Source: a virus | Taxonomy: Duplodnaviria; Heunggongvirae; Uroviricota; Caudoviricetes | Reading direction: 5' to 3' (one strand) | IMG/VR virus record: IMGVR_UViG_2939177367_000002 | DNA length: 37,633 nt | The notes under the pieces: model-generated | Database searches by the model: none | Told to the model about the DNA's origin: nothing | Seen by the model: the letters and a program-made list of their open reading frames with translations, nothing else | In this document: positions 1-37,633 of the stretch, in pieces | Numbering within the stretch: the first letter of the stretch is position 1 | How the letters are laid out: every line of letters starts with the position of its first letter | Program-made: the position numbers and the translations under genes

Positions 1-1053
1 TTATGGGGTAATGCCAACCGCTGCCGCCACTTTGTCGCCACTTGGCAGCGTTGCCAGAGGATTGAAACGGAGCGCCGTTTCTAGATGATCCGGTGCCAGA
101 TGTGCGTAACGCATAGTCATTTTTATATCGTGGTGTCCGAGAATTTTTTGTAAGGCCAGAATGTTTCCACCCGACATCATGAAGTGCGCCGCAAACGTAT
201 GGCGCAGAACGTGTGTGAGTTGACCGCGAGGGAGCACGATAGACGTTTTTTCCATCACGGATAAAAATTGAAAATAGCAGTCTGTGAAGAAATTGAACCC
301 ATCAAGCGCCATGATCTCTTCGTAAAGCTCTTTACTGATAGGGATGCTTCTGTTTTTCTTCCCCTTCGTTCTGACAAAGGTAATTCGGTATTTGGTCACC
401 TGTGAGCGGGTAAGATTTACGGCTTCACGCCAGCGTGCGCCTGTGCTTAAGCATATCTTAACTACCAGTGCCAGAATTGGGTCCTGACGTTTGCAATCAG
501 CCAGCAATTCAACAATCTGCTCATGGGTAAGCCATGCCATCTCTTTTTCTGCGATGGTGAATTTTCGCATGTTCTCCAGTGGGTTCGGATACGACCATTC
601 GCCCAGACGGGATAGTTCGCTAAAAACACTACTTAGATAGCTTTGCTCCAGGTTAATGGTGACCGGGCTTGCTCCTTTCTTCCATTTCTCGCTGAAGTAG
701 ATCTCGCCTGTCAGGCGTTTATCTCGATAGTGGGCAAACATTTTAGAGGTGAGATCGGTTGCAAGAGGATTGCCCAGAGCGTCAACCATCAACAGCAATT
801 TGTCATAGACATGCTGCCCAGCTGTCAGAGATTTACCATGTAGTTTGAACCATAGCTCAACCACGTCTTTCAGTGTTCGACGATCCACTGATTCACCCAG
901 CCAGGGCTTTGCTTCGGTTTCTTCCATCGTGTGGCGCTCAAAAGCCAGTGCTTCGCCTTTGGTAGCGAATTGTTTACGCACACGACGCCCACTTCGTCCG
1001 GCGGGGTAACATTCGCAAAGCCATTTCCCTGTGGTTAGTTTTCGTACTGCCAT
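1..1053 (-). CDS. int: Tyrosine integrase (P2/186-like), 350 aa; stop codon at window positions 1-3
   Basis: ATG at 1053 (reverse complement). C-terminal catalytic signature readable in translation: R in LSTGARWREA, H-x-x-R in HVLRHTFAAH, Tyr in MTMRYAHL. Sits at the prophage end next to the att repeat. Confidence 0.9.
   Translation of the reverse strand: MAVRKLTTGKWLCECYPAGRSGRRVRKQFATKGEALAFERHTMEETEAKPWLGESVDRRTLKDVVELWFKLHGKSLTAGQHVYDKLLLMVDALGNPLATDLTSKMFAHYRDKRLTGEIYFSEKWKKGASPVTINLEQSYLSSVFSELSRLGEWSYPNPLENMRKFTIAEKEMAWLTHEQIVELLADCKRQDPILALVVKICLSTGARWREAVNLTRSQVTKYRITFVRTKGKKNRSIPISKELYEEIMALDGFNFFTDCYFQFLSVMEKTSIVLPRGQLTHVLRHTFAAHFMMSGGNILALQKILGHHDIKMTMRYAHLAPDHLETALRFNPLATLPSGDKVAAAVGITP
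21..40. repeat. Putative attL core (CTGCCGCCACTTTGTCGCCA), left copy of a 20-bp direct repeat flanking the prophage
   Basis: 19/20 identity with 34781..34800 (CTGCCGCCAATTTGTCGCCA); the copies sit at the int and ogr ends. Lies inside the last codons of int. Confidence 0.6.
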
Positions 1054-1077
1054 AAAAAGCCCTCATATCAGAGGGCT
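1054..1077 (-). terminator. Hairpin (AGCCCTC-N7-GAGGGCT) followed by a T-run on the minus strand, immediately upstream of the int start codon
   Basis: Plus strand reads aaaagccctcatatcagagggct; on the minus strand the stem is followed by TTTTT and then the int ATG. The GAGGG of the 3' arm is also the only plausible int ribosome-binding site. Confidence 0.4.
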
Positions 1078-1085
1078 AAATTTAA

Positions 1086-1101
1086 CTGTATATGTAACCA
1101 G
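1086..1101. promoter_or_regulatory. LexA-box-like palindrome CTGTATATGTAACCAG (CTG-N10-CAG) inside a promoter-like spacer upstream of int
   Basis: Invariant CTG/CAG ends with an AT-rich centre. On the minus strand it lies between TTGATT and TTAAAT hexamers spaced 17 nt apart. Confidence 0.3.
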
Positions 1102-1135
1102 TAATCAATGTGTGATTACTATGAAAGATACATTG

Positions 1136-2812
1136 CTAAGCAACATGTAGTTCATCGTTGGCGGAAGTGGCTGCTTTGCGCTCCTGCTCAATAGCTAGAG
1201 ACTCTCTATATTCTTTCGCCTCTGCAAACATTGTCCAGTGGGCGTTGATGTTCATGTCTTCAATAACTGATTTGATTTCTTTTAAATTTACGTTAAAAAA
1301 CTCTTTTCGTGAGTTAATTTTATTGACCTGCTTTTCGTTGAAAACTTTATGCAGATGGTTTTCTAATGATGGTGCATCATCACTATAAATCATCGCATGA
1401 ACATCGAACGAAAAAGGAACACTAGCATCTCCGAGTTCACGAACACGATCAAGTGGTTCAAGGCGGCGTGTCATTCCAATTTTATATACATCTTCGCCAA
1501 ATGAACCAATATTACTAATGATATAGACGTGGCCTGATCTGGTTTGTTGAGCCATAGAAATAGCTCGTTGATTTTTAGCTTCAGCTTCTTCATATTTTAA
1601 CTGTAGTTCAGCTATTTTTTGCTCTAAAGCTAAGCGTTGTTCTTCATTTGCAAGCATAAGTTCTTTCGTTGCTTTATTTATAGCTTGCTGAATAGCTTTT
1701 TCTTCTTTTTCAGCTTCTTTTATCGCTTTTTCATATTCTCTACGAGCTCTTTCCTCTTCACGAAGCTGTTCTTTAATCCTTCTTTGCTCTTCTTTTTCTT
1801 CGAGCATAATTTCATTAACTGCTACACCCCATTTTAGCTCGTTGAGTCTTGCCTGAAGATAGATGTCACTTATTTTTGCGGACCTAAAGGCAGAGCCATT
1901 GTAATTTACTAGTTGAAATGCATCTTTTATTTCTTGGGAAAGTTTTCCAAAATTGTTGTGTTTGACTTTTGATAAAATACTGTCAACTCTTCCATTGAAG
2001 GCATCCAAAACAAAGTTTATGGCAGTATTACGCCTGTTTTGCTCAACATAATCACACGAAGCAGCTTTATTAGTTTTTATTAATGATTTGGTTAACTCTC
2101 TGGCTTTTTGTAATTCCTTGCCTGCATCTGTAAATTCATAATTTTCTGCCAGCTCATCAAGTACACTACGGTTAGGGATGATCCATTCATCACCATAACC
2201 TTCAATTTTATTTTTCATTGATTTTGCAACTGCTTCATATTTTTCTGCAAACTCTTTAGCTTCATATGCTGAACCAGCAATCTCCTTTGCTCTTTCTTCT
2301 GCATCAGAAATAATTTTTACTGCATTGTCATTAGCATTTGAGATTAGCTCATTTGCTTTATTATTAGCATTATCAAGACGTTCTTTGGCTTTCAGGCGTG
2401 CATCGCGAGCGTCTTTGGTGATTGCTATAGCTTCGCTATTAGCGTTGCTTATTGTCATCTGAGCTTGATAATTTGCTTCGTTTACTGTTTTAGCCGCCTT
2501 AATTTGGGCTTCATCTATTTTTTGCTTGGCTATTGAGTCCGCATTTTTTATCTTATTCTCTGCATCCATTACTGCGCTGTGCAATTCTTCGTATTGCCAC
2601 AATGGTGCTGCTCGCCCTTCAAGCTCTGATAATTCTCGTACGGTCTGTGCTAGTTTTTCTTGATTTTCAATCAGTTGGTTAGAAAGGGCTATGTTGTTAG
2701 CTGTCAGGTTATCTATAGCCGCTTTGTGTTTTTTACTTTGTTTAAATAATATTACAGCTAGAACAGGGGCGAGAAATGCTAATAAGAGTATAACGATGGC
2801 AAATGAATTCAT
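1136..2812 (-). CDS. Cargo protein, 558 aa: N-terminal transmembrane helix, long coiled coil, C-terminal T5orf172/GIY-YIG-like domain (DUF4041-like central region)
   Basis: ATG at 2812 with AAGGAT ribosome-binding site only 20 bp after the repressor stop. N-terminus MNSFAIVILLLAFLAPVLAVILF is hydrophobic. C-terminus contains GHVYIISN...YKIGMTRR...FDVHAMIYS resembling the T5orf172 fold. Region is visibly AT-rich compared with flanking phage genes. Confidence 0.75.
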   Translation of the reverse strand: MNSFAIVILLLAFLAPVLAVILFKQSKKHKAAIDNLTANNIALSNQLIENQEKLAQTVRELSELEGRAAPLWQYEELHSAVMDAENKIKNADSIAKQKIDEAQIKAAKTVNEANYQAQMTISNANSEAIAITKDARDARLKAKERLDNANNKANELISNANDNAVKIISDAEERAKEIAGSAYEAKEFAEKYEAVAKSMKNKIEGYGDEWIIPNRSVLDELAENYEFTDAGKELQKARELTKSLIKTNKAASCDYVEQNRRNTAINFVLDAFNGRVDSILSKVKHNNFGKLSQEIKDAFQLVNYNGSAFRSAKISDIYLQARLNELKWGVAVNEIMLEEKEEQRRIKEQLREEERARREYEKAIKEAEKEEKAIQQAINKATKELMLANEEQRLALEQKIAELQLKYEEAEAKNQRAISMAQQTRSGHVYIISNIGSFGEDVYKIGMTRRLEPLDRVRELGDASVPFSFDVHAMIYSDDAPSLENHLHKVFNEKQVNKINSRKEFFNVNLKEIKSVIEDMNINAHWTMFAEAKEYRESLAIEQERKAATSANDELHVA

Positions 2813-2832
2813 TTTAAAATCCTTTTACTATA

Positions 2833-3429
2833 TTAATTCGAGACTATTGTACTTCTTATACAAGCAACCACTTCAATATCAGAAAATGCACATTCAAAGC
2901 TATTCTCTGCTGTTGTAATTTTAATCATTCCTTTAGGAAGCCTTGTGATTTTTCGAATGGAATAGGTTCCGTCGATATTGATTAACCAGTTTCCATCAAG
3001 TACTTCAGAAAATTTTTGATCACAAATGTATGTGACGAGTCCATCCTGAACAACAATTGGTGATGAAAGGTTTGCAGGAAGAAATGATGAATCGAAGACA
3101 TATGAACCGTCTTCAATCATTTTGCCTGCGGCAAGGCGAAACTTAACAAGCTCTTCTGTAGCTGCTGTCAGCGAGCTTTGCTTAAGGCCTTGTCCGGTAG
3201 TTAACCATTTGAGGGAGGTTCCTGTTTCAAGAGCACATTGGATTATCCAGTCAGCAGGAAATGTATCCCGCAAATACCTGTTCGCTAGTGTGCTTTTTGA
3301 TACTTCCAAGTGATCAGCTAAAGCCTGTCGTGTCGTAAAGCCATAGGCTTCGACTAATCGCTCAATCGCAGCCTTACCACCTTTATTGGGATTTATTTTG
3401 ATCTCACTTGGGTACTTTGATGTTGACAT
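2833..3429 (-). CDS. cI: CI-type immunity repressor (phage 186 CI-like), 198 aa
   Basis: ATG at 3429. N-terminal helix-turn-helix-like segment (TTRQALADHLEVSKSTLANRYL). Position between int and a divergent Apl/CII-like operon matches the 186 switch region. Confidence 0.75.
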   Translation of the reverse strand: MSTSKYPSEIKINPNKGGKAAIERLVEAYGFTTRQALADHLEVSKSTLANRYLRDTFPADWIIQCALETGTSLKWLTTGQGLKQSSLTAATEELVKFRLAAGKMIEDGSYVFDSSFLPANLSSPIVVQDGLVTYICDQKFSEVLDGNWLINIDGTYSIRKITRLPKGMIKITTAENSFECAFSDIEVVACIRSTIVSN

Positions 3430-3458
3430 ATCTCTTTTGCGATCCTAGTATCAGTTTT

Positions 3459-3474
3459 GTACCCAATTGGGTAC
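3459..3474. promoter_or_regulatory. Perfect 16-bp palindrome GTACCCAATTGGGTAC in the cI/apl switch region; candidate operator
   Basis: Read directly; lies between the cI start (3429) and the apl start (3525). A GGGTAC half-site recurs at about 3411..3416. Confidence 0.4.
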
Positions 3475-3524
3475 TTGTCACGATTACTACAGGCTCACCA
3501 CAAGCCAATAGGAGATGTTGCATC

Positions 3525-3746
3525 ATGACCCCTAACATTTCAATAACTCTGAATACGCCACACGTCACAATCGAGCGTTATAGCGAACTTACTGGTCTTT
3601 CAATCGACACAATCAACGATATGTTGGCGGATGGTCGCATTCCTCGGCATCGTCTTCGTAAAGACAAGAAAAGAGAAAAGGTAATGATCAACCTTGCTGC
3701 TCTTACCGTTGATGCACTTACTGATTGCAATGTTGTATTCAACTAG
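3525..3746 (+). CDS. apl: Apl/Cox-like excisionase and transcriptional regulator, 73 aa
   Basis: ATG at 3525 preceded by GGAG; translation MTPNISITL...[25 protein letters not shown] has a helix-turn-helix character. First gene of the rightward early operon, as in 186. Confidence 0.6.
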
Positions 3747-3778
3747 TTCCATTTTGGGATACATCAGAGGTGTCGACC

Positions 3779-4288
3779 ATGTTTGATTACCAAGTTTCCA
3801 AACATCCACATTTTGATGAAGCCTGTCGTGCATTCGCACTGCGCCACAATCTGGTGCAACTGGCAGAACGTGCGGGCATGAATGTGCAGATTCTGCGGAA
3901 CAAGCTGAACCCAGCTCAACCTCATTTATTAACCGCACCAGAAATCTGGCTGCTTACCGATCTGACTGAAGATTCAACGTTGGTAGATGGTTTTCTGGCA
4001 CAGATTCATTGTCTGCCATGTGTACCGATTAATGAGGTAGCAAAAGAGAAACTGCCGCATTACGTCATGAGCGCAACTGCAGAGATCGGGCGTGTTGCAG
4101 CAGGTGCGGTATCTGGTGATGTAAAAACTAGTGCCGGTCGTCGTGATGCTATCAGCAGCATTAACTCTGTAACACGACTGATGGCGCTGGCTGCTGTTTC
4201 ATTGCAAGCCCGTTTACAGGCTAATCCTGCGATGGCGAGTGCAGTTGATACCATGACTGGCCTTGGTGCTTCATTCGGTTTGCTGTGA
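3779..4288 (+). CDS. cII: CII-like early regulator (phage 186 CII family), 169 aa
   Basis: ATG at 3779 with AGAGG upstream. Translation [45 protein letters not shown]... strongly resembles 186 CII as I recall it. Confidence 0.75.
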
Positions 4289-4295
4289 GGTGTTT

Positions 4296-4592
4296 ATGCT
4301 GACGAAAGAACCATCATTTGCATCGCTGCTGGTAAAACAAAGCCCGGCAATGCACTACGGTCACGGCTGGATCACGGGTGAGGATGGAAAACGCTGGCAT
4401 CCATGTCATTCACAAGATGAATTGCTGTCTGAATTGACCACGAGGAAACGGAGAAAGTCCAAATGTATGCGGCAGAAAGTGAAGTGGTTTATCAGTTTCG
4501 TTACAGAGGGGAGAGTTATTCAGTACCTGAAGATGATTTGCTCTGTTGCTATCCGTCATTGTCGGGCGATGGCAGTTACTTTTTCACGTTAA
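4296..4592 (+). CDS. Hypothetical early protein, 98 aa (Fil-like position); 3' extent uncertain
   Basis: ATG at 4296 with GAGG 6 nt upstream. The N-terminal half looks protein-like; the C-terminal half is Cys/Arg-rich and overlaps the next ORF by about 130 nt. Confidence 0.35.
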   Translation: MLTKEPSFASLLVKQSPAMHYGHGWITGEDGKRWHPCHSQDELLSELTTRKRRKSKCMRQKVKWFISFVTEGRVIQYLKMICSVAIRHCRAMAVTFSR

Positions 4593-4687
4593 AGGATGGG
4601 ACGTTTTTACGGGGAGAGCAGGTTAAAGAGACGATACGAAAAAATGTATCTCCTCTTGAGCGTTACCGTAAGAACAAAGAACGATAG
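4463..4687 (+). CDS. Hypothetical early protein, 74 aa
   Basis: ATG at 4463 with GGAGAAA ribosome-binding site; balanced composition (MYAAESEVVYQFRYRGESYSVPEDDL...). Confidence 0.5.
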   Translation: MYAAESEVVYQFRYRGESYSVPEDDLLCCYPSLSGDGSYFFTLKDGTFLRGEQVKETIRKNVSPLERYRKNKER

Positions 4688-4709
4688 CTGCGTTTGGGGG
4701 ATATGAAGT

Positions 4710-5051
4710 ATGGCAATTAATGGCGCTGCAGCAACTGTTCCATTAAGCCCCGGTGAACGCCTGAATGGACTTAATCACATTGCGGAGTTAAGGGCGAAAG
4801 TTTTTGGCCTGAATATTGAGTCAGAGCTTGAGCGGTTTATTAAAGATATGCGTGATCCACGGGATATCAATAATGAACAAAATAAACGGGCACTGGCTGC
4901 CATATTCTTTATGGCAAAAATTCCAGCTGAACGTCATAGCATCAGCATTAATGAGCTGACCACTGACGAAAAGCGGGAGCTGATTAAAGCAATGAATCAT
5001 TTTCGTGCAGTGGTGAGCTTATTTCCCAGACGGCTAACCATGCCGAATTAA
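4710..5051 (+). CDS. Hypothetical early protein, 113 aa
   Basis: ATG at 4710 downstream of GGGGGA; same-strand operon context. Confidence 0.55.
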   Translation: MAINGAAATVPLSPGERLNGLNHIAELRAKVFGLNIESELERFIKDMRDPRDINNEQNKRALAAIFFMAKIPAERHSISINELTTDEKRELIKAMNHFRAVVSLFPRRLTMPN

Positions 5052-5118
5052 CCAACTAATGAAATTAATGGCGTAAACCCGCCGGGCATCCCTTTATCTA
5101 AATTCAGGAGAATTGCTT

Positions 5119-5352
5119 ATGCGTAATATTGAAACCCTCACGACCAAAACCGGACCGGATGATGCAGGTCTTAATCTTTTACTGACAGAGGCTCGTCTGG
5201 AAGAACGCCGGGCAAGGGCTGAAGCAATGGCTGCTCGCCTCGATAGCCTGGCGTGTCATATCACCTCCCGCCAGCTAAACCACGTCGAAGCGGCAGAACT
5301 GCTGCGTGTGACTGCTGAAGCAATCCAGAACGAAGCGCAGGAGATCCACTGA
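5119..5352 (+). CDS. Hypothetical early protein, 77 aa
   Basis: ATG at 5119 with CAGGAG 8 nt upstream; its stop overlaps the next start (ATGA). Confidence 0.55.
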   Translation: MRNIETLTTKTGPDDAGLNLLLTEARLEERRARAEAMAARLDSLACHITSRQLNHVEAAELLRVTAEAIQNEAQEIH

Positions 5353-5579
5353 TGGCTGATGCAATGGATCTCGTACAGCAGCGCGTTGAAGAAGAACGCC
5401 AACGCCATATCCGTGCTGCCCGTGCCAAAACGCCGGGCGTGTCCCGTGTGCTTTGCGTTGAGTGTGAAGCGCCAATTCCGCCAGCACGCCGCCGTGCCAT
5501 TCCGGGTGTGCAGCTTTGCATTACCTGTCAGGAAATCGCAGAGCTGAAAGGCAAACATTACAACGGAGGTGCTGTATGA
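5352..5579 (+). CDS. TraR/DksA-family C4 zinc-finger protein, 75 aa
   Basis: Two Cys pairs (CVECEAP...CITCQ) with the spacing typical of phage/plasmid TraR-like zinc fingers; the position corresponds to P2 orf82. Confidence 0.75.
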   Translation: MADAMDLVQQRVEEERQRHIRAARAKTPGVSRVLCVECEAPIPPARRRAIPGVQLCITCQEIAELKGKHYNGGAV

Positions 5580-6433
5580 GCACCATCCTGAAATGGGCAG
5601 GAAATAAAACCGCCATAATGTCCGAACTGAAAAAGCATCTTCCTGCTGGCCCGCGACTGGTTGAACCTTTCGCGGGTTCCTGTGCAGTGATGATGGAGAC
5701 GGATTACCCCAGCTATCTTGTTGCGGATATTAATCCTGATTTAATCAACCTCTATAAAAAGGTTGCTGCTGATTGTGAGGCGTTTATATCTCGTGCCAGA
5801 GCTTTATTTGAGGAAGCAAACAGGGAGGTGGCTTATTACAACATAAGGCAGGAGTTTAATTACTCCACTGAAATTACTGATTTCATGAAAGCGGTATATT
5901 TCCTGTATCTCAATCGTCACGGTTACCGTGGTTTATGTCGCTATAACAAGAGCGGGCATTTCAACATTCCCTACGGTAATTATAAAAATCCGTATTTCCC
6001 TGAAAAAGAAATTCGCGCATTTGCAGAGAAAGCCCAGCGGGCAACGTTTATCTGCGCCAGCTTTGATGAAACGCTGGCGATGTTGAAGGTGGGGGATGTG
6101 GTGTATTGCGATCCGCCTTATGACGGTACGTTTTCCGGCTATCACACTGATGGTTTCACTGAAGATGATCAGTATCACCTGGCATCCATTCTTGAACATC
6201 GGTCATCAGAAGGACATCCGGTCATTGTTTCTAACAGTGACACATCCCTGATCCGTTCGTTGTATCGCAATTTCACCCACCACTACATCAAAGCAAAACG
6301 CAGCATCGGTGTGGCAGCTGGCGAGGGTAAATCAGCAACAGAAATCATTGCTGTTTCCGGGCCGCGCTGCTGGGTGGGATTTGATTATTCGCGTGGCGTG
6401 GACAGTTCTGCCGTGTACGGAGTACGTGCATGA
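5576..6433 (+). CDS. DNA N6-adenine methyltransferase (Dam-like, D12 class), 285 aa
   Basis: ATG at 5576 with GGAGG ribosome-binding site. SAM-binding-like segment [11 protein letters not shown] and catalytic DPPY motif (VYCDPPYDG) visible in translation. No nuclease partner adjacent. Confidence 0.85.
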
Positions 6434-8844
6434 GTCATGCCGATATGAACAACTGCTGCGGCTTTAACGAGTCTGCCGCAGCATTCTCATGGAACAGCCC
6501 GAAAAAGGCCATTAACCCTTATCTGGACCCGGCGGAAGTTGCGCCGGTTTCTGCGCTTTCAAACCTGATCACTCTGTACGCTGCCGATAACGAGCAGGAA
6601 CAACTGCGCCGCGAGGCACTGAGTGATCAGGTCTGGGAGCGTTATTTCTTTAATGAATCCCGTGATCCTGTCCAGCGCGAAATGGAGCAGGATAAGCTAA
6701 TTAGCCGGGCAAAGCTGGCGCATGAGCAGCAGCGTTTTAATCCGGACATGGTCATTCTGGCGGATGTCAACGCCCAGCCTTCCCATATCAGCAAGCCGCT
6801 GATGCAACGTATTGAATACTTCAGCAGCCTGGGCAGGCCAAAGGCTTATTCCCGCTATTTACGTGAGACGATTAAGCCATGTCTGGAACGACTGGAGCAT
6901 GTACGCGACAGTCAGCTATCTGCATCTTTTCGCTTTATGGCAAGCCATGAAGGGCTGGACGGCCTGCTGATCTTGCCTGAAATGAGTCAGGATCAGGTGA
7001 AACGCCTGTCCACCCTGGTAGCTGCGCATATGAGTATGTGCCTTGATGCAGCTTGTGGTGATTTGTATGCCACCGATGACGTTAAGCCAGAAGAAATCCG
7101 CAAGACATGGGAAAGGGTGGCAGCAGAAACCCTGCGACTGGATGTCATCCCACCTGCGTTTGAGCAACTCCGCCGGAAAAGAAACCGCCGTAAACCCGTG
7201 CCCTATGAACTCATTCCGGGTTCGCTGGCGCGTATGTTGTGCGCCGACTGGTGGTATCGGAAATTATGGAAGATGCGTTGCGAATGGCGGGAAGAGCAGT
7301 TGCGCGCTGTCTGCCTGGTCAGCAAAAAAGCATCTCCCTATGTCAGCTATGAAGCTGTGATGCATAAACGTGAGCAGCGCCGTAAGTCGCTGGAGTTTTT
7401 TCGTTCTCATGAACTGGTGAACGAAGATGGCGACACGCTGGATATGGAAGACGTGGTAAACGCCAGCAGCAGCAACCCTGCGCATCGCCGCAATGAGATG
7501 ATGGCCTGTGTTAAAGGTCTGGAGCTTATCGCGGAAATGCGCGGTGACTGCGCCGTTTTCTACACCATCACCTGTCCGTCACGTTTCCATTCCACGCTAA
7601 ATAACGGCAGGCCCAACCCGACTTGGACAAATGCGACGGTAAGACAAAGCAGTGATTATCTGGTCGGCATGTTTGCTGCATTTCGTAAGGCGATGTACAA
7701 AGCCGGATTGCGCTGGTATGGCGTGCGGGTGGCTGAGCCGCATCATGACGGTACAGTTCACTGGCACCTGTTGTGTTTTATGCGCAAAAAAGATCGCCGC
7801 GCCATTACTGCTTTGTTGCGTAAGTTTGCCATTCGTGAAGACCGTGAGGAGCTGGGTAATAACACAGGACCACGCTTTAAGTCTGAGCTGATAAACCCGC
7901 GCAAAGGTACGCCAACAAGCTACATCGCGAAATACATCAGTAAGAACATTGACGGGCGTGGTCTGGCTGGCGAGATCAGCAAGGAAACGGGTAAATCCCT
8001 GCGTGATAACGCTGAATACGTTAATGCCTGGGCGTCTCTTCATCGTGTTCAGCAATTCCGCTTCTTTGGCATTCCGGGGCGTCAGGCTTACCGTGAACTG
8101 CGATTGCTGGCTGGTCAGGCGGCAAGGCAACAGGGGGACAAAAAAGCAGGTGCGGCGGTACTGGATAACCCACGCCTTGATGCCATCCTGGCTGCTGCTG
8201 ATGCTGGTTGTTTTGCCACCTACATCATGAAGCAGGGCGGCGTGCTGGTTCCCCGTAAATATCACCTCATCAGAACCGCTTATGAAATCAACGAAGAGCC
8301 GACCGCCTATGGCGATCACGGCATTCGTATTTATGGCATCTGGTCACCCATTGCAGAGGGCAAGATCTGCACTCATGCAGTGAAGTGGAAAATGGTTCGT
8401 AAAGCCGTTGACGTTCAGGAGGCGGCAGCCGACCAGGGCGCTTGCGCCCCTTGGACTCGTGGCAATAACTGTCCCCTTGCTGAAAATTTGTACCAACAAG
8501 GGAAAGACAAATCAGCTGATGGGGATACCAGAACGGATATTACCCGCATGGATGACAAGGAGTTGCACGATTACCTGCACAGTATGAACAAAAAAGAGCG
8601 CCGGGAACTGGCTGCAAGGTTACGCCTGGTGAAACCGAAACGGCGTAAAGACTACAAACAGCGAATTACAGACCATCAGCGACAGCAGCTCGTCTATGAA
8701 CTGAAGTCCAGAGGATTTGATGGCAGCGAGAAAGAGGTCGATTTACTCCTTCGCGGCGGCAGTATTCCGTCAGGAGCAGGCCTGCGTATCTTCTATCGGA
8801 ACCAGCGTTTGCAGGAAGATGATAAGTGGCGAAACCTGTATTAA
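6430..8844 (+). CDS. A: Rolling-circle replication initiator endonuclease (P2 gpA-like), 804 aa
   Basis: ATG at 6430 overlapping the upstream stop. Size, position and a paired-tyrosine segment ([11 protein letters not shown]) match the P2 A family. Confidence 0.9.
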
Positions 8845-8936
8845 TTACGCGGGTTAACAATTCGTGCTCTTAATAATACCAGGCATATCAGGCTGATGAA
8901 CGTAAAAAAACGTTTTACATCAGTAAGATTATTATA

Positions 8937-8956
8937 TACTGTAAATATAAACAGTG
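8937..8956. promoter_or_regulatory. LexA (SOS) box TACTGTAAATATAAACAGTG
   Basis: CTG-N10-CAG with AT-rich centre, close to the E. coli consensus TACTGTATATATATACAGTA; about 40 bp upstream of the 8997 start codon. Confidence 0.6.
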
Positions 8957-8996
8957 GTTATATTTACAGTATTGCTTTGGTGTCATAGGAGGAAAG

Positions 8997-9185
8997 ATGC
9001 AGGACTATTTTTTGGAGTCTTTGAAGCTCCAGCGCATTGATTTTTTTCTTAAGCTTGTAGCGGCTAGTGAGTGTAGTGATGAAGAGAAGGGGCTGGCTTT
9101 GCAGTGGGTTTCTGAACTAACAGATGAACTCATGGCAAAAATCAGAACCCACGAATACAACCGCTCAATGGATGTCATCAGTTGA
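8997..9185 (+). CDS. Small SOS-controlled protein, 62 aa; possibly the N-terminal module of a Tum-like antirepressor
   Basis: ATG at 8997 with AGGAGG ribosome-binding site directly downstream of the LexA box; followed 11 nt later by the DinI-like gene. Confidence 0.5.
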   Translation: MQDYFLESLKLQRIDFFLKLVAASECSDEEKGLALQWVSELTDELMAKIRTHEYNRSMDVIS

Positions 9186-9196
9186 GGTGACTTTTT

Positions 9197-9430
9197 ATGC
9201 GCATTGAAATAATGATCGATAAAGAGCAGAAGATTAGCCAGTCTACCCTGGACGCCCTTGAATCCGAGCTTTACCGCAATCTGCGTCCTCTGTATCCCAA
9301 AATGGTAATTCGTATCCGCAAAGGTAGCTCTAACGGTGTGGAACTGACCGGATTGCAACTGGACGAAGAAAGAAAACAAGTGATGAAAATTATGCAGAAG
9401 GTGTGGGAAGACGACAGCTGGCTGCATTAA
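9197..9430 (+). CDS. DinI-like protein, 77 aa
   Basis: ATG at 9197 with GAGGTGA ribosome-binding site. Translation MRIEIMIDK...IRIRKGSSNGVELTGL...VWEDDSWLH resembles the DinI family as I recall it. Confidence 0.7.
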   Translation: MRIEIMIDKEQKISQSTLDALESELYRNLRPLYPKMVIRIRKGSSNGVELTGLQLDEERKQVMKIMQKVWEDDSWLH

Positions 9431-9700
9431 GAAACGTTGCTGGCGTCTGAACTTGCTTCTGGCGTCAGCAAGGTTGAACAACGAGCTATGCGAGGCGTTA
9501 GTGTCAATTTGTTACCTTAACCACTATATATGCCAGGAAATTAACAGTTCTTAAGAAACAGCTTGCATGATCGAGCGCATTGAACTTAAGTTTAAGTAAC
9601 GCAATCAACAGATGATATTGTTGTCTAAATTTTAAAGATAATCTGTTGAGGTTGTAGGCGTCGGAGTGTAGACTTCCGCGCCATGTGAAAAGGGGGAGTT

Positions 9701-9916
9701 ATGTCAAGCATCGCCGCATTTAGCCTGGGTAACCCAGTTGAACGTCTGGCAAGGGTTCTTAAAGAGAACCAGGACAAACTCAATCTTAGTAAAGATGGTT
9801 TTGTGTCCGTAGACTTGTCTAACAAAAGAGCAATGGATGCCATCAAGGCACAGATGGATAAGCTTGAAGGCATCAAAACGAGCACTGTAAAAGAGAAAAC
9901 TAATAGAACCAGATAA
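9701..9916 (+). CDS. Hypothetical small soluble protein, 71 aa; first gene of a two-gene cargo operon
   Basis: ATG at 9701 with GGGGGAG upstream; its stop TAA overlaps the next ATG (TAATG at 9914..9918), implying translational coupling. Confidence 0.5.
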   Translation: MSSIAAFSLGNPVERLARVLKENQDKLNLSKDGFVSVDLSNKRAMDAIKAQMDKLEGIKTSTVKEKTNRTR

Positions 9917-10758
9917 TGGCAACATTACTTTTAGCAGTGATTTTGGTTAGTGGTTTTATTTATGTAAACCTATCACTTTCAACAAGATACCGATATAAGC
10001 GTTCCAACGGCTGGGACGCTTATTTTTTTGTGGCTGCCTGGGGTATCGTTTTTTTTCTCCTTGGCGGTTTTTTCACCTTTATTTTGAACGTCAGCGGAGG
10101 GTTTCGTTGGCTGGCTAATGCCTTGAATCTAACACCTGACAGTTTTAATGGCATGTTGTCTTCATCGAAAGACAAACTTCAAAGAATAAATGAAATCAAA
10201 CAGATAGCATGGGTTATGATTTCAATTGTCCTCGCTGCGATTTCAGGTTTTGGAAATAAGTTACGCACATCACGTGGAGATCGTCGCTGGGATGCCTTAG
10301 CTAAAGCTGTGGGTAATAACGCTTTCGAATCATTACTCATGGAAGCGTCCGCAAGACAGTTTCCGATCATAGCAACTCTGTCGTCTCGCAAAATCTATGT
10401 TGGTCTTGTTACTTGTCCGGCGTTAGAAAACGGGCTTTCAGAGCACCTTGAACTTCTCCCGATGTTAAGCGGATATCGGGATAAAGATGATCTAACGATT
10501 AGTATCACGACTAACTATCACCAACATTATCTTGATAGTGGTGTGATAAGTGGAATGTCTCGGCTTAATATCGAAGATTTCCGTGTGCTCATACCAAAAG
10601 ATGAGGTTGAAACAATTTCGTTTTTTGATACTGAGACATATAACAAATTTAAAGAAAATGAAGCCAGGGATAGAAAGAACTGTCGAAAGATTGATAGTAA
10701 AAGTGCATCTTCGCGCAGCAAGCGTGCAGCAGATGCTGAGTCAAATGATCGTGCATGA
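9916..10758 (+). CDS. Hypothetical membrane protein, 280 aa, three predicted transmembrane helices plus a ~170-aa charged C-terminal domain
   Basis: Hydrophobic segments LLLAVILVSGFIYVNL, YFFVAAWGIVFFLLGGFFTFIL and IAWVMISIVLAAISGFG; no family recognised. Confidence 0.6.
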   Translation: MATLLLAVILVSGFIYVNLSLSTRYRYKRSNGWDAYFFVAAWGIVFFLLGGFFTFILNVSGGFRWLANALNLTPDSFNGMLSSSKDKLQRINEIKQIAWVMISIVLAAISGFGNKLRTSRGDRRWDALAKAVGNNAFESLLMEASARQFPIIATLSSRKIYVGLVTCPALENGLSEHLELLPMLSGYRDKDDLTISITTNYHQHYLDSGVISGMSRLNIEDFRVLIPKDEVETISFFDTETYNKFKENEARDRKNCRKIDSKSASSRSKRAADAESNDRA

Positions 10759-10805
10759 CTATGCTGCATGAGATCGCATGATCGTTTGAGGATCGTTTTT
10801 GCTAG

Positions 10806-10830
10806 GGCCCGCCAGAACTGGCGGGCTTTC
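10806..10830 (+). terminator. Weak hairpin GGCCCGCC-AGAACT-GGCGGGC followed by TTTC
   Basis: Read directly; lies after the 280-aa gene and before the AT-rich promoter region of the 557-aa gene. Confidence 0.3.
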
Positions 10831-10995
10831 GCGTAGATCATGCACCTGCATGAAAACTACTACATAAAGCGGGCAGGCGTGGCGGGGATACGAGCGCGCG
10901 CAACAGTGTAACAATCTGGATCTAATGTGATATAGTTACTGTAAATATTATTAACTATTCTTATATGCATTATTAAATATTTTAATGGAGCGTTT

Positions 10996-12669
10996 ATGGA
11001 AAAATATCAAGATGAGGAATATGTAGATGATTTAACTGAGCGTGTTTTTCTCATTAAGCAACAACTGGAAGCGGGAAAACTAAAAATAGCTCATCATCTT
11101 GTAGAAGGTTTTATTGAAAGTTTTAAAAGAATAAGGCTGCGACAGGATGGTAAAGTTGACCCTTCTACTGTTGATGGCAGAATAAGGGCTATGGGAGCAG
11201 CGGTTAATCACTTTTTAGAAAGAGAAGATATAAAAAACAAATACTCTATTCAGGACTTGCAAAGTTCTTACTTTAATATTCTTTTTAGTAATTTTGGCGA
11301 GTTGTTTTATCTGATGAAAAAAACTAATGCAACGCCACATAAAGCATCAAGTTTTTTTTCTCAACAAGAAGAATATGTTAAGCAAATAGAAGATATTTTT
11401 CCTGAGTTATATAATCAGGTAATAGAGTTTTGGCAGGTAACATCCGATATTGGTGTAATACATTTGCAGGATGGTTCTCAGTTTAAAGCTAATTTTTCTG
11501 GTGACTTATTTCCTGCATTTGATGAGAATGCTGTCTCTATTGCAGGGTTGTATGTTGATACTATTTCACTTCCATGTCCTATATTAAGAGTCGGTCGTCT
11601 CTATGAAAAGTCAGATAAGGCTGAGTTTACAAGGATACTTCTGAAGCATGTCCTAACATGTATGACATATAAAGAAGTAGCGCTTGAAGATATAGAGCCA
11701 GCAATAGTATTAATTTTGCCGGATAGAAGAGATTTTGAAACTGAGAGCAAAAAAAATTTGATGAGTTTTTGTGAGCCTTATGCTCTGACTCATGCGCAAT
11801 ATCTCTATGATCGACGGTTCGAAAGCTACGATGAATTTCGAGATTTTAGTTATTCGATGAATGATATTGATGCTGTTCTTAAAAATATTAAGAGAGCAGA
11901 TAGACTTATTTTTGATACAGCATGGGGGCTAAATCCAAAAACTCAATTAGAAAAACTACTATCTGATAAAAAAAGAATATCACGTAATGTTGTTGGTGAT
12001 CATGCTGGAATGGAGGTTTTCCTTTCCTGCATTGGAAGAATGCCGCAAGCCTATTCAGCAAAATGTAATGCACAAGAACTTGGTAGTACTCCATATATAA
12101 ATGCAGACACATCTTGGCTCTATTATACTTGGCTTATTGAGTACGAATCTCTTAATTTTGATGTCAATGATATTGAACTAAAAAATTTGCATATGGTTCA
12201 TGCGTTATCTGCTGGTATGCAAGATGGTTTTTCATGGTTAGGAAATGTACCGGTCAATAAAATAATTGAGTTGAGACGTAACAAATTGATGGAGGATGTA
12301 AGATCCATCTTATCAAATGGTGTTGACTCTTTAATCAATTCTTCGGCAGAGAGCTTTTCGAGGACAACGCAAAAAGTAATTGATAATGTAGACCGGGCTT
12401 TTATTGAACATCAAAGGATTCTTGCAAAAGCCCAAAAAGAGAAATTGAGAATTTACGGACTAGATGTCCTACCATGTATCGCAAATGGTGCTATAGCAAT
12501 TGCTGGAGCGCTGACTGGCAATACTACTTTAACGGCGTTAAGTGCAGGCCTTGGAGTAATAGGTATTCCGAGTATTAGTGATATCAAATCTAAATTTAAG
12601 CAGAGGCAAGAGAAGCTTGATGCCTATCAACGTTCTGTTACAGGTATACTCTTTAGCCATAAATCTTAA
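10996..12669 (+). CDS. Hypothetical protein, 557 aa, very AT-rich, with a Gly/Ala-rich hydrophobic segment near the C-terminus; no recognisable family
   Basis: ATG at 10996 with GGAG upstream and an AT-rich promoter-like leader. Long uninterrupted frame with protein-like composition; C-terminal GAIAIAGALTG...ALSAGLGVIGIP; terminator hairpin downstream. Confidence 0.7.
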   Translation: MEKYQDEEYVDDLTERVFLIKQQLEAGKLKIAHHLVEGFIESFKRIRLRQDGKVDPSTVDGRIRAMGAAVNHFLEREDIKNKYSIQDLQSSYFNILFSNFGELFYLMKKTNATPHKASSFFSQQEEYVKQIEDIFPELYNQVIEFWQVTSDIGVIHLQDGSQFKANFSGDLFPAFDENAVSIAGLYVDTISLPCPILRVGRLYEKSDKAEFTRILLKHVLTCMTYKEVALEDIEPAIVLILPDRRDFETESKKNLMSFCEPYALTHAQYLYDRRFESYDEFRDFSYSMNDIDAVLKNIKRADRLIFDTAWGLNPKTQLEKLLSDKKRISRNVVGDHAGMEVFLSCIGRMPQAYSAKCNAQELGSTPYINADTSWLYYTWLIEYESLNFDVNDIELKNLHMVHALSAGMQDGFSWLGNVPVNKIIELRRNKLMEDVRSILSNGVDSLINSSAESFSRTTQKVIDNVDRAFIEHQRILAKAQKEKLRIYGLDVLPCIANGAIAIAGALTGNTTLTALSAGLGVIGIPSISDIKSKFKQRQEKLDAYQRSVTGILFSHKS

Positions 12670-12674
12670 TGTAG

Positions 12675-12704
12675 AGGGCCGAGGTATTCGGCCCTTAGTT
12701 TTAT
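12675..12704. terminator. Hairpin AGGGCCG-N7-CGGCCCT with flanking T-rich tract, between the 557-aa gene and portal gene Q
   Basis: Read directly; could terminate the plus-strand cargo gene and/or the convergent Q transcript. Confidence 0.4.
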
Positions 12705-13729
12705 ATGAAACTGTATGGCATGAATTTTATTATGTCATCTTTGAGCCATTTATTGAGTTCTTCTATTCTGTTTTGTAGCGGTATCAATTCATTACGCATA
12801 AAAACCTTACTAGCCTTCTCCACATCCCCAAATCCCCCAACATTATTCGGCATTATCCCCATCATTTGCGGCGGCACTCGGTGTGCTGCCATCATGTCAT
12901 CCCGGCTCACGTTCTTGATATTCAAAAATTCATCCTTTGCCGCGACTTCTGACAGAGGAATAATCTGAAGCCCGTCTTTTTTGCCGTTAGGCGAGTACAT
13001 AAACAGGTTGCGAAAGTTGCCTGGACCTTTGGCGCTTTTCATCGCGTTACGGAGATTGTTTACATCTTCCTGGTTCTGCGCGGCGTCGGTCATGTACATG
13101 ATGAAGCCTGCATGGCTGCCGTTGATGTAATACTTACGGCGGAACAGCGTGGCGGACTCGTTGAGCAGGGCTGACGGAATGGCAGAAAGATAACCGGGCA
13201 GGCCGTAGATCTCCTGGTTGATATCTGGTTCCATCAGATGAAAAATGCTGCCTTTCGTGAACTGATACGGTTGCGTGGTCATACCGTATTGCACAAACCA
13301 GTAGGTATCCAGGTCTAACCCGCGTCGGGTATATTTTGCCAGGGCAGGCTCAAGAGCGATAATTTCACCGAACCGGTTCGTGCGTTTCTCCAGATAGGCG
13401 TTACCAAATACCAGATAGTCCTGCACAAAACGTGAAAAAGCCTGCTGGCTGAGCAGCGGGTGAGGGATGTAGGTGCTGGTCAGAATGTTGCACTTTACTG
13501 CAATCGGGGAACTATGATGAACGGCAGCGCGGAAGGTGCGCGCCAGTCCGTCAAAGCTGACGGGCGGCTCATACCAGCGGTCCATCTGTACGCATTCCAC
13601 ATAATCCAGCAGTTCTCGGCGGTCCAGAACAGGAACGGGATCGCCGAAGCTGAATGCTTCGGCTGTAGTTTGACTTTTAAGCTGGATCTGTTTCGTCGCC
13701 GCAGCGCGGTTCTTCTTACTCTTTCCCAT
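12701..13729 (-). CDS. Q: Portal protein (P2 gpQ-like), about 342 aa
   Basis: ATG at 13727..13729 (reverse) overlapping the gpP stop (TGATG). Size and position next to the terminase match P2. The last ~25 codons are encoded by AT-rich DNA. Confidence 0.85.
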   Translation of the reverse strand: MGKSKKNRAAATKQIQLKSQTTAEAFSFGDPVPVLDRRELLDYVECVQMDRWYEPPVSFDGLARTFRAAVHHSSPIAVKCNILTSTYIPHPLLSQQAFSRFVQDYLVFGNAYLEKRTNRFGEIIALEPALAKYTRRGLDLDTYWFVQYGMTTQPYQFTKGSIFHLMEPDINQEIYGLPGYLSAIPSALLNESATLFRRKYYINGSHAGFIMYMTDAAQNQEDVNNLRNAMKSAKGPGNFRNLFMYSPNGKKDGLQIIPLSEVAAKDEFLNIKNVSRDDMMAAHRVPPQMMGIMPNNVGGFGDVEKASKVFMRNELIPLQNRIEELNKWLKDDIIKFMPYSFI

Positions 13730-15495
13730 CAAAAAAACTCCACAATATTGCTGGTATTGGCGGATTCGCCCTGCAGCGGTTCGTTAAACAGTGCGTGCAT
13801 CGTTGCCCAGGCCAGATCGGCGTGGCTGGCTTCTTCGCTGCGGCTGGCTTCATAGGTCGGGCGGTTGCCACTGGCGGTGGTGGCGCGACGGATTGCCATA
13901 AAGGACTGCGCTATGTCGGTGTGTCCGGCGTCAAACTCCAGACGGCGGTGGCTGATAATGTCGTAGGCCTTGAGTACCAGGGCGTTTTTAACGTTGGGGT
14001 TGTAGACAAACTCCCGGACGGCAGGAAAAAACGCTTTCACGTTCTCGTAAACCCCGTGACCAACGCCGGTTGAGTCGATACCGATATAGGTCACGTTGTA
14101 CTGTTCGGTCAGTTTTTTGATGGCGTCAGCCTGGGCGCGGAAGTCCATTCCGCGCCACTGGTGACGCTCAAGAATGCGGAACTTACCGCCCGGCACGGCT
14201 GGCGGCGCCACCACCACGCATCCGGCGCTGTCGCCGTTCTGCGTACCTTTCGCCGGGTCATATCCGATCCACACTTCGCGCCAGCCAAACGGGCGCAGGG
14301 CCAGTGCATGAAAGTCGGTCCAGACTTCCCAACTGTCCACCATGCACGCCTGCAGCTCGCTGAGTGGGAACACAGACGCGAGATCGTCCACGAACTCACA
14401 CATCAGCAGGTTCTGGTATTCGTCCGGGCTGTACTCCATGCGCAACTGGTCGAGGTCGAACAGGTTACAGCCGCCGCGCACCGCATCTTCCACAGTGACT
14501 ATCTGGCGGTACTGCCCGTCTGCGCACAGCAGGCCGGGGGCCAGATTGCTGTGGGACAGGTCGATGTCCACCTTATCGGCTTTGTTGCGCCCTCGGTTGA
14601 ACAGCGCACCGGACCAGAACGGATAAGCACTGTGTGTCAGGCTGGATGGCGTGGAAAAATAGGTTTGTCGCCATTTTTTGTGAATAGCCATACCGGAAGC
14701 CACTTTGCGCAGCTCCTGGAATTTCGGTATCCAGAAATATTCATCCAGATACAGGTTGCCGTGGTAACTCTGGGCCGTGCGGGCATTGGTGCCGAGGAAG
14801 TACAGCGTGGCCCCGTTAGGAAGCACCATCGGATCGCCTTTCAGCTCCACCTCCACTTCTTTGGCGAAGTCGATGATGTACTGCTTAAAGACGTGGGCCT
14901 GAGCCTTGCTGGCGGAAAGGAAAATCTGGTTACGCCCGGTTAGCAGGGCGTCAATCAGGGCTTCACGGGCAAAATAGAAGGTCGCGCCGATCTGGCGTGA
15001 CTTCAGCAGGTTGCGGATGCGGTTGGTTTTTCCGGCTTCCCACCAGTGGCGCTGGTAGTTGAACATGGAGGAATGGAAGATTTCTTCCAGCTTCTCAATC
15101 TGTTCATCGGTGAAAACGTTCTTTTCCGGCTGACGGCGCGGGCCTTTGTTGCGGTTGGCGACGTTAGGGTTTAAGTCGGCTTCGTTGCCGCCATTGTTAA
15201 ACTTGCCGATCCGCGCATGGCGCTCCGACTGGCGCGCCAGCAGGTCAATCTCTTTGAAATCTTTCCCTTCTTTGTGCTCCTTCATAATGAGCTGGCAGTA
15301 GCGTGCGGCGGTGGTGAGCTGCATCTGATCCAGCGGCCCATAGTCACCCCACTTGTCGCGTTTTTTCCAGCTGTGAACGGTTGCAACTTTCTCGCCCAGC
15401 ATTTCAGCAATGCGGGCTACGCGGTATCCCTGAAAGTACAGCAGCATGGCCTGCCGACGGGGATCGAGATCTGCGGGTGTCAGTGTGGTGTTCAT
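13729..15495 (-). CDS. P: Terminase large (ATPase) subunit (P2 gpP-like), 588 aa
   Basis: ATG at 15495 (reverse); size and divergent arrangement with the O-N-M-L operon as in P2. Confidence 0.9.
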   Translation of the reverse strand: MNTTLTPADLDPRRQAMLLYFQGYRVARIAEMLGEKVATVHSWKKRDKWGDYGPLDQMQLTTAARYCQLIMKEHKEGKDFKEIDLLARQSERHARIGKFNNGGNEADLNPNVANRNKGPRRQPEKNVFTDEQIEKLEEIFHSSMFNYQRHWWEAGKTNRIRNLLKSRQIGATFYFAREALIDALLTGRNQIFLSASKAQAHVFKQYIIDFAKEVEVELKGDPMVLPNGATLYFLGTNARTAQSYHGNLYLDEYFWIPKFQELRKVASGMAIHKKWRQTYFSTPSSLTHSAYPFWSGALFNRGRNKADKVDIDLSHSNLAPGLLCADGQYRQIVTVEDAVRGGCNLFDLDQLRMEYSPDEYQNLLMCEFVDDLASVFPLSELQACMVDSWEVWTDFHALALRPFGWREVWIGYDPAKGTQNGDSAGCVVVAPPAVPGGKFRILERHQWRGMDFRAQADAIKKLTEQYNVTYIGIDSTGVGHGVYENVKAFFPAVREFVYNPNVKNALVLKAYDIISHRRLEFDAGHTDIAQSFMAIRRATTASGNRPTYEASRSEEASHADLAWATMHALFNEPLQGESANTSNIVEFF

Positions 15496-15541
15496 GGCAC
15501 AAACCTACAGCCTTGAATGAAGGCTTTCCCCGCCTGCGGTT

Positions 15542-15559
15542 TGTGTGGTTGTCGGTACA
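15542..15559. promoter_or_regulatory. TGT-N12-ACA dyad in the P/O divergent region; candidate Ogr-dependent late-promoter activator site
   Basis: TGTgtggttgtcggtACA read directly, about 80 bp upstream of the gpO start codon. Confidence 0.45.
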
Positions 15560-15637
15560 AATACCGCGCATTGTTTCACCGCCCCCATCACCGCAACCAT
15601 AAGGCTCCAGTAAGTTTTTTCTAACGGAGCACGGCTC

Positions 15638-16471
15638 ATGACAGTGAAAGCAAAGCGTTTTCGCATCGGGGTGGAAGGTGCCACCACCGACGGACGCGAA
15701 ATCCAGCGTGAATGGCTGGAACAGATGGCAGCCAGCTACAACCCGGCGGTGTATACCGCGCTGATTAACCTTGAGCACATCAAGTCTTATCTGCCGGACA
15801 GCACCTTTAACCGCTACGGCAAGGTGACGGCGCTGTTTGCTGAAGAAATCACGGAAGGTCCGCTGGCAGGCAAGATGGCGCTGTATGCCGACGTTGAGCC
15901 AACGGAGTCCCTGGTGGAACTGGTGAAAAAAGGCCAGAAATTATTCACCTCTATGGAAGTCAGCCCGAAGTTCGCTGATACGGGCAAAGCCTATCTGGTC
16001 GGCCTGGCTGCCACTGATGACCCTGCCAGTCTGGGTACGGAAATGCTGACATTCAGCGCCAGTGCAGCCCATAACCCGCTGGCAAACCGCAAGCAGAATC
16101 CTGCCAATCTCTTTACCGCTGCAGAGGAAACGGTGATCGAACTGGAAGAAATCCAGGACGACAAACCGTCCCTGTTTGCCCGCGTCACGGCGCTGTTTAC
16201 CAAAAAAGAGCAGTCCGATGACGCCCGGTTCTCTGATGTGCATAAGGCCGTGGAGTTGGTCGCCACTGAGCAGCAGAACCTGAGCGCACGCACCGAAAAA
16301 TCCCTGTCTGAGCAGGAAGAACGCCTGTCTGAGCTGGAGACTGCCCTGCAGGCACAGCAAACCGCCTTTAACGAACTGGTGGACAAGCTGAGTCATGAAG
16401 ACAGTCGCCAGGACTACCGCCAGCGTGCAACAGGCGGTAACGCCCCCGCTGACACTCTGACCAATTGCTGA
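15638..16471 (+). CDS. O: Capsid scaffolding protein (P2 gpO-like), 277 aa
   Basis: ATG at 15638 with GGAG upstream; acidic coiled-coil C-terminal half; synteny. Confidence 0.85.
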   Translation: MTVKAKRFRIGVEGATTDGREIQREWLEQMAASYNPAVYTALINLEHIKSYLPDSTFNRYGKVTALFAEEITEGPLAGKMALYADVEPTESLVELVKKGQKLFTSMEVSPKFADTGKAYLVGLAATDDPASLGTEMLTFSASAAHNPLANRKQNPANLFTAAEETVIELEEIQDDKPSLFARVTALFTKKEQSDDARFSDVHKAVELVATEQQNLSARTEKSLSEQEERLSELETALQAQQTAFNELVDKLSHEDSRQDYRQRATGGNAPADTLTNC

Positions 16472-16487
16472 TGGAGCACAAAACCCG

Positions 16488-17546
16488 ATGAAGAAGAATA
16501 CCCGCTTTGCTTTTAACGCTTACCTGCAGCAGCTGGCGCGTCTGAACGGTGTGGCAGTTGAAGAACTGTCCAGCAAGTTCACCGTGGAGCCGTCTGTGCA
16601 GCAGACGCTGGAAGACCAGATCCAGCAGTCCGCCGCATTCCTGACGCTGATTAACGTCACGCCAGTGACTGAGCAGTCCGGTCAGCTGCTGGGGCTGGGA
16701 GTTGGCAGCACCATTGCCGGAACCACTGACACCACCGCGAAAGAGCGTGAACCTGTCGATCCGACGCTGATGGTCGATGTGGAATATAAATGCGAGCAGA
16801 CCAACTTTGACACGGTGCTGACCTACGCGAAGCTGGACCTGTGGGCGAAGTTTCAGGATTTCCAGGTGCGCATCCGTGACGCCATCGTGAAACGTCAGGC
16901 TCTGGACCGCATCATGATCGGCTTTAACGGCGTGAAGCGTGCGAAAACCTCCAACCGTAGCGAAAACCCGCTGCTACAGGATGTGAACAAAGGCTGGCTG
17001 CAGAAAATCCGTGAGGATGCACCGGATCACGTCATGGGCAGCACCACCACGGGCGGTAAAACCACACCGGGCGCAGTGAAAGTCGGCAAAGGTGGCGAAT
17101 ATGCCAACCTGGACGCTGTAGTGATGGATGCGGTCAATGAGCTTATCGACGTGGTCTACCAGGACGATGACGATCTGGTGGTGATTTGCGGTCGTGAACT
17201 GCTGTCTGACAAGTATTTCCCGCTGGTCAACAAAGAGCAGGAAAACAGTGAAAAACTGGCTGCCGATATGATCATCAGCCAGAAACGCATGGGTGGCCTG
17301 CAGGCCGTGCGTGCGCCATTCTTCCCGCCGAATGCGCTGCTGATCACCCGTCTGGATAACCTGTCCATCTACTGGCAGGAAGACACCCGCCGCCGTTCAG
17401 TTATCGACAACCCGAAACGTGACCGGATTGAAAACTTTGAATCCGTTAACGAAGCCTATGTGGTTGAGGACTACCGCTGCGCCGCACTGGTGGAAAACAT
17501 CCAGATTGGCGACTTCAGCGCCGCAGCAGCAGAAACCGGAGCGTAA
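16488..17546 (+). CDS. N: Major capsid protein (P2 gpN-like), 352 aa
   Basis: ATG at 16488; N-terminus MKKNTRFAFNAYL...KFTVEPSVQQTL resembles P2 N as I recall it. Confidence 0.9.
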   Translation: MKKNTRFAFNAYLQQLARLNGVAVEELSSKFTVEPSVQQTLEDQIQQSAAFLTLINVTPVTEQSGQLLGLGVGSTIAGTTDTTAKEREPVDPTLMVDVEYKCEQTNFDTVLTYAKLDLWAKFQDFQVRIRDAIVKRQALDRIMIGFNGVKRAKTSNRSENPLLQDVNKGWLQKIREDAPDHVMGSTTTGGKTTPGAVKVGKGGEYANLDAVVMDAVNELIDVVYQDDDDLVVICGRELLSDKYFPLVNKEQENSEKLAADMIISQKRMGGLQAVRAPFFPPNALLITRLDNLSIYWQEDTRRRSVIDNPKRDRIENFESVNEAYVVEDYRCAALVENIQIGDFSAAAAETGA

Positions 17547-17549
17547 TTC

Positions 17550-18200
17550 ATGAGCCTGAGTCCCGCACGGCAGCATCGCCTGCGCGTTCAGGCTGAACAG
17601 GCCGCCCGCGAGGGCGGCAGCGTTCGCCACGCGTCGGGCTATGACCTGATGCTGCTGCAACTGGCGGAAGACCGCCGCCGTCTCAAGGGCGTTCAGTCCA
17701 CGGTCAAAAAAGCGGAAATCAAGGTGGAGCTGCTGCCGAAGTACGCCGCCTGGGCGGAGGGTGTCCTGGCTGCCGGAGGCGCTCAACAGGATGACGTGCT
17801 GATGTACGTGATGCTGTGGCGCATTGATGCCGGAGATTATGCCGGGGCGCTGGAGATCGGGCGTCACGCCCTGCGTCATGGCTGGGTGATGCCGTTAGGT
17901 AACCGCAACGTGCAGACCGTGCTGGCAGAGGAAATGGCAGATGCAGCCCAGAGCGCAATGCTTGCCGCCACCGGCTTTGATGCCGATCTGTTGCTGCAGA
18001 CCCTGGAGCTGACAGACGGTATGGATATGCCGGACCAGTCACGGGCGCGTCTGCATAAAGCGATTGGCGCTGTCCTGAGTGAAAGCAATCCGGCGTCTGC
18101 CCTTAATCATCTCAACCATGCGTTACAGCTCGATCCCCGCTGTGGCGTGAAAAAAGACAAACAGCAGCTGGAGCGCAGACTGCGCAATGACAGCCGCTGA
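17550..18200 (+). CDS. M: Terminase small/endonuclease subunit (P2 gpM-like), 216 aa
   Basis: ATG at 17550; synteny after N. Confidence 0.8.
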   Translation: MSLSPARQHRLRVQAEQAAREGGSVRHASGYDLMLLQLAEDRRRLKGVQSTVKKAEIKVELLPKYAAWAEGVLAAGGAQQDDVLMYVMLWRIDAGDYAGALEIGRHALRHGWVMPLGNRNVQTVLAEEMADAAQSAMLAATGFDADLLLQTLELTDGMDMPDQSRARLHKAIGAVLSESNPASALNHLNHALQLDPRCGVKKDKQQLERRLRNDSR

Positions 18201-18295
18201 CAGAACGTGCCCCCGCGCACGGGCGGCACGGGGTGGCGAAAGGCACTGCCACATCAAAACCCCGTCCACCGCCCTCTATTTCAGGAGAAAGCAGC

Positions 18296-18760
18296 ATGAA
18301 GTTTGTTGCGCCAGAACAGGCACCGGAACAGGCGGAAATCATCAGGAATACGCCGTTCTGGCCTGATGTGGACCTGTCGGAGTTTCGCAGTGTGATGCGC
18401 ACTGACGGCACGGTGACGCAGCCGCGTTTAAAACAGGTTGCCCTGTCGGCAATTTCGGAGGTCAACGCAGAGCTGTATGAGTTTCGCAGACGCCAGCAGA
18501 TGCTGGGGTATGCCTCGCTGGCAGAAGTCCCGGCGGAACAACTGGACGGCAAAAGCGAGCGCATTCAGCACTATTTCAACGCGGTTTACTGCTGGGCACG
18601 CGCCATGCTCAACGAACGTTACCAGGACTATGACGCCACGGCATCCGGTGCGAAGCGAGGCGAGGAACTGGCGGAAGCAAGCGGTGATTTATGGCGTGAC
18701 GCCCGCTGGGCCATCAGCCGGGTGCAGGATGCGCCGCACTGCACAGTGGAGCTTATCTGA
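18296..18760 (+). CDS. L: Head completion/stabilisation protein (P2 gpL-like), 154 aa
   Basis: ATG at 18296 with AGGAG ribosome-binding site (the ORF-track start at 18233 lacks one); synteny. Confidence 0.8.
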   Translation: MKFVAPEQAPEQAEIIRNTPFWPDVDLSEFRSVMRTDGTVTQPRLKQVALSAISEVNAELYEFRRRQQMLGYASLAEVPAEQLDGKSERIQHYFNAVYCWARAMLNERYQDYDATASGAKRGEELAEASGDLWRDARWAISRVQDAPHCTVELI

Positions 18761-18963
18761 TGAAAGTGCGTGCGCATCAGTATGACACGGTGGACGCACT
18801 TTGCTGGCGTCATTACGGGCGCACGCAGGGTGTCACGGAGCAGGTACTGAAGGCAAATCCGGGGCTTGCCGAATACGGCCCCTTTTTACCTCACGGGCTG
18901 CAGGTGGAGCTGCCGGACATTCCGACAACCACCACCGTGCAGACCGTCCAGCTATGGGACTGA
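18760..18963 (+). CDS. X: Tail protein X (P2 gpX-like), 67 aa
   Basis: ATG overlapping the gpL stop; size identical to P2 X. Confidence 0.7.
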   Translation: MKVRAHQYDTVDALCWRHYGRTQGVTEQVLKANPGLAEYGPFLPHGLQVELPDIPTTTTVQTVQLWD

Positions 18964-18966
18964 ATT

Positions 18967-19182
18967 ATGACGCTTGAGCGAATCAGCGCCTTTATCACGT
19001 ATTGCATCGCCGTCGTGCTGGCCTGGCTGGGCGATTTGTCCATCAAGGATGCCTCAACGCTGGGCGGCCTGATGATCGGTGTGCTGATGCTGGCTATCAA
19101 CTGGTACTACAAACACAAAGCCTACCAGCTTCTGCGCGACGGGCAGATCTCGCGGGAGGACTATGAATCCATCAATCGTTAA
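18967..19182 (+). CDS. Holin, 71 aa, two hydrophobic helices
   Basis: ATG at 18967; hydrophobic segments ISAFITYCIAVVLAWLG and LGGLMIGVLMLAINWY; position directly upstream of the endolysin. Confidence 0.7.
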   Translation: MTLERISAFITYCIAVVLAWLGDLSIKDASTLGGLMIGVLMLAINWYYKHKAYQLLRDGQISREDYESINR

Positions 19183-19675
19183 ACGCTGCCTTGTCGGGGC
19201 CGTGCTGGCTATTGCTGCCACGCTGCCGGGTTTTCAGCAGCTTCACACCTCCGTGGAAGGGCTGAAACTGATTGCCGATTACGAAGGTTGTCGTCTGCAG
19301 CCGTATCAGTGCAGCGCGGGTGTCTGGACCGACGGCATTGGTAATACGTCGGGCGTCATTCCCGGCAAAACCATTACGGAGCGACAGGCAGCAGAAGGGC
19401 TGATCTCCAACGTGCTGCGTGTGGAGCGGGCGCTGGAAAGGTGTGTGAAGCAACAGCCGCCGCAGAAGGTGTATGACGCTGCGGTGTCGTTTGCCTTCAA
19501 CGTGGGTACGGGCAATGCCTGCAGTTCCACGCTGGTGAAATTGCTCAATCAGCGGCGCTGGGCGGATGCGTGCCGACAGTTGCCGCGCTGGGTGTATGTA
19601 AAAGGTGTGTTTAATCAGGGGCTGGATAACCGCCGTGCGCGGGAGATGGCCTGGTGCTTACAGGGAGCAAACTGA
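19163..19675 (+). CDS. K: Endolysin, lysozyme-like (P2 gpK position), 170 aa, with a hydrophobic N-terminal segment suggesting a signal-anchor-release type
   Basis: ATG at 19163 with GGGAGGA upstream. N-terminus CLVGAVLAIAATLPG is hydrophobic; E...D...T lysozyme-like region (EGLKLIADYEGCRLQPYQCSAGVWTDGIG). Confidence 0.85.
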   Translation: MNPSIVKRCLVGAVLAIAATLPGFQQLHTSVEGLKLIADYEGCRLQPYQCSAGVWTDGIGNTSGVIPGKTITERQAAEGLISNVLRVERALERCVKQQPPQKVYDAAVSFAFNVGTGNACSSTLVKLLNQRRWADACRQLPRWVYVKGVFNQGLDNRRAREMAWCLQGAN

Positions 19676-19676
19676 A

Positions 19677-20054
19677 ATGAAAAAGAAAGTAATCAGCGGG
19701 CTGTTTCTGATGTTATGGATAGCGCTGTTAATCGCCGCAATGGTGTATCCGCAGGGGATTTTTCCGGTACTGGCAGCATCTGGTGTCTGGGTAGCCTGTC
19801 TGCTGACATGGGCAGTAATTCCGGTATCACTGGCTGCGTTAATTAAGAACGGCCCGCTCTGGCAGGAGTTGAGGGCATCTTTGCTGAAGACAATTACCCG
19901 AAAAGAAAACGTATTTATCAGCTGGATGATGCGATTGCTGATTGTCGTCAGTCTCGCCTGGACGGGGTGGGCTCTTACCCTGGTCTTTTATCTACTGACC
20001 GTTATTGCCTTCTGGATCACCCGTAATCAGATGGCGCAACAGGTAGCAGCATGA
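19677..20054 (+). CDS. lysA: LysA-like membrane protein, 125 aa, four hydrophobic helices
   Basis: ATG at 19677; strongly hydrophobic throughout; P2 lysis-cassette synteny. Confidence 0.6.
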   Translation: MKKKVISGLFLMLWIALLIAAMVYPQGIFPVLAASGVWVACLLTWAVIPVSLAALIKNGPLWQELRASLLKTITRKENVFISWMMRLLIVVSLAWTGWALTLVFYLLTVIAFWITRNQMAQQVAA

Positions 20055-20479
20055 ACCGGTTGCTGCTGGTTGTGCTGGCGTTATTACTGGCGGCGCTGGG
20101 CTGGCAGACGTGGCGGCTGGCTGATGCCAGCCAGACCATCAGCACGCAGGCAGATGAGCTGCAGAGCAAAAGCCAGGCACTGGCAAAGAGCAACAGCCAG
20201 CTTATCAGCCTGTCCATTCTGACAGAAACCAACAACCGGGAGCAGGCGCGACTCTATGCCGACGCAGAACAGACCAGCGCACTACTGAGACAACGACAAC
20301 ACCGGATTGAGGAACTGAAACGTGAGAACGAGGATTTACGCCGCTGGGCTGATACTCCTTTGCCTGCTGACATTATCCGGCTGCGGGAACGCCCCACACT
20401 CACCGGAGGTGCAGCTTACCGTCAGTGGTTGTCCGCGAGTGACGCCGTGTCGGCTGGGGCAGGCAGCGCCGCGCACTAA
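20051..20479 (+). CDS. lysB: LysB, Rz-like inner-membrane spanin, 142 aa
   Basis: N-terminal transmembrane helix (LLLVVLALLLAALGW) followed by a coiled coil; start overlaps the LysA stop. Confidence 0.7.
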   Translation: MNRLLLVVLALLLAALGWQTWRLADASQTISTQADELQSKSQALAKSNSQLISLSILTETNNREQARLYADAEQTSALLRQRQHRIEELKRENEDLRRWADTPLPADIIRLRERPTLTGGAAYRQWLSASDAVSAGAGSAAH

Positions 20480-20612
20480 CGGTGACCTGAACGCGTTGCT
20501 GGATGAAACGGAGGCCGCCTGGGCGGTCTGTGCAGACAAAGTGGACATGATTATTGCGTGTCAGGAGCGAAACAGTGAACAAACCACAATCCCTGCGCCA
20601 CGCCCTCAATAA
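20322..20612 (+). CDS. lysC: LysC, Rz1-like outer-membrane lipoprotein spanin, encoded in the +1 frame within and beyond lysB
   Basis: GTG start at 20322; lipobox LLTLSGC after a short signal peptide; Pro-rich mature part. Confidence 0.5.
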   Translation: MRTRIYAAGLILLCLLTLSGCGNAPHSPEVQLTVSGCPRVTPCRLGQAAPRTNGDLNALLDETEAAWAVCADKVDMIIACQERNSEQTTIPAPRPQ

Positions 20613-21006
20613 AGCGGTGCCTTATGTCCGCAATAACCCGGACAAACTGCATCTGTTTGTGGATAACGGTTCGCTGGTTGCCACGGGGGCCAGCTCCATG
20701 TCATGGGAGTACCGCTACACCCTGAACGTGGTGATAGAGGATTTCAGCGGCGACCAGAATCTGCTGATGGCCCCGGTTTTACTGTGGCTTCGGGATAACC
20801 AGCCCGATGCCATCAATAACCCGGCGTTACGGGAAAAGCTATTCACCTTTGATGTGGATATTTTGCGCAACGATGTCTGTGATATCAGCCTTAACCTGCA
20901 ACTGACGGAACGTGTGCTGGTCAGCACTGACGGCAGTGTGTCGAGCGTTGAAGCTGTAGCAGAACCCGATGAACCTGAAGAAATGTGGACGGTGAAACGT
21001 GGCTGA
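20575..21006 (+). CDS. R: Tail completion protein (P2 gpR-like), about 143 aa
   Basis: GTG at 20575 with CAGGAG ribosome-binding site (the ORF-track start at 20554 is TTG). Translation VNKPQSLRHAL... aligns with my recollection of the P2 R N-terminus. Confidence 0.75.
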   Translation: MNKPQSLRHALNKAVPYVRNNPDKLHLFVDNGSLVATGASSMSWEYRYTLNVVIEDFSGDQNLLMAPVLLWLRDNQPDAINNPALREKLFTFDVDILRNDVCDISLNLQLTERVLVSTDGSVSSVEAVAEPDEPEEMWTVKRG

Positions 21007-21445
21007 ACTGCAGAAGGTGGACGACTGGCTGAGTGCCTTGCTGGCGAATCTGGAACCAGCCACGAGAAGCCGCATGATGCGCCAGCTGGCGCAGGAACTG
21101 CGCCGGACACAGCAGCAGAATATCAGGATGCAGCGCAATCCAGATGGCAGCAGTTATGAACCGCGCAGGGTAACAGCACGCAGCAAGAAGGGGCGCATCA
21201 AACGTCAGATGTTTGCAAAGCTGCGCACCACAAAATACCTGAAAACTGCCGCCAGCGCCGACTCTGCCAGCGTACAGTTTGAAGGCAAGGTGCAGCGTAT
21301 TGCCCGTGTTCACCATTACGGCCTGCGTGATCGCGTCAGTCGCAAAGGACCGGAGGTCCGTTACGCAGAGCGCCGCCTGCTGGGTGTAAATGATGATGTT
21401 GAGGCAATGACCCGCGACATGATTCTGCAATGGCTGGCGGGGTGA
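20999..21445 (+). CDS. S: Tail completion protein (P2 gpS-like), 148 aa
   Basis: GTG at 20999 overlapping the R stop; synteny. Confidence 0.75.
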   Translation: MAELQKVDDWLSALLANLEPATRSRMMRQLAQELRRTQQQNIRMQRNPDGSSYEPRRVTARSKKGRIKRQMFAKLRTTKYLKTAASADSASVQFEGKVQRIARVHHYGLRDRVSRKGPEVRYAERRLLGVNDDVEAMTRDMILQWLAG

Positions 21446-21449
21446 TCTT

Positions 21450-21467
21450 TGTATCAGCACTGATACA
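21450..21467. promoter_or_regulatory. Perfect TGT-N12-ACA dyad (TGTATCAGCACTGATACA) upstream of gpV; candidate Ogr-dependent late promoter element
   Basis: Read directly; a perfect 18-bp palindrome 47 bp upstream of the V start codon. Confidence 0.5.
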
Positions 21468-21513
21468 AGTTGCAGCACTGCCGCCTTTCTTCCCCTGATG
21501 GCAACCTTTCCCT

Positions 21514-22092
21514 ATGAACGCACAATTAACCGAAATCATGCGCCTTATCACCAACCTGATCCGCACAGGGGTAGTCACCGAAGTGGACAGGGAAAACTGG
21601 CTTTGCCGGGTGAAAACGGGCGAGCTTGAAACCAACTGGATCAGCTGGCTGACGCTGCGTGCCGGGAATGCCCGCACATGGTGGCGACCATCGGAAGGTG
21701 AGCAGGTGGTGCTGCTGAGTCTGGGCGGCAATCTGGAAACCGCCTTTGCGTTACCCGCCATCTATTCGAATCAGTTCGCGCCACCGTCGACGTCGGCGGA
21801 CGCCTGCGTGACAGAACATCCTGACGGTGGCTGGTTTGAATACGAACCCGCCACCGGGCGCTGGTATGTCAGGGGCATCAAATCAATGGTCATTGAGGCC
21901 GCTGACAACATCACCATGAAAACCAGTGAGTTTGTACTGGAGGCTGACCGCACGCGCATTAACAGCGAAGTGGTGATCAATGGTGGCGTTACCCAGGGCG
22001 GCGGAGCGATGAGTTCTAACGGGATCGTGGTTGATGCGCATCAGCATACTGGCGTCCTGAAAGGCGGCGATACAACCGGAGGCCCGGTATGA
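21514..22092 (+). CDS. V: Baseplate spike/assembly protein (P2 gpV-like), 192 aa
   Basis: ATG at 21514; synteny V-W-J-I-H. Confidence 0.85.
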   Translation: MNAQLTEIMRLITNLIRTGVVTEVDRENWLCRVKTGELETNWISWLTLRAGNARTWWRPSEGEQVVLLSLGGNLETAFALPAIYSNQFAPPSTSADACVTEHPDGGWFEYEPATGRWYVRGIKSMVIEAADNITMKTSEFVLEADRTRINSEVVINGGVTQGGGAMSSNGIVVDAHQHTGVLKGGDTTGGPV

Positions 22093-22448
22093 CGCTTTAT
22101 AGCGGGATGAACAATACCAGCGGCAAAGTCATTACTGATATTGATCATCTGCGCCAGTCGGTGCGGGACATTCTGCTGACACCGCAGGGTAGCCGTATTG
22201 CCCGCCGGGAATATGGTTCCCTGCTGTCGGCACTGATAGATCAGCCACAAAATCCGGCATTACGCCTGCAGGTCATGTCGGCAGTGTATGTGGCGCTGAG
22301 TCGCTGGGAGCCACGGTTGACGCTGGATTCCATCACCATCAACAGCAATTTTGACGGTTCAATGGTGGTGGAGCTGACCGGGCGGCGGAATAACGGTGTG
22401 CCTGTGTCCCTTTCCGTATCAACAGGAGCAGAGAATGGCAGTGATTGA
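22089..22448 (+). CDS. W: Baseplate wedge protein (P2 gpW-like), 119 aa
   Basis: ATG overlapping the V stop (ATGA); size matches P2 W. Confidence 0.85.
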   Translation: MTLYSGMNNTSGKVITDIDHLRQSVRDILLTPQGSRIARREYGSLLSALIDQPQNPALRLQVMSAVYVALSRWEPRLTLDSITINSNFDGSMVVELTGRRNNGVPVSLSVSTGAENGSD

Positions 22449-23343
22449 CCTTTCGCAGTTGCCTGCACCGCAGATTGTGGATGTGCCGGACTTTGAGACG
22501 CTGCTTGCTGAACGCAAGGCAGAATTTGTGGCGCTTCATCCGAAAGATGAGCAGGAAGCAGTGATCCGCACGCTGGAACTGGAATCTGAACCCGCCACTA
22601 AATTGTTGCAGGAGAACGCTTACCGTGAGTTGCTTCTGCGCCAGCGCATTAACGAAGCCGCGCAGGCGGTGATGGTGGCTTACGCGATGGGCGGCGATCT
22701 TGACCAGCTCGCTGCCAACTACAACGTGACACGCCTGACGGTGACACCTGCTGATGATGACGCTGTGCCGCCCGTTGCGGCAGTGATGGAAAGCGATGAA
22801 GCGTTGCGCCTGCGTGTGCCTGCAGCCTTTGAAGGGCTTTCGGTTGCGGGGCCAACAGCAGCTTATGAATTTCATGCCCGAAGCGCCGACGGTCGGGTGG
22901 CGGATGCCAGTGCAACCAGTCCGGCACCTGCAGAGGTGGTACTGACTGTCCTGAGTCGTGAAGGCGACGGAACAGCAGAAAAAGACTTGCTGGATGTGGT
23001 GGAAAAAGCTCTGAACAGTGAGAACGTCCGCCCGGTGGCTGACCGTCTTACGGTTCGCAGCGCAGAAATCATCCCGTATCGCGTGGAAGCCACCATTTTT
23101 CTCTATCCGGGACCGGAAGCAGAGCCGGTAATGGCAGCGGCAAAAGCCAGTCTGCAGAAGTACATTGCCAGCCAGACGAGGCTTGGTCGGGATATTCGCC
23201 GTAGCGCCATCTTTGCTGCTCTGCATGTTGAGGGTGTTCAACGTGTGGAACTGGCTTCTCCGCTGGCGGATGTGGTCCTGAACAAAACACAGGCGGCATC
23301 ATGTACGCAGTGGAGCGTAACCAACGGAGGAACGGATGAATAG
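22435..23343 (+). CDS. J: Baseplate protein (P2 gpJ-like), 302 aa
   Basis: ATG at 22435 with AGGAG ribosome-binding site (the ORF-track start at 22396 is upstream of it); size equals P2 J. Confidence 0.85.
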   Translation: MAVIDLSQLPAPQIVDVPDFETLLAERKAEFVALHPKDEQEAVIRTLELESEPATKLLQENAYRELLLRQRINEAAQAVMVAYAMGGDLDQLAANYNVTRLTVTPADDDAVPPVAAVMESDEALRLRVPAAFEGLSVAGPTAAYEFHARSADGRVADASATSPAPAEVVLTVLSREGDGTAEKDLLDVVEKALNSENVRPVADRLTVRSAEIIPYRVEATIFLYPGPEAEPVMAAAKASLQKYIASQTRLGRDIRRSAIFAALHVEGVQRVELASPLADVVLNKTQAASCTQWSVTNGGTDE

Positions 23344-23941
23344 TCTGCTGCCACCGGGTTCAACTTCACTGGAGCGCCGACTGGCGCAAACCTGTAGCGG
23401 GATTTCTGATTTGCAGGTGCCGCTGCGTGACTTGTGGAATCCGGCTACCTGTCCGGTCAGCTTCCTGCCTTATCTCGCCTGGGCGTTCTCTGTGGATCGC
23501 TGGGACGAGGGCTGGACAGAAAGCGTCAAACGCCAGGTAGTGAAGGATGCTTTTTATATTCATCAGCATAAAGGAACCACCAGTGCCGTGCGGCGGGTGG
23601 TGGAACCGTTCGGATTCCTGATCCGCATTATTGAGTGGTGGCAGACCGGAGAAACACCGGGCACGTTTCGCCTGGATATCGGCGTGCAGGACCAGGGCAT
23701 CACTGAAGATACCTATCTGGAACTTGAGCGACTGATAAGCGATGCCAAACCATGTAGCCGCCACATGATCGGCATGTCCATCAATCTGCAGACCAGCGGC
23801 CCGCATTGGGTGGGAGCCGCCAGCTATCTTGGCGAAGAAATCACGATCTATCCGTATATCAACGAAACGATTATTTCCGGTGGCACCGCGCATGAAGGCG
23901 GGGCGGTCCATGTTATTGACACAATGAGAGTGAATCCATGA
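23336..23941 (+). CDS. I: Baseplate/tail protein (P2 gpI-like), 201 aa
   Basis: ATG at 23336 overlapping the J end; synteny. Confidence 0.8.
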   Translation: MNSLLPPGSTSLERRLAQTCSGISDLQVPLRDLWNPATCPVSFLPYLAWAFSVDRWDEGWTESVKRQVVKDAFYIHQHKGTTSAVRRVVEPFGFLIRIIEWWQTGETPGTFRLDIGVQDQGITEDTYLELERLISDAKPCSRHMIGMSINLQTSGPHWVGAASYLGEEITIYPYINETIISGGTAHEGGAVHVIDTMRVNP

Positions 23942-25467
23942 GCACAAAATTTTATACCCTGCTGACGGATATTGGCGCGGCGAAACTTGCCAGCGCCGCC
24001 GCGCTCGGTGTGCCGCTAAAAATTACCCATATGGCGGTGGGCGATGGCGGTGGAGTATTGCCAACGCCGGACGCAAAGCAGACGGCACTGGTAAATGAGA
24101 AACGCCGGGCTGCGCTGAATATGCTTTATATCGACCCGCAGAACAGCAGCCAGATTATTGCCGAACAGGTGATCCCTGAAAACGAGGGCGGTTGGTGGAT
24201 ACGTGAAGTGGGCTTGTTTGATGAGTCCGGGGCATTGATTGCCGTGGGCAACTGCCCGGAAAGCTATAAGCCGCAACTGGCTGAAGGTAGCGGGCGCACT
24301 CAGACCGTGCGCATGGTGCTGATTACCAGCAGCACGGACAATATCACCCTGAAAATCGACCCTGCTGTAGTGCTGGCAACCCGCAAGTATGTGGATGACA
24401 AGGCACTGGAGCTGAAGGTGTACGCGGATGATCAGATGGCAAAACATCTTGCCGCACCGGACCCGCATTCACAGTACGCGCCAAAAGCCAGCCCGACATT
24501 TACCGGAACCCCCAAAGCGCCAACGCCAGCGGCGGGGAATAATACCACGCAGGTTGCGACCACTGCGTTTGTACAGGCGGCACTGACGGCCCTTATTAAT
24601 GGTGCGCCAGCCACGCTGGACACGCTGAAAGAAATAGCCGCAGCCATTAACAATGATCCGAATTTCAGTACCACCATTAACAATGCGCTGGCACTTAAAG
24701 CACCGTTGTCGAGTCCGGCACTCACCGGAACGCCAACAGCCCCCACGGCGGCGCAGTCGGTCAACAATACACAGATTGCCACTACGGCTTTTGTGAAATC
24801 GGCGATTGCAGGAATGGTGGGTTCTGCACCTGCTGCACTGGATACACTGAACGAACTGGCGGCGGCACTGGGGAATGATCCGAACTTTGCCACGACAATG
24901 CTTAATGCGCTGGCAGGTAAACAACCGCTGGACAATACGCTTACCAATTTGAGTGGAAAGGATGTAGCTGGTCTTCTCACATACCTTGGTTTGGGAGAAG
25001 GTTCGGCATTACCCGTTGGTGTGCCTGTTCCGTGGCCTTCCGCCACTCCGCCAACAGGCTGGCTGAAATGCAATGGTGCGCCTTTTTCTGCCGAAGAGTA
25101 TCCTGAACTGGCAAAGGCTTACCCGACAAATAAATTGCCTGATTTACGCGGTGAGTTTATTCGTGGCTGGGATGACGGGAGAGGCATTGACCCAGGAAGG
25201 ATTCTATTGGCTTCACAGGAGCATGCAATGCAAAACGTCACTGGTTCAATAGGGAAAATTCAGCTTTTTAGAGATTTAGTTATCAGTGGTCCATTTCGTC
25301 ATAACGGTAATAACTATCTGACTACTGGATTAACAGCGGTTACAGGCCAAAATAGTGGAGGGAGTGGTGTCACAACATTTGATTTCGATATGTCAAGGGT
25401 GGCAAATACCGCCAATGAAACTCGCCCGGTGAACGTTGCATTTAACTACATTGTGAGGGCTGCATAA
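23938..25467 (+). CDS. H: Tail fibre protein (P2 gpH-like), 509 aa, current orientation of the invertible C-terminus
   Basis: ATG at 23938; conserved N-terminal fibre domain, internal ~75-aa tandem repeat and a C-terminal receptor-binding-like domain. Confidence 0.85.
   Translation: MSTKFYTLLTDIGAAKLASAAALGVPLKITHMAVGDGGGVLPTPDAKQTALVNEKRRAALNMLYIDPQNSSQIIAEQVIPENEGGWWIREVGLFDESGALIAVGNCPESYKPQLAEGSGRTQTVRMVLITSSTDNITLKIDPAVVLATRKYVDDKALELKVYADDQMAKHLAAPDPHSQYAPKASPTFTGTPKAPTPAAGNNTTQVATTAFVQAALTALINGAPATLDTLKEIAAAINNDPNFSTTINNALALKAPLSSPALTGTPTAPTAAQSVNNTQIATTAFVKSAIAGMVGSAPAALDTLNELAAALGNDPNFATTMLNALAGKQPLDNTLTNLSGKDVAGLLTYLGLGEGSALPVGVPVPWPSATPPTGWLKCNGAPFSAEEYPELAKAYPTNKLPDLRGEFIRGWDDGRGIDPGRILLASQEHAMQNVTGSIGKIQLFRDLVISGPFRHNGNNYLTTGLTAVTGQNSGGSGVTTFDFDMSRVANTANETRPVNVAFNYIVRAA
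24489..24950 (+). repeat. Tandem in-frame repeat (two ~225-bp units) within the tail fibre gene
   Basis: Translation shows SPTFTGTPKAPT...NTTQVATTAFVQAA...DTLKEIAAAINNDPNF followed by SPALTGTPTAPT...NTQIATTAFVKSA...DTLNELAAALGNDPNF. Coordinates approximate. Confidence 0.6.
24974..24999. repeat. Invertase crossover site (gix/cix/pix-like) inside gene H: TTCTCACATACC-TT-GGTTTGGGAGAA
   Basis: 26-bp dyad whose right half is the exact inverted copy of TTCTCCCAAACC at 26842..26853; the 15 bp at 24986..25000 are perfectly inverted at 26841..26855. Confidence 0.7.
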
Positions 25468-26069
25468 TGGATAACGCTGTATTAAATAGCGAGTTTATTG
25501 CTACGAAGGCAGGGGATATTACTGTTTATAACTATGATGGTGAAACTCGGGAATATATTTCCTCTTCAAATGAATATCTTGCCATTGGTGTCGGTATCCC
25601 TGCGCATTCCTGTTTAGACGCCCCTGGTGCATATAAGGATGGTTATACAATTTGCCGCTCTGTGGATTTAAAATCATGGGAATATGTGCCAGACCATCGA
25701 GGAGAAACTGTTTACAGCACTGAAACAGGAGAATCGGAAGGAATCACAGCTCTGGGTGATTACCCTGAAAATACAACCACTATCTCCCCGTTAACGCCAT
25801 ATGATAAATGGGATGGTGAGAAATGGGTGACAGATACCGAGGCACAGCATAGCGCCGCAGTAGACGCGGCAGAAGCACAGCGTCAGTCACTGATTGATGC
25901 TGCAATGGTTTCCATTAGTCTGATTCAGTTGAAATTGCAGGCCGGGCGGAAGCTGACGCAGGCAGAAACCACCCGGCTTAACGCCGTGCTTGATTACATT
26001 GACGCGGTGACGGCAACAGATACGAGCACCGCGCCGGATGTCATCTGGCCTGAACTGCCGGAGGCGTAG
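25467..26069 (+). CDS. G: Tail fibre assembly chaperone (P2 gpG-like), 200 aa
   Basis: ATG overlapping the H stop; conserved C-terminal DAVTATDTSTAPDVIWPELP segment shared with the convergent tfa' product. Confidence 0.75.
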   Translation: MDNAVLNSEFIATKAGDITVYNYDGETREYISSSNEYLAIGVGIPAHSCLDAPGAYKDGYTICRSVDLKSWEYVPDHRGETVYSTETGESEGITALGDYPENTTTISPLTPYDKWDGEKWVTDTEAQHSAAVDAAEAQRQSLIDAAMVSISLIQLKLQAGRKLTQAETTRLNAVLDYIDAVTATDTSTAPDVIWPELPEA

Positions 26070-26481
26070 GCCATTCAATATCTGGCGCACCGGAAGTATC
26101 GACCAGTTCCAGTGCGTCCAGATAATCCAGCCACAAATTATATTGCGCCAGTTCGTCACCTTTCAGACGACCAATAGCCGCTTTACCAGGCCATTGTTTA
26201 CTGTTCATATAATCGTTGGCCTGATTAATCAATTGCTGCTTTTCCAGTTCGGCTGCAGCAATCTGTTCCTCATGTGTTGGTGGTGGAATTTCAGACCATG
26301 CAGGAAAACCATTTTCTCCAGCGATACGGATTTTTCCTTTCGGCGGTAATCCGGAAAACTCAATATACACCTGCTCATCAACTTCAACAGCATCATCTGG
26401 CCATGAGTCAGCTTGAGTGTAATCCTCTTTCATCTCCAGCGGATAGAAAGAGTTTGTAGTCGCGGAATATATATAATTCAT
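26041..26481 (-). CDS. Alternative tail fibre assembly chaperone (tfa'), 146 aa
   Basis: ATG at 26481 (reverse). C-terminus LELVDTSGAPDIEWPTPP parallels the gpG C-terminus; follows the H' cassette on the minus strand. Confidence 0.7.
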   Translation of the reverse strand: MNYIYSATTNSFYPLEMKEDYTQADSWPDDAVEVDEQVYIEFSGLPPKGKIRIAGENGFPAWSEIPPPTHEEQIAAAELEKQQLINQANDYMNSKQWPGKAAIGRLKGDELAQYNLWLDYLDALELVDTSGAPDIEWPTPPAVQAR

Positions 26482-26502
26482 TTCTCATTCCATATAGCTA
26501 AA

Positions 26503-26855
26503 TTAACAGCCTAACGCTAAAAATGAAGCGCCGAGACCTGGAATACCGGCTCTGGATATAAATTTAACCGGGTCGGAACTAAAACCTGCACAGGCAATAT
26601 AACCAACAGCCCCGCTATCTGGTGTGTAGTCTTGTGAGACCAAAACACGCAGACATCTGTTCGGAAATGCAATCGGGAAATGGGTTACCACATCCTGTGC
26701 AATGCCTGGAGTGCTGATTGAGCCCCACTGAAGAATAAAACCAGATGGTAATTTTTGATATCCAGTAACTGAAACAGAAAGCGTGAAGCTACCCATATCA
26801 GGTATCTGATTCGCCCCTGTCCCCACATTCCTTTTTGCCGCTTCTCCCAAACCAA
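26503..26855 (-). other. Promoterless alternative tail-fibre C-terminal cassette (H'), about 117 codons, joined in frame to H after inversion
   Basis: Minus-strand frame reads ...[19 protein letters not shown]... to a stop at 26503; the codon phase of GGT TTG GGA GAA is identical at both crossover sites, so the fusion is in frame. Confidence 0.65.
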
Positions 26856-26867
26856 CGTTTATGAAAA
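26842..26867. repeat. Invertase crossover site (distal): TTCTCCCAAACC-AA-CGTTTATGAAAA
   Basis: Inverted partner of the site at 24974..24999; located at the start of the H' cassette, about 55 bp from the invertase gene. Confidence 0.7.
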
Positions 26868-26922
26868 TGCAGAGATAACGGCTAACTGGCATCATCCCCG
26901 GTTTTTATTCAGGGGATTGATC

Positions 26923-27489
26923 ATGCTTATTGGCTATGTACGCGTGTCAACAAATGACCAGAACACCGATTTGCAACGTAATGCACTGAACTGCGCGGGA
27001 TGTGAGCGGATTTTTGAGGACAAAATCAGTGGCACTAAGTCCGACAGACCGGGGCTGAAAAAACTACTCAGGACACTATCGGCAGGAGACACGCTGGTTG
27101 TCTGGAAGCTGGACAGGTTGGGGCGCAGTATGCGGCATCTTGTTACGCTGATAGAAGAGTTGCGCCAGCGTGGTGTGAATTTCAGAAGCCTGACTGACAG
27201 TATTGATACCAGTACCCCAATGGGCCGTTTCTTTTTTCATGTCATGGGTGCCCTGGCTGAAATGGAACGCGAACTGATAGTTGAACGTACCAGGGCAGGG
27301 CTGGCTGCAGCTCGTGCCAAAGGCAGAGTAGGTGGACGCCGTCCTAAGTTGACCACCGAACAGTGGGCACAGATTGGGCGTTTACTCGAGGCCGGAGAAT
27401 CAAGACAGCGTATTGCACTGATTTTTGATGTAGGCGTTTCTACCATTTATAGAAAATTTCCGGCAAATAAGATCAATGAATCCCCCTGA
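26923..27489 (+). CDS. Serine DNA invertase (Hin/Gin/Cin/Pin family), 188 aa
   Basis: ATG at 26923. N-terminus MLIGYVRVSTNDQNTDLQRNAL with the catalytic Ser in the GYVRVS motif; C-terminal helix-turn-helix; near-identical in pattern to E. coli Pin/Gin as I recall them. Confidence 0.9.
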   Translation: MLIGYVRVSTNDQNTDLQRNALNCAGCERIFEDKISGTKSDRPGLKKLLRTLSAGDTLVVWKLDRLGRSMRHLVTLIEELRQRGVNFRSLTDSIDTSTPMGRFFFHVMGALAEMERELIVERTRAGLAAARAKGRVGGRRPKLTTEQWAQIGRLLEAGESRQRIALIFDVGVSTIYRKFPANKINESP

Positions 27490-27537
27490 ATCAGCATTAT
27501 GTTGATTATCCCTGCAAGCAGACAAATACCGTTATTT

Positions 27538-27555
27538 TGTGTGAATAACGACACA
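27538..27555. promoter_or_regulatory. TGT-N12-ACA dyad upstream of FI; candidate Ogr-dependent late promoter element
   Basis: TGTgtgaataacgacACA read directly, about 77 bp upstream of the FI start. Confidence 0.45.
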
Positions 27556-27631
27556 ACTGCGCTTAGCTGTTTGTCAGGCACAATCACTTCAACATAGGGC
27601 GAAGCCTAATCCAATCAGGAGGTTCGCCACT

Positions 27632-28804
27632 ATGGCTCAGGATTACCACCACGGGGTGCGCGTTGTTGAAGTCAACGAAGGCACCCGATCTATTACCACG
27701 GTGAGCACCGCCATCGTGGGTATGGTCTGCACGGGCGATGATGCCGATGCAAAAATGTTTCCTCTTAATAAACCCGTGCTGATCACTGATGTGCTGACTG
27801 CCAGCGGTAAAGCGGGTGAGTCAGGTACTCTGGCCCGTTCGCTGGATGCCATCGCTGACCAGGCAAAACCCGTGACCATTGTTGTGCGTGTGCCGCAGGG
27901 TGAAACGGAAGACGAAACCACGACCAATATCATCGGCGCAGTGACCGCTGAAGGTAAAAAAACAGGTATGAAAGCCCTGTTATCTGCCCAGTCACAGCTC
28001 GGCGTTAAACCGCGCATTCTCGGCGTGCCAGGCCACGACACCAAGGCGGTAGCTACTGAGTTGCTGAGCGTGGCGCAAAGCCTGCGTGGATTTGCTTACC
28101 TGTCAGCGTATGGCTGCAAGACAGTGCAGGAGGCGATCACTTACCGCGAAAACTTCAGCCAGCGCGAAGGGATGCTGATCTGGCCTGACTTTACTGGCTG
28201 GGACACGGTGCTGAATGCCGAAGCAACGGCATATGCCACCGCCCGTGCGCTTGGTCTGCGCGCCAAAATTGACGAGCAGACCGGATGGCACAAAAGCCTG
28301 TCCAACGTGGGCGTGAACGGTGTCACCGGAATTTCTGCAGATGTGTTCTGGGATCTGCAGGACCCGGCAACCGATGCAGGTCTGCTGAACCAGAACGACG
28401 TCACCACGCTTGTGCGTAAAGACGGTTTCCGCTTCTGGGGTTCCCGCTGCCTGAGTGATGACCCGCTCTTTGCCTTCGAAAACTACACCCGCACGGCGCA
28501 GGTGCTGATGGACACGATGGCAGAAGCACACATGTGGGCGGTGGATAAACCGCTTAACCCGTCGCTGGCCCGCGACATTATCGAAGGTATCCGCGCCAAA
28601 ATGCGCAGCCTGGTCAGTCAGGGCTATCTCATTGGTGGTGATTGCTGGCTGGATGAGTCGGTGAACGACAAAGACACGCTGAAAGCCGGAAAACTCACCA
28701 TCGACTACGACTACACGCCAGTGCCGCCACTTGAAAACCTGATGCTGCGTCAGCGCATCACCGATCAGTACCTGGTGAATTTCGCCAGCCAGGTCAGCGC
28801 GTAA
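27632..28804 (+). CDS. FI: Tail sheath protein (P2 gpFI-like), 390 aa
   Basis: ATG at 27632 with AGGAGG ribosome-binding site; size and synteny FI-FII-E-T-U-D. Confidence 0.9.
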
Positions 28805-28813
28805 GGGGACAAC

Positions 28814-29329
28814 ATGGCTTTACCACGCAAATTAAAACACCTGAACCTGTTTAACGACGGGAACAACTGGCAGGGGATCGTTGAGTCGCTGACGCTGCCG
28901 AAATTTACCCGCAAATATGAGAAGTATCGCGGCGGCGGAATGCCGGGTGCGGTGGATGTGGATCTGGGGCTTGATGACAGTGCGCTGGACACAGAATTTT
29001 CCATTGGTGGTACTGAATTGCTGCTGTTTAAACAGATGGGTAAAGCCACGGTGGATGGCATCCAGCTGCGCTTTACCGGCTCTATTCAGCGTGACGATAC
29101 CGGGGAAGTGCAGGCCGTGGAGCTTGTCGTGCGTGGACGTCACAAAGAAGTGGATTCCGGCGAGTGGAAGACGGGCGAAAGCAACACGACCAAAGTGACC
29201 AGTACCAACAGCTACGCGAAGCTGACCATCAATGGTGAGGTGCTCTATGAAGTGGACCTTATCAACATGGTAGAAATTGTGGACGGTGTGGACCTGATGG
29301 AAGCGCACCGCAACGCCCTCGGCCTCTGA
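28814..29329 (+). CDS. FII: Tail tube protein (P2 gpFII-like), 171 aa
   Basis: ATG at 28814; size and synteny. Confidence 0.9.
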   Translation: MALPRKLKHLNLFNDGNNWQGIVESLTLPKFTRKYEKYRGGGMPGAVDVDLGLDDSALDTEFSIGGTELLLFKQMGKATVDGIQLRFTGSIQRDDTGEVQAVELVVRGRHKEVDSGEWKTGESNTTKVTSTNSYAKLTINGEVLYEVDLINMVEIVDGVDLMEAHRNALGL

Positions 29330-29383
29330 TATATCTGAACGGCGCGGGATACCGCGCCAGAACCCAATTGACAGGACAGTAAA

Positions 29384-29686
29384 ATGAGCGATAAGCAGAC
29401 TGAAAAGACCATTCAACTGGATACCCCCATCAAGCGCGGTAAAACAGAAATCACCGAAATTGTGCTGCGTAAACCGCAGTCTGGTGCGCTACGCGGTACA
29501 CGCCTGCAGGCCATTATGGATATGGATGTGAACGCGATGATGACCGTGATCCCCCGCATCTCCAGCCCGGCACTGACTGCACAGGAAATTGCAGAGATGG
29601 ACCCGGCAGATCTCACTGCCATGTCGGTTGAGGTTGTCACTTTTTTGTTGAAGAAGTCGGTGCTTGCCGGTTTACCGACAGCCTGA
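29384..29686 (+). CDS. E: Tail assembly chaperone (P2 gpE-like), 100 aa
   Basis: ATG at 29384; contains the T TTT TTG slippery heptamer near its 3' end. Confidence 0.8.
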   Translation: MSDKQTEKTIQLDTPIKRGKTEITEIVLRKPQSGALRGTRLQAIMDMDVNAMMTVIPRISSPALTAQEIAEMDPADLTAMSVEVVTFLLKKSVLAGLPTA

Positions 29687-29819
29687 CGGTTGACGATCTG
29701 GTGGCAGATATCGCCACCATTTTTCACTGGCCGCCATCCGTTACTGACGTTATGCCGCTGACCGAAGTGCTGGAATGGCGGTATAAAGCGATTCAGAGAA
29801 GCGGGGCCAACGATGAGTG
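29384..29819 (+). CDS. Tail assembly chaperone E+E', predicted programmed -1 frameshift product (about 145 aa)
   Basis: Slippery TTTTTTG at 29641..29647; the -1 frame stays open from there to TGA at 29817..29819, overlapping the gpT start. This arrangement is conserved in P2-like phages. Confidence 0.6.
29641..29647 (+). promoter_or_regulatory. Programmed -1 ribosomal frameshift slippery site T TTT TTG
   Basis: Read directly in the gpE zero frame (codons TTT TTG). Confidence 0.6.
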
Positions 29820-32800
29820 ATAACAACCTGCGTCTGCAGGTCATTCTTAATGCGGTTGACAAACTCACCCGCCCATTCCGTGCTGCACAGGCCAGTTCGA
29901 AAGAGCTGGCTGGCGCAATTCAGAATACCAGAAACAGCCTCAAAGAACTGAATAAGCAGGCTGGCAGAATTGATGAGTTTCGCAAGACGCGCTCGCAACT
30001 AGCCATAACAGCCAACAACCTGAACGCAGCCCGCGAAGAGGCGGCAAAACTCGCCACACAATTTGCTGCCACTAACAGGCCAACCGCCGCGCAGGCAAAG
30101 TTATTCAGTCAGGCCAAAACACGAGTACAGGAACTTCAGCAGACCTATAACGGCTTGGTGGGGGCGGTCCAGAGACAACGTCAGGCACTTAAAGAATCAG
30201 GGATTGATACCAGGCAACTCAGTAGTGCCCAGCGAGAACTTAAGAAAAATGCTGAAGAAACAAGGCAGGCACTGGAGGGCCAGCAAAAAGCACTTAAACG
30301 TCTGGGTGAGCAACAGGCACGGATGAACGCTGCCAGAGAACAATACTCAAGACGGCTTGAAGTGCGCGATCGCATCGCAGGAGCCGGAGCCACTACCACG
30401 GCTGCAGGGCTGGCAATGGGTGCGCCAGTGATGGCGGCAGTAAAAAGCTATACCAGCATGGAAGATGCCATGAAAGGTGTGGCAAAGCAGGTCAATGGTC
30501 TGCGTGACGATAATGGCAACCGCACTGCACGTTTTTATGAAATGCAGGATGCCATCAAGGCTGCCAGCGAACAGTTGCCGATGGAAAACGGTGCGGTGGA
30601 CTTCGCTGCACTGGTTGAAGGTGGTGCGCGCATGAACGTCGCAAACCCTGACGACAGCTGGGAAGACCAGAAACGTGACCTGCTGGCCTTCGCCAGTACG
30701 GCAGCAAAGGCGGCAACAGCCTTTGAGCTGCCAGCGGATGAACTGTCAGAAAGTCTGGGGAAAATCGCCCAGCTCTACAAAATACCTACCCGCAATATTG
30801 AACAGCTCGGCGATGCGCTGAACTATCTGGATGATAACGCCATGTCGAAAGGGGCGGACATCATTGATGTGATGCAACGTCTGGGCGGTGTGGCTGACCG
30901 TCTGGATTATCGTAAAGCGGCGGCACTGGGTTCCACCTTTCTGACACTGGGTGCTGCGCCGGAGGTTGCAGCCAGTGCAGCAAACGCGATGGTGCGTGAA
31001 TTGTCCATTGCCACCATGCAAAGCAAGAGTTTCTTTGAAGGGATGAATCTGCTGAAACTCAATCCTGAAGTGATTGAAAAGCAGATGACGAAGGATGCGA
31101 TGGGAACTATCCAGCGTGTGCTGGAGAAGGTGAACGCACTGCCGCAGGACAAGCGTCTGTCTGCCATGACCATGTTGTTTGGTAAAGAGTTTGGTGATGA
31201 TGCAGCGAAACTGGCAAACAACCTTCCGGAACTGCAGCGCCAGCTAAAACTGACAGCGGGCAATGATGCGCTCGGTTCCATGCAGAAAGAATCCGACATC
31301 AACAAAGACTCACTTTCCGCTCAGTGGTTGCTGGTCAAAACCGGAGCGCAGAACACCTTCAGCAGCCTGGGCGAAACGCTGCGCCAGCCGCTGATGGATA
31401 TTCTGTACACGGTGAAAAGCATTACGGGGGCGTTGCGCCGCTGGGTGGAAGCTAACCCGGAACTGACAGGCACACTGATGAAAGTAGCGGCTGTTGTGGC
31501 TGCGGTTACCGTAGGCCTCGGCACCTTAGCGGTGGCGCTGGCTGCAGTGCTGGGGCCGCTGGCAGTGATCCGTCTGGGATTCTCTGTGCTGGGTATCAAA
31601 ACGTTACCTTCCGTTACGGCAGCAGTAACTCGAACCAGCAACGCGTTGTCCTGGCTGGCTGGCGCTCCACTGGCACTGCTGCGACGCGGGCTTGCTTCAT
31701 CGGGCAACGCCGCAGGTTTACTTACTGCGCCGTTGTCGTCTTTGCGCCGCACGGCATCACTGACGGGAAATGTCCTGAAAACTGTAGCAGGTGCGCCAGT
31801 TGCACTTTTGCGGTCTGGATTATCCGGTTTACGTGCTGTTGCTGTGATGTTTATGAATCCTCTGGCGGTACTGCGCGGTGGACTGGCAGCCGCAGGTGCG
31901 GTGCTGCGAGTGCTTGCATCTGGTCCGCTGGCGATGCTGCGCGTTGCCCTGTATGCCATATCTGGTCTGTTAGGTGCTCTGCTCAGTCCGATAGGTCTTG
32001 TGGTTACTGCACTGGCGGGCGTGGCGCTGGTTGTCTGGAAATACTGGCAACCCATTACCGCATTTCTCGGTGGCGTGGTGGAAGGATTCAAAGCGGCGGC
32101 AGGTCCCATCAGTGCAGCGTTTGAACCACTTAAGCCCGTGTTCCAGTGGATTGGCGACAAAGTGCAGGCGCTGTGGGGCTGGTTTACTGATCTGCTGACG
32201 CCTGTTAAGTCGACCTCTGCCGAACTGCAGAGCGCAGCGGCAATGGGGCGACGATTCGGGGAGGCACTGGCGGAAGGGCTGAATATGGTCATGCATCCGC
32301 TGGACTCCCTGAAATCCGGTGTTTCCTGGTTGCTGGATAAACTCGGCATTGTCAGTAAAGAGGCTGCAAAGGCGAAACTGCCGGAAAGCGTGACGCGTCA
32401 GCAACCTGCGACGGTGAATGCAGACGGTAAAGTGATGATGCCATCGGGTGGTTTTCCGTCATGGGGATATGGCTTTGCGGGGATGTATGACAGCGGCGGC
32501 TATATCCCGCGCGGGCAGTTTGGCATCGTCGGTGAAAACGGGCCGGAAATTGTCAACGGCCCGGCAAACGTGACCAGCCGGAGAAATACCGCTGCACTGG
32601 CTGCGGTTGTTGCCGGAATGATGGGCGTTGCTGCCGCGCCTGCAGAGCTTCCACCGTTACATCCTTTGGCACTTCCCGCGAAAGGCGGCGAAGCGATGGT
32701 GAGTCGTGCAGCCACTGTGCCGCCCGTTCAACGGCTTGAGGCACCGACGCAGATCATCATTCAGACGCAGCCAGGACAAAGTGCGCAGGATATTGCGCGG

Positions 32801-32890
32801 GAGGTTGCACGCCAGCTTGATGAACGTGAACGCAGGCTGAAGGCAAAAGCCAGGAGTAACTACAGCGATCAGGGGGGATACGAAGCATGA
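29813..32890 (+). CDS. T: Tail tape measure protein (P2 gpT-like), 1025 aa
   Basis: ATG at 29813; very long Ala/Leu-rich coiled-coil protein with hydrophobic central repeats; synteny. Confidence 0.9.
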   Translation: MSDNNLRLQVILNAVDKLTRPFRAAQASSKELAGAIQNTRNSLKELNKQAGRIDEFRKTRSQLAITANNLNAAREEAAKLATQFAATNRPTAAQAKLFSQAKTRVQELQQTYNGLVGAVQRQRQALKESGIDTRQLSSAQRELKKNAEETRQALEGQQKALKRLGEQQARMNAAREQYSRRLEVRDRIAGAGATTTAAGLAMGAPVMAAVKSYTSMEDAMKGVAKQVNGLRDDNGNRTARFYEMQDAIKAASEQLPMENGAVDFAALVEGGARMNVANPDDSWEDQKRDLLAFASTAAKAATAFELPADELSESLGKIAQLYKIPTRNIEQLGDALNYLDDNAMSKGADIIDVMQRLGGVADRLDYRKAAALGSTFLTLGAAPEVAASAANAMVRELSIATMQSKSFFEGMNLLKLNPEVIEKQMTKDAMGTIQRVLEKVNALPQDKRLSAMTMLFGKEFGDDAAKLANNLPELQRQLKLTAGNDALGSMQKESDINKDSLSAQWLLVKTGAQNTFSSLGETLRQPLMDILYTVKSITGALRRWVEANPELTGTLMKVAAVVAAVTVGLGTLAVALAAVLGPLAVIRLGFSVLGIKTLPSVTAAVTRTSNALSWLAGAPLALLRRGLASSGNAAGLLTAPLSSLRRTASLTGNVLKTVAGAPVALLRSGLSGLRAVAVMFMNPLAVLRGGLAAAGAVLRVLASGPLAMLRVALYAISGLLGALLSPIGLVVTALAGVALVVWKYWQPITAFLGGVVEGFKAAAGPISAAFEPLKPVFQWIGDKVQALWGWFTDLLTPVKSTSAELQSAAAMGRRFGEALAEGLNMVMHPLDSLKSGVSWLLDKLGIVSKEAAKAKLPESVTRQQPATVNADGKVMMPSGGFPSWGYGFAGMYDSGGYIPRGQFGIVGENGPEIVNGPANVTSRRNTAALAAVVAGMMGVAAAPAELPPLHPLALPAKGGEAMVSRAATVPPVQRLEAPTQIIIQTQPGQSAQDIAREVARQLDERERRLKAKARSNYSDQGGYEA

Positions 32891-33372
32891 TGATGGTGCT
32901 GGGATTGTACGTGTTTATGCTGCGCACCGTGCCGTATCAGGAGCTGCAGTATCAACGCAGCTGGCGACATGCGGCAAACAGCCGGGTAAACCGACGTCCG
33001 TCCACGCAGTTTCTGGGACCGGACAACGACATGCTGACGCTTTCCGGTGTTCTTATGCCGGAGATAACAGGTGGCAGGCTGTCGTTGCTGGCACTGGAGC
33101 AGATGGCAGAACAGGGGAAAGCATGGCCCCTGATTGAAGGCAGCGGCACGATTTATGGCATGTATGTGATTGAGGGACTGAATCAGACTAAAACGGAGTT
33201 TTTCCGCGACGGTATGCCGCGCCGGATTGAGTTCACCCTGTCGCTCAAAAGGGTGGATGAATCATTGTCCGATATGTTCGGTGATCTCAGTGCGCAACTG
33301 AATAATCTGCAGGACACGGCAACGTCTGCCTTAAGCGATATCAGTAAAACGGTGGGAGGGCTGCTGTCGTGA
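32887..33372 (+). CDS. U: Tail protein (P2 gpU-like), 161 aa
   Basis: Start overlaps the T stop; size matches P2 U. Confidence 0.85.
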   Translation: MMMVLGLYVFMLRTVPYQELQYQRSWRHAANSRVNRRPSTQFLGPDNDMLTLSGVLMPEITGGRLSLLALEQMAEQGKAWPLIEGSGTIYGMYVIEGLNQTKTEFFRDGMPRRIEFTLSLKRVDESLSDMFGDLSAQLNNLQDTATSALSDISKTVGGLLS

Positions 33373-34469
33373 ATTTCAGCTCTGAACTGCTTAACAAAGG
33401 CAACAAAACTCCCGCATTCAGCATCAGTATTGAGGGCAGGGATATCACCACTGTGCTGGATAACCGCCTGATGAGTCTGACGCTGACGGATAACCGGGGC
33501 TTTGAAGCGGACCAGCTTGATCTGGAGCTGGACGACGCCGATGGAAAAATAGCGCTGCCGCGCCGTGGTGCGGTCATTACGCTGGCGCTGGGCTGGAAGG
33601 GGCAGCCGCTTTTCCCGAAAGGGGCATTCACGGTGGACGAGATTGAACACACTGGCGCACCGGACCGCCTGACTATCCGGGCGCGAAGTGCTGATTTTCG
33701 GGAAACGCTGAATACCCGCCGTGAAAAGTCGTGGCACAAGACCACTGTCGGGGAAGTGGTGAAGGAAATAGCTGTGCGGCACAAACTGAAGATGGCACTG
33801 GGTAAAGACCTGTCAGATAAACCCGTGGAACATATAGACCAGACTAATGAGAGTGACGGCAGTTTTCTGATGCGGCTGGCGCGCCAGTACGGTGCTATTG
33901 CGTCGGTGAAAAATGGCAATCTGTTATTCATCCGGCAGGGACAGGGTAAAAGCGCCAGCGGTAAACCACTACCGGTTATCACTATCACACGTAAGGACGG
34001 CGACAGTCACCGCTTTACCCTGGCAGATCGCGGAGCCTACACGGGCGTAATTGCCAGCTGGTTGCATACCCGCGAACCCGCGAAGAAAGAAAGCACCACG
34101 GTGAAGCGTAAGCGCAGGACTAAGAAGCAGAAGAAAGAGCCGGAAGCGAAGCAGGGCGATTACCTGGTGGGTTCAGATGAAAACGTGCTGGTACTTAATC
34201 GCACTTATGCCAACCGGAGCAACGCTGAACGGGCTGCGAAAATGCAGTGGGAACGCCTGCAACGCGGCGTTGCGTCATTCTCGCTACAACTGGCGGAAGG
34301 GCGGGCAGAACTCTATACGGAAATGCCAGTGAAAGTCAGTGGCTTTAAACAGCCGATAGATGATGCGGAATGGACCATTACGACTCTGACACATACCGTC
34401 AGCCCGGATAATGGTTTTACGACCAGTCTGGAGCTTGAAGTGAGGATTGATGATTTCAAAATGGAATGA
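33369..34469 (+). CDS. D: Late-control/tail protein (P2 gpD-like), 366 aa
   Basis: Start overlaps the U stop; size and position. Confidence 0.85.
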   Translation: MNFSSELLNKGNKTPAFSISIEGRDITTVLDNRLMSLTLTDNRGFEADQLDLELDDADGKIALPRRGAVITLALGWKGQPLFPKGAFTVDEIEHTGAPDRLTIRARSADFRETLNTRREKSWHKTTVGEVVKEIAVRHKLKMALGKDLSDKPVEHIDQTNESDGSFLMRLARQYGAIASVKNGNLLFIRQGQGKSASGKPLPVITITRKDGDSHRFTLADRGAYTGVIASWLHTREPAKKESTTVKRKRRTKKQKKEPEAKQGDYLVGSDENVLVLNRTYANRSNAERAAKMQWERLQRGVASFSLQLAEGRAELYTEMPVKVSGFKQPIDDAEWTITTLTHTVSPDNGFTTSLELEVRIDDFKME

Positions 34470-34559
34470 TTCTTCGCAATGGAGAACTTTTAAGTTTGCA
34501 AAATGGAATAATGCGGTATCATTATTGTGAATTTAGCAAAAATGGGGAGAACTCGAAAA

Positions 34560-34778
34560 ATGATGATTTGCCCACTGTGTGGAAGTGCCGCCCATACTCG
34601 CAGCAGTTTTCAGGTATCTTCATTGACCAAAGAGCGTTACAACCAGTGCCAGAACATTAACTGCAGCCATACTTTTGTTACCCATGAAACTTTTGTTCGT
34701 TCGATTGCAACGCCAAAAGAGTCAAATCCGGTTCAGCCGCATCCAATGAAATCAGGACAGGTGGCGCTCTCTCTTTGA
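34560..34778 (+). CDS. ogr: Ogr-type late gene activator, zinc finger, about 72 aa
   Basis: ATG at 34560/34563 after GGGGAGA. Translation MMICPLCGSAAHTR...KERYNQCQNINCSHTF matches the Ogr Cys4 pattern (CPLC...CQNxNC). Last gene before the att repeat. Confidence 0.8.
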   Translation: MMICPLCGSAAHTRSSFQVSSLTKERYNQCQNINCSHTFVTHETFVRSIATPKESNPVQPHPMKSGQVALSL

Positions 34779-34780
34779 CT

Positions 34781-34800
34781 CTGCCGCCAATTTGTCGCCA
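34781..34800. repeat. Putative attR core (CTGCCGCCAATTTGTCGCCA), right copy of the 20-bp direct repeat
   Basis: 19/20 identity with 21..40; lies 2 bp after the ogr stop and about 60 bp before the ybjL terminator. Confidence 0.6.
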
Positions 34801-34858
34801 TCGTTAAAAAACACTGCTTCTAACATCATGATTTTAAAAGGCATAAATTTTAGGCAAC

Positions 34859-34901
34859 AAAAAACCCATCAACCTTGAACCGAAATGGCGGGGTTGATGG
34901 G
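34859..34901 (-). terminator. Rho-independent terminator of ybjL (10-bp stem CCCATCAACC/GGTTGATGGG followed by a T-run on the minus strand)
   Basis: Read directly; a perfect 10-bp stem, with AAAAAA on the plus strand at 34859..34864 giving UUUUUU on the minus-strand transcript. Confidence 0.55.
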
Positions 34902-35013
34902 CTCCACAAAATGGGGACATCAAAGAAAAGCAGTGGCACTAATTAAGACTGATGCCCTGCGGAAAAGTTCTGCGGTTGTGCAAAAAAATTTCATTTTCAG
35001 GGCAACTTCAGTT

Positions 35014-36699
35014 TTATCCTAATCCTGGCCATACCATGACGATGATTGTCCCTGCCAGCGTCAGCAGGACGTTGGCGATTGCATAGGTGCCCGCATAGCC
35101 CAGCGCCGGGATGTTACTGCGAGCTGTATCACTGATGATCTCCATTGCCGGCGCGCAGGTACGTGCGCCCATCATTGCGCCGAACAACAGCGCGCGGTTC
35201 ATTCGCAATACATAAGCACCGAACAAGAAACAGATAACCACGGGCACCAGACTGACAATCAATCCGGCAATCAACATCTGACCGCCAATCGCGCCCAGGC
35301 CGTTATTAATACCGCTACCGGCGCTCAGACCAACGCCTGCCATAAACACCATCAAGCCGAACTCTTTCACCATGCTTAATGCACCCTGCGGAATGTAACC
35401 GAAGGTCGGGTGGTTAGCACGCATAAAGCCCAGCATAATTCCGGCGAATAACAACCCGGCAGCGTTCCCCATGCCGAAACTGAATGTGCTGAACTGGAAG
35501 GTGATCATCCCGATCATCAGCCCAATAACAAAGAAGGCGCAGAATGCCAGCAGGTCAGTGACCTGGCTGTGAATCGAGATAAAGCCGATGCGATCGGCGA
35601 TGGTTTTTACGCGGCGGGCATCGCCGCTGACTTGTAAAACGTCACCTTTGTTAAGCACGACGTTGTCATCTATCGGCATCTCAATCTGGCTACGAATGAC
35701 GCGGTTAAGGAAGCAACCGTGATCGGTCAACTTCAGTTGTGCGAGACGTTTACCTACAGCGTTATGGTTTTTAACGACCACTTCTTCAGTGACGATACGC
35801 ATGTCGAGAAGGTCACGATCGAAAACTTCTTTACCGTTACGGAAGCTGGGATCGAGTCGGGCATGGGCGTCGGGATAGCCTACCAACGCTATTTCATCGC
35901 CCATTTGTAGCACGGCATCACCGTCTGGATTTGCCAGAATCCCGTTACGTCGAATACGTTCAATGTAGCAGCCGGTTTGTCGATAAATACCCAGTTCACG
36001 CAGATTTTTGCCGTCGGTCCAGGCCACCAGTTCCGGGCCGACGCGATAGGCGCGGATCACCGGTAAATAAACCTTACGGTTGGCATCAGTGTCCAGGCCA
36101 CGTTCGCGGGCGATTTGCTGGGCGCTGGTCTGTAAGTCCTGATGCTGCAATTTCGGCAAGTAACGCGCACCAACAATCAAACTCACCAGACCGATTAAAT
36201 AGGTTAAGGCATACCCGAGGCTCAGATTATCCAGTGCCAGTGAGAGCTGCCTGCTTTCCATGCCGGAATGACGCAGTGTATCGCCAGCACCGACCAGAAC
36301 CGGTGTCGACGTCATAGAGCCTGCTAACATACCGGCCGTCAGGCCAATATCCCAGCCAAACAGCTTACCTAACCCTAAGGCGATCACCAGCGCACTGCCA
36401 ACCATCACCAGTGCTAACATTAGGTAATTTTTCCCATCGCGAAAAAAAATGGAAAAAAAGTTCGGTCCGGCTTCGACCCCGACGCAGAAAATAAACAGCA
36501 TAAAGCCAAGATTAAGCGCATCGGTGTTAATGCTGAAATGTTGTTGGCCTAATAACAGCGATACGACTAAAACGCCAATGGAATTACCCAGTTGGATCGA
36601 ACCAAGTCGTAACTTTCCGAGACATAGCCCAAGCGCGAGGACCACAAATAATAACAGAATGTAATTCCCATTTAACAATTCGGCGACGTTTATATTCAC
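35014..36699 (-). CDS. ybjL: Host putative transporter YbjL (YidE/YbjL family, two transmembrane halves flanking TrkA-C-like domains), 561 aa
   Basis: Translation matches my recollection of E. coli YbjL in length and sequence character; GTG start at 36699. Confidence 0.85.
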
Positions 36700-36968
36700 G
36701 GAGGCTAACTTCTTGTTTACTAGTAAGCTGTTGAAAGAAATGGTAATTTACGATAATGTTTTTTACCAGAATTCAGGGCGCAGATTCATTCAGCGCACCT
36801 AAACGATAGTAAAGTAACAATATATTTTACTAGTGTAATCACATTAGGTATCAACGGCTATATGAATTGCGTTGGCCTATATTAGCATGGAATGCGAAGC
36901 GGCTTTATCTTACTGAACGCCACACTGGCGAAAAATGTGTTCGATAGACGCAGTGTCAGGAGGAACGA

Positions 36969-37346
36969 GTGAAACATAAACAACGTTGGGCGGGGGCAAT
37001 CTGCTGTTTTGTCCTCTTCATTGTGGTGTGCCTTTTTCTGGCGACGCACATGAAAGGCGCTTTTCGGGCTGCCGGGCATCCTGAAATCGGCTTGCTATTT
37101 TTCATTCTTCCTGGAGCAGTCGCCAGCTTCTTTTCACAGCGTAGAGAAGTCCTGAAACCTCTGTTTGGCGCAATGCTGGCGGCACCCTGTTCGATGCTCA
37201 TTATGCGGCTGTTTTTTTCACCGACGCGCTCATTCTGGCAAGAGCTGGCATGGTTACTAAGCGCGGTGTTCTGGTGTGCGCTGGGGGCACTGTGTTTCTT
37301 ATTTATCAGTAGTTTGTTTAAACCACAGCACAGAAAAAATCAGTAA
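36969..37346 (+). CDS. ybjM: Host inner-membrane protein YbjM, 125 aa
   Basis: GTG start; four hydrophobic helices; size and position between ybjL and grxA as in E. coli. Confidence 0.75.
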   Translation: MKHKQRWAGAICCFVLFIVVCLFLATHMKGAFRAAGHPEIGLLFFILPGAVASFFSQRREVLKPLFGAMLAAPCSMLIMRLFFSPTRSFWQELAWLLSAVFWCALGALCFLFISSLFKPQHRKNQ

Positions 37347-37366
37347 AGCCCTCAACGCGAGGGCTT
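37346..37366. terminator. Hairpin AAGCCCTC-AACGC-GAGGGCTT between the convergent genes ybjM and grxA
   Basis: Read directly; a T-run follows on the minus strand, consistent with a grxA terminator. Confidence 0.4.
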
Positions 37367-37375
37367 GTCAGACGA

Positions 37376-37633
37376 TCAGGCGTCCAGATTTTCTTTCACC
37401 CATGCAGCAAAATCGGTATAGCCGCCGATATGTTGCTGATCGACAAAAATCTGCGGCACGGTTTCTACGGGTTTACCTGCCTTTTGTTGTAGATCTTCTT
37501 TAGTGATCCCTTCCGCACGAATATCTACATACTGATACTGAAAATCATCGCGTTCATTGCTCAATTTCTCAGCCAGATCTTTTGCACGCACACAGTAAGG
37601 GCAACCCGAACGACCAAAAATAACGGTTTGCAT
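37376..37633 (-). CDS. grxA: Host glutaredoxin 1, 85 aa
   Basis: Active-site CPYC motif (GRSGCPYCVRAKDL); translation matches E. coli Grx1 as I recall it; the complete ORF ends at the window edge. Confidence 0.9.
   Translation of the reverse strand: MQTVIFGRSGCPYCVRAKDLAEKLSNERDDFQYQYVDIRAEGITKEDLQQKAGKPVETVPQIFVDQQHIGGYTDFAAWVKENLDA

Follow-up and report, generated by a model that had tools for sequence, protein, structure and literature searches.

We report that the integrase gene int of this phage very probably has its own promoter, with a predicted LexA operator in the spacer between the -35 and -10 hexamers, and that int is probably made on a signal of its own and not with the repressor gene, as it is in phage 186. 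The 82 bp ahead of int (positions 1054-1135 of the window, by which we mean the whole stretch of 37,633 nucleotides analysed) are likely, in our judgement, to form a self-contained int cassette, P_int, which would be repressed by LexA, probably boosted by the phage CII protein, and insulated from read-through of the operon made up of cI and the cargo gene that follows it. In the 186 paradigm, int is expressed as part of the pL/pE operon of the repressor, and the sole route by which LexA acts is the antirepressor Tum.

Organisation of the interval upstream of int

The elements of the interval were read directly from the minus strand and are given in window coordinates, numbered on the + strand (Table 1). 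This reading confirmed two parts of the original prediction: TTGATT and TTAAAT are separated by 17 nt that contain CTG-N10-CAG, and GAGGG, in the 3' arm of a hairpin, is the sole candidate ribosome-binding site of int. The int start at 1053 is correct, as the N-terminus MAVRKLTTGKW aligns from residue 1 in at least 70 homologue loci, and the product matches PF24624 (3e-32) and PF00589 (7e-22). Upstream of the hairpin lies the cargo gene, for which the SNIPE/PD-Lambda-1 reference is PMC13190303, and RNA from this gene would run into the hairpin.

Table 1. Features of the int region and of the regulatory loci compared with it, in window coordinates.
Feature	Position	Strand	Description and basis
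int	1-1053	-	350-aa tyrosine integrase; ORF list; Pfam Int_N + Phage_integrase
int ATG	1053-1051	-	
T5 run	1054-1058	-	terminator tail between hairpin and int ATG; sequence and terminator scan
Hairpin	1058-1077	-	AGCCCTC (1077-1071), loop tgatat (1070-1065), GAGGGCT (1064-1058)
int Shine-Dalgarno (SD) GAGGG	1064-1060	-	in the hairpin 3' arm, 6-7 nt from the ATG
Anti-SD	1077-1071	-	the hairpin 5' arm; overlaps the predicted transcription start
Predicted P_int transcription start zone	1071-1075, centre 1073	-	inferred from the -10 and the CII half-site spacing
-10 hexamer TTAAAT	1085-1080	-	direct reading
Alternative -10 TAAATT	1084-1079	-	18-nt spacer
17-nt spacer aCTGGTTACATATACAG	1102-1086	-	holds the CTG-N10-CAG core CTGGTTACATATACAG (1101-1086)
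Predicted LexA (SOS) box AACTGTATATGTAACCAGTA	1084-1103		core CTG-N10-CAG at 1086-1101; fills the promoter spacer; matrix score
-35 hexamer TTGATT	1108-1103	-	direct reading
CII-type inverted repeat ATGTATC-N12-CACACAT	1108-1133		left half-site 1133-1127, right half-site 1114-1108
Cargo stop codon TAG	1138-1136	-	
Cargo gene	1136-2812	-	558-aa PD-Lambda-1/SNIPE membrane nuclease; DUF4041 + T5orf172 (Pfam); PADLOC PD-Lambda-1 2e-120
cI repressor, 186 type	2833-3429	-	PF07022, PF16452; 20 nt ahead of the cargo gene
Phage's own pE CII site ATGTTTG-N13-CAAACAT	3779-3805		at the start of cII; 14/14
Two overlapping LexA boxes	8937-8971	+	24.5 and 17.0 bits; phage SOS operon

A probable int promoter with a predicted LexA operator in its spacer

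Judged by its hexamers alone, the promoter in the window is unremarkable. Each hexamer agrees with the consensus at 4/6 positions (8/12 in total), and a consensus promoter scan with a threshold of 9/12 and an A required at position 2 of the -10 omits the site. Because this threshold is missed, it is conservation, and not the hexamers of the window, that argues for a promoter. Among 43 distinct relatives, the -35 reads TTGACC in 16, TTTACA in 8 and TTGACA in 7 (31/43 together), and the hexamer directly after CAG reads TTAAAT in 18, TAAAAT in 5 and TAAAAA in 4. The box begins 0-1 nt past the -35 in the relatives and the -10 begins immediately after CAG; the box thus occupies the spacer of the predicted promoter, conserved at orthologous positions. 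We infer a transcription start at about 1073, which is 7 nt past the -10; the right CII half-site, centred on 1111, is then 38 nt away, the spacing known from 186 pE. On the + strand, the promoter scan gave no promoter-like site in the interval.

The spacer holds a 16-bp palindrome, CTGT-N8-ACAG, with an AT-rich centre (CTGTATATGTAACCAG, 1086-1101), and the box AACTGTATATGTAACCAGTA is identical to the LexA consensus TACTGTATATATATACAGTA at 16/20 positions. The bare CTG-N10-CAG pattern is unspecific, since the window has 23 copies of it where 10.4 are expected, and matrix scoring was used in place of such uninformative motif counting. The matrix was symmetrised and built from 18 E. coli LexA sites (PMC3009722), whose own leave-one-out scores run from 6.6 to 27.6 bits. 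On this scale the int box reaches 23.7 bits, within the range of the training sites and comparable to the boxes of recN and uvrB, and it ranks second among 37,614 window positions (mean -28, sd 9.4). The first rank is taken by the operator of the phage's own SOS operon, the boxes of which served as an internal positive control. Downstream of them lie a 62-aa ORF (8997-9185) and a DinI-like ORF (9197-9430); the second of these, 77 aa long, shares 40% identity with 186 Tum over the C-terminal part of Tum. The matrix scan found no CI-operator-like copy of the int box at the pR/pL region of the window.

Of 71 int-homologue loci, 39 have a site of at least 14 bits between -47 and -54 relative to the int ATG, with only 9 other such sites across 608 kb; in the relatives, CTG and CAG are constant and the AT-rich centre is variable. 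The original prediction of an own, possibly SOS-responsive, int promoter is thus supported, both by these 39 loci and by the 80/80 viral contigs described below. In the collection of papers that was searched, none describes int of a P2/186-like phage as controlled by LexA or CII.

A CII-type repeat that ends at the -35

A further element, absent from the original prediction, is the inverted repeat at 1133-1108, which is a candidate site of the 186 CII type, in the predicted geometry of pE. The reference half-sites were taken from the annotated 186 record (NC_001317), which gives ATGTTTG-N13-CAAACAT at pE. The repeat in the window agrees with them at 11/14 positions, which is among the weakest matches, and its 12-nt spacer places the half-site centres 19 bp apart, against 20 bp (13-nt spacer) in 186; about half of the relatives have 13 nt and about half 12 nt. 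Shearwin and Egan (2000) are said to have found that a 1-bp change in spacing cuts CII affinity markedly. If transcription starts at 1073, the predicted centres are -57 and -38, to be compared with -58 and -38 for 186 CII at pE (PMC6593788).

All element-bearing loci have a CII-type site (11-14/14) at this place, as do 77/80 viral contigs, against a background of about 10 matches of at least 12/14 in 610 kb. In every element-bearing locus, the last base of the repeat coincides with the first T of the -35. Its end-to-end length is constant at 26-27 nt and its half-sites follow ATGTWTG/CAWACAT, with an inner spacer that is free in sequence. The phage also encodes a cognate activator: cII lies at 3779-4288, and its product is 70% identical to 186 CII. 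The phage's own pE site, with half-sites identical to those annotated in 186, is the sole exact match to ATGTWT-N13-16-AWACAT in the window (0.1 expected).

The two promoters differ in their -35. At pE it is TGTTGC in 186 and TGGTCG in the window, while P_int has TTGATT in the window and most relatives read TTGACC or TTGACA, so that the poor, activator-dependent -35 of the pE type is not found at P_int. Because the P_int -35 is often near consensus and the pE-type -35 poor, CII may be dispensable or just modulatory at int. Two other identities for the upstream repeat were rejected. A late-promoter site of the Ogr/B type (TGT-N12-ACA) does not fit, as TGT and ACA are 18-19 nt apart here, and attP, Int-arm and Apl sites are excluded by their place in 186, past the 3' end of int, and by their different consensus.

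A hairpin that holds the int ribosome-binding site

The hairpin ahead of int is the top terminator-like site in the first 4.5 kb of the window, with the GC-rich stem (7 pairs, 5 of them G-C), short loop (6 nt) and adjoining T-run (T5) of a terminator. Folding of the int leader recovers it at -13.3 kcal/mol (z = -5.6 against shuffles), as the original prediction had supposed. A hairpin is present at the same place in about 27/31 distinct relatives (z from about -4 to -7), built from at least 10 unrelated stem sequences but always with the SD in the 3' arm, and in all clades it begins 0-3 nt past the -10. T-runs of 5-8 are confined to the Escherichia/Klebsiella-type clade, with runs of 1-3 elsewhere; Serratia, Yersinia, Rahnella and Pantoea keep the hairpin but lack the T-run. 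An alignment-based search for covariation (MAFFT and RNAalifold, 28 leaders) predicted 0 pairs, because the hairpins of different clades are out of register. A structure-fitted alignment was avoided as circular, and per-sequence folds with shuffles were used.

Since the predicted start lies inside the 5' arm, the hairpin would stop or silence read-through from cI and the cargo gene and would not gate the RNA of int itself. When transcripts are modelled with +7 as their first base, folding gives only -1.5 to -6 kcal/mol (a single one reaches -8.2), whereas the full leader gives -8 to -15. A pure insulator should be strong only where there is no terminator upstream, and this expectation is partly borne out: the mean is -8.4 kcal/mol with an upstream terminator and -12.1 without (Mann-Whitney, p = 0.005), but 5/7 distinct Rahnella/Ewingella sequences (L029, L031, L033, L038, L079) combine an upstream terminator with a strong hairpin that lacks a T-run. 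Because of these exceptions, the hairpin may also act on P_int RNA, if the start is 2-3 nt farther upstream. The earlier idea that a terminator or attenuator gates int translation thus stands in part, in that the SD-holding hairpin is conserved; the T-run is limited to one clade. As the predicted start is inside the 5' arm, the mechanism does not appear to be an attenuator. Nor is the hairpin solely the terminator of the cargo gene, which would have spoken against the original prediction, as it travels with int behind other cargo, behind ogr, and where there is no cargo.

Rfam searches gave a hit to the RyhB sRNA (RF00057) at 1051-1119, with 28.5 bits against a gathering threshold of 55, which was judged a chance match of an AT-rich stretch with a terminator-like hairpin; sub-threshold hits to InvR and SpF51 were likewise judged chance.

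Conservation and gene context

The arrangement of -35, CTGT-N8-ACAG and -10 at a fixed distance from the int ATG occurs in 39/71 int-homologue loci and is spread over about 18 enterobacterial genera. A motif-first control points the same way: all 80 IMG/VR contigs found with the composite motif encode an Int homologue (52-100% identity), which in tblastn starts 24-29 nt past the -10 on the same strand. Among complete E. coli genomes, 1099/5426 (about 20%) match the region.

The cassette is found behind SNIPE, behind other cargo (4LV2017, E. coli H7, AR434), without cargo (ESSI2_ev040), and behind ogr (Rahnella). It is absent where cI abuts int, as in 186 and 186-type loci, and also from some cargo-bearing relatives (L036, L040-L045). 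The contrast with 186 drawn in the original prediction holds: there the stop codon of cI overlaps the int ATG (TAATG), and no such element is present. This agrees with the report that 186 pE expresses both CI and integrase (PMC8538670).

A model for int control and its likeness to known systems

From the elements described above, their statistics and their conservation, we propose the following sequence of events, in which the binding of LexA and of CII, the transcription start and the termination are predicted, as is the logic that links them. A sigma-70 promoter (1108-1103, 1085-1080) would be aimed at int, with its start near 1073. In an undamaged lysogen, LexA bound to the spacer operator (1103-1084, about -30 to -11) would occlude RNA polymerase; once LexA is cleaved in the SOS response, int would be freed for transcription at the same moment as the phage SOS operon (8937-9430). 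Because 186-type half-sites sit at pE-like positions upstream, phage CII could boost P_int from 1133-1127 and 1114-1108, both when lysogeny is established and after derepression of pR, which would make P_int a functional analogue of lambda pI. The hairpin, 3 nt past the -10, should terminate the pL/pE transcript of cI and cargo shortly before int, because a T-run follows it in this clade; any RNA that escaped termination would have its int ribosome-binding site masked. P_int transcripts would start within the 5' arm, lack the anti-SD and so be translatable. The net effect would be to uncouple int from the constitutive cI-cargo operon, so that it is made only on an SOS and/or a CII signal, and this uncoupling would permit cargo genes between cI and int. 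One might speculate further, and here we are tentative and lean towards doubt, that this is a dual-input switch in which the choice of promoter decides whether int mRNA can be translated, and that this design made the junction of cI and int in 186-like prophages a hotspot where SNIPE and other defence cargo can insert safely. The supply of Int for lysogenisation of an undamaged cell sits poorly with a strong LexA box, and we counted this against the cassette model.

P_int resembles 186 pE in its candidate inverted 7-bp half-sites of the ATGTTTG/CAAACAT type, two helical turns apart with predicted centres close to the -58/-38 of pE, in a right half-site that abuts the -35, and in a cognate CII in the same phage. 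It differs in its place directly before int, whereas pE is upstream of cI, in its degenerate half-sites (11/14 here), 12-nt spacer in about half of the cases and often near-consensus -35, and in the predicted LexA box of its spacer, for which pE has no equivalent. Lambda pI, a separate CII-activated int promoter at the end of the upstream gene, follows the same logic of an int promoter turned on by the phage's establishment activator. Lambda CII is however an unrelated activator, with TTGC-N6-TTGC as its recognition sequence in contrast to the 27-bp inverted repeat of the 186 type; int made from lambda pL is controlled by sib retroregulation, in place of which P_int has a 5' hairpin; and pI is not known to be controlled by LexA.

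The predicted direct control by LexA has a parallel in integrons: PintI, which drives a tyrosine recombinase gene, has a LexA box over its core promoter, and SOS licenses recombination (PMC3108266, PMC3323433). P_int would have the same overlap, but its recombinase is a P2/186-family phage Int (Int_N + Phage_integrase) and not IntI, it adds a CII-type site and an SD-masking hairpin, and the expected outcome is prophage excision or integration and not cassette shuffling. LexA also acts directly on a phage promoter at 186 p95, which drives the tum SOS operon and has its window counterpart at 8937-8971 with the DinI-like ORF; p95, however, drives an antirepressor and not int, and no LexA site is annotated near int in the 186 record. 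Finally, intS of KplE1, like other integrase genes of this kind, has its own promoter, where IntS and TorI exert negative autoregulation at overlapping attL sites (PMC2951348). Both would be int genes under a tightly controlled promoter of their own, not co-transcribed with regulators, but our phage has attP/attL past the 3' end of int, and LexA and CII as predicted regulators.

Alternative explanations

The simplest alternative is that hairpin and T-run are a plain terminator of the cI-cargo operon, that the likeness to a promoter and a LexA site is fortuitous in AT-rich DNA, and that int is expressed by partial read-through as in 186. The quality of the hairpin as a terminator, hexamers too weak for the scanner and the frequency of bare CTG-N10-CAG would all fit. 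We nevertheless regard this as very unlikely, given the score of the box, the retention of the hairpin without a T-run in four genera and also without cargo, the motif-first result of 80/80 contigs with the motif beside int, and the fixed distances of box, -35, -10 and CII-type repeat across some 18 genera with unrelated upstream genes. Less probable still, to the point that we give it hardly any weight, is that the box serves a divergent or antisense promoter on the + strand, reading into the cargo gene from its 3' end. By its symmetry a LexA box gives no direction of its own, but the + strand has no promoter-like site here, variable cargo lies on the other side of the box, and the -35/-10, the CII geometry and the fixed 24-29 nt to the int ATG all point towards int.

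Two further explanations accept the LexA-regulated promoter, and each deserves more weight than these, though we think both unlikely. The hairpin could act on P_int's own mRNA and not on read-through, either as a 5'-terminal stem that masks the SD and keeps Int low or as an early attenuator. P2 Int is reportedly poorly translated and autoregulated post-transcriptionally (Yu, Barreiro and Haggard-Ljungquist, 1994), which would suit such a role. The start is a prediction, and one 2-3 nt farther upstream would include most of the anti-SD; 5/7 distinct Rahnella/Ewingella sequences, moreover, keep a hairpin of 9-10 bp despite their upstream terminator. Against this, the hairpin lies everywhere 0-3 nt past the -10, where starts 6-9 nt past the -10 would remove most of its 5' arm, the modelled own transcripts fold weakly, and hairpins are weaker on average behind an upstream terminator. 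Alternatively, CII is not involved at int, and the upstream repeat, in place of a CII site, could be bound by another protein or be an UP-like or structural element. The imperfect repeat in the window, one base short in spacing, the 8 matches of at least 11/14 that the window contains by this loose criterion and a good -35, unlike that of activator-dependent pE, leave room for this, at a similar level of probability. The half-sites and their pE geometry (-38/-58), the constant register and length of a repeat with a free spacer, and its position in Pantoea-type loci speak for the CII reading: in those loci it sits between the terminator and the -35, which argues for a role at the DNA level. On balance we retain the LexA-repressed, probably CII-boosted cassette as the preferred reading.

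Significance for prophage biology

A large and widespread sister group of 186-like prophages thus appears to have int on a cassette of its own, which appears to read the host SOS response directly, and probably phage CII as well. If true, this would be a simple explanation of the timing of excision in these phages. It would also explain why unrelated cargo and defence genes (SNIPE/PD-Lambda-1 and others) are found between cI and int, where they would be expressed with cI and without the integrase. Phage integrases would then join the integron IntI as recombinases under direct LexA control, and the finding would bear on the mobilisation of prophages induced by antibiotics.

Organisation of the int control region

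The window carries a 186-like (Peduoviridae) prophage, the closest records being Escherichia phage vB_EcoM-813R9 (99.9% identity) and Klebsiella phage KP12 (95.9%). Its cargo gene encodes PD-Lambda-1, alias SNIPE (PADLOC 2e-120), a membrane nuclease defence protein (PMC13190303), and is probably co-transcribed with cI, as only 20 nt separate its start from the cI stop. The cI-int interval (window 1136-2812; also int-homologue loci L001, L084 and L085) is a cargo hotspot, with the same int cassette throughout (Table).

The original prediction, a promoter with an embedded LexA-like box followed by a hairpin over the ribosome-binding site of int, is confirmed as an observation on this region: all the elements that it listed were found at the positions given (Table), and the sole Shine-Dalgarno candidate for int, GAGGG, lies within the 3' arm of the hairpin. 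The hexamers of this predicted promoter (P_int) are weak alone (8/12 match) and were not listed by the promoter scanner, and CTG-N10-CAG is common in the window (23 observed vs 10.4 expected). PMC3009722 tabulates 18 E. coli LexA sites, from which a symmetrised matrix was derived. It gives the 20-mer at 1084-1103 a score of 23.7 bits, the second highest among 37,614 positions of the window and inside the range of the validated sites (leave-one-out 6.6 to 27.6). A sub-threshold Rfam match to RyhB over 1051-1119, covering promoter and hairpin, was judged to be due to chance (28.5 bits vs a gathering score of 55, E = 0.003).

The top matrix score in the window belongs to two overlapping boxes at 8937-8971 (24.5 and 17.0 bits), followed by two ORFs. 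The 77-aa ORF shares 40% identity with the DinI-like C-terminal region of 186 Tum; similarity of the 62-aa ORF to the N-terminal antirepressor part of Tum was undetectable. The two parts of Tum appear to be split over two genes here, the first ORF being novel. This segment (8937-9430) is the SOS operon of the phage and corresponds to 186 p95, which means that host LexA is already in use by the phage and that an operator of its known type is picked up by the matrix. Some related prophages have further strong matrix sites in their immunity or cargo regions (Table).

Features of the window and of related loci (L numbers, int-homologue loci; negative positions, distance from the int ATG)
Feature	Position or locus	Strand	Remark
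cI	3429-2833	minus	
Cargo gene, 558 aa	2812-1136	minus	
int	1053-1	minus	
apl/cox-like gene		plus	
cII	3779-4288	plus	
Putative CII site ATGTATC-N12-CACACAT	1133-1108		upstream of int; 11/14 match
-35-like hexamer TTGATT	1108-1103	minus	
17-nt spacer with CTGGTTACATATACAG	CTGGTTACATATACAG at 1101-1086	minus	
-10-like hexamer TTAAAT	1085-1080	minus	
Hairpin AGCCCTC/tgatat/GAGGGCT	1077-1058	minus	
T5 run	between hairpin and int ATG (1053)	minus	
62-aa ORF	8997-9185		downstream of overlapping LexA boxes
77-aa DinI-like ORF	9197-9430		downstream of overlapping LexA boxes
Extra LexA-matrix site	L020, -3561		27.7 bits
Extra LexA-matrix site	L021, -2806		23.2 bits
Extra LexA-matrix site	L075, -1706		19.9 bits
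Extra LexA-matrix sites	L029, L030, about -1750 to -1800		15.8 bits
cI-int cargo	window		SNIPE/PD-Lambda-1
cI-int cargo	E. coli H7		63-aa ORF
cI-int cargo	E. coli AR434		314-aa ORF
cI-int cargo	Klebsiella phage 4LV2017		349-aa ORF

A CII-type repeat upstream of the -35

The reading of this region as an SOS-type int promoter was largely right but incomplete, a CII-type site having been missed. In all loci with a LexA-type box at a fixed distance from the int ATG, an inverted repeat ATGTWTG-N12/13-CAWACAT stands immediately 5' of the -35, measuring 26-27 nt end to end and sharing its final T with the start of the -35. The annotated record of 186 places a CII site, ATGTTTG-N13-CAAACAT, at pE, at the cII start; relative to pE, the centres of the half-sites lie at -38 and -58 (PMC6593788). 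This exact site is present at the window's own cII start (3779-3805), where it is the sole exact match in the window (0.1 expected), and the window CII is 70% identical to that of 186. With the start of P_int predicted at 1073, 7 nt past the -10, the right and left half-sites of the putative int-proximal site are centred at 1111 (-38) and 1130 (-57). By type of half-site and predicted geometry, the repeat appears to correspond to the site of annotated 186 pE, with the window's int-proximal copy, at only 11/14, among the weakest. Related loci match at 11-14 of 14 positions, about half of the int-proximal sites having a 12-nt spacer; background matches of at least 12/14 number about ten in 610 kb, pE sites excluded. 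In Pantoea-type loci, the repeat sits between an upstream terminator and the -35, which points to a site acting as DNA and not to a hairpin in RNA. The window cassette does not strictly belong to the pE class: its spacing differs, and it does not have the weak -35 of that class. The -35 of P_int is usually good, unlike that of pE.

Two further repeats were seen. A 9-bp inverted repeat, TAGTAATCA-cacat-TGATTACTG (window 1100-1120, minus strand), shares bases with the right CII half-site, the -35 and the start of the LexA box; it is restricted to close relatives of the window and occurs in none of the other clades. Within the int coding sequence, a CII-type repeat ATGTTTGCCCACTATCGAGATAAACGC (window 715-741, minus strand, codons for KMFAHYRDKR) matches at 11/14 in the window and up to 13/14 in L009, and is found at the matching place (end +339 from the int ATG) in L004, L005, L006, L009, L018 and L047. 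Either chance in the coding sequence or an internal CII site could account for it.

Conservation of the cassette with int

Klebsiella phage 4LV2017 shares int alone with the window (megablast), the homology stopping at 1064. Its gene upstream of int is a different one, and its int leader reads TTGACA-CTGGTTATACACACAG-TAAAAAT-GCTCTCCactGGAGGGC-AT6-ATG. We compared the region upstream of the int ATG in 77 int-homologue loci, one per bacterial species, 71 of which were usable. In 39 of the 71, a site scoring at least 14 bits on the LexA matrix starts 47-54 nt before the int ATG, in genera that include Escherichia, Klebsiella, Raoultella, Enterobacter, Citrobacter, Silvania, Dryocola, Scandinavium, Kluyvera, Serratia, Yersinia, Rahnella, Ewingella, Pantoea, Mixta, Winslowiella, Acerihabitans, Brenneria and Pectobacterium; elsewhere in all 608 kb, such sites number just 9. 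Among 43 distinct promoter regions, the -35 is TTGACC in 16, TTTACA in 8 and TTGACA in 7, the LexA box starts 0-1 nt past it, and the -10 (TTAAAT in 18, TAAAAT in 5, others) directly abuts the CAG. Across related loci CTG and CAG are retained around a drifting AT-rich centre, the hallmark of a LexA operator. A motif-first scan of IMG/VR, independent of int, returned at least 120 contigs; among the matches listed, 80 of 80 have an Int homologue (52-100% identity) 24-29 nt past the -10 on the same strand, and 77 of 80 a CII-type site of at least 11/14. The 116-nt region is matched in 1099 of 5426 complete E. coli genomes.

This positional conservation holds across contexts as well as genera. E. 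coli examples at the rcdA/ybjJ integration site share the cassette and differ in cI-int cargo, in ESSI2_ev040 the cassette fills a 78-nt gap between repressor and int without cargo, and in Rahnella it is located after ogr. As it is kept behind different cargo, no cargo or ogr, the cassette goes with int and not with the cargo. It is missing in 186 and in 186-type loci, whose int ATG is overlapped or directly preceded by the cI stop.

In Rahnella and Ewingella (L028-L038, L079), the cassette follows tail gene D, a glyoxalase-like gene and ogr on the same strand, with no 186-type cI or cII within 4 kb on either side, so that its genome position and orientation differ from those of P2 and 186. 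Degenerate copies with a TTAAAA -35 occur in L017 (Dryocola) and L061 (Enterobacter), the former with a box starting GTG rather than CTG and a weakened hairpin; both may be decaying prophages.

The hairpin over the int Shine-Dalgarno

The window hairpin, with a fold of -13.3 kcal/mol (z = -5.6), is the top terminator-like site of the first 4.5 kb. In about 27 of 31 distinct leaders, a hairpin begins 0-3 nt past the -10 and holds the Shine-Dalgarno in its 3' arm, with z-scores of about -4 to -7. Stems vary by clade (AGCCCTC/GAGGGCT, TGCTCTCC/GGAGGGCA, CTCTCCTAA/TTAGGAGAG, GTAGCCC/GGGCTAC, ACCCCCTT/AAGGGGGT, TCACATTCTC/GAGAATGTGA, TCCTCCATT/AATGGAGGA, TACAGTCCTC/GGGGGCTGTA), which argues for selection on pairing rather than on sequence, and those of different clades are out of register. 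A T-run of 5-8 is confined to the Escherichia/Klebsiella-type clade; none follows the hairpin in Serratia, Yersinia, Rahnella, Pantoea or Brenneria.

The predicted hairpin with its Shine-Dalgarno is real, but the mechanism proposed for it needs revision. Because it begins at the -10, the predicted start lies inside its 5' arm. Modelling from +7 gives transcripts with folds of only -1.5 to -6 kcal/mol, apart from a single -8.2, compared with -8 to -15 for the full leader. Given this start and this weak fold, we read the hairpin as acting on RNA derived from upstream, a reading with partial support. A live alternative is that it damps translation of P_int's own RNA, as might be expected from the 5 of 7 distinct Rahnella/Ewingella sequences (L029, L031, L033, L038, L079) that keep a strong hairpin despite an upstream terminator. 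Such damping fits poorly with the weak folding of the modelled P_int transcripts, and also with the weaker hairpins found where there is an upstream terminator (-8.4 vs -12.1 kcal/mol, p = 0.005). Action on read-through RNA is thus the reading that we prefer.

Proposed working of P_int

In 186, int is expressed from pE/pL together with cI (PMC8538670), and at int the richly annotated record of that phage shows neither a promoter nor a CII or LexA site. In the literature searched, no P2/186-like phage is described with such a cassette, although absence there is not proof of novelty. Built of 186-type parts, the cassette would resemble in its working both the CII-activated int promoter pI of lambda and integron PintI, where a LexA box lies over the integrase promoter (PMC3108266).

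LexA would occlude P_int in undamaged lysogens, and SOS would free it along with the tum-like operon; upon infection or derepression, P_int would be boosted by CII made from pR. The hairpin would uncouple int from the constitutive pL transcription of cI and cargo. In the window, it may be the terminator of the cI-SNIPE transcript right before int, and it would hide the ribosome-binding site on any read-through RNA, P_int-born transcripts being open to translation. For the supply of Int when an undamaged cell is lysogenised and LexA would occupy a 23.7-bit box, competition by CII and RNA polymerase, leakiness and pE read-through are candidates. An 82-bp fragment suffices to test the whole proposal.

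Follow-up and report, generated by a model that had tools for sequence, protein, structure and literature searches.

The gene between the repressor and integrase genes of a P2/186-like prophage is, as judged from its sequence, a member of the SNIPE (PD-λ-1) family, which is already characterized and already named, so the finding is largely an ordinary one. The gene lies in a window of 37,633 nucleotides (IMG/VR record IMGVR_UViG_2939177367_000002), and it probably encodes a prophage-carried, single-gene antiphage system that would be expressed in the lysogen and would cut phage DNA at injection. A defense or exclusion factor had been proposed at this position in the original prediction, and this is now supported by a match to the PADLOC PD-Lambda-1 profile (E=2.4e-120) and by a tested member of the family. 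Since the family has a name and a mechanism that has been worked out, the gene is less remarkable than was held at first.

The locus and its expression signals

The locus consists of three genes:

1..1053, minus strand: tyrosine integrase gene int, 350 aa (Pfam Int_N 3e-32, Phage_integrase 7e-22)
1136..2812, minus strand: SNIPE/PD-λ-1 family gene, 558 aa, an open reading frame (ORF) with an ATG start and a TAG stop
2833..3429, minus strand: 186-type CI repressor gene, 198 aa (Pfam Phage_CI_repr 8e-32, Phage_CI_C 3.5e-27)

The cI gene is upstream and int downstream of the 558-aa gene, which is on the same strand as cI, begins 20 bp past the repressor stop, and ends 82 bp before int; the coordinates match those of the original prediction. 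That prediction also described the repressor and integrase genes as adjacent in 186-like phages, and in phage 186 they do abut, with cI (22433-23011) and int (21423-22433) overlapping by 1 nt in one lysogenic operon (annotated 186 sequence). The AT-richness it reported is equally evident, with a GC content of 0.37 in the gene, 0.40 in cI, 0.49 in int, and 0.52 in the remaining prophage. The 558-aa gene is the sole ORF in the cI-int interval, which makes this a single-gene system, as in SNIPE/PD-λ-1. The relatives in Klebsiella, Citrobacter, and E. coli likewise have one ORF between cI and int.

The candidate expression signals around these genes are as follows:

1054..1077, minus strand: terminator-like hairpin AGCCCTC-tgatat-GAGGGCT, then a T-run ending at the int ATG (terminator scan)
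1079..1108, minus strand: promoter-like element TTGATT-18-TAAATT directly 5' of the hairpin, conserved across architectures
2813..2832, minus strand: 20-nt spacer from cI to the gene; its Shine-Dalgarno sequence AAAGGA lies 7 nt upstream of the ATG
3423..3451, plus strand: rightward pR-like promoter TTGACA-17-TAGTAT that overlaps the cI start (promoter scan, 10/12 matches)
3515..3543, minus strand: candidate pL (lysogenic promoter) TTGAAA-17-CAACAT, weak, equivalent to the 186 pL by position only

Co-transcription of the gene with cI is plausible from this layout, that is, from the spacing and the consensus scans. No promoter or terminator was predicted in the 20-nt spacer by the promoter and terminator scans, and both the spacer length and the motif AAAAGGA are kept in the Klebsiella, Citrobacter, and E. 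coli relatives. The pR-like promoter matches the annotated pR of phage 186 in position and direction. The pL of 186 spans the apl start (annotated 186 sequence); the candidate pL here was not detected by the consensus promoter scan. Transcription from this leftward promoter in the lysogen probably runs through both cI and the gene and probably stops at the hairpin that immediately precedes int. The 3' arm of the hairpin includes the int Shine-Dalgarno sequence GAGG, and the folding of the 96-nt stretch that contains it (1045-1140) gave z=-3.55. The hairpin is present in 18/18 locus architectures in two sequence versions, one of them a compensatory AGTCCTC/GAGGACT variant. The promoter-like element beside it scores below the promoter-scan threshold, and its version in relatives is TTGACA-16-TAAAAT. 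An Rfam search of the locus found no known RNA.

The rexAB genes of phage λ, which are co-transcribed with cI, are an example of an exclusion or defense function encoded downstream of a repressor gene. Both rexAB and the 558-aa gene occupy this position, and so the latter would be made in the lysogen as well. Rex comprises two proteins, includes an ion channel, and works abortively, whereas the product of the 558-aa gene is one membrane-anchored nuclease whose predicted target is the incoming DNA itself.

Protein architecture and family membership

From the N-terminus to the C-terminus, the protein is made up of the following parts:

2744..2803, minus strand: predicted single-pass transmembrane helix, aa 4-23 (Kyte-Doolittle 19-residue mean 3.16)
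2204..2722, minus strand: long helical region with 11-residue repeats, aa ~31-203 (periodicity and predicted helix)
1847..2014, minus strand: DUF4041 domain (PF13250), aa 267-322 (Pfam 3.1e-12, 46.6 bits vs a cut-off of 27)
1538..1822, minus strand: charged linker helix, aa 331-425, rich in E/K/A/R and without Pro or Gly
1253..1534, minus strand: T5orf172/MUG113 (GIY-YIG-type) nuclease domain, aa 427-520 (Pfam 3.2e-17 and 3.7e-20)
1361..1363, minus strand: codon of E484, which aligns with E414, the catalytic residue of the tested SNIPE

This architecture agrees with the N-terminal transmembrane helix and the T5orf172/GIY-YIG-like C-terminus described in the original prediction. The helix at aa 4-23 is the only hydrophobic segment, no other 19-residue window exceeding 0.7, and it is followed directly by the basic stretch KQSKKHK; the predicted topology is N-terminus out and C-terminus in. 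The term repetitive coiled coil, used earlier for the next region, is a fair description, though the repeat is a hendecad and not a heptad: the sequence of aa 80-200 repeats every 11 residues (z=7.1 at offset 11, compared with shuffles), and its hydrophobic period is 3.65. A profile search had been suggested as a check on DUF4041 and T5orf172, and the matches to both, as well as to MUG113, exceed the Pfam curated cut-offs. The current Pfam name of PF13250 is SNIPE. Y430, Y443, R449, and E484 are invariant across 20 homologues.

The AlphaFold2 model of the protein, built on a 20-sequence alignment, is poor (mean pLDDT 51.8, pTM 0.22) because all of the homologues in the alignment are at least 82% identical. 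Only the secondary structure was used, as matches to a low-confidence model are meaningless. The model places helices at aa 2-64, 72-203, and 317-425; the last of these corresponds to the linker (pLDDT 65-79 over aa 351-410), which also aligns with the linker of the reference SNIPE. A sequence search of the PDB with the 558-aa protein found no solved relative.

The PADLOC match (PDLC03976) is a full-length one, with aa 106-550 on positions 36-481 of the 491-position model, and a second PD-Lambda-1 profile, PDLC03977, matches at E=7.9e-117. The protein also matches phrog_1847 (E=6.6e-133). There is a weaker PADLOC match of the C-terminal domain to the candidate system PDC-S57 (4.5e-20). T5orf172 proteins are also found in other candidate systems, of which PDC-S57 is an example.

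The reference SNIPE used for comparison is the ECOR26 protein RCP76574.1 (500 aa), taken from the supplementary data of Vassallo 2022 and the primers of the SNIPE paper; a copy matching it was recovered at L003:9018-10520. Like the 558-aa gene, SNIPE ECOR26 is a single gene carried by a prophage (PMC9519451, PMC13190303), and the two proteins share the order of transmembrane helix, helical region, DUF4041, charged linker helix, and GIY-YIG/T5orf172 nuclease. The BLASTP alignment to the reference covers aa 265-555, that is, DUF4041, linker, and nuclease, at 50% identity (E=5e-77), rising to ~80% within the nuclease domain, and hhalign gave a probability of 100. Both proteins have the catalytic Glu: E414 of the reference sits in APSL-E-KKLH (primer oDS93), and the aligned E484 in APSLENHLH. 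The E414A mutation abolishes defense by SNIPE (PMC13190303).

The two proteins differ in their N-terminal parts and at the specificity-changing positions of the tested SNIPE, where reference W257 corresponds to K327 and reference E223 to S292. The N-terminal part has 264 aa here and 195 aa in the reference; it is thus ~70 aa longer, contains the 11-residue repeat, and cannot be aligned, as neither BLASTP nor hhalign detected similarity of the first 264 residues to the reference. A search of these 264 aa against Pfam at E≤10 returned only sub-threshold matches of the coiled-coil type (DivIVA, ATP-synt_B, TMF_DNA_bd). An exhaustive search with the same part found 204 representatives at E≤1e-10. 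DUF4041 was present in 7 of the 10 that were checked, and T5orf172 in 4 of those 7 as well; the shorter ones look truncated. With DUF4041 in 7/10 of these relatives, there is no clear evidence of a module borrowed from a host membrane protein. The genomic setting differs too: in E. coli CFSAN061770, the reference-type SNIPE belongs to a lambdoid prophage, where it is flanked by ren and the nin region and is oriented against its neighbors, whereas the 558-aa gene is in a P2/186-like prophage, downstream of cI and on the same strand.

Proposed mode of action and alternatives

The tested SNIPE blocks phage λ and many siphoviruses; it is constitutively located at the membrane, with an experimentally mapped N-out/C-in topology like that predicted here, and its association partners are ManYZ and the tape measure protein (PMC13190303). 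The λ DNA is cleaved during injection, an induced prophage is unaffected, and the defense is direct, with cells surviving at high multiplicity of infection (PMC13190303).

By analogy, the 558-aa protein would be anchored in the inner membrane by its one N-terminal helix; the other ~535 residues would be cytoplasmic, with DUF4041 and the GIY-YIG nuclease held at the membrane on long helices. Upon injection of a phage genome, DUF4041 may engage both the incoming DNA, which the nuclease would then cut, and the machinery of injection, represented by the tape measure protein for the tested SNIPE. Confinement of the nuclease to the membrane, and its inactivity away from the injection site, would protect chromosomal and prophage DNA. 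The cell and its resident prophage would survive, and the system would therefore act by direct defense and not by abortive infection. The N-terminal 264 residues are the part proposed as a specificity adapter. Since they are not homologous to those of the tested SNIPE, neither its ManYZ association nor its target range can be transferred to this protein.

Removal of the transmembrane helix makes SNIPE highly toxic, and the chromosome is cut (PMC13190303); a nuclease of this type is thus able to attack host DNA. A transmembrane helix is present in 66% of SNIPE homologues (PMC13190303). The toxicity would suit a different account, in which the membrane-tethered nuclease is an abortive-infection or toxin-like effector that is activated or released by infection and degrades host and phage DNA alike, so that the lysogen dies. 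The divergent N-terminal region leaves room for such regulation, and the match of the C-terminal domain to PDC-S57 can be counted on the same side. However, the account is improbable given the survival of cells carrying the tested homologue, the retention of the membrane anchor here, and the 50% identity of the DUF4041-linker-nuclease part to the tested SNIPE, which is far higher in the nuclease domain.

Homing endonucleases contain relatives of the T5orf172/GIY-YIG domains, and one could consider the gene a selfish, homing-endonuclease-like element, which would have placed itself in the cI-int junction and would contribute nothing to defense. Its AT-richness relative to the phage and its presence in only some relatives would fit such an origin. 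It is nonetheless very unlikely, as homing endonucleases have neither a transmembrane anchor nor anything like the ~400 helical and DUF4041 residues, and the slot is shared by many unrelated cargo genes, several of them known defense genes. The cI-gene-int block has also diverged in step over ~15% protein distance, which fits long co-inheritance, and one member of the family is an experimentally shown defense gene (PMC13190303). A homing endonuclease is expected to be a soluble nuclease that has a domain for binding DNA and homes to its cognate, unoccupied site, not one with an anchor and DUF4041, and it was rejected as a candidate. The remaining candidate, a structural or chromosome-segregation (SMC-like) protein, comes from the GenBank product name "chromosome segregation ATPase" in phages vB_EcoM-813R9 and KP12 and from weak matches of the coiled-coil type to SMC_prok_A (0.0026), DivIVA_Wag31 (1e-4), and V-type ATPase subunit E. 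These matches score 15-22 bits against curated cut-offs of 260-729 and fall on the helical regions, whereas DUF4041, T5orf172, and PD-Lambda-1 match strongly. No ATPase or Walker-motif domain was found in the domain searches. At 15.5 bits, SMC_prok_A falls far short of its cut-off (729) and matches no more than a coiled-coil stretch; an SMC-like ATPase is effectively refuted and extremely unlikely.

A prophage-carried SNIPE-type nuclease can also be compared with Zorya and Kiwa, membrane-associated defense systems that are discussed beside SNIPE (PMC13190303). Zorya and Kiwa act at the cell envelope during genome entry, as the 558-aa protein is predicted to do, but they are multi-gene systems of unrelated proteins, and PADLOC found no sequence similarity of the 558-aa protein to either.

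A variable cargo slot between cI and int

The gene is cargo and not core, as had been suspected, and it sits in a variable slot with conserved flanks that also holds known defense genes. It is carried by 12 of the 80 viral contigs with a ≥99% identical integrase and by 164 of the 1096 complete E. coli genomes that have a matching int 5' end and upstream element; the same 164 are ~3% of 5426 complete E. coli genomes. The 80 loci have 18 different architectures in the cI-int interval, with an interval GC of 0.32-0.39. The other occupants include Old (9e-235), an AriA/OLD-like ATPase, PDC-S20 KAP NTPases, PDC-M18A, and PDC-M11A, and some loci have only a small ORF in the slot. Several occupants are without recognizable domains.

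The gene is common in prophages of Klebsiella, Citrobacter, and Salmonella, and E. coli 210221272 and AR_0085 have identical copies. It is no newly acquired, isolated insertion: the block of cI, 20 bp, gene, 82/83 bp, and int is kept in Klebsiella, Citrobacter, and E. coli prophages, the proteins of both cI and the 558-aa gene being ~82-87% identical. Across Escherichia, Klebsiella, Citrobacter, Salmonella, and Enterobacter, the 558-aa proteins share 82-85% identity.

Published passages on P2-like phages already describe a defense hotspot in the same interval. For example, a cI-integrase hotspot is reported in Vibrio K139-like relatives of P2 (Rousset et al. 2022, PMC9122126), and 8% of P2 defense systems are placed between integrase and primase (NAR 2026, PMC13586616). 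The two classical P2 hotspots are gpA-portal (old/tin) and a tail-gene locus (fun) (PMC9122126, PMC13586616). As described there, the P2-like hotspots resemble the cI-int slot in having conserved phage flanks and variable cargo of known and candidate defense genes; the cI-int slot differs from the classical ones in lying inside the lysogenic operon, where it directly follows cI and precedes a conserved terminator-like hairpin. No description of the cI-cargo-hairpin-int layout was found in the searched passages of the two papers (PMC9122126, PMC13586616).

A broader reading can be offered tentatively. These proteins may form a distinct and widespread enterobacterial subfamily of SNIPE, in which the unrelated N-terminal module (transmembrane helix and hendecad-repeat helices) directs the nuclease to an entry route or host partner other than ManYZ, giving a different target range that possibly includes non-siphoviruses. 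The position at the end of the cI operon, before a conserved terminator that would also sequester the int ribosome-binding site, may likewise be a dedicated, lysogen-only slot for exchangeable defense cargo. If the N-terminal module does alter recognition, the subfamily and the tested SNIPE would together be a natural experiment in retargeting a self/non-self system based on localization. The cI-cargo-terminator-int slot is in addition a compact place to seek further defense genes expressed in the lysogen.

Understanding of the SNIPE family would be left unchanged by one more member of a known family. The direct value is a correct annotation, that of a SNIPE-family defense nuclease, in place of the chromosome-segregation label in the GenBank phage entries. 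Identical copies in RefSeq carry the label "SNIPE associated domain-containing protein."

The gene, its neighbors and its product

A gene lying between the repressor gene cI and the integrase gene int was the original prediction for 1136-2812, and the ORF and domain searches confirm it. The whole window is a P2/186-like (Peduoviridae) prophage, with the following elements around the gene and at the far end.

1-1053, minus strand: tyrosine integrase (int), from domain search, downstream of the window gene
1054-1108, minus strand: promoter-like element and terminator-like hairpin with a T-run, in the last ~65 nt before int; equivalents occur in L015-L094, the loci of 80 IMG/VR contigs with an integrase ≥99% identical to the window's (the int-matched contigs)
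1136-2812, minus strand: window gene, 558 aa, ORF with start ATG and stop TAG
2833-3429, minus strand: CI repressor, 198 aa, with both 186/P2-type CI domains (Pfam), upstream of the window gene
3423-3451, plus strand: pR-like promoter TTGACA-17-TAGTAT, overlapping the cI start, as in 186
3515-3543, minus strand: weak candidate pL, TTGAAA-17-CAACAT, read by eye at the position equivalent to 186 pL
34856-37346: host DNA at the right end, with the RybB sRNA (105 bits), a ybjL-like Asp-Al_Ex permease and ybjM

The host genes place the insertion between rcdA and rybB/ybjL, with the right attachment site near rybB. The cI stop and the window-gene start are exactly 20 nt apart, with AAAGGA 7 nt ahead of the ATG, and 82 nt separate the gene from int. 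The GC content is 0.37 in the gene, 0.40 in cI, 0.49 in int and 0.52 in the remainder of the prophage. Over this region, the window shares 99.9% identity with Escherichia phage vB_EcoM-813R9 and 95.4% with Klebsiella phage KP12.

The sole hydrophobic segment of the protein is at residues 4-23 (Kyte-Doolittle 3.16) and is followed by KQSKKHK; together these predict an anchor that crosses the membrane once, leaving about three residues outside and the remainder in the cytoplasm. Residues ~31-203 are helical in a low-confidence predicted structure. Within residues 80-200 the sequence repeats strongly with an 11-residue period (z=7.1 vs shuffles) and the hydrophobic period is 3.65, near 11/3, which together indicate a hendecad-repeat helix rather than a classical heptad coiled coil. 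Three further segments follow.

aa 267-322: DUF4041 (Pfam, above the curated threshold)
aa 331-425: charged helix connecting the two domains
aa 427-520: T5orf172/MUG113, of the GIY-YIG-type nuclease family (Pfam, above the curated thresholds)

The GenBank name “chromosome segregation ATPase” (ON470620.1, OM835953.1) is unsupported by the domain searches, which found no ATPase domain; the SMC, DivIVA and V-ATPase matches are coiled-coil noise, with scores far under the cut-offs.

A member of the SNIPE family

The suggestion that the gene serves in defense is supported by PADLOC, which matches the protein to PD-Lambda-1 (E=2.4e-120). PD-λ-1 was identified when E. coli strains were screened functionally (PMC9519451) and was renamed SNIPE when it was characterized in Nature in 2026 (PMC13190303). 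SNIPE is an inner-membrane protein, constitutively anchored with its N-terminus out. It associates with ManYZ and the tape measure protein, and cleaves λ DNA during injection, while an induced resident prophage is unaffected. Without its transmembrane helix, the nuclease becomes toxic and cleaves the chromosome, and defense is abolished by E414A and likewise by deletion of DUF4041. The protection is direct and non-abortive; it covers siphoviruses but none of the tested myoviruses or podoviruses (all PMC13190303). In RefSeq, copies identical to the window gene already carry the name “SNIPE associated domain-containing protein,” and the current Pfam name of PF13250 is “SNIPE.” The window gene belongs to an already named, mechanistically characterized family and occupies an already noted hotspot, and standard tools (PADLOC, current Pfam, RefSeq) suffice to identify it.

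The reference for comparison was the E. coli ECOR26 protein RCP76574.1 (500 aa), a matching copy of which was found in E. coli CFSAN061770 via the primer sequences of the SNIPE paper (PMC13190303); this copy starts MTQTPLLLAI and ends PEFADAI, in agreement with the primers. By BLASTP, window residues 265-555 align to reference residues 196-487 at 50% identity (E=5e-77), with roughly 80% identity in the nuclease domain. The window E484 aligns to the reference E414, and Y430, Y443, R449 and E484 are invariant in 20 homologs. Residues 1-264 gave no alignment to the reference by BLASTP or profile comparison. Among ~500 SNIPE homologs, variability is greatest in the N-terminal region, which the authors propose to be a specificity adapter (PMC13190303), so the differing N-terminus falls within known family variation. 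Single substitutions at the reference W257 and E223 strengthened SNIPE binding to a tape measure protein (PMC13190303); the corresponding window residues differ, being K327 and S292. The carriers differ as well: the reference type belongs to a lambdoid prophage, where ren and the nin region flank it, whereas the window gene is in a P2/186-like prophage.

Cargo of the cI-int interval

The window gene is accessory. The apl-to-int interval was surveyed in the 80 int-matched contigs and takes 18 architectures, with the window gene carried by 12 contigs in addition to the window. One cI type can be found alongside differing cargo. Other occupants include Old (PADLOC 9e-235), a 662-aa AriA/OLD-like ATPase, KAP NTPases matching PDC-S20, PDC-M18A, PDC-M11A and proteins without a recognizable domain; all cargo is AT-rich (GC 0.32-0.39) and on the cI/int strand. 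Among 5426 complete E. coli genomes, 164 have the window gene, always within the full cI-gene-int block, while 1096 have in common the 5' end of int and the element upstream of it. A defense hotspot between cI and the integrase is already published, for Vibrio K139-like P2 relatives (Rousset et al. 2022, PMC9122126).

The block, made up of a 198-aa cI, a 20-nt spacer, the 558-aa gene, an 82/83-nt gap and int, is found unaltered in prophages of Klebsiella, Citrobacter and E. coli, at identities to the window of 81-87% for CI, 82-85% for the gene product and 90-93% for Int, so the association of the gene with this immunity type is old. Within the product, the transmembrane helix (60-70% identity) and helical region (79-81%) diverge fast, and DUF4041, the linker and the nuclease more slowly (86-93%). 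In NZ_CP116094.1 (E. coli DETEC-S560; H43), the gene is interrupted by an IS4-family ISVsa5 element.

The default occupant, present with cI alone in about 40 of the 80 contigs, is a 63-aa ORF (L016:5621-5812, plus strand) with a signal-peptide-like N-terminus (MLGKVFFVVLSCSLLL...) that matches NCBIfam PRK10040.1-2 “hypothetical protein” (7.7e-34). The PDC-M11A partners are 354 or 260 aa and 123 or 127 aa. Several cargo sets (among L065, L077, L046, L053, L089, L093, L082 and L088) drew no match in Pfam, PADLOC or NCBIfam; their ORFs, of 349 aa + 201 aa, 342 aa + 226 aa, 488 aa, and 324, 325 and 355 aa, are candidate unrecognized lysogen-expressed defense genes. Many architectures (L021, L065, L050, L053, L088 and others) have a CI-like protein of 307-318 aa, compared to the usual ~190-220 aa, and L021 has tandem CI-like genes of 191 aa, then 307 aa.

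Elsewhere in the window, the early operon has a Dam-like orphan N6-adenine methyltransferase (5516-6433, plus strand; MethyltransfD12 3.5e-77 by Pfam, oMTase 1e-111 by PADLOC), found in some relatives and absent from others. Three ORFs without a Pfam/NCBIfam match lie in the classical P2 hotspot (9005-12669), between the gpA-like replication gene (6430-8844) and the portal gene (12701-13732): 158 aa (minus), 280 aa (plus) and 557 aa (plus), the last with a weak PADLOC match to DitB (7e-10).

Probable expression with cI and the element ahead of int

From the layout, we infer that the gene product is made together with CI in the lysogen. The two genes share a strand 20 nt apart, the Shine-Dalgarno sequence of the window gene is conserved, the promoter/terminator scan predicted neither a promoter nor a terminator between them, and all the alternative cargo points the same way. 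The same scan missed the candidate pL at 3515-3543.

The premise that cI and int are adjacent in phage 186 is correct: they overlap by one base, in a single lysogenic operon under pL and pE, and because of this overlap 186 has no pre-int hairpin. In all 18 architectures, a promoter-like element (TTGACA-16-TAAAAT in most relatives, TTGATT-18-TAAATT in the window) stands directly after the cargo slot; a GC-rich hairpin comes next, then a T-run that stops precisely where the int ATG begins. The hairpin occurs in two versions with pairing kept, AAAATGCTCTCY/GGAGGGCATTTT and AGCCCTC/GAGGGCT, and as a compensatory variant, AGTCCTC/GAGGACT, at two loci (L070 and L080). The int Shine-Dalgarno sequence sits in the 3' arm. 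Judging by sequence, the hairpin would terminate the cI-cargo transcript and, on read-through RNA, would mask the int ribosome-binding site, while int's own start point might lie within the 5' arm. The element and hairpin may insulate int from the lysogenic transcript.

Just past the cargo stop, there is an ATGTATG-N12-15-CATACAT-type inverted repeat, imperfect in the window (~1110-1135, minus strand) and also present in L016, L044, L070 and L089. Its arms co-vary in some loci (ATGTTTGA...TTAAACAT in L070), and it might form a second RNA hairpin or mark the recombination boundary of the cargo slot.

What the first reader, a model, noticed from the sequence alone, without database searches (positions are those of the whole stretch)
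8937..9430. SOS-controlled module: LexA box, 62-aa ORF and DinI-like gene downstream of replication gene A
A near-consensus LexA box (TACTGTAAATATAAACAGTG) overlaps the promoter of a two-gene unit. In phage 186, SOS induction works through the LexA-repressed antirepressor Tum, whose C-terminus is DinI-like; here the equivalent appears as two separate ORFs with their own ribosome-binding sites. This suggests the prophage is UV/SOS-inducible by a 186-type mechanism and that the split arrangement is a variant of Tum.
Basis: partly seen in the sequence, partly recalled or inferred. Interest (0 to 1): 0.55.

Follow-up and report, generated by a model that had tools for sequence, protein, structure and literature searches.

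The report
Known split Tum SOS induction module
This is the already described two-gene form (tumA plus tumB) of the phage 186 Tum antirepressor, kept off by LexA in a 186/Fels-2-like prophage; it is ordinary, being found in about a fifth of complete E. coli genomes.

Summary
A LexA box lies at 8937-8956, a 62-aa gene at 8997-9185 and a 77-aa DinI-family gene at 9197-9430, all just downstream of replication gene A (6430-8844). Pairwise BLASTP finds nothing between the 62-aa protein and 186 Tum. A profile of the 62-aa family, however, aligns residues 3-44 with Tum residues 3-44 (hhalign 94.7%, E 6e-8), and both proteins hit the same PHROG families.

The arrangement is not new. Phage PSP3 is annotated with tumA/tumB. 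Lemire et al. 2011 (citing Bunny et al. 2002) state that Fels-2 and PSP3 carry tum split by a stop codon, with the upstream gene as the antirepressor. The window's protein is 98.4% identical to Fels-2 STM2728, and box 1 of the operator is identical.

Two details go beyond the finding:
- The operator is double. A second, weaker box at 8952-8971 overlaps the first by 5 bp, as in the colicin E1 promoter (32/38 identical).
- The same TumA occurs with seven divergent CI repressors that share mainly their N-terminal DNA-binding domain.

Verdict: already known, low interest.

The parts
8914..8919 (+). Putative -35 hexamer TTTACA of the SOS promoter (counterpart of 186 p95)
   Evidence: It lies 17 bp upstream of TACTGT. 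The GTTTTACAT block is conserved across the Fels-2-type phages. 186 p95 is annotated as TTCACA-18 bp-TACTGT. The simple sigma-70 scan reported no site at its threshold, so the assignment rests on homology and is inferred.
8937..8942 (+). Putative -10 hexamer TACTGT, inside LexA box 1
   Evidence: It has the same hexamer and the same relation to the LexA box as the annotated -10 of 186 p95. Inferred.
8937..8956 (.). LexA box 1, TACTGTAAATATAAACAGTG (strong)
   Evidence: It is the only match within 3 mismatches of the consensus in the window, with 0 in 100 shuffles. It is the top weight-matrix score in the window. It is identical in Fels-2, 4LV2017, Cartapus, ST340phi10.2 and Kp4846-2.
8952..8971 (.). 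LexA box 2, CAGTGGTTATATTTACAGTA (weak), overlapping box 1 by 5 bp with a 15-bp offset
   Evidence: It scores 15.6 bits, above the weakest training site, and no such site appeared in 40 Markov simulations. A second box at the same offset scores at least 12.5 bits in 10 of the 11 Fels-2-type phages scanned; Kp4846-2 falls below that threshold but still matches the spacing pattern. The ColE1 cea promoter has the same layout, and its box 2 is identical to that of Fels-2.
8987..8992 (+). Shine-Dalgarno AGGAGG for tumA
   Evidence: It lies 4 nt before the ATG at 8997 and is conserved in relatives.
8997..9185 (+). tumA-like gene, 62 aa: presumed CI antirepressor
   Evidence: Matches phrog_698 at 3.6e-38. 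hhalign to 186 Tum residues 3-44 gives 94.7%, E 6.3e-8. It is 98.4% identical to Fels-2 STM2728. Substitutions are biased to third codon positions. AlphaFold predicts a helical hairpin (H2-22, H28-61, pLDDT 89).
9174..9191 (+). Small stem-loop covering the tumA stop codon and the tumB Shine-Dalgarno (GAGGTGA, 9184-9190)
   Evidence: The terminator-like scan picked it up. As RNA its folding energy does not differ from shuffles (z -0.27). A role in translational coupling or attenuation is only a possibility.
9197..9430 (+). tumB-like gene, 77 aa, DinI family
   Evidence: Pfam DinI at 5.4e-23. It is 77% identical to PSP3 TumB and 40% identical to 186 Tum residues 71-145. 186 Tum residues 72-142 match the solved DinI structure 1ghh.
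9433..9475 (+). Stable hairpin after tumB, at the position of 186 t95a, without a U tract
   Evidence: RNA fold -25.8 kcal/mol, z -2.24. Similarity to most relatives ends at about 9428 or about 9501, so variable cargo begins beyond this point.
2833..3429 (-). 186-type CI immunity repressor, the presumed target of TumA
   Evidence: Pfam Phage_CI_repr at 8e-32 and Phage_CI_C at 3.5e-27, with no peptidase domain. It matches the 186 CI structure 2fjr at 6.7e-27.

Best explanation
This is the SOS operon of a 186/Fels-2-like (P2-family) prophage, in the two-gene tumA-tumB form.

Proposed mechanism, step by step:
1. In the lysogen, LexA occupies two overlapping SOS boxes (8937-8956 and 8952-8971). 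These cover the -10 element and the likely start site of a promoter just downstream of gene A.
2. DNA damage activates RecA. LexA cleaves itself and the operon is transcribed.
3. TumA is a 62-aa helical hairpin homologous to the N-terminal part of 186 Tum. It binds the non-cleavable 186-type CI repressor and stops it binding its operators. The lytic promoter is then derepressed and the prophage is induced.
4. TumB, a DinI-family protein equivalent to the C-terminal part of Tum, is made from the same transcript. It most likely modulates RecA filaments, and so the SOS signal, rather than acting on CI.

Shown here: the sequence features, the homologies, the genomic context and the conservation. 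Inferred: LexA binding, antirepressor activity and inducibility. These are taken from 186, PSP3 and the near-identical Fels-2 module.
For: - LexA box 1 is unique in the window and absent from shuffles. Boxes 1 and 2 rank first and third of all 20-mers.
- The double-box layout is conserved across Fels-2-type phages.
- The promoter geometry matches the annotated, LexA-controlled 186 p95.
- ORF62 is homologous to the Tum N-terminus.
- TumB is a DinI-family protein.
- CI is of the 186 type, with no S24 peptidase hit.
- PSP3 is annotated with tumA ('similar to 5' end 186 tum; UV induction of prophage') and tumB.
- Lemire et al. [quoted passage not shown]
- The window's tumA is 98.4% identical to Fels-2 STM2728, and box 1 is identical.
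- The Fels-2 operon STM2726-2728 was reported as differentially expressed after treatment with the mutagen MX, and STM2727 rose 5.5- to 14.8-fold among LexA-regulon genes (PMC2225428).
- The 186 mechanism, in which Tum sequesters CI after LexA derepression of p95, is restated in PMC7708051.
Against: - Nothing was tested experimentally for this prophage.
- Pairwise BLASTP finds no similarity between ORF62 and either 186 Tum or PSP3 TumA. The homology rests on profiles and covers about 42 residues.
- The simple sigma-70 scan finds no promoter at its threshold.
- The same TumA (98-100% identical) sits beside CI proteins that are only 60-85% identical in the N-terminal domain and 21-58% in the C-terminal domain. 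It is therefore not proven that TumA matches this particular CI.
- From my own recollection of Bunny et al. 2002, Fels-2 is only weakly UV-inducible.
- The LexA weight matrix was built from about 25 E. coli sites recalled from memory.
Confidence: 0.82

Rival explanations
1. The module is LexA-controlled but is uncoupled from the resident repressor. After an immunity-region swap, TumA no longer fits this CI. The operon would then act only in trans on other co-resident prophages, or only through DinI-like modulation of RecA, and this prophage would not be SOS-inducible.
For: Seven CI types, 60-85% identical in the N-terminal domain and 21-58% in the C-terminal domain, accompany a TumA that is 98-100% identical. 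The window's CI is only about 41% identical overall to Fels-2 CI. Trans-acting antirepressor crosstalk is documented for Gifsy and Fels-1 (PMC3121763).
Against: Within the Fels-2-type TumA group the CI N-terminal HTH domain keeps a shared block (SKST[ML]A.R..RD.FPA[DE]W[IV]I.C). Residues such as T47, A49, W61 and I63 are invariant in that group and differ in 186, PSP3 and the ESSI phages. TumA identity correlates with N-terminal-domain identity (Spearman 0.76) much better than with C-terminal-domain identity (0.30), although the pairs are not phylogenetically independent. tumA is under purifying selection and the module is kept in 1,082 of 5,426 E. coli genomes.
Confidence: 0.12
2. ORF62 is not an antirepressor. 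The locus is simply an SOS-induced DinI 'moron' with a small leader ORF of unrelated or no function.
For: ORF62 has no Pfam family. BLASTP finds no match to Tum or TumA. RefSeq annotates it as 'hypothetical protein'. There is no solved structure, and the fold search gives only generic helical hairpins.
Against: Profile-profile homology to the Tum N-terminus. Reciprocal PHROG hits. Purifying selection. Several phages (ESSI2_ev015, ESSI-2, ENT90, YenM_324, YenM_201.16) keep a TumA-like gene behind a LexA box with no DinI gene, which shows that TumA is the conserved core. PSP3 tumA is annotated as needed for UV induction.
Confidence: 0.04
3. Induction works in the lambda manner, by RecA-stimulated self-cleavage of CI, and the LexA-controlled module is accessory.
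For: None specific. This is the default model for SOS-inducible prophages.
Against: CI matches only Phage_CI_repr and Phage_CI_C and gives no Peptidase_S24 hit. It is homologous to 186 CI (2fjr). 186 is induced through the antirepressor Tum, which inhibits CI (PMC7708051); that its CI is not cleaved is from my own knowledge of Shearwin et al. 1998.
Confidence: 0.02

Closest known systems
Fels-2 STM2728 / STM2727 (STM2726.1) SOS operon of Salmonella Typhimurium LT2
   Same: Essentially the same module. TumA is 98.4% and TumB 98.7% identical. LexA box 1 is identical and box 2 differs by one base. The position after gene A is the same.
   Different: The CI repressor is only about 41% identical overall (N-terminal domain 72%, C-terminal domain 26%). 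Fels-2 carries an orf97-like gene after tumB, whereas this window carries other cargo.
PSP3 tumA / tumB
   Same: Two separate genes after gene A, behind a LexA box. tumA is annotated as the part needed for UV induction and tumB as DinI-like. TumB is 77% identical.
   Different: TumA is very divergent (about 14% identity in the family alignment, no BLASTP hit). PSP3 has a single LexA box. PSP3 CI has a duplicated N-terminal domain.
Coliphage 186 Tum (p95 SOS operon)
   Same: Same position and the same promoter and LexA-box geometry. The N-terminal region is homologous to ORF62, the C-terminal DinI-like region to the 77-aa protein, and the CI target is of the same type.
   Different: In 186 the two parts are fused into one 146-aa protein with internal starts. 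186 has a single LexA box. It carries orf97 downstream.
Colicin E1 (cea) double SOS operator
   Same: Two overlapping LexA boxes at a 15-bp offset, 32/38 bases identical to 8937-8974. ColE1 box 2 is identical to Fels-2 box 2. Colicin operators bind two LexA dimers and show no detectable basal expression (PMC2994835).
   Different: It sits on a plasmid and controls a toxin gene. There is no relation between the coding sequences. The resemblance may be convergence on a tight operator or shared descent of a short DNA element.
Gifsy dinI-gfoA/gftA operons
   Same: A LexA-repressed prophage operon that combines a DinI homologue with a small antirepressor acting on a non-cleavable repressor (PMC3121763).
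   Different: The gene order is reversed (dinI first). No similarity between the Gifsy antirepressors and TumA was tested here. The phages are lambdoid.

Membership tests
186-type Tum / TumA-TumB SOS antirepressor module | Located immediately downstream of replication gene A in a P2/186-family prophage | tested here: met
   Gene A is at 6430-8844 (Phage_GPA 7.8e-127) and the module at 8914-9430.
186-type Tum / TumA-TumB SOS antirepressor module | LexA box overlapping the promoter | tested here: met
   Box 1 at 8937-8956 is unique in the window, with 0 in 100 shuffles. It contains the -10 homologue of 186 p95. Binding itself was not tested.
186-type Tum / TumA-TumB SOS antirepressor module | Protein homologous to the Tum N-terminal (antirepressor) region | tested here: met
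   hhalign 94.7%, E 6.3e-8, residues 3-44 aligned with 3-44. Reciprocal PHROG hits. BLASTP alone was negative.
186-type Tum / TumA-TumB SOS antirepressor module | DinI-like moiety, fused or as a downstream gene | tested here: met
   Pfam DinI at 5.4e-23. The protein is 40% identical to Tum residues 71-145 and 77% identical to PSP3 TumB.
186-type Tum / TumA-TumB SOS antirepressor module | Cognate 186-type CI repressor that lacks a self-cleavage domain | tested here: met
   Phage_CI_repr plus Phage_CI_C only. Matches the 186 CI structure 2fjr at 6.7e-27.
186-type Tum / TumA-TumB SOS antirepressor module | Binds CI and blocks operator binding; needed for SOS induction | not testable with these tools
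   Known for 186 Tum (PMC7708051), reported for PSP3 TumA and implied for Fels-2 (PMC3121763).
DinI family (Pfam PF06183) | Score above the Pfam gathering threshold over the full domain | tested here: met
   81.5 bits against a cut-off of 24.2; residues 14-76 cover profile positions 1-63 of 63.
Colicin-type double overlapping SOS operator | Two LexA boxes overlapping by a few bp, the second with a degenerate left half | tested here: met
   Boxes at 8937-8956 and 8952-8971. ColE1 has the same 15-bp offset, and 32/38 bases are identical.
Colicin-type double overlapping SOS operator | Occupied by two LexA dimers, giving very tight repression | not testable with these tools
   Established for colicin operators (PMC2994835). 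It needs a footprint on this DNA.
Lambda-type RecA-cleavable repressor system | Repressor with a C-terminal S24 peptidase (LexA-like) domain | tested here: not met
   CI gave no Peptidase_S24 hit. Its C-terminal domain is Phage_CI_C.

The most novel reading that the evidence does not exclude
One essentially invariant TumA may neutralise many divergent CI immunity types by recognising the conserved N-terminal HTH domain. P2-family prophages of different immunity in the same cell would then be co-induced. The colicin-like double LexA operator of the Fels-2-type clade would set a higher SOS threshold, with little or no basal leak, than the single-box operators of 186 and PSP3. Neither point was found stated in the papers that could be read here.
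Probability: 0.35. Interest if true: 0.4.

Novelty: already known. Interest (0 to 1): 0.15.

Why it matters
It predicts that this prophage, and the roughly 20% of complete E. coli genomes that carry the same module, are induced by DNA damage through an antirepressor rather than by repressor cleavage. That bears on prophage induction by antibiotics that trigger the SOS response.

There is one practical point. RefSeq and most phage records still call TumA a 'hypothetical protein', and some call it a 'levan regulatory protein', although the literature identifies it. Annotation could be corrected.

The double LexA operator and the pairing of one TumA with many CI types are small, testable additions. 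They are not a new kind of system.

Tried and rejected
- Pairwise BLASTP of ORF62 against 186 Tum and PSP3 TumA, and of PSP3 TumA against Tum, found nothing. Taken alone this would have wrongly refuted the idea; profiles were needed.
- Pfam has no family for ORF62. PADLOC found nothing for either protein.
- The consensus promoter scan found no sigma-70 site. The promoter is assigned by analogy with 186 p95.
- The stem-loop at 9174-9191 does not fold better than shuffles, so I make no claim for it.
- A sequence search of the PDB with the TumA profile found nothing. The Foldseek search of the AlphaFold model gave only generic helical hairpins, none at E <= 0.001.
- The search for homologous proteins listed only relatives of at least 81% identity. 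The exhaustive representative search supplied the diversity for the profile. It returned mostly small proteins and no full-length fused Tum of about 146 aa at E <= 0.001.
- Bunny et al. 2002 (PMC151935) is not held, so its content is cited only through Lemire et al. 2011 and my recollection.
- The paper search for 'TumA/TumB' returned only irrelevant hits.
- The 158-aa antisense ORF (9005-9481) and the 30-aa ORF across the promoter (8896-8988) were considered. The antisense ORF is broken in all 9 relatives, so I reject it as a shadow ORF. I assume the 30-aa ORF is also spurious because it lies over the promoter; no test was run.
- My first indexing of box 2 was off by one and gave a meaningless score. 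This is corrected to 8952-8971 (top list).

Full report
**What is in the sequence**

The window is a 186/Fels-2-like member of the P2 family, integrated next to host DNA (RybB sRNA at 34856-34934). From the left it carries:
- int (1-1053, minus strand);
- a cargo gene (1136-2812, minus strand);
- a 186-type cI (2833-3429, minus strand; Pfam Phage_CI_repr plus Phage_CI_C, and a match to the 186 CI structure 2fjr at 6.7e-27);
- an Apl-like ORF (by eye; not scanned), CII (Pfam Phage_CP76) and a Dam-methylase-like ORF (by its counterparts in related phages);
- replication gene A (6430-8844; Phage_GPA 7.8e-127).

The finding lies in the 152-bp gap after gene A and the two small genes that follow.

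**Check of the observation**

TACTGTAAATATAAACAGTG is at 8937-8956. It is the only site in 37.6 kb within three mismatches of the LexA consensus, and no shuffle produced one. With a weight matrix built from about 25 E. coli LexA sites, which I recalled from the literature and which are therefore approximate, it is the best 20-mer in the window. It scores above 21 of the 25 training sites.

The 62-aa ORF (8997-9185) has a strong Shine-Dalgarno sequence. The 77-aa ORF (9197-9430) matches Pfam DinI at 5.4e-23.

ORF62 is a real gene. Compared with relatives at 84-89% protein identity, two thirds of the nucleotide changes fall on third codon positions. The long antisense ORF is broken in every relative.

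**Is ORF62 related to Tum?**

BLASTP says no, and it also fails between PSP3 TumA and 186 Tum. The family therefore evolves too fast for pairwise comparison. Profiles give a clear answer:
- ORF62 belongs to phrog_698 (3.6e-38) and also hits phrog_8554 and phrog_1993.
- The first 70 residues of 186 Tum hit phrog_1993 (1.5e-23), phrog_8554 (3.4e-12) and phrog_698 (5.9e-6), in register.
- I collected diverse relatives with an exhaustive HMMER search (66 proteins, mostly small, the majority 44-104 aa) and aligned 29 of them.
- That profile aligns with 186 Tum at hhalign probability 94.7%, E 6.3e-8, ORF62 residues 3-44 against Tum residues 3-44.

The shared core is a hydrophobic helix, a conserved Cys, an acidic turn and the motif [LI]A[LI].[WL][IV][SA]E[LI]. 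AlphaFold predicts a two-helix hairpin (pLDDT 89). It has no informative structural neighbour, and no solved relative exists.

The 77-aa protein is 40% identical to Tum residues 71-145 and 77% identical to PSP3 TumB.

**Already known**

The PSP3 record annotates tumA ('similar to 5' end 186 tum; UV induction of prophage') and tumB ('similar to dinI and 3' end of 186 tum') in exactly this position.

[quoted passage not shown] 2002 and a personal communication from G. E. Christie (PMC3121763).

The window's TumA is 98.4% and its TumB 98.7% identical to the Fels-2 proteins. The upstream region is nearly base-for-base the same, and LexA box 1 is identical.

In Salmonella TA100, the Fels-2 operon STM2726-2727-2728 was reported as differentially expressed after treatment with the DNA-damaging mutagen MX. 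STM2727 rose 5.5- to 14.8-fold and was listed with the LexA regulon (PMC2225428). From my own recollection of the Bunny et al. abstract, the Fels-2 tum homologue is what makes lexA null mutations lethal in LT2. That paper is not held here.

The module is also common. It is found at 80% coverage or more in 1,082 of 5,426 complete E. coli genomes, mostly at 95-99% identity, and RefSeq labels TumA 'hypothetical protein'.

**Mechanism**

By homology with 186 (annotated p95, LexA site and tum; mechanism restated in PMC7708051), the steps are as follows.
1. LexA represses a promoter whose -35 is TTTACA (8914-8919) and whose -10 is TACTGT (8937-8942), inside box 1.
2. SOS induction removes LexA.
3. 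TumA sequesters CI and derepresses the lytic promoter.
4. TumB, as a DinI-family protein, probably tunes RecA filaments.

CI has no S24 peptidase hit, so lambda-type self-cleavage is unlikely. The steps from LexA binding onwards are inferred for this prophage.

First, the operator is double. A second box, CAGTGGTTATATTTACAGTA (8952-8971), overlaps box 1 by 5 bp.
- It scores 15.6 bits, above the weakest genuine site in my matrix, and ranks third in the window. No site that good appeared in 40 Markov simulations.
- A second box at the same offset scores at least 12.5 bits in 10 of the 11 Fels-2-type phages scanned. In Kp4846-2 it falls below that threshold, though the spacing pattern is still matched. 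186, PSP3, ESSI-2, ESSI2_ev015, ENT90 and the Yersinia phages have a single box.
- The 35-bp element is 32/38 identical to the colicin E1 operator (TGCTGTATATAAAACCAGTGGTTATATGTACAGTA in ColE1), and ColE1 box 2 is identical to Fels-2 box 2.

A tight operator makes sense for a gene whose expression kills the lysogen. It may also relate to the weak UV inducibility I recall being reported for Fels-2.

Second, TumA is far more conserved than its presumed target.
- Phages with a TumA 98-100% identical to the window's carry seven different CI proteins. These are 60-85% identical in the N-terminal HTH domain and only 21-58% in the C-terminal domain, although CII and gpA are 82-99% identical to the window's (94-99% for the five phages with 100% identical TumA).
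- Across 16 phages, TumA identity tracks the CI N-terminal domain (Spearman 0.76) much better than the C-terminal domain (0.30).
- A few N-terminal-domain residues (G18, I22, T47, A49, W61, I63) are invariant in the Fels-2-type group and differ in 186, PSP3 and the ESSI phages.
- This suggests, but does not show, that TumA recognises the DNA-binding domain. The pairs are not independent, and N-terminal domains are generally the more conserved part.

The same data also allow the rival reading that TumA no longer fits some resident repressors.

**Direction of evolution**

In five of the fetched phages (ESSI2_ev015, ESSI-2, ENT90, YenM_324, YenM_201.16) a TumA-like gene sits behind a LexA box with no DinI gene annotated next to it. 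In the phage collection the window's TumA matched 76 records and the fused 186 Tum N-terminus matched 38. 186 Tum therefore looks like a fusion of two independent modules, not the ancestor of a split.

**Verdict**

The arrangement is already documented, near-identical to Fels-2, and very common. Interest is low. The double operator and the pairing of one TumA with many CI types are modest, testable additions.

Noticed in passing
window 1084-1103 (context 1053-1140, minus strand): A second strong LexA-box-like site, AACTGTATATGTAACCAGTA (23 bits, second best in the window). It lies between the stop of the cargo gene at 1136 and the int start codon at 1053. On the minus strand it sits between TTGATT and TTAAAT (17-bp spacing) and is followed by a terminator-like hairpin (1077-1058) whose T-run ends in the int ATG. 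This may be an SOS-controlled int promoter that replaces read-through from cI. None of the related phage loci without this cargo has a LexA site near int. The junction occurs in 163 of 5,426 E. coli genomes.
   Followed up: partly
window 1136-2812 (minus strand): A 558-aa cargo gene inserted between cI and int. It matches the PADLOC PD-Lambda-1 defence protein (2.4e-120) and carries Pfam DUF4041 plus T5orf172/MUG113 domains. RefSeq calls it 'DUF4041' or 'SNIPE associated domain-containing protein'.
   Followed up: partly
window 9701-12669: Variable cargo after tumB, at the position of 186 orf97 and P2 tin/old. It consists of a 71-aa ORF (phrog_9843), a 280-aa ORF whose N-terminal half looks hydrophobic by eye (phrog_3630) and a 557-aa ORF with only a weak PADLOC DitB hit (7.3e-10). 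None has a Pfam family. They could be a defence or exclusion system, possibly co-transcribed with the SOS operon.
   Followed up: partly
L005 404-1345, L008 1-936, L017 419-1279 (CI genes of 4LV2017, ST340-VIM1phi10.2, PSP3): Some 186-type CI repressors are about 290-313 aa long and carry two tandem N-terminal HTH domains in front of one C-terminal domain.
   Followed up: no
window 34856-34934 (minus strand): The host sRNA gene RybB (Rfam, 105 bits) lies just beyond the last long phage ORF in the listing (33369-34469). The right end of the window is therefore chromosomal, and the prophage is integrated next to rybB.
   Followed up: no
window 7850-7869: A weak LexA-like 20-mer, AGCTGGGTAATAACACAGGA (15 bits), inside gene A. 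It is probably a chance match.
   Followed up: no

Follow-up and report, generated by a model that had tools for sequence, protein, structure and literature searches.

Two unrelated accessory cassettes on either side of cos in the gpA-gpQ hotspot of a P2-like prophage

Results

Organization of the interval

The interval between replication gene A and portal gene Q of the analyzed window (the whole stretch of viral DNA, 37,633 nt) almost certainly contains two unrelated accessory cassettes, which are neighbors in the integrated prophage and flank the cos site: a pair of genes, coding for proteins of 71 and 280 aa, and a single gene, coding for a 557-aa protein. The cassettes adjoin in the prophage because the gpA-gpQ hotspot of P2 straddles cos; as a P2-type cos separates the 280-aa from the 557-aa gene, they are found at opposite genome ends in virion DNA. 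What had been described as one island is resolved into two cleanly delimited cassettes. Their features are reported in Table 1, where all three open reading frames of the first-pass annotation are confirmed. The interval is flanked upstream by gpA, a 62-aa ORF and DinI, and downstream by portal gene Q.

Table 1. Features of the interval. Positions are those of the window; column "basis" reports the evidence or the relative location.
Feature	Position	Strand	Basis
Right-arm cargo slot, DinI to cos block	9502-10750	+	holds the two-gene cassette; locus comparison
15-nt inverted repeat, TCAACAGATGATATT / AAGATAATCTGTTGA	9605-9649		50-95 nt 5' of the 71-aa start codon
71-aa gene	9701-9916	+	ORF call; PHROG 9843 match
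280-aa gene	9916-10758	+	ORF call; PHROG 3630 match
Conserved cos block (terminase recognition and cleavage region)	10751-10911		GC 0.547
Predicted 19-nt cohesive end, GGCGTGGCGGGGATACGAG	10876-10894		P2 alignment and SEN8 terminus
Promoter-like site, GTAACA-17-TATAGT, extended -10 TG	10908-10936	+	60 nt upstream of the 557-aa gene; consensus match only
Left-arm (cos-to-Q) cargo slot	10912-12743	+	holds the 557-aa cassette; locus comparison
557-aa gene	10996-12669	+	ORF call
GC-rich hairpin terminator	12674-12696		10-bp stem, 6 GC pairs; between the convergent 557-aa gene and Q

The AT-richness of the interval against a GC-rich backbone, pointed out earlier, is evident: GC content is 0.41 (0.406) in the pair cassette and 0.35 in the 557-aa cassette, compared with 0.53–0.57 for A, P and the late genes. 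By GC3 as well they can be told apart (0.35 for the pair cassette, 0.25 for the 557-aa cassette). In an Rfam scan of positions 8800–12900 the sole match was a chance miRNA. Another AT-rich slot of the same prophage contains PD-Lambda-1.

The cos block is common to Fels-2, RE2010, SopEPhi, SEN8 and many Klebsiella P2-like phages. Window positions 10867–10888 match the P2 junction AAGCGGGCG/GGCGAGGCGGGGA, where the slash indicates the annotated cosL, at 20 of 22 bases; in Salmonella phage SEN8, the terminus of the linear record is the base equivalent to window position 10875. The presence of a cos site inside the interval had been overlooked in the earlier reading.

Cassette boundaries were set by comparison with loci featuring only the pair or only the 557-aa gene. 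In a 557-only locus (L002), 7 nt are found in place of the right-arm slot sequence, while in another locus (L004) the same stretch is replaced by a DUF2971 (PDC-S31) cassette. In a pair-only locus (L003), about 140 nt are present where the 557-aa cassette stands here; this cassette also takes in the terminator and the final ~43 nt of Q, and goes together with a particular Q 3' end.

Comparison of the A-Q interval across related prophages reveals two separately swapped slots, one on either side of cos. The right-arm slot, located before cos, is the one occupied by tin/old in P2: the tin/old position originally proposed for all three genes is correct for the pair, but not for the 557-aa gene, located in the separate cos-to-Q slot. 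In 42 related pair-carrying loci the latter slot is empty in 10 cases, and in the other 32 a total of 24 different cargos is found; it contains AbiU in Fels-2 (E 3e-112) and bSEFIR in a Klebsiella phage (E 7e-103). Such variable occupancy among relatives, between gpA and portal gpQ and next to cos, is the mark of hotspot cargo. Anti-phage systems have been experimentally demonstrated in the gpA-gpQ hotspot of P2 (Rousset et al. 2022, PMC9122126), and the suggestion of horizontally acquired cargo in an A-Q defence hotspot is supported. Proteins of the cassettes appear in Tables S5A and S5B of the same work.

Independent assortment of the cassettes

The distributions of the pair and of the 557-aa cassette are independent of each other: out of 5426 E. 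coli genomes, 52 carry the pair and 17 the 557-aa gene, and a single genome contains both. With about 1274 E. coli genomes matching the region, chance co-occurrence is expected in roughly 52 x 17 / 1274 = 0.7 genomes, against the one observed. Furthermore, the same pair is found opposite 24 different cos-Q cargos. These figures, along with the interposed cos and the differences in GC and GC3, contradict the single three-gene island of the first-pass annotation. The P2 gpA-gpQ hotspot is composed of two slots, parted by cos, which exchange cargo independently; genes of both slots should therefore not be merged into one "system", and this independence bears on guilt-by-association predictions.

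The two-gene cassette

The stop codon of the 71-aa gene and the start codon of the 280-aa gene overlap (GATAATGGC); this TAATG overlap, previously noticed, is also kept in a Klebsiella phage. When compared with Klebsiella phage copies, dN/dS is 0.22 for the 71-aa and 0.05 for the 280-aa gene. Because of these low values, and of the PHROG matches reported in Table 1, both are recognized as real coding genes, under purifying selection.

The suggested pairing of a small partner with a membrane protein proves to be real and obligate: in 78 of the 80 viral loci, a homologous small ORF is located directly upstream of the gene for the membrane protein, its end falling between -4 and +13 nt relative to the start of the latter. 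The small partners of distant cassettes are 32–38% identical, and in two diverged E. coli copies (about 80–85% nucleotide identity) both genes are still adjacent. The Shewanella small partner has no homology detectable by BLASTP (E 8.6), and the partner HMM was built without it.

The pair was found on 237 viral contigs. When the 80 loci are classified by context, 58 are located in a P2-like right arm, 2 in a lambda-like K-I position and 20 in other contexts; in two of these last (L073 and L088), which were examined, the pair lies between siphovirus tail-tube and tape-measure genes. The pair is found next to cos even in P2-like phages in which gpA is 30–40% identical (30–60% for gpA and portal). 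In Pectobacterium chromosomes, a remnant composed of DinI and the pair is present without other phage genes.

The pair can be classed as a moron composed of two obligately associated, translationally coupled genes. Both cassettes were evaluated according to the Juhala/Hendrix definition of morons, as summarised in PMC3594210. As to composition, both are poorer in GC than their flanks, as reported above. As to insertion, the pair is found inserted in P2-like, lambda-like and siphovirus backgrounds, and the 557-aa gene replaces the ~140 nt of the pair-only locus. As to regulatory signals, which would allow expression from the repressed prophage, consensus scans indicate a promoter-like site and a hairpin terminator for the 557-aa gene (Table 1; the latter is at a place equivalent to that of the P2 tQ terminator). 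The same type of scan detected no consensus-level sigma-70 promoter upstream of the pair and no clear terminator between the pair and cos. The pair may be transcribed by read-through from the LexA-box-controlled orf62/DinI unit, and the inverted repeat upstream of it may represent an operator or a structure of the 5'-UTR.

The 71-aa protein is small, basic and soluble, and contains no TM segment. In the 280-aa protein, the three N-terminal TM helices first described correspond to Kyte-Doolittle hydrophobic segments at residues 1–19, 39–57 and 94–112. The protein is predicted to reside in the inner membrane, with these three helices, a cytoplasmic Sm/LSm/Hfq-like barrel (residues ~136–236) and a charged C-terminal helix. 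The Sm-like assignment is based on one AF2 model (pTM 0.57), where the barrel region is predicted to form an N-terminal helix and, after it, an antiparallel sheet of five strands with a strong bend. Pfam recognized Sm1/Sm2 or LSM/Hfq in none of 31 family members, a sequence-profile search of the PDB with the family produced no matches, and hhalign against E. coli Hfq reported a probability of 0.1%. For both proteins of the pair, PADLOC, Pfam and NCBIfam revealed nothing above noise, and no homology to known defence proteins (PADLOC, Pfam). Recurrent matches to PDR_CDR and DUF2207_C (E > 0.01) reflect the composition of TM segments, and were discarded.

The 557-aa protein

The 557-aa protein features an N-terminal helical region, a DitB-like core (residues ~195–452), a long C-terminal helix and a Gly/Ala-rich hydrophobic hairpin (488–523). 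The match of the core to the PADLOC DitB profile is remote and partial (E 7e-10, more exactly 7.3e-10; 36 bits), and spans residues 195–452 and profile positions 95–344 of 361; it is found, at E<=0.01, in 22 of the 34 family members. The statement that no family could be assigned is correct in part only, owing to this match of the 557-aa protein, which is remote but reproducible. Its fold has no match among solved structures.

The family includes 756 clusters at 50% identity. Homologues are always singletons, and the DNA around them is mobile or rich in defence genes, with P2-like prophages and integrase islets among the contexts: one is found in a Tn7-like element, next to a Gabija-like pair (an OLD-type ATPase and a UvrD helicase), another in a PAAR / reverse-transcriptase (HTH and RVT_1) island without phage genes. 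Here the neighbors are cos and Q; no conserved neighbor emerges from the six contexts compared (the present locus, L007, L008, L016, L018 and L019), and none of the three proteins of the interval matches DitA at E<=1 in PADLOC. The 557-aa protein is listed, as single-gene 'system 79, 2 TM', in Table S5B of Rousset (PMC9122126).

Some candidate relationships were rejected. For the N-terminal extensions of 700–840-aa relatives, Pfam indicated no fused domain, and PADLOC only weak HTH and Avs1c matches. Relatives of ~350 aa, considered as split, DitB-sized genes beside DitA, start mid-domain and are truncated gene calls. Fels-2 STM2723.1 is unrelated to the 557-aa protein (BLASTP E 0.18), and corresponds to AbiU.

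Discussion

The hotspot is already known and the 557-aa protein already catalogued; the proteins of both cassettes are uncharacterised. A literature search by their WP accessions retrieved no paper. The N-terminal peptides of all three are absent, by exact match, from the table of tested systems (S2) of Rousset, and none of the proteins is found in the accessible supplements of Vassallo 2022 and DefensePredictor.

Position and remote homology suggest that both cassettes are plausible candidate phage-exclusion modules; taking as a whole the described architecture and an anti-phage function for both, we lean slightly towards its being correct. The pair would most likely act as a phage-exclusion module at the inner membrane: its Sm-like domains may oligomerise into a ring under the membrane, which the small partner would bind or regulate. 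On infection, either the membrane would be permeabilised, resulting in abortive infection, or genome entry would be blocked, resulting in superinfection exclusion.

It is possible, if doubtful, that the pair is instead a non-defence moron, such as a toxin-antitoxin-like addiction module for prophage stability, a lysogenic-conversion membrane protein with effects on host physiology, or a phage-intrinsic factor for lysis timing, DNA ejection or cos-end packaging. The pair is kept near cos in P2-like phages as distant as those mentioned above, more steadily than fast-swapping defence cargo, and this leaves room for a phage-intrinsic role. Copies inside late tail operons would be expressed in lytic growth; the failure to detect homology to known defence proteins, or a promoter by consensus scan, and the Pectobacterium remnant may be seen in the same light. 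In addition, partition systems and the CDT toxin, which are not defence genes, are among the cargo of the same hotspot (Rousset, PMC9122126). Yet, with a presence limited to ~4% of E. coli P2-like loci, the pair is dispensable for the phage; it occupies the tin/old slot, its insertion places in other phages parallel that of the HK97 gp15 exclusion moron, and its AT-rich composition is typical of morons. Phage exclusion remains the preferred reading for the pair.

The 557-aa protein would most likely be a single-gene, abortive-infection-type defence protein, whose conserved central core may sense infection, while the C-terminal hairpin may engage the membrane. That it serves the phage, by aiding packaging or as an anti-defence factor, appears quite unlikely: its gene lies directly beside cos and Q, in a cassette tied to a particular Q 3' end, but only 17 of the E. 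coli genomes matching the region (about 1274) carry it, and most P2-like phages lack it. Homologues on the Tn7-like element, integrase islets and the island without phage genes, the DitB homology, and the presence of AbiU and bSEFIR in the same slot elsewhere, also argue against such a role. Membership in Aditi proper is very unlikely: the DitB match, recurring throughout much of the family, is not accompanied by DitA or by a conserved neighbor, is limited to 36 bits, and leaves ~195 residues unaccounted for at the N-terminus and ~105 at the C-terminus, while the ~350-aa 'relatives' are not split genes.

The reading of all three genes as one three-component defence system (small partner, membrane effector and large sensor) fits their adjacency, common orientation, AT-richness and location in a defence hotspot, where a validated three-hypothetical-protein system does occur (PMC9122126), but is largely refuted, and most improbable, as co-occurrence of the three is at chance level, each cassette is found alone elsewhere, cos lies between them, the pair faces many different cos-Q partners, GC content differs, and the 557-aa gene, provided with a promoter-like site and a terminator, belongs to a family of singletons, also found in non-phage islands.

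A more detailed joint reading, rather unlikely as a whole, may be proposed, where the pair would represent a new class of phage-exclusion effectors and the 557-aa protein a single-chain, membrane-targeting relative of DitB. Anchored to the inner membrane by 18–21 TM helices, the Sm-like barrels would assemble into a ring, working as a gated pore or as a trap for entering DNA; phage nucleic acid would be sensed by this ring, which the small basic partner would restrain. The obligate two-gene moron would, in this form, have spread over P2-like, lambda-like and other siphoviruses.

The pair is widespread, strictly composed of two genes, and unusual in its predicted architecture, with three TM helices and a Sm-like barrel. 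In this analysis, nothing but the 557-aa family connected E. coli phages with Aditi, a mechanistically opaque system: if the proposed reading of the 557-aa protein is true, its study could reveal the Aditi mechanism. Should either cassette protect against phage, a new effector type would be added to the defence catalogue.

Comparison with known systems

The 557-aa protein resembles Aditi DitB (Millman et al. 2022; PADLOC PDLC03827), as its central ~260 residues align to ~70% of the profile, and both are without known domain or mechanism. It differs from Aditi in being encoded by a single gene with no DitA, and in its longer N-terminal region; its ~105 additional C-terminal residues form a coiled helix and a hydrophobic hairpin. 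The family is found in Proteobacteria and P2-like phages, whereas the source of Aditi is Firmicutes. No homology to the tested proteins of Rst_3HP, the validated three-hypothetical-protein system of this hotspot, emerged from the peptide comparison mentioned above or from PADLOC, where the only matches are DitB and LeoBC, in a version (2.0.0) which may lack Rst_3HP models. Other systems share the slots: the right-arm slot of the pair is that of P2 tin/old, and the cos-Q slot of the 557-aa gene is that of Fels-2 AbiU and Klebsiella-phage bSEFIR, with unrelated proteins in all cases.

HK97 gp15 and P22 SieA are, like the pair, AT-rich accessory genes for inner-membrane proteins, but show no sequence similarity to it. 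HK97 gp15 is an inner-membrane exclusion moron located between the tail-tube/chaperone and tape-measure genes (PMC3594210), the same insertion place as that of some pair relatives; it is a single small protein, whereas the pair consists of two genes and includes a predicted cytoplasmic, Sm-like domain of ~170 residues. Lambda RexAB and similar abortive-infection modules, a type to which the first-pass annotation had already likened the genes, combine, like the pair, a cytoplasmic partner with a polytopic protein of the inner membrane, both encoded by a prophage, but are not homologous to it (no match in PADLOC), and the partner in the pair has only 71 aa and is encoded upstream. RexB has four TM helices, while the membrane protein of the pair has three, along with the predicted Sm-like domain. 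For this domain, the small beta-barrels of the Sm/LSm/Hfq and WYL type are among the closest known counterparts: Sm, Hfq and WYL domains bind RNA or ssDNA.

The gpA-to-Q interval and its cos site

The window is a P2-like prophage from E. coli strain 210221272, and matches NZ_CP016404.1 at 100%. What the first-pass annotation had observed in the sequence is confirmed: the three ORFs are present, all on the + strand; a TAATG overlap joins the 71-aa and 280-aa genes; the 280-aa protein features three hydrophobic segments (residues 1–19, 39–57 and 94–112); the composition is AT-rich (GC 0.41 and 0.35, versus 0.53–0.57 in gpA, P and the late genes); gpA, a 62-aa ORF and a DinI homologue flank the interval upstream, portal gene Q downstream. 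The proposal of a single three-gene island, in contrast, fails: a cos site splits the interval, and the cassettes on its two sides assort independently among E. coli genomes. Coordinates are collected in the table.

Features of the window discussed in the text; slot boundaries come from three reference loci: L003 (pair only), L002 (557-aa gene only) and L004 (DUF2971 cassette and 557-aa gene)
Feature	Position	Strand	Remarks
Integrase gene	1-1053		
558-aa protein gene	1136-2812	-	DUF4041 and T5orf172/MUG113 domains
CI repressor gene	2833-3429		
LexA-box-like palindrome	8939-8954		CTGTAAATATAAACAG
Imperfect 19-nt hairpin	9433-9475		directly after DinI stop codon; lacks T-run
Right slot	9502-10750		pair cassette; 7 nt instead in L002, DUF2971 cassette in L004
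15-nt inverted repeat	9605-9649		within cassette, upstream of 71-aa gene
71-aa ORF	9701-9916	+	pair, first gene
280-aa ORF	9916-10758	+	pair, second gene
Terminator-like hairpin	9995-10023		12-bp stem, then TTTTTTGTGG; inside 280-aa ORF
GC-normal block	10751-10911		GC 0.55
Match to P2 end junction	10867-10888		20/22
Predicted 19-nt cohesive end	10876-10894		GGCGTGGCGGGGATACGAG
Promoter-like site, extended -10	10908-10936		upstream of 557-aa gene; consensus match
Left slot	10912-~12743		557-aa cassette; ~140 nt instead in L003
557-aa ORF	10996-12669	+	between cos block and Q
Hairpin terminator	12674-12696		common to 557-aa gene and convergent Q
Last ~43 nt of Q	12701-12743		own version within 557-aa cassette

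The 280-aa and 557-aa genes are separated by a 238-nt spacer, which holds a block of normal GC content, conserved at 85–95% identity in Fels-2, RE2010 and SopEPhi and in dozens of P2-like phages from Klebsiella. Part of it matches the circularised P2 end junction, AAGCGGGCG followed by GGCGAGGCGGGGA, where the boundary between the two is the annotated cosL start of P2; Salmonella phage SEN8, whose record is linear, terminates at the base corresponding to window 10875. The predicted cohesive end is placed on the basis of these two comparisons. In packaged DNA, the right arm closes with the pair as its last cargo, in the same position as P2 tin/old, and the left arm opens with the 557-aa gene, within the cos-to-Q interval, which in P2 measures only 186 nt. 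A 69-aa "hypothetical protein" (QBQ71992.1), annotated across the conserved cos block in Klebsiella record MK433578.1 (9099–9308; 3018–3227 of our locus L020), is probably a spurious ORF call.

Two slots, two independent cassettes

In a set of 5426 complete E. coli genomes, 52 carry the 71-aa gene and 52 the 280-aa gene, at adjacent coordinates in every case among the matches listed; two diverged copies of the pair, about 80–85% identical at the nucleotide level, are adjacent as well. The 557-aa gene is present in 17 of the 5426, and only the source strain carries it together with the pair: one co-occurrence, close to the ~0.7 expected by random pairing among the roughly 1274 region-matching genomes. 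GC3 is 0.35 for the pair cassette versus 0.25 for the other. Pair and 557-aa gene are two independent cassettes.

The cos-to-Q slot was surveyed in 42 IMG/VR P2-like loci, featuring the pair plus detectable cos and portal: 10 have no cargo there (<350 nt), and the other 32, with 0.6–2.9 kb, contain 24 distinct cargos. Known systems occupy it in Fels-2 (AbiU, E 3e-112) and in Klebsiella phage ST15-OXA48phi14.1 (bSEFIR, E 7e-103), which carries a homologue of the pair on the opposite side of cos. The DUF2971 cassette in the right slot of L004 corresponds to PADLOC candidate PDC-S31. On its own, the cos-to-Q slot qualifies as a hotspot; variable cargo, anticipated for the A-Q interval of related prophages, does occur, but in two slots separated by cos rather than in one.

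A second AT-rich slot of the same prophage (GC 0.38), between integrase and CI repressor, contains a known defence system, PD-Lambda-1: the 558-aa protein encoded there matches the PADLOC model at E 2e-120.

The 71-aa/280-aa pair

The absence of an assignable family, reported by the first-pass annotation for all three proteins, holds for the pair in Pfam, NCBIfam and PADLOC searches; the two proteins correspond to PHROG 9843 (71 aa) and PHROG 3630 (280 aa), both of unknown function. The 280-aa family, combining three TM segments with a predicted Sm-like barrel, comprises 57 clusters from Enterobacterales, Aeromonas and Shewanella; its invariant residues include R29, G163, G173, S185-G186-Y187-R188 and F222. 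Viral contigs were scanned as well, yielding 237 carriers of the pair family; context and pairing counts refer to 80 retrieved loci. In 78 of the 80, a small ORF matching the partner HMM (E<=2.5e-8) adjoins the TM/Sm gene, ending -4 to +13 nt from its start; one of the other two loci is cut by the contig end. Partners from distant cassettes are 32–38% identical and have a common motif, NPxERLxxVLKENxxKLNLSKDGFVSVDL. Compared with the Klebsiella phage copies, which retain the TAATG overlap, the small gene has a dN/dS of 0.22 and the large gene one of 0.05. Pairing, partner homology, dN/dS and the kept overlap therefore define the pair as an obligate unit.

Most of the viral loci (58/80) feature the pair in a P2-like right arm, directly ahead of cos, including phages whose gpA is only 30–40% identical to that of the window. 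Lambda-like K / I tail genes flank it in two loci, and 20 match neither P2-like nor lambda-like markers: in the two of these that were examined (L073, L088) the pair separates the siphovirus tape-measure gene from tail-tube or chaperone genes, an arrangement also present in an Aeromonas contig. In Pectobacterium chromosomes (L014/L015, 3372–4819), DinI, the small ORF and the TM/Sm protein form an isolated three-gene remnant, with no other phage genes around and an MscS-family channel gene adjoining; the remnant may derive from a P2-like right arm by domestication. Many database records name members of the 71-aa family (P0179, P0183, P0184, P0189 and others) "multidrug ABC transporter ATPase": for a ~70-aa protein devoid of an ABC domain the name is implausible, and looks like a propagated mis-annotation.

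No promoter for the pair was detectable in a scan of the upstream sequence. If it lacks its own, the pair could be read through from the SOS-controlled orf62/DinI unit. The LexA-box-like palindrome lies ~45 nt upstream of this unit; it is one of only two perfect matches in the window, where the overall count of such boxes does not exceed chance. An imperfect hairpin and an inverted repeat precede the 71-aa gene. The terminator-like hairpin within the 280-aa ORF falls in the stretch coding for the TM1–TM2 loop, and is probably a chance match.

The 557-aa protein

The 557-aa protein finds no match in Pfam or NCBIfam. It does match PADLOC DitB, of the Aditi system (E 7e-10; residues 195–452 on profile positions 95–344 of 361), so that for this protein the lack of any assignable family is upheld only in part. 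DitB is matched by 22 of 34 diverse family members, and by distant relatives as well. Membership in Aditi, a system without recognised domain or mechanism, was rejected, because the match is partial and DitA was not found by PADLOC profile search of the three proteins. Weak matches to Avs1c, a small PADLOC model, occur in the N-terminal helical region of 7 of the 34 (best E 6e-4; for example, P0303 residues 309–374).

The family numbers 212 clusters at 90% identity and 756 at 50%, almost all members being ~550 aa long, with invariant blocks around residues 156–195, 217–225, 366–383 and 414–436; D188, C194, K217-H218, T372-S373-W374 and R427 are among the invariant positions. The AF2 model (pLDDT 82, pTM 0.74), without matches in PDB or BFVD, is largely made of helices, plus a small core of four strands, and ends with a 54-residue helix, a Gly/Ala-rich hydrophobic hairpin (488–523) and an amphipathic helix.

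The gene is a singleton in every context examined: a Tn7-like element (TniQ/TniB) of Aquitalea, adjoining an OLD-type ATPase/UvrD helicase pair (Gabija-like) plus UvrD and HNH genes; an integrase/AlpA islet of Aeromonas; an islet with integrase, two DUF2971 and Ogr/Delta; a PAAR/DUF7079 and HTH-reverse-transcriptase island; the same gpA-portal interval of a Pantoea P2-like prophage. DUF2971 proteins (PDC-S31) lie beside the family twice (L004 4487–5605; L018 2575–4389), in unrelated settings, an E. coli P2-like prophage right-arm slot and an integrase/Ogr-Delta islet; the association could be coincidental or recurrent. The cassette includes its own version of the end of Q. Loci carrying the 557-aa gene are 99% identical through Q, versus ~89% in the Q/P region for pair-only L003, which suggests that cassette and a particular Q allele move together.

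Possible functions

The 557-aa protein is probably a single-gene defence of abortive-infection type, as argued by its positional equivalence with AbiU and bSEFIR, its defence-island contexts and its DitB homology. Its DitB-like conserved core would serve either in sensing or as an enzyme, and engaging the membrane would fall to the C-terminal hairpin as effector part.

For the pair, an anti-phage function is somewhat favoured, in the form of a module that excludes phages at the inner membrane. Ring formation is typical of Sm-like barrels; here such rings would gather 18–21 TM helices, and the small basic partner would act on the cytoplasmic ring by binding or regulating it. An infecting phage would then either trigger pore opening (abortive infection) or be stopped while its genome enters (superinfection exclusion, like that exerted by HK97 gp15), neither being favoured. 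A non-defence role, as addiction module, lysogenic conversion or phage-intrinsic function, is rather unlikely; it is retained because the pair shows no defence homology, is stably kept beside cos in divergent P2-like phages and has no detectable promoter.

Comparison with known systems

The 557-aa protein is already catalogued as a candidate: this exact protein is the curated single-gene "system 79" of Rousset et al. (49 loci, "2 TM", no domain), outside the set of systems tested there (PMC9122126). It is absent from those parts of the Vassallo 2022 and DefensePredictor supplements that were available. The link of its family to DitB, based on profile matches, appears to be new.

Siphovirus copies of the pair have the same tail-tube-to-tape-measure position as HK97 gene 15, the archetypal moron, whose product is an inner-membrane protein responsible for superinfection exclusion (PMC3594210). 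Recognition of the pair as an obligate two-gene moron, widespread and of 3-TM plus predicted Sm-like architecture, appears to be new.

The hotspot and its logic are already known. Rousset et al. handled gpA-gpQ as one hotspot beside cos (PMC9122126), whereas here each side of cos is a separate exchange unit; this split into two independently exchanging slots appears not to have been described before.

Follow-up and report, generated by a model that had tools for sequence, protein, structure and literature searches.

A conserved gene pair of temperate phages encoding a small basic protein and a membrane protein with a predicted Sm-like domain: a candidate phage-exclusion cassette

Validated systems found in the gpA-gpQ hotspot of P2-type prophages include old/tin, retrons and PARIS-like systems (Rousset et al. 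2022, PMC9122126). We analyzed a two-gene cassette (genes A and B) in a window of 37,633 nucleotides, the whole stretch of DNA studied, which represents a 186/Fels-2-like P2-family prophage. The pair lies between dinI and cos, with gpA at 6430-8844, the portal gene (gpQ) at 12701-13732 and the cos cut at 10875/10876. This gpA-to-portal location, the proximity to cos and the variable occupancy among related prophages place it in the hotspot. The other cargo of this locus (old, tin, retrons, DUF4238, "3HP," DprA-PRTase and TIR+TM; PMC9122126) is, like the pair, variable, cos-adjacent and swapped between near-identical prophages, but the pair is unrelated in sequence to all of the validated hotspot systems. 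Its two proteins, WP_000094764 (gene A) and WP_021556032 (gene B), are listed in Table S5A of Rousset et al. 2022 (PMC9122126), where the pair is labeled "hypothetical" and "2 TM"; two diverged relatives were curated in that study as system #43, with 93 occurrences, and system #57, with 75 occurrences and a VVGRG-type partner of 78 aa. No family member occurs in the tested-system tables S2A and S2B, and the pairing rule, the Sm-like domain and the wider distribution described here are not reported in that study (PMC9122126).

Phage 186 provides a parallel by position. Its annotation gives the order p95/LexA-tum-t95a-orf97-t95b-cos, and the record of orf97 notes that expression from a plasmid blocks 186 infection. 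This gene occupies the same slot between a DinI-like gene and cos, 3' of a LexA-controlled promoter; it differs in being a single 243-aa gene with a terminator of its own, t95b, 3' of the gene. In layout, the pair resembles type II toxin-antitoxin (TA) operons, sharing with them a small 5' gene that overlaps a larger 3' gene, residence on mobile elements and a possible excess of the first gene's product. In contrast to these operons, the putative toxin would have three transmembrane (TM) helices and an Sm-like domain, and the small protein has no recognizable DNA-binding fold.

MscS, a 286-aa protein, has three TM helices, an N-out/C-in orientation and a cytoplasmic Sm-like beta domain. The product of gene B (~280 aa) shares the helix number, the orientation and the beta domain. 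The likeness is architectural only; two extra helices lie between TM3 and the barrel of gene B, and a small partner gene is obligatory. Membership in the MscS family was rejected because there was neither an MS_channel profile match nor a top-ranking structural similarity, and MscS is retained as an architectural analogy. CBASS Cap15, a membrane effector in abortive infection built of TM helices and a beta-barrel, offers an analogy in the way it works: both proteins have N-terminal TM helices, a compact cytoplasmic beta-barrel and no enzymatic domain, and both occur in defense contexts. However, the two are not homologous, the cassette contains no signal-producing enzyme, and the partner is a protein of 55-80 aa rather than a cyclase. 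The fold of gene B also resembles those of Sm/LSm/Hfq proteins (and the related WYL ligand-sensor domains of defense regulators) without matching the LSM/Hfq profiles. Unlike Sm/LSm/Hfq proteins, it is anchored in the membrane through three TM helices and carries an inserted beta3-beta4 region with the SGYRDKD motif, plus a 20-residue insertion.

Table 1. Features of the cassette and its surroundings in the window
Feature	Position	Strand	Details
LexA box CTGTAAATATAAACAG	8939..8954	+	5' of 62-aa and dinI genes; p95-like SOS promoter region
Small hairpin in 5' leader, just 5' of the Shine-Dalgarno sequence	9657..9682	+	Retained in close relatives (alignment)
Shine-Dalgarno sequence of gene A, AAGGGGGAG	9690..9698	+	Strong
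Gene A: 71-aa soluble basic protein, pI 9.9, no TM segment	9701..9916	+	PHROG 9843, WP_000094764
TAATG stop/start overlap, translational coupling junction	9914..9918	+	One shared base; junction compared in 69 loci
Gene B: 280-aa inner-membrane protein; three TM helices, cytoplasmic Sm-like domain, low-complexity basic tail	9916..10758	+	
Membrane region of gene B	9919..10269	+	TM1 2-19, loop KRSNGWD, TM2 33-60, TM3 87-118
Terminator-like element inside gene B	9995..10030	+	12-bp stem, 5-nt loop, T7; codons 27-39
Predicted Sm-like (LSm/Hfq-fold) domain, residues ~136-243	10321..10644	+	N-terminal helix, bent beta-strands, insertion 201-222
Invariant motif S185-G-Y-R-D-K190 within P182-x-x-SGYRDKD-x-L193	10468..10485	+	Family signature
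cos region, phage backbone, not cassette	10751..10900	.	TGCATG repeats, hairpin 10804-10832, cut 10875/10876

The cassette measures 1.3 kb, and the GC content of the pair is 41%, compared with 51% for the window. Both genes begin with ATG, and the ORF listing agrees with the original prediction of a 71-aa gene whose stop overlaps the start of a 280-aa gene; coordinates, sizes and junction are all exact (Table 1). At the junction, GAACCAGATAATGGCA (ATAATGG), the TAA at 9914-9916 and the ATG at 9916-9918 have one base in common. A Shine-Dalgarno sequence of the GGAGG type is found 6-8 nt 5' of the small gene in every aligned cassette; none was recognizable ahead of gene B. Translational coupling, as predicted, proved to be a family trait: stop and start overlap or abut in 37 of 69 loci and are separated by 1-20 nt in another 24, so that the layout of type II TA operons, a small gene tightly coupled to a larger 3' gene, is found in 61 of the 69. 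The hairpin in the leader (-14.7 kcal/mol, z -1.35) is not significant on its own.

Relative to a Klebsiella phage copy, pN/pS is 0.26 for gene A and 0.09 for gene B, which on sequence comparison indicates that purifying selection acts on both. Gene A matches PHROG 9843 with an E value of 1.4e-36 (residues 1-66 of 66 profile positions), and gene B matches PHROG 3630 with an E value of 8.8e-99 (over 1-270 of 274). Both PHROGs are phage protein families without known function. Given the pN/pS ratios, the PHROG matches and the RefSeq annotation, A and B are genuine genes. A short ORF with a misleading database name and an AF2 model of moderate confidence might be taken for no real gene, and the pairing for an ORF-calling artifact. 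The strong Shine-Dalgarno sequence, the selection and the PHROG match of the small ORF, together with small-ORF families conserved at the same position in 74 loci, effectively refute this reading, the probability of which is negligible.

Gene A is predicted to form a helix at residues 12-22, a hairpin-like turn near the invariant D32-G33 and a second helix at 42-58; its AF2 model (pLDDT 67) falls too low for a meaningful fold search. The database name of the small ORF, "multidrug ABC transporter ATPase," is misleading, and the present analysis corrects this propagated misannotation. Seven diverse small partners matched no Pfam family even at an E value of ≤10, and no RHH, HTH or AbrB/SpoVT fold was recognizable among them. 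An AbrB/SpoVT/MazE-like fold, suggested by a "VVGRGTVxIDPxEV" motif, was dropped on this blank Pfam result. In 27 loci, the gene 5' of the membrane gene is a homologue of gene A; in ~47 others, an analogous small ORF takes this place. HHalign linked the Shewanella type to the enteric type (81%) and two Pseudomonas types to each other (99%). The enteric and "VVGRGT" small proteins were also considered as homologues, but with an HHalign probability of 9% their common origin is not established.

The original prediction gave gene B three N-terminal TM helices and a cytoplasmic domain, and hydropathy, AF2 helices and the positive-inside rule agree on this arrangement. Hydrophobic segments at residues 1-24, 32-63 and 91-116 (Kyte-Doolittle, 19-residue windows, ≥1.5) correspond to AF2 helices at the TM positions of Table 1. 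The KRSNGWD loop is cytoplasmic, whereas residues 61-86 form a variable periplasmic loop. Four K/R residues in loop 1 and six in the stretch past TM3 place the C-terminal ~165 aa in the cytoplasm. There, an N-terminal helix and five strongly bent beta-strands conform to the Sm fold, although neither gene B nor 28 family members matched the Pfam LSM/Hfq families at an E value of ≤0.1. No enzyme domain was found in Pfam searches or in the predicted structure. Sm domains normally form 6-7-membered rings, and thus gene B probably oligomerizes beneath the membrane.

Relatives of gene B comprise 2,910 cluster representatives (E ≤ 1e-3; clusters at 50% identity). Among 75 members, SGYRDK is conserved in 100%, down to ~22% identity, and R29, G32, Y36 and G43 in ≥91%; the periplasmic loop, with 42% gaps, is the least conserved part. 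The invariant residues are cytoplasmic, and the conserved surfaces are those of the Sm-like domain and of the cytoplasmic ends of TM1 and TM2. The conserved pattern, RK-Y-G ... P..SGYRDKD.L ... Y, is rich in Tyr, Arg and Lys, and these invariant residues are only suggestive of RNA or oligonucleotide binding.

We next consider how widely the pair is distributed. Separate DNA searches found A and B together in 52 of 52 E. coli genomes, at 53 places on chromosomes and none on plasmids. The counts of the two accessions in Table S5A (21 versus 8) had raised the possibility of partner swapping; the 52/52 co-occurrence speaks against this, and the unequal counts probably reflect allelic accessions. 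Farther afield, 77 of 80 membrane-gene loci have a same-strand ORF of 54-115 aa that abuts the gene or overlaps with it; the loci span several phyla and come from Enterobacterales, Vibrio, Shewanella, Pseudomonas, Psychrobacter, alpha-proteobacteria and Acidobacteria. Conservation as a two-gene cassette in other genomes, on which the original prediction hinged, is therefore borne out. The identities of A and B correlate (r 0.82), and the small-protein types track the clades of B.

Only 52 of ~1,270 P2-like prophages of E. coli carry the pair, which is thus dispensable for the phage. Within the same E. coli hotspot, the family is represented by three diverged versions. Other sites include a lambda-like tail module, the interval between a tail gene and a tape-measure gene, a prophage edge and a lysogeny region; in two siphophages, the cassette is embedded in late tail operons. 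Sister phages fill the same slot with different cargo, and the hotspot occupants in other phages include SEFIR, SieB and KAP NTPase/PIN. Among the nearest four ORFs at 37 diverse loci, a raw listing without a matched background, are a CBASS cyclase with NucC, AbiLi/ii, SspH, AriA, GajA, MADS and PDC-S31; integrases, portals and terminases are also nearby at these loci. At many distant loci, the neighbors are ordinary chromosomal genes, and some loci have housekeeping neighbors only.

On its 3' side, the cassette is bounded by the cos region, with the cohesive end GGCGTGGCGGGGATACGAG at 10876-10894. In alignment, this region corresponds to the phage 186 terminus and to the cos annotated there, and it occurs in 1,274 of 5,426 E. 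coli genomes, whatever the cargo. The weak terminator originally placed at 10806..10830 is not borne out. The hairpin there (10804-10832) is strong, with an 11-bp GC-rich stem, -23 kcal/mol and z -4.6, but only three U follow the stem, the terminator scan did not call it, and it belongs to the conserved cos region, which is also common to 186, Fels-2 and P4. It was also considered as 186 terminator t95b; in the alignment, t95b falls 5' of the block of conserved cos sequence, and this prophage has no equivalent of it. This terminator had been the reason for regarding the pair as distinct from the 557-aa gene. The reason falls and the separateness stands, because cos lies between the two and they assort independently. 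Thus, cos divides the P2-type hotspot into two independently assorting slots.

On the 5' side, the LexA box is the sole recognizable promoter element. The sigma-70 consensus had no match in 9431-9700, and promoter-like matches 5' of 74 cassettes were not enriched (19, with 15.3 expected). An Rfam scan of 8800-11100 returned a chance miRNA match only. The position of the cassette 3' of the LexA-box promoter, in the slot of 186 orf97, makes SOS-dependent read-through possible, and the cassette may be expressed at least partly in this way.

A conserved hairpin followed by T7 inside the membrane gene is new here. The terminator scan called this element at ~80-115 nt from the start of the 280-aa gene, and its z value against synonymous-codon randomization ranges from -3.6 to -6.6 in the enteric-type clade. 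Along the stem, 92% of cells are paired, with two compensatory pairs, a level reached in 4 of 500 shuffles. The element is present in 11 of 27 enteric-type genes and in none of 45 from other clades, and a comparable hairpin with a T-tract is almost never found elsewhere in gene B. If it is active, transcripts with the complete small gene alone would outnumber full-length ones. The resemblance to an intrinsic terminator argues against the fixed stoichiometry that had been expected from the overlap.

Searches of Pfam, NCBIfam, PHROG and PADLOC revealed no homology to a known lysis, superinfection-exclusion or defense protein, which leaves the original prediction intact on this point. No model for the cassette family exists in Pfam, NCBIfam or PADLOC; PADLOC-DB v2.0 returned no family for either window protein or for 28 diverse members, the SieB and holin-type families gave no functional match in Pfam, NCBIfam or PHROG, and neither A nor B matches a known TA family. 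One acidobacterial member aligned in register with DUF6338, a Pfam family without an assigned function, over 140 residues (E 2e-4), at 21.3 bits against a gathering cutoff of 26.5; the window protein and 27 other members did not match it. The single paper on DUF6338 that was found is a proteomics study, and the operon in it is loosely analogous. Literature searches on the accessions, PHROG identifiers, membrane-anchored Sm-like defense proteins and 186 orf97 found nothing relevant.

With moderate confidence, we propose jointly that the pair forms a two-gene accessory cassette ("moron") of temperate phages that is autonomous and moves horizontally, and that, judging from its genomic context and predicted architecture, it functions in conflict between phages as a module for abortive infection or superinfection exclusion, with TA-like logic. 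Its conservation as a unit, mobility, defense context, architecture and intragenic attenuator speak for exclusion. Its absence from PADLOC and from the systems tested by Rousset et al., the ordinary neighbors at many loci, the lack of a detected promoter, the unlinked small-protein groups and the missing antitoxin fold speak against it. A pure addiction module, in which B is a membrane toxin and A a labile antitoxin that together stabilize the carrier prophage or island without a dedicated anti-phage role, appears unlikely. The type II-like layout, the carriage on mobile elements and the surplus of A transcripts that the intragenic element might produce would suit it, but A lacks an RHH, HTH or AbrB-type domain, known TA families are not matched, and prophage accessory and defense hotspots are preferred over plasmids. 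This alternative overlaps the exclusion reading, because abortive infection is also among the activities of many TA modules.

The pair might instead serve the lytic program of its own carrier as an SOS-induced membrane factor, for example in induction, DNA exit or entry, lysis timing or the exclusion of kin during induction, by analogy with the 186 SOS operon. The LexA-box promoter 5' of a pair with no promoter of its own detected, the position equivalent to orf97 in the 186 p95 SOS transcript and the late tail operons of the two siphophages are in keeping with such a role. The rarity of the pair among P2-like prophages, hence its dispensability, its presence in unrelated phage types at unrelated positions and beside nonphage chromosomal genes, and the different cargo of sister phages in the same slot make it improbable to a similar degree. 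Still less probable is a lysogenic-conversion factor, namely, an MscS-like or ring-forming channel that alters ion or osmotic homeostasis or stress tolerance and is gated by the small protein, even though architecture and size parallel MscS and some loci have housekeeping neighbors only.

Under the exclusion reading, gene B would be the effector, probably oligomerizing under the membrane and perturbing membrane integrity when triggered. Sensing or regulation would fall to its Sm-like domain, whose ligand would be a nucleic acid, a nucleotide or a protein, and gene A would be the cognate regulator, either a neutralizer or an adaptor. In the enteric-type clade, A may exceed B, since the intragenic element would cut short part of the transcripts. 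A bolder version, which we regard as a long shot, is that the family constitutes a widespread, unrecognized two-component abortive-infection immune system. A membrane-anchored Sm-like ring with an SGYRDK/Tyr sensor pocket would sense phage-derived nucleic acid or nucleotide at the inner membrane face and permeabilize the membrane; the fast-evolving small partner would be its specific inhibitor or adaptor, and the intragenic attenuator would set a high partner-to-effector ratio.

The cassette is a credible candidate for a new phage-exclusion system. It is directly testable, given its small size, the three hotspot versions and the SGYRDK motif and intragenic hairpin as mutational targets. To our knowledge, three TM helices fused to an Sm-like domain have not been described as an effector architecture, and if the bolder version were true, no earlier membrane effector of prokaryotic immunity would have had an Sm/LSm fold. 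RNA binding is the classic activity of Sm/Hfq domains, and a defense system of this kind would thus couple the sensing of RNA or nucleotides directly to the membrane. If it does act in defense or exclusion, the cassette would add ~2,900 clusters (50% identity) from several phyla to the immune repertoire.

Genes A and B, which encode the 71-aa small protein and the 280-aa membrane protein, were confirmed at the same coordinates as in the original prediction. At their junction (...CCAGATAATGGCA...), gene A stops with TAA at 9914-9916 and gene B starts with ATG at 9916-9918, an overlap of one base. No Shine-Dalgarno sequence was found ahead of the gene B ATG, so that its translation would most likely depend on termination-reinitiation after gene A. 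The products match PHROG 9843 (E = 1e-36) and PHROG 3630 (E = 9e-99) and are named WP_000094764 and WP_021556032 in RefSeq, respectively. Relative to the copy in a Klebsiella phage (about 80% nucleotide identity), pN/pS was 0.26 for gene A and 0.09 for gene B. Judged from sequence, both are real genes, and the chance that the small ORF is spurious is negligible. The GC content of the cassette is 41%, versus 51% in the window.

The window is a complete prophage of the P2 family, 186/Fels-2 type, and E. coli 210221272 is 100% identical to it across the 1.3-kb region searched. The gpA-gpQ interval is the diversity hotspot near cos in P2-like phages, where P2 itself carries old and tin and where many validated defence systems are located (PMC9122126). 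Between the integrase and CI repressor genes, a 558-aa protein gene (1136-2812, minus strand) carries DUF4041 and T5orf172/MUG113 (GIY-YIG-like) domains; this third accessory locus of the prophage is possibly another defence gene candidate.

Features of the prophage and sites of the cassette in other phages
Feature	Coordinates	Strand	Remarks
Integrase	1-1053		
CI repressor	2833-3429		
CII/CP76 and Dam methylase genes			
Replication protein GPA	6430-8844		
LexA box	8939-8954	+	CTGTAAATATAAACAG, perfect; upstream of 62-aa and dinI genes
62-aa protein and DinI-like protein	9197-9430 (DinI-like)		
Shine-Dalgarno of gene A	9690-9698	+	AAGGGGGAG, strong
Gene A	9701-9916	+	71 aa, ORF call
Gene B	9916-10758	+	280 aa
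Terminator-like element	9995-10030	+	12-bp stem, 5-nt loop, T7; codons 27-39 of gene B; KRSNGWDAYFFV; called by terminator scan
cos region	10751-10900		Conserved TGCATG repeats, hairpin, cut at 10875/10876, cohesive end GGCGTGGCGGGGATACGAG
557-aa gene	10996-12669	+	
Portal	12701-13732	minus	
Terminase	13729-15495	minus	
Host ybjL-like and ybjM genes			Right edge of window
Cassette, P2-type right end			Window prophage, Klebsiella ST15-OXA48phi14.1, Salmonella SEN4/5
Cassette, between gpK-like and gpJ-like tail genes	L086 7775-8801		Lambda-like Enterobacter prophage
Cassette, between tail gene and tape-measure gene	L089 7785-8771		Aeromonas prophage
Cassette, repressor-side edge			Shewanella P2-like prophage
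Cassette, lysogeny region			Pseudoalteromonas phage C5a

The gene B protein combines three transmembrane helices with a cytoplasmic Sm-like domain that bears an invariant Tyr/Arg/Lys-rich motif, and no enzymatic domain was found in it. Hydropathy gave three transmembrane-like segments (zero in the small protein), and helices span residues 2-19, 33-60 and 87-118 in the AlphaFold2 model (mean pLDDT 78). Loop 1 (STRYRYKRSNGWD) contains four K/R and the stretch past the third segment six, from which the positive-inside rule predicts an external N-terminus and a cytoplasmic C-terminal part of ~165 residues. These results support the three N-terminal helices and the cytoplasmic domain originally proposed. 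In Foldseek searches of the full PDB, nearly all of the top 50 matches of the soluble domain were Sm/LSm proteins (TM-score up to 0.74), with the Sm/LSm/Hfq fold spanning residues of about 136-243; in a viral structure library only uncharacterised proteins matched. No solved structure related in sequence was found.

A word-indexed search with the gene B protein returned only 57 clusters. When a profile built from 27 members was run on 1.84 billion representatives, it matched 2,910 proteins at E ≤ 1e-3 and 2,027 at E ≤ 1e-10, almost all of 240-290 aa and aligned end to end. No member scored above threshold in PADLOC, NCBIfam or Pfam, and no homology to a known lysis or superinfection-exclusion protein, which would have counted against the original reading, was found. 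One acidobacterial member matched DUF6338 in register but below threshold (E = 2e-4; 21.3 bits versus the 26.5-bit cutoff). One diverged E. coli copy is named "DUF2207 domain-containing protein," for which Pfam scans give no support. Among 75 diverse members, Y161, P182, S185-G-Y-R-D-K190, L193, Y201 and G43 are strictly invariant and R158, K159, G163, D191, F237, R29, G32 and Y36 nearly so, and variability is highest in the periplasmic loop (42% gaps). This pattern would place the conserved surfaces on the cytoplasmic side, which favours recognition of a ligand or partner inside the cell over blocking of DNA entry in the periplasm.

The small partner is a soluble protein that co-diversifies with the gene B protein. 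Scanning a single genome per species gave 80 gene B loci, from Enterobacterales, Aeromonas, Vibrio, Shewanella, Pseudomonas, Psychrobacter, Asticcacaulis, Novosphingobium, Acidobacteria and others. The pair is conserved together, as its original reading requires: in 77 loci, a same-strand ORF of 54-115 aa has its end no more than a few dozen bases from the gene B start. Among the 69 full-length cases, the spacer was ≤0 in 37 and 1-20 nt in 24 more. None of the partners has a transmembrane segment. An HMM detects 27 of them as homologues of the 71-aa protein, with the core ...DGxVSLNLN...V..AI..Q..KL; the others are of a "VVGRGTVxIDPxEV" type, a Pseudomonas type related to it and a Shewanella type. 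HHalign linked the Shewanella and enteric types (81%, E = 1e-5) and the two Pseudomonas-type groups (99%); enteric and VVGRGT proteins did not align significantly (9%), though their hairpin motifs line up. Partner type follows gene B clade, and the identities of the two proteins are correlated (r = 0.82). By these comparisons, the genes evolve as one unit, with gene A diverging faster. Modelled alone, the gene A protein is a helix, a hairpin-like turn and a helix (pLDDT 67), and it has no Pfam match whatsoever. Its frequent database name, "multidrug ABC transporter ATPase," is impossible at 71 aa and, on many homologues (P0205-P0229), is a propagated misannotation.

Of 5,426 complete E. coli genomes, 52 contained the pair and 1,274 the 150 bp on its 3' side. 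This block can be aligned with Fels-2, with the Klebsiella phage and, in phage 186, with the right end of the genome, whose terminus (...CATAAAGTGGGCA) corresponds to window positions 10863-10875. In the adjoining 19 positions (10876-10894), the first 13 are identical to the annotated 186 cohesive end (GGCGTGGCGGGGAAAGCAT), and the cos cut is therefore placed between the two segments. A weak terminator hairpin had been noted here, on the strength of which the pair was proposed as possibly a distinct transcription unit. The hairpin (10804-10832) is strong (-23 kcal/mol, z = -4.6), lies inside the cos block common to the 1,274 genomes, is followed by only three U and was not called by the terminator scan, and does not support that argument. 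A hairpin of other sequence occupies the same place in phage 186 and in the P4 cos regions given in Table S2A of PMC9122126. Identity with the 186 terminator t95b was rejected, as t95b is upstream of the conserved block.

The cut falls between the pair and the 557-aa gene, so they lie at the right and left ends of the packaged genome, respectively, and are adjacent only when it is circular or integrated. In the Klebsiella phage, the pair is followed across cos by a SEFIR-domain gene; Table S5A of PMC9122126 lists the pair with SieB or other hypothetical proteins, and the 557-aa protein without the pair. The two assort independently, and cos splits the hotspot into two such slots. Their proposed separateness stands on these grounds, but not on a terminator. 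The 557-aa gene, between cos and portal, has a very low GC content (35%), no Pfam domain and a terminator-like hairpin of its own (12674-12696); residues 195-452 of its product weakly match DitB of the Aditi system in PADLOC (E = 7e-10). It is probably a separate single-gene defence candidate, and it occurs without the pair in other prophages.

The layout upstream of cos mirrors the SOS operon of phage 186 (p95/LexA, tum, partial terminator t95a, orf97, t95b, cos). The LexA-box region is the counterpart of the p95 SOS promoter, and the pair occupies the slot of orf97, whose expression from a plasmid blocks 186 infection according to the phage record. At the LexA box (8914-8954, plus strand), TTTACA lies 17 nt upstream of TACTGT. 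A strong hairpin lacking a U-tract (9437-9471) is found 3' of dinI, where 186 has t95a. No sigma-70 consensus match was found between dinI and the pair, and promoter-like matches upstream of 74 cassettes were not enriched (19 versus 15.3 in shuffles); the pair may be transcribed by read-through from the SOS promoter. Inspection by eye places the segment GGTTGAACAACGAGC...GCGAGGCGTTAG upstream of the pair (window 9470-9500) but downstream of orf97 in 186 (~2370-2410), which suggests that the pair was inserted at another junction than orf97 and hence that the slot has several recombination points. Close relatives retain, in altered sequence, a small hairpin just ahead of the gene A Shine-Dalgarno (9657-9682, plus strand; GGAGTGTAGACTTCC in the window and GAAGTGTACACTTC in the Klebsiella phage); alone it is not significant (z = -1.35).

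The pair is a conserved, mobile and tightly coupled two-gene unit of accessory and defence-hotspot places in prophages, and it turns up in unrelated temperate phages at accessory positions that differ between them. In the lambda-like Enterobacter prophage (L086) and the Aeromonas siphophage (L089), it lies inside the late tail-gene block, an unusual accessory place, preceded by 230-350 nt of non-coding DNA. The closest flanking ORFs of 37 diverse loci, two per side, included integrases (4), portals (3), GPA (2), terminases (2) and the defence proteins CBASS cyclase and NucC, AbiLi/AbiLii, SspH, PARIS AriA, GajA, MADS and PDC-S31; the rest were ordinary chromosomal genes. As this census has no matched background, the defence-gene neighbourhood is suggestive only. 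Two separate hotspot systems in curated Table S5B of PMC9122126, #43 (93 occurrences) and #57 (75 occurrences), are diverged members of the gene B family (HHalign, 100% and 99.7% versus the family profile), and the partner of #57 is a 78-aa VVGRG-type protein. No protein in the tables of tested systems of that study carries the family motif, and the papers searched make no mention of the pair's accessions or PHROGs. The cassette is already catalogued, yet uncharacterised.

The terminator-like element within gene B has a stem identical at synonymous positions and a variable loop, even in homologues whose protein identity falls to about 38-46%; cassettes from three different prophage contexts are among them. 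Its folding energy (z of -3.6 to -6.6) was reached by 0-1 of 200 synonymous-codon randomisations per gene. Across 13 non-identical sequences, 92% of cells are paired, versus 30-49% with slid partners. At two pairs, double changes are compensatory (U-A to C-G in Erwinia; U.G to G-C in an Aeromonas MAG). The observed values were reached by 4 of 500 shuffles. These data support the predicted hairpin structure itself. It is present in 11 of 27 enteric-type genes versus 0 of 45 from other clades, and almost never elsewhere in the gene. We take it for a putative transcription attenuator specific to this clade, which may set the A:B ratio, or possibly for an mRNA 3'-end element. Attenuation within gene B, if active, argues against the fixed stoichiometry originally proposed and would fit an excess of the small partner.

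We put at roughly even chances the reading of the pair as a phage-exclusion or abortive-infection module with toxin-antitoxin-like logic. A pure addiction module is unlikely. Equally so is a part in the SOS or lytic programme of the carrier phage itself: the LexA context favours it, but an occupancy of only 4% in P2-like prophages and the variety of positions speak against it. MscS has the same overall plan, three transmembrane helices and an Sm-like beta domain. The likeness is architectural only, MscS being absent from the structural match lists of the gene B protein and without sequence similarity to it, and an MscS-like physiological channel is improbable. From known two-gene membrane-effector systems of prophage hotspots, the cassette differs by its unrelated protein families and by an architecture undescribed in that role.

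As an exclusion or abortive-infection module, the gene B protein would be the membrane effector, probably forming a ring beneath the membrane through its Sm-like domain, which would also be the sensing or regulatory site. The gene A protein would be its cognate neutraliser or adaptor, held in excess in the enteric clade through the putative attenuator. If that element is active, many transcripts would include gene A in full and break off after the first ~38 codons of gene B.

Follow-up and report, generated by a model that had tools for sequence, protein, structure and literature searches.

Aditi, a two-gene system composed of DitA and DitB from Saccharibacillus kuerlensis that was validated in B. 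subtilis (Millman et al. 2022), is among the few validated defence systems with neither a recognisable domain nor a known mechanism. The gpA-gpQ locus of P2-like prophages has been defined as an anti-phage hotspot (Rousset et al. 2022). When hotspot loci of unknown function were tested, defence was obtained from 6 of 8 random P4 loci and from 3 of 8 P2 loci, and the P2 hotspot is also known to carry non-defence cargo, including plasmid partition genes and a cytolethal distending toxin (Rousset et al. 2022). According to machine-learning predictions in a 2026 preprint, 15-32% of the unknown proteins in the P2 hotspot are antiviral. The exact 557-aa protein described here is catalogued as the single-protein "system 79", found in 49 of 18,150 loci and called "2 TM" by Phobius (Rousset et al. 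2022, Table S5B). Its sequence is missing from the tested-system tables S2A and S2B of that study, and literature searches by accession, "DitB-like" and "Aditi-like" retrieved no paper that names or tests it. While the protein as system 79 is already known, the homology of its residues ~84-426 to DitB is new.

We analysed a window of 37,633 nt that holds a P2-like prophage, in which the 557-aa gene sits between gpA and the portal gene Q, beside cos (Table 1). The ORF is present as predicted, and so is its low GC content: GC is 0.353 (35.3%) and GC3 0.246 (24.6%), while the whole window has a GC of 0.507 and the gpA, portal and terminase genes that flank the gene range from 0.50 to 0.57. The original prediction that no other part of the prophage comes near the gene in AT-richness was nevertheless overstated, as the region from ~1200 to 3000, which contains a PD-Lambda-1 gene, equals it with a GC of 0.355-0.361. 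Nor is the protein an orphan: a first search already gave 212 matches, and the family comprises at least 756 representative clusters at 50% identity, spanning Proteobacteria, Cyanobacteria and Firmicutes.

Table 1. Features of the 557-aa gene, its cassette and the adjoining prophage genes (window coordinates).
Feature	Position	Strand	Remarks
gpA	6430-8844		Matches Phage_GPA, E 8e-127
cos core, equivalent of the 19-nt cohesive end	10876-10894	+	Left landmark and boundary, outside the cassette
Whole cargo cassette (putative promoter, leader, ORF, terminator)	~10902-12700	+	Inserted in the cos-Q interval
Putative sigma-70-like promoter	10908-10936	+	-35 GTAACA, 17-nt spacer, TG-extended -10 TATAGT; scan, 9/12 matches
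Ribosome-binding site GGAG	10987-10990	+	5 nt 5' of the ATG; read from the sequence
557-aa ORF (solo DitB-superfamily protein)	10996-12669	+	ATG start
Region homologous to Aditi DitB, residues 84-426	11245-12273	+	PADLOC, hhalign
Gly/Ala-rich hydrophobic helical hairpin, residues 489-527	12460-12576	+	Predicted 2 TM or re-entrant
Hairpin of an intrinsic terminator, separating Q from the convergent 557-aa gene	12674-12696	+	10 pairs, 6 G-C
Portal gene Q	12701-13732	-	Matches Phage_portal

The protein had been described as lacking any recognised motif. This holds for Pfam, NCBIfam and PHROGs, none of which gave a match, P-loop and GTPase families (Pfam, NCBIfam) included, but a remote relationship to Aditi DitB had been missed. 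The DitB model of PADLOC matched residues 195-452 with E=7.3e-10, and matched 5 out of 11 tested family members. When the wide family was compared by hhalign with an alignment of the DitB family, which had been built starting from the validated S. kuerlensis protein, residues 84-426 paired with DitB 9-316 at a probability of 96% (E=4.9e-9). Family and DitB have a colinear series of invariant anchors in common (QxxY, FW, G..Y..(C/D)P, LP, Q and PxI). A narrower profile gave E=0.003, a Firmicute-only DitB HMM did not match the 557-aa protein, and hhalign against a single DitB or a single DitA sequence was not significant, showing that alignments on both sides were needed to reach significance. 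The homology of residues ~84-426 to DitB is remote but real.

Like DitB, the protein is helical-rich, without recognisable catalytic domain, and found in defence contexts. Identity between the two is however only ~14-18%, and the invariant DitB cluster of H80, H90, D93 and D94 is not conserved in the 557-aa family. At 557 aa compared to 372 aa for DitB, the protein adds ~80 N-terminal and ~130 C-terminal residues, including a hydrophobic hairpin for which DitB has no equivalent, since its sequence stops before that segment. Most of the family comes from Proteobacteria; the Aditi examples retrieved, in contrast, were from Firmicutes. Where Aditi has two genes this locus has one, as DitA (DUF5677) is absent: the protein has no PADLOC match to DitA and an hhalign probability of 0.1-0.3%, and neither the window nor any of 32 homologous loci gave a match to a DitA HMM at E<=0.01. 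The homology marks the protein as defence-associated without informing on its chemistry.

In an AF2 model of the protein (pLDDT 84, pTM 0.76), helices span 454-507 and 510-522. The protein has an additional helical region at its N-terminus and, at the C-terminus, a long helix that ends in the hydrophobic hairpin; a basic amphipathic tail comes after the hairpin. The Gly/Ala-rich hydrophobic segment noted near the C-terminus is real, and it is conserved family-wide, with 17% Ala, 13% Gly and 8% charged residues, and across 86 cluster representatives in composition. The Kyte-Doolittle 19-residue maximum of the protein, 1.62, lies at residues 488-506. While structure prediction delivered a model, the fold search with it found no match in PDB or BFVD; the model is unlike any solved representative of pore-forming or membrane effector folds (colicin-type, BDLP paddle and others), and when PDB sequences were searched with the family profile, nothing rose above noise (a haemagglutinin TM region, for example, at E 0.04). 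A core-only model of residues 155-456 was poor (pLDDT 62) and was set aside, which suggests that this part does not form an independent domain. Family-invariant residues include W146, D188, P195, R348 and W374. The long helix, hydrophobic tip and return helix resemble a membrane "paddle", as in the stalk-and-paddle of bacterial dynamin-like proteins, and residues 430-540 gave a weak PADLOC match to LeoBC 392-509 of Eleos (E=0.0046). However, a GTPase domain and a LeoA partner are both lacking, and this match, being near noise, is probably composition-driven.

The gene travels as a discrete cassette, which starts directly past the cos site of the prophage and runs to the stop codon of the portal gene. 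Its cos core, GGCGTGGCGGGGATACGAG, compares with the annotated P2 cosL, GGCGAGGCGGGGAAAGCAC, and is followed by GCGCGC in both. An identical core lies 110-170 bp 5' of the gene in loci L001-L004, L007/8, L011, L012 and L013, and also 5' of sieB in prophage L014, with which backbone homology is lost right after cos and regained at the portal gene. In P2 the same interval measures 167 bp and contains the tQ terminator alone. The prediction that the gene has its own promoter stands in part. A sigma-70-like site is present, and its -10 block TGTGATATAGT moves with the cassette, with an identical copy in E. coli 1283 and a conserved one in Citrobacter; the scan by itself was not significant, with 7 sites found versus 11.3 expected, and we regard the site as promoter-like and putative. 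The predicted ribosome-binding site, on the other hand, is present, and the cassettes of Citrobacter and E. coli 1283 retain it as GGAG; the hairpin terminator was borne out: it has a dG of -16.8 kcal/mol (z -4.0, equalled by none of 200 shuffles) and is followed by a U-rich tail. This hairpin is cassette-specific, as it is common to Citrobacter, while the Serratia, sieB and P2 versions differ. The gene resembles P2 old and tin, which belong to the same class of locus, are low in GC, vary between similar prophages and are expressed from their own promoter, apart from the late operon. Old and Tin are not related to the protein in sequence, and their genes lie on the gpA side of cos, whereas the present cassette lies on the Q side and thereby documents a second cargo slot in P2-like phages. 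A role in packaging, as the gene adjoins cos, was rejected because the gene is absent from P2 and most P2-like phages and present outside phages.

The content of this slot varies between related prophages. In strain ECCRA-119, a sister prophage carries sieB in it (Pfam SieB match, E 4.5e-25), co-resident cargo differs among E. coli 1283, Citrobacter and Serratia, and the neighbours of the 557-aa gene vary across four P2-like prophages. Outside P2-like prophages, no partner or neighbour family recurs in 21 loci. Family members do repeatedly adjoin defence genes on Tn7-like, conjugative and integrase islands: an Old nuclease on a conjugative element, a type IIG RM, an MkoA-like helicase, an SNF2/ZorD-like helicase, retron-type RTs and Gabija on a Tn7-like element, although about one third of the non-phage loci adjoin housekeeping genes (GlgB, GyrB, ValRS). 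The GC of the gene is lower than that of its flanks in 17 out of 21 loci.

The likeliest reading, which we hold tentatively and just short of calling it probable, is that the protein may act as a single-protein defence or exclusion module consisting of a DitB-like body and a membrane-inserting hairpin. It comes first because the protein is related to DitB, has its own membrane hairpin, and has no partner. The gene would be expressed in the lysogen from its own sigma-70 promoter, as are old and tin of P2, and the large cytoplasmic DitB-like body would recognise an infection cue while the C-terminal hairpin tethers the protein to the inner membrane. Upon activation or oligomerisation, the hairpin might then perturb this membrane, causing depolarisation or leakage, with abortive infection or exclusion of the superinfecting phage as the outcome. 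The fused hairpin, as output, could thus stand in for the role of DitA in the two-gene Aditi. The location in the hotspot of Rousset et al., the catalogue entry as single-protein system 79, the presence of sieB in the same slot, the autonomy of the gene, the defence neighbours, the DitB homology, the hairpin, the retention of the gene, its foreign GC, the selection acting on it and the share of tested hotspot loci that gave defence all speak for this reading. Conversely, the hairpin has borderline hydrophobicity and might, instead of an effector, be a plain anchor or an element buried in the core, and the absent His/Asp cluster of DitB, the loci beside housekeeping genes and the modest share of antiviral predictions for this hotspot likewise speak against this reading. 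A more ambitious version, namely that the family is a widespread, unrecognised single-protein abortive-infection system with a new fold, in which a DitB-type sensor is fused to a Gly/Ala-rich hairpin that enters the inner membrane and depolarises it once a phage is sensed, we find rather doubtful.

The family provides Aditi with a large sister family, and if it functions, it does so with one polypeptide and in E. coli, where genetics is easiest, the membrane hairpin being the obvious candidate for an output module. The sensor/effector logic of the DitB superfamily is therefore directly testable. If the sensor-hairpin reading is true, DitB would be the sensing module of Aditi, and its output would be exchangeable, supplied either in trans by DitA or in cis by a membrane hairpin. 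Should the cassette have no phenotype, it would be merely another hypothetical hotspot gene that was already catalogued.

Could the hairpin do no more than anchor the protein? In a membrane-anchored, Sie-like form of non-abortive exclusion, the cytoplasmic body would block DNA entry or an early step of infection. A large cytoplasmic domain, with a short hairpin and a basic tail on the same side, would suit such a function, and a temperate phage carrying it gains from a live host. SieB, moreover, is a membrane protein of a temperate phage that is encoded by a small cassette, and the two genes are interchangeable in position within the cos-Q slot. Yet SieB counts only 181 aa and the 557-aa protein is not homologous to it (no match to Pfam SieB, PF14163), nor similar in sequence or fold to any other Sie protein. 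As the family is also common outside prophages, near RM, Old and Gabija, and Aditi DitB has no membrane segment, we consider this explanation unlikely.

We think it similarly unlikely that the gene is a non-defence moron, be it a membrane or envelope factor that improves the fitness of the lysogen, a function that benefits the phage (e.g. lysis timing) or an anti-defence protein. Such a role would agree with the non-defence cargo of the hotspot, with the lack of defence in five of the eight tested P2 loci (Rousset et al. 2022), with the housekeeping genes that flank several loci, and with the protein having no recognisable effector domain. It is harder to reconcile with the homology to a validated defence protein and the repeated adjacency to defence genes on mobile islands, and 557 aa with a TM hairpin is atypical of anti-defence proteins. 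At the same rybB-ybjL site in E. kobei, moreover, an int fragment, cos, the intact gene and a Q fragment are all that remains of the prophage, a clear case of a cargo gene retained intact after loss of the remaining prophage. Such retention in a prophage that has otherwise fully decayed speaks against a role for the phage alone.

The original prediction had left two options for the gene: a stand-alone system, or the third component of the upstream 71/280-aa pair. The latter is very improbable and effectively refuted. In this window the gene and the pair are adjacent and on the same strand, all three genes are low in GC, and the 280-aa protein is likewise membrane-associated. However, cos and a separate strong hairpin (10806-10830, dG -23 kcal/mol) intervene, so that the pair lies beyond cos and, in packaged DNA, at the other end of the molecule from the gene. 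The two modules also occur independently: the pair is found in 52 E. coli genomes versus 17 for the 557-aa gene, in ECCRA-119 the pair is followed by sieB instead, and the pair does not accompany the gene in E. coli 1283, Citrobacter, Serratia, any of the non-P2 loci or the "hypothetical + DinI + hypothetical" loci of Rousset et al. (2022). For these reasons, and because it has no conserved partner, the gene is solitary; the stand-alone option agrees with its promoter-like site, its terminator and its bounds at cos and Q. The idea that the trio is the three-gene, P1-protecting system with "no clear predicted domain" of Rousset et al. was rejected as well, since the modules are independent. PADLOC models gave no match to the 71-aa or 280-aa proteins.

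Least credible, and for this copy effectively refuted, is a decaying, non-functional pseudogene remnant: fragmented copies do exist in Pseudomonas capeferrum (L027) and Kordiimonadales (L032), and two small records of strain 13P477T carry 1-2-nt indels, but a dN/dS of 0.084 versus the Citrobacter orthologue indicates strong purifying selection, 72% of 269 family proteins measure 540-570 aa, an alignment of 33 family sequences has 84 invariant columns, and the copies in the 17 E. coli genomes are all at least 99% identical and, apart from 13P477T, full-length. The gene is shown to be autonomous, horizontally mobile cargo that encodes a conserved protein under purifying selection. Some relatives are extended at the N-terminus; a domain of ~200 aa common to three of these has no Pfam or PDB match, one extension results from a miscalled start, and one carries an HTH.

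The gene content of the window, read from left to right, is that of a P2-like prophage (see the table), integrated at the rybB-ybjL chromosomal site, with the RybB sRNA at 34856-34934 on the minus strand (105 bits) marking its host flank. The 557-aa ORF is real and, as the original prediction had it, carries a GGAG ribosome-binding site 5 nt ahead of its ATG, a putative promoter of its own (a TG-extended sigma-70-like site at 10908-10936) and, past its stop codon, a stable terminator hairpin plus U-rich tail (hairpin at 12674-12696, dG -16.8 kcal/mol, z -4.0). The cos core compares with annotated P2 cosL, GGCGAGGCGGGGAAAGCAC followed by TGCGCGC. From cos to the stop codon of Q the distance is 1.8 kb in the window but only 167 bp, containing the tQ terminator, in P2, whose exclusion genes tin and old are found across cos, on the gpA side. 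Alignment with the sister prophage of E. coli ECCRA-119 shows backbone identity through cos, which is lost at ~10902 and regained at the portal gene; there, sieB occupies the cos-Q slot. Furthermore, the -10 block and terminator hairpin move with the 557-aa gene: E. coli 1283 has both unchanged, and both are conserved in Citrobacter, while the hairpin of the Serratia copy differs. This break in identity, together with the co-travelling signals, delimits the unit as 10902-12700. The P2 hotspot, the gpA-gpQ interval, consists of two slots divided by cos, of which the Q-side slot is empty in P2 and holds the 557-aa gene or sieB in relatives. Several GCATGA repeats precede the 19-nt core within the cos region (10740-10901; compare 5540-5690 in the ECCRA-119 locus).

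Features of the prophage, of the related Enterobacter kobei remnant and of the 557-aa protein
Feature	Position	Strand	Remark
Integrase			left part of window, first in order
CI repressor region			after integrase
Replication gene A	6430-8844		Phage_GPA, E 8e-127
62-aa ORF			between gene A and DinI-like gene
DinI-like gene	9197-9430
71-aa and 280-aa pair	9701-10758	+	phrog_9843 and phrog_3630, overlapping stop/start
cos core	10876-10894		GGCGTGGCGGGGATACGAG, then CGCGCGC; counterpart of annotated P2 cosL
Cassette	10902-12700		promoter (predicted), leader, ORF, terminator
557-aa ORF	10996-12669	+
Portal Q	12701-13732		opposite strand to 557-aa ORF
Terminase P			opposite strand to 557-aa ORF, after portal Q
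E. kobei remnant	L012 7357-10319 and 12148-14939
N-terminal helical region	residues 7-158		AlphaFold2 model
Mixed core, small sheet	strands 164-167, 189-192, 238-240, 365-367		AlphaFold2 model
54-residue helix	residues 454-507		AlphaFold2 model; leads into short hydrophobic hairpin 510-522
Return helices	residues 527-552		AlphaFold2 model
Anchor	Q89/Y92		DitB Q14/Y17
Anchor	F145/W146		DitB F43/W44
Anchor	G184..P195		DitB G87..P95
Anchor	LP (241/242)		DitB LP (141/142)
Anchor	Q351		DitB Q242
Anchor	P366-x-I		DitB P257-x-I

The AT-richness for which the gene had been singled out holds in that it has the lowest GC in the phage (GC 0.353, GC3 0.246, versus 0.507 for the window), but the region at ~1200-3000 is equally AT-rich. 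A second AT-rich cargo lies there between integrase and CI repressor, a 558-aa gene (1136-2812, minus strand) strongly matching PD-Lambda-1 in PADLOC (E=2.4e-120), a single-gene defence system already known; Pfam gives DUF4041 and T5orf172/MUG113, and the Citrobacter sister prophage has a homologous 565-aa gene at the equivalent position.

That the protein has no recognised motif stands for Pfam, NCBIfam and PHROGs, none of which gave a match, but not for PADLOC and profile comparison. PADLOC reports DitB, the second gene of the two-gene Aditi system, at residues 195-452 (E=7.3e-10; a match in 5 of the 11 family members tested), and weakly LeoBC (E=0.0046). For profile comparison, family alignments were constructed for DitB and DitA, with the validated S. 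kuerlensis sequences (372 and 483 aa) taken from the supplement of the Aditi paper (Millman et al. 2022). The close 557-aa family matched DitB marginally (E=0.003); an 86-cluster alignment did so with a probability of 96% (E=4.9e-9; residues 84-426 on DitB 9-316), or 96.8% in global mode. Invariant anchors are colinear between the two families, and the 'LPCP' of Enterobacterales members becomes 'LPDP' in distant relatives, in agreement with the 'DDP' of DitB. The H80/H90/D93 cluster of DitB, however, is absent from the 557-aa family. Moreover, whereas Aditi has its DitA partner, the 557-aa gene is solo: profile comparison found no similarity to DitA in any part of the protein, and no DitA homologue is present in the window or in any of 32 loci. 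Judged by sequence, then, the protein belongs to the DitB superfamily, while the locus is not an Aditi system. The DitA family itself (P0305-P0424) carries DUF5677 (PF18928) in precomputed Pfam annotations, whereas the 2022 preprint had recognised no domain in these proteins; in one locus (L009), a gene weakly matching DUF5677, undetected by the DitA HMM, is found 4.2 kb downstream of the family gene.

An AlphaFold2 model from a 33-sequence alignment (pLDDT 84, pTM 0.76) places the predicted Gly/Ala-rich segment near the C-terminus in a hydrophobic hairpin (residues 489-527, LDVLPCIANGAIAIAGALTGNTTLTALSAGLGVIGIPSI) with GxxxG-like motifs inside. Its hydrophobicity is borderline (KD19 1.62), and Phobius gives two TM segments in the table of Rousset et al. 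The composition of the segment is conserved family-wide (17% Ala, 13% Gly, 8% charged), and in 74-92% of members no other window is more hydrophobic. Family-wide conservation of the polar residues H156, K164, D188, T189, R348, S373, W374, R427, R436 and N464 suggests a binding or catalytic pocket.

Outside P2-like prophages, neighbours lying within 6 kb at 21 loci were compared all against all, and no partner recurs. Among the directly adjacent genes are an Old-family nuclease (L021, on an element that also encodes a T4SS coupling protein), a type IIG MmeI-like RM (L025), an MkoA-like helicase (L018), an SNF2/ZorD-like helicase (L029), retron-type reverse transcriptases (L009, L027), and Gabija with UvrD/HNH inside a Tn7-like element (L006); further copies adjoin GlgB, GyrB or ValRS as minimal insertions. 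In Enterobacterales, a cos or cos-like sequence always lies 110-170 bp before the gene, also outside intact prophages. At the rybB-ybjL site of E. kobei, only fragments of the integrase and portal genes are left besides cos and a 557-aa homologue, which is intact; that the gene was retained through a loss of ~30 kb of phage genes argues for a benefit to the host. In Pseudocitrobacter (L024, 2166-10186) and Enterobacter soli (L030, 5571-11671), a 57%-identical homologue behind a cos-like variant follows a P4-type alpha primase (Zn-ribbon/Toprim/DUF927) and Psu-like genes, with a portal-like gene after it in the former. This looks like cargo common to P4-like and P2-like elements at cos, in contrast to a 2026 preprint in which defences are almost never exchanged between them.

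We show an autonomous, partnerless cassette in a hotspot slot, encoding a conserved C-terminal hydrophobic hairpin. In the lysogen, the gene's own promoter would drive its expression; the cytoplasmic DitB-like body may sense infection, and the hairpin, tethering the protein to the inner membrane, would perturb that membrane on activation, leading to abortive infection or exclusion. An anti-phage role of some kind is probable; the full statement, membrane-effector step included, is tentative and falls somewhat short of an even chance. We consider a non-abortive, Sie-like block unlikely, and give similarly little credence to an accessory role outside defence. In the P2-hotspot catalogue of Rousset et al. 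(2022), the exact protein is 'system 79', a single-protein candidate (49 of 18,150 loci); NCBIfam release 20.0 (June 2026) holds no name for it, and our literature search found no paper that names it. New, as far as can be told, are the link to DitB, an architecture that is solo and bears a hairpin, the family's breadth, the exact placement between cos and Q, and the E. kobei remnant with its intact gene. The cassette is a good, cheap candidate for experiment rather than a surprise.

The suggestion that the gene is a third component of the 71/280-aa pair is very improbable. A strong hairpin (10806-10830, dG -23 kcal/mol) and cos separate the two, and the pair, lying across cos, therefore sits at the opposite end of packaged DNA. 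Among complete E. coli genomes, 52 have the pair and 17 the 557-aa gene, and each is found without the other. In ECCRA-119, sieB comes after the pair; in place of the pair, E. coli 1283 has a 386-aa hypothetical, Citrobacter a reverse-strand 390-aa gene, and Serratia an AAA_15/21 ATPase with a 202-aa protein. Rousset et al. (Table S5A) list loci of 'hypothetical + DinI + hypothetical' alone, with the exact accession WP_024235280. The pair, without a PADLOC or Pfam match, is a module in its own right, located on the gpA side; its 280-aa protein has hydrophobic segments at the N-terminus.

Nor is the protein an orphan, since 212 proteins, nearly all full-length (553-562 aa), came up in a first homology search; their sources are Enterobacterales, Aeromonas, Aquitalea and Ca. 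Electronema. An exhaustive profile search gave 756 50%-identity clusters at E<=1e-3, 263 of these at E<=1e-30, and a scan of species-representative genomes adds Betaproteobacteria, Xanthomonas, Alphaproteobacteria, Cyanobacteria (Stenomitos, Gastranaerophilales) and Desulfosporosinus. Among 269 family proteins 72% measure 540-570 aa, and gene GC is lower than that of the flanks at 17 of 21 loci. Split ORFs occur in Pseudomonas capeferrum (L027, 9947-11146) and Kordiimonadales (L032, 9965-11640), while the gene is under purifying selection relative to its Citrobacter orthologue (dN/dS 0.131/1.554 = 0.084); that it is a pseudogene has next to no probability. The reverse transcriptase beside the P. 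capeferrum copy is RT-TIR_XII/RT-Toprim-like (E 1e-175). E. coli 13P477T has three copies (NZ_CP019273; CP019275, 37.4 kb; CP019279, 22.6 kb), two of them on small 'plasmid' records, one also filed as phage, where 1-2-nt length differences split the ORF; these records probably represent a prophage, excised or replicating, whose assembly contains indel errors from long reads. The distant members P0225, P0239 and P0262 (about 710-750 aa) have an extra N-terminal domain of ~200 aa that matches nothing in Pfam or PDB. The extension of P0159 looks like a miscalled start, and P0217 (843 aa) instead carries an HTH-containing extension.

Follow-up and report, generated by a model that had tools for sequence, protein, structure and literature searches.

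Here we present evidence that the tail-fibre operon of a P2/186-like prophage very probably contains an inversion switch of the Gin/Cin/Pin type, which chooses between two fibre tips. The window, a stretch of 37,633 nucleotides from the virus record IMGVR_UViG_2939177367_000002, had been described in an initial annotation as carrying a Gin/Pin-type invertible tail-fibre segment. This description was borne out by the identity of the enzyme, the crossover sites, the in-frame fusion generated by inversion and the existence of relatives in both orientations. The switch of the window prophage is probably active, and the window copy itself would be expected to flip.

The host element appears to be an intact P2/186-like prophage of E. 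coli, integrated beside ybjL. Its tail cluster follows the order V-W-J-I-H-G ... FI-FII-E-T-U-D-ogr, as judged from the order of open reading frames and from Pfam Tail_P2_I, Phage_tail_fib and sheath domains, with ogr and D being annotated in matching genomes; a GPA replication protein, CI/CII regulators and an integrase are also encoded. The locus between G and FI, proposed at the outset to be a variable locus of P2-like phages, is the slot occupied by fun(Z) in P2, and the slot after G has been described in the literature as a hotspot that often holds an invertase. Its downstream edge is marked by a TGT-N12-ACA motif on the + strand upstream of FI (27538..27555); in the P2 record the pF activator site is annotated in the equivalent position, after fun(Z). 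From what is known of P2/186 late promoters, the window motif is probably where the activator of the late PF promoter binds. Strain AR_0085 has a 100% identical host flank but carries a different, Mu-interrupted prophage.

The invertible segment measures 1870 bp from core to core (24986..26855) and is delimited by two 26-bp crossover sites. The left site lies inside H (24974..24999) and consists of TTCTCACATACC-TT-GGTTTGGGAGAA, with the central dinucleotide at 24986-24987. The right site (26842..26867) reads TTCTCCCAAACC AA CGTTTATGAAAA, with the central dinucleotide at 26854-26855, which as the reverse complement becomes TTTTCATAAACG-TT-GGTTTGGGAGAA. When compared in inverted orientation, the sites are identical at 22 of 26 positions and have the central dinucleotide in common, so that the claim of a dyad site in H with an inverted partner stands at these coordinates. 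Both are imperfect dyads (self-complementarity 20/26 and 16/26), and an inverted-repeat search recovered the pair as 27-nt arms of 85% complementarity. The family pattern TTnTCnnAAACC-NN-GGTTTnnGAnAA, with matching central dinucleotides, was found in both sites, in inverted orientation and with a single deviation, the outer left half-site being ATACC where the family has AAACC. In degenerate form, the pattern matches at only two places in the 37.6 kb, against 0 expected from 100 shuffles. A shufflon-like system, which would have at least three sites, was rejected because only two were found in the window even when 3 mismatches were allowed. The inner half of the left site is the e14 P-segment repeat TTGGTTTGGGAGAAGG, and the right site matches its right-hand counterpart in the e14 P segment at 26/26 positions; the e14 repeats that match the inner half-sites of the window have been inverted by PinE and PinQ in published experiments. 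In addition, the ends of one Logan contig (L017) coincide with bases 24986 and 26855 of the segment.

In the current assembly, H (23938..25467, + strand) encodes a tail fibre of 509 aa, identical to AOR19186.1/WP_069684319.1, with a Pfam Phage_tail_fib domain at the N-terminus (1-150) and a Collar domain (361-408). Its constant part, Hc (23938..24985, + strand; ~349 aa), lies outside the segment; its identity is 100% to the H protein of phage 500465-1 and 99.1% to that of E. coli NQ3, whereas the tips are only 54-61% identical. The variable tip now joined to it, Hv(+) (24986..25467, + strand), carries the Collar domain and is followed on the same strand by tfa (25467..26069), a P2 G-like tail fibre assembly chaperone with a Caudo_TAP domain that is 88% identical to e14 TfaE. 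On the - strand lie the alternative tip, Hv' (26503..26855), with a Gp53-like_C domain, and its chaperone gene, tfa' (26041..26481), whose Caudo_TAP product is 61% identical to e14 TfaP over 102 aa and is present in exact form in 2962 blocks of a public collection. The reading frames and Pfam domains thus agree with the proposed layout of an H C-terminus plus tfa on one strand and H' plus tfa' on the other. The two tips have no BLAST match to each other, each has its own Caudo_TAP chaperone, and only one at a time is joined to the constant part: Collar with tfa on the + strand, Gp53-like_C with tfa' on the - strand. Comparison with known fibres, as had been suggested, gave 58% identity of the + tip to the variable part of e14 StfE and 29% of the - tip to e14 StfP, with no BLAST match to the Mu or P1 tips; a search of NCBIfam returned no specific family for the fibre parts or for the invertase. 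By analogy with Mu, P1 and carotovoricin, the two tips would confer different host ranges or receptor specificities.

The alternative tip had been called a promoterless C-terminus. No promoter-like match was found upstream, and the tip may well be promoterless, but it does not stand alone as a fragment: it belongs to a 130-aa open reading frame (26503-26895, - strand) that extends 13 codons beyond the site to its own ATG at 26895 and is labelled in RefSeq as a 130-aa gp53-like protein. Inversion exchanges the short orphan tip reading frame that borders the invertase, and the product of this frame, made in the lysogen, might act on the host side, besides or in place of a role in the virion, by blocking the adsorption of other phages. 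The e14 stfE gene is of a similar build, with a short outside N-terminus followed by a tip, and the right site of the window and its flank are near-identical to those of e14, where the chimeric StfE2, formed after inversion by PinQ/PinE, is reported to block phage adsorption (Kirigo et al. 2025). We nevertheless consider such a role unlikely here, since the prophage looks complete and has a full-length H in its late operon, which makes an explanation on the phage side sufficient. Moreover, neither a promoter-like nor a good ribosome-binding sequence precedes the orphan ATG, and identity between the orphan tip and the tip of StfP, from which StfE2 is formed, is only 29%.

Immediately outside the segment, as had been claimed, lies an intact serine DNA invertase gene of the Gin/Cin/Pin family (26923..27489, + strand; 188 aa) with Pfam Resolvase (3-135) and HTH_7 (138-181) domains. 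The start is most likely the ATG at 26923, which gives the N-terminus MLIGYVRVST as in Gin, Cin and Pin, rather than the upstream TTG at 26917. Amino-acid identity is 86.7% to PinE (e14), 79.4% to Cin (P1) and 76.1% to Gin (Mu), and the match to the Mu Gin structures 3uj3/4m6f (E = 1e-92) spans residues 1-184 ungapped. The reading frame is full length and contains the YVRVS motif with the catalytic Ser9, as well as DRLGRS at 64-69.

A recombinational enhancer (a Fis-binding sis element) is predicted, by homology only, in the 5' end of the invertase gene (26941..27012). Its homologue in the P1 record is an annotated enhancer, at cin +19..+90; identical positions number 56/72 in P1, 52/72 in Mu and 63/72 in e14. 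Synonymous diversity among 12 invertase genes was 0.30 within the predicted enhancer and 0.46 elsewhere, making it the lowest 24-codon block, a result that is supportive only, since the 12 genes are mutually related; an earlier test with only four genes was weak (identical codons 5/19 vs 10/93). Candidate Fis sites sought with the 15-bp consensus and judged by eye, GTGTCAACAAATGAC and GCGCGGGATGTGAGC, match it poorly, and the enhancer was therefore assigned from homology to the P1 annotation together with synonymous-site conservation. On the protein side, the residues of Hin that are reported to contact Fis or the enhancer, and to be specific to invertases that depend on them, are kept: Gln151, Arg154 and Leu155 as Q150, R153 and L154, and the basic residues 47, 48 and 51 as K46, K47 and R50. 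The enzyme is also wild type where mutations are known to give Fis independence (Gin M114, Hin H107). By analogy with the studied systems, inversion would be Fis-dependent. A scan for promoters and terminators yielded nothing above shuffled expectation and no consensus promoter for the invertase.

By analogy with Hin and Gin, invertase dimers would bind the two 26-bp sites, which would be synapsed on the Fis-bound enhancer in the first ~90 bp of the invertase gene. Both sites would then be cut at the central TT/AA, half of the complex would rotate by 180 degrees, and religation would leave the 1870 bp inverted. The late operon (V-W-J-I-H-G) would enter the segment from one side only, and for that reason the orientation would set which tip is made together with its cognate chaperone, giving either the Collar fibre of 509 aa (Hc-Hv(+), with tfa) or the Gp53-like fibre of 466 aa (Hc-Hv', with tfa'). 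A lysogen population would thereby release virions of two receptor specificities.

The codon phase at the two sites had been proposed to be the same, and inverting 24986-26855 in silico indeed produced an uninterrupted H' of 466 aa. This predicted fusion of Hc and Hv' has an exact match in GenBank (EEZ6658420.1). Although the window holds one orientation only, the element type occurs in both, with all figures coming from relatives rather than from the window copy. Among complete E. coli genome records with the locus, 105 have the window orientation and 80 are flipped. The near-identical yak isolates E. coli NQ3 and LS4 share a 9783-bp stretch with no difference other than in the 1872 bp between the same sites, which one isolate has as the exact reverse complement of the other; L009 and L014 also carry the segment in opposite orientations. 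By megablast, over half of the complete E. coli genomes contain the cassette architecture; the exact cassette is absent from those in the collection, the best match having 93.7% identity over 88%. Look-ups with tfa and tfa' found no flipped twin of the exact prophage among the matches listed.

These data bear on the possibility that the cassette is an inherited relic, frozen in the window copy, which would no longer invert meaningfully and would make the Collar-tip fibre only. A silent invertase promoter or the weakened ATACC half-site could be the cause, and it would fit such a state that the window and an identical Logan contig (L010) show one orientation, that no promoter-like site lies upstream of the invertase, and that the gene is broken in some relatives, for example in L021, where it is split into 84- and 94-aa products. 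We regard this as very unlikely, because the window invertase is intact and 99.5% identical to that of the isolated phage 500465-1, the ATACC left site is shared by the NQ3/LS4 pair with its exact flip, and the flipped fusion of the same H constant part to the same tip exists in another assembly. That a chance inverted repeat happens to lie beside an unrelated resolvase, for example of a transposon, with - strand reading frames that are no functional alternatives, has practically no probability left: short inverted repeats are indeed frequent in general (17 other pairs in the 6-kb region), but this reading is already refuted by a site pattern with 0 chance matches expected, by sites identical or near-identical to known pix, by an enzyme that scores 312 bits to Gin against 102-122 bits to gamma-delta and Tn3 resolvases, and by - strand reading frames with strong Pfam matches and conserved homologues.

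For the inversion switch, the closest match in the parts is the e14 P segment with PinE, from a cryptic prophage of E. coli K-12, for which inversion has been demonstrated experimentally. It shares the order of tip, tfa, tfa', tip' and invertase, and its left site is identical to that of the window at 22/26 positions, with the same central TT. However, e14 is lambdoid and defective, with fibre genes that are either truncated or pseudogenes, whereas the window cassette joins a full-length P2-type H in a complete tail cluster, and the alternative tips are but distantly similar (see above). The P2-like loci of EPEC E2348/69 occupy the same slot, with tip, tfa, tfa', gp53-like tip and recombinase followed by the tail sheath; DNA identity to the window is 87% over 2052 bp and the inner half-sites are the same. 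Both orientations coexist in culture, as established by sequencing and PCR (Goldberg et al. 2014; PMC4272514). One of these loci, at 2977580-2979467, lies in a prophage remnant in which the constant part of the fibre is replaced by an integrase fragment, and its invertase is 78% identical (146/188) to the window enzyme; the second EPEC P2 locus, with three repeats, takes four states, whereas the window has two sites only. Escherichia phage 500465-1 (Peduoviridae, Wadgaonvirus; NC_049342) has the same left site and gene order, but its tips are only 61% (+ tip) and 37% (- tip) identical to those of the window; judging from this alignment, the cassette has been replaced in an otherwise near-identical backbone.

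The Mu G segment with Gin and the P1 C segment with Cin belong to the same class of mechanism and follow the same logic, in which a constant Sc is joined by inversion to Sv/U or Sv'/U'. Their 26-bp gix/cix sites show the window's pattern, and their invertase genes likewise contain the enhancer in the 5' end. Both segments are larger (~3 kb in Mu, 4.2 kb in P1), the core dinucleotide of Mu is TC/GA, unlike the TT/AA of the window, and the phage backbones as well as the fibre tips differ. Salmonella Hin belongs to the same invertase family but flips a promoter instead of a fibre tip. Fin, another member of the family, from the P2-like prophage Fels-2, is reportedly able to substitute for Hin.

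Switches of this type are common in P2-like prophages and have already been described, with flipping shown in 2014; the window locus is thus a well-known kind of phage host-range switch and opens no new question. For annotation, it follows that the 130-aa "gp53-like domain-containing protein" and the 509-aa fibre are to be read as parts of two states of one switch, and that the orientation of the segment in any assembly is arbitrary. For phage biology and therapy, lysates induced from the window prophage will likely contain virions of two host-range types. Where an E. coli strain has e14, Mu-like or other Pin-type elements as well, each invertase can probably use the sites of the others.

Two other elements, a Mu-like prophage and a different prophage of the myovirus type beside ompW, contain the window cassette with only 2 mismatches. 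Their flanks are no more similar to those of the window than expected at random (~25% identity), and their invertase is only 53% identical to the window enzyme. The match starts and stops precisely at the central dinucleotide of both sites. Breakpoints at the crossover dinucleotide would be hard to obtain by homologous recombination and could be explained by two successive site-specific exchanges between prophages in one chromosome. We therefore lean, with some reserve, towards the 1870-bp cassette being a mobile unit that invertase-catalysed recombination at the crossover sites exchanges between unrelated prophages. The idea of cassette swapping is an old one (Sandmeier 1994, as cited by De Paepe et al. 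2014), and the present case, if true, would be a clean example of it at base-pair resolution.

The invertible region sits within a tail gene cluster of the P2/186 type in which, by ORF and Pfam analysis, the baseplate genes V, W, J and I (Tail_P2_I domain) lie upstream, and the sheath gene FI, the tube gene, E, the tape-measure gene, U and D lie downstream. Elsewhere in the window are an integrase, the CI and CII regulators, a GPA replication protein and ORFs for portal, terminase and capsid, and E. coli ybjL-ybjM-grxA (99-100% identity) borders it on the right. On the strength of this gene set and flank, the window apparently carries a complete E. coli prophage.

The fibre gene H (23938-25467, + strand) encodes a 509-aa protein, identical to AOR19186.1/WP_069684319.1, with a Phage_tail_fib N-terminal domain and a Collar domain at residues 361-408. 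Pfam assigned a Caudo_TAP chaperone domain to the next gene, tfa (25467-26069, +), and to a second gene on the opposite strand, tfa' (26041-26481, -), which is accompanied by an ORF for an alternative tip with a Gp53-like_C fibre-tip domain (26503-26895, -). The convergent tfa and tfa' overlap at their 3' ends by 29 bp (26041-26069), as is also the case for tfaP and tfaE in e14. Just outside the segment, at 26923-27489 (+), lies the gene for a 188-aa serine invertase, a relative of Gin with Resolvase and HTH_7 domains. ORFs and domains thus agree with the initial annotation, which had put the H C-terminus and tfa on one strand, an alternative tip and tfa' on the other, and a serine invertase immediately beyond. 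It was also correct in assigning the system to the second variable locus of P2-like phages, between G and FI: in P2, fun(Z) lies between G and the pF promoter, and the window has tfa', the alternative tip and the invertase in this slot; beyond them comes a TGT-N12-ACA motif, a putative late-promoter activator site, 77 bp upstream of FI. According to a 2024 preprint on the hotspots of P2, this locus frequently encodes a DNA invertase, with inversion of the adjacent genes.

A repeat search delimited the inverted-repeat arms at 24974-25000 and 26841-26867. The left 26-mer site is TTCTCACATACC-TT-GGTTTGGGAGAA and the right, in reverse complement, TTTTCATAAACG-TT-GGTTTGGGAGAA; the two are identical at 22/26 positions, both are imperfect dyads and the central dinucleotide is common to both, which confirms the pair of inverted dyad sites originally proposed. 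Their pattern is that of Mu gix and P1 cix, and in comparison with the e14 P segment the right site is identical at 26/26 positions and the left at 22/26. Furthermore, the inner half-sites, TTGGTTTGGGAGAAGG and CTTCTCCCAAACCAA, are the same sequences as the e14 repeats at which inversion by PinE and PinQ occurs (Kirigo et al. 2025). Degenerate site patterns allowing up to 3 mismatches found the two sites and nothing else across the 37.6 kb of the window, against an expectation of zero from 100 shuffles. There being no third site in the window at this tolerance, the locus is a two-state switch, and a shufflon reading was dropped. The codon phase is equal at both sites, with ...L-G-L-G-E... encoded across the inner half-site on either strand, and in-silico inversion of 24986-26855 gave an open 466-aa protein consisting of the 349-aa constant part and the Gp53-like tip.

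The invertase aligns without gaps to residues 1-184 of Mu Gin (E = 1e-92), a much stronger match than it shows to the gamma-delta or Tn3 resolvases, and is 86.7% identical to e14 PinE, 79.4% to P1 Cin, 76.1% to Mu Gin and 99.5% to the enzyme of phage 500465-1. Ser9 and the DRLGRS motif are both present, the positions of known Fis-independent mutations are wild type, and the residues listed by McLean et al. (PMC3798978) as conserved only in Fis/enhancer-dependent invertases are kept. Judged by sequence, the enzyme and its sites are members of the Gin/Cin/Pin group. The Cin enhancer is annotated in the P1 record at +19..+90 of cin, and the equivalent stretch here (26941-27012) shares 56/72 positions with P1, 52/72 with Mu and 63/72 with e14. 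In a set of 12 distinct invertase genes, synonymous diversity was 0.30 in codons 7-30 versus 0.46 in codons 31-135, and lower than in every other 24-codon block; since these genes are related and 5' gene ends are often constrained anyway, we treat this as supportive of an embedded cis element, a predicted Fis-binding enhancer.

The locus would operate by the standard invertase mechanism. The lysogen would make the invertase, and a synapse activated by Fis and the enhancer, with cleavage at the central dinucleotide, would flip the segment; the late operon entering from V-W-J-I-H would then express whichever tip and chaperone face it, so that induced virions would bear one of two tips. An orphan tip ORF with a host-side role would be compatible with such a switch, and an anti-adsorption effect has been reported for e14 StfE2, but as the explanation of the locus it is much less likely than inversion.

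For inversion of loci of the window type, relatives provide strong comparative evidence. Among complete E. coli genomes, counting records in which coverage of the 3.75-kb locus was at least 80%, 105 had the window arrangement and 80 the in-silico flipped one. In the yak isolates NQ3 and LS4 (chromosomes of 5,196,957 and 5,196,956 bp), whose prophage is ~94% identical to that of the window and shares the ATACC variant of the left site, a 9,783-bp stretch is identical apart from 1,872 bp between the same sites, which are an exact reverse complement with 0 mismatches. The 466-aa fusion predicted from the window matches EEZ6658420.1 exactly. Also, a P2-type prophage remnant in EPEC E2348/69 (NC_011601, 2977580-2979467) carries a homologous locus whose genes stand in the same order and whose DNA is 87% identical over 2 kb, for which both orientations have been found in single-colony cultures by sequencing and PCR. 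Set beside these relatives, a frozen relic, in which the window copy no longer inverts, is a much less likely reading. Coincidence is much less likely as well. The initial reading of the raw sequence as a Gin/Pin-type invertible tail-fibre segment is correct.

Opposite orientations were also seen in a myovirus-type prophage beside ompW (L009 and L014) and in two P2-like prophages with this cassette type on the single chromosome of GCA_902810225.1, one of which has its invertase split into 84- and 94-aa products. Contigs shorter than 2 kb were the only source for 12 of 27 blocks of the public collection with tfa and 1219 of 2962 with tfa', a pattern expected if both orientations, or multiple copies in differing contexts, are present in one sample.

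The switch is an already known system, rated as such from its nearest counterparts and its wide occurrence. By parts the nearest is the e14 P segment with PinE; by context, phage 500465-1 and the loci in P2-like prophages of EPEC. In phage 500465-1 the constant part of H is 100% identical and the tips just 61% (+) and 37% (-). Megablast detected cassette-type sequence in 3137 of 5426 complete E. coli genomes, and the 2962 blocks with the exact tfa' protein include both P2-like and Mu-like contexts as well as both orientations. Between the window and phage 500465-1, the mosaic joint falls at the crossover site, identity declining immediately beyond it (23938-24985 versus 24986-25467).

The window cassette, 1870 bp from core to core, recurs with 2 mismatches at 4520-6389 in a Mu-like prophage (L008) and in the different, myovirus-type prophage beside ompW (L009, L014, L015). 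The flanks there are at random-level identity to the window (~25%), the invertase is just 52.7% identical, and cassette identity is bounded exactly by the central dinucleotide at both sites. Additionally, a 1870-bp Logan contig (ERR4783086) spans the invertible segment precisely, with its two ends at the core dinucleotides. The recurrence in other backbones suggests that cassettes have been swapped between unrelated prophages via site-specific recombination; such boundaries are the footprint expected if invertases themselves exchange cassettes, a hypothesis already published (Sandmeier 1994, as cited in PMC3945230). In E. coli AR_0085 (NZ_CP029741.1, 4201300-4239000), a P2-type tail cluster with a flipped cassette occupies the same ybjL-side integration site, but Mu-like genes (DDE transposase, Gam, Mor, DUF935 portal) take the place of the head and early region; apparently, a Mu-like element has interrupted a P2-like prophage or formed a hybrid with it.

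Other cargo was observed in the window. The gene at 1136-2812 (-), flanked by those for the integrase and the CI repressor, encodes 558 aa with DUF4041 and T5orf172/MUG113 domains; its match to the PADLOC model PD-Lambda-1 (E = 2e-120) identifies it as a known anti-phage gene, located in the third of the hotspots that have been described in P2-like phages. The old/tin hotspot, between the replication gene A region and the portal gene, is occupied by two ORFs with no Pfam match, 9916-10758 (+, 280 aa) and 10996-12669 (+, 557 aa); the former matches phrog_3630 alone, a family of unknown function, the latter weakly matches DitB in PADLOC (E = 7e-10), and both are possibly uncharacterised defence cargo. 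Directly upstream of replication gene A lies a D12-class N6-adenine methyltransferase (5516-6433, +), classed by PADLOC as an orphan methyltransferase (E = 1e-111).
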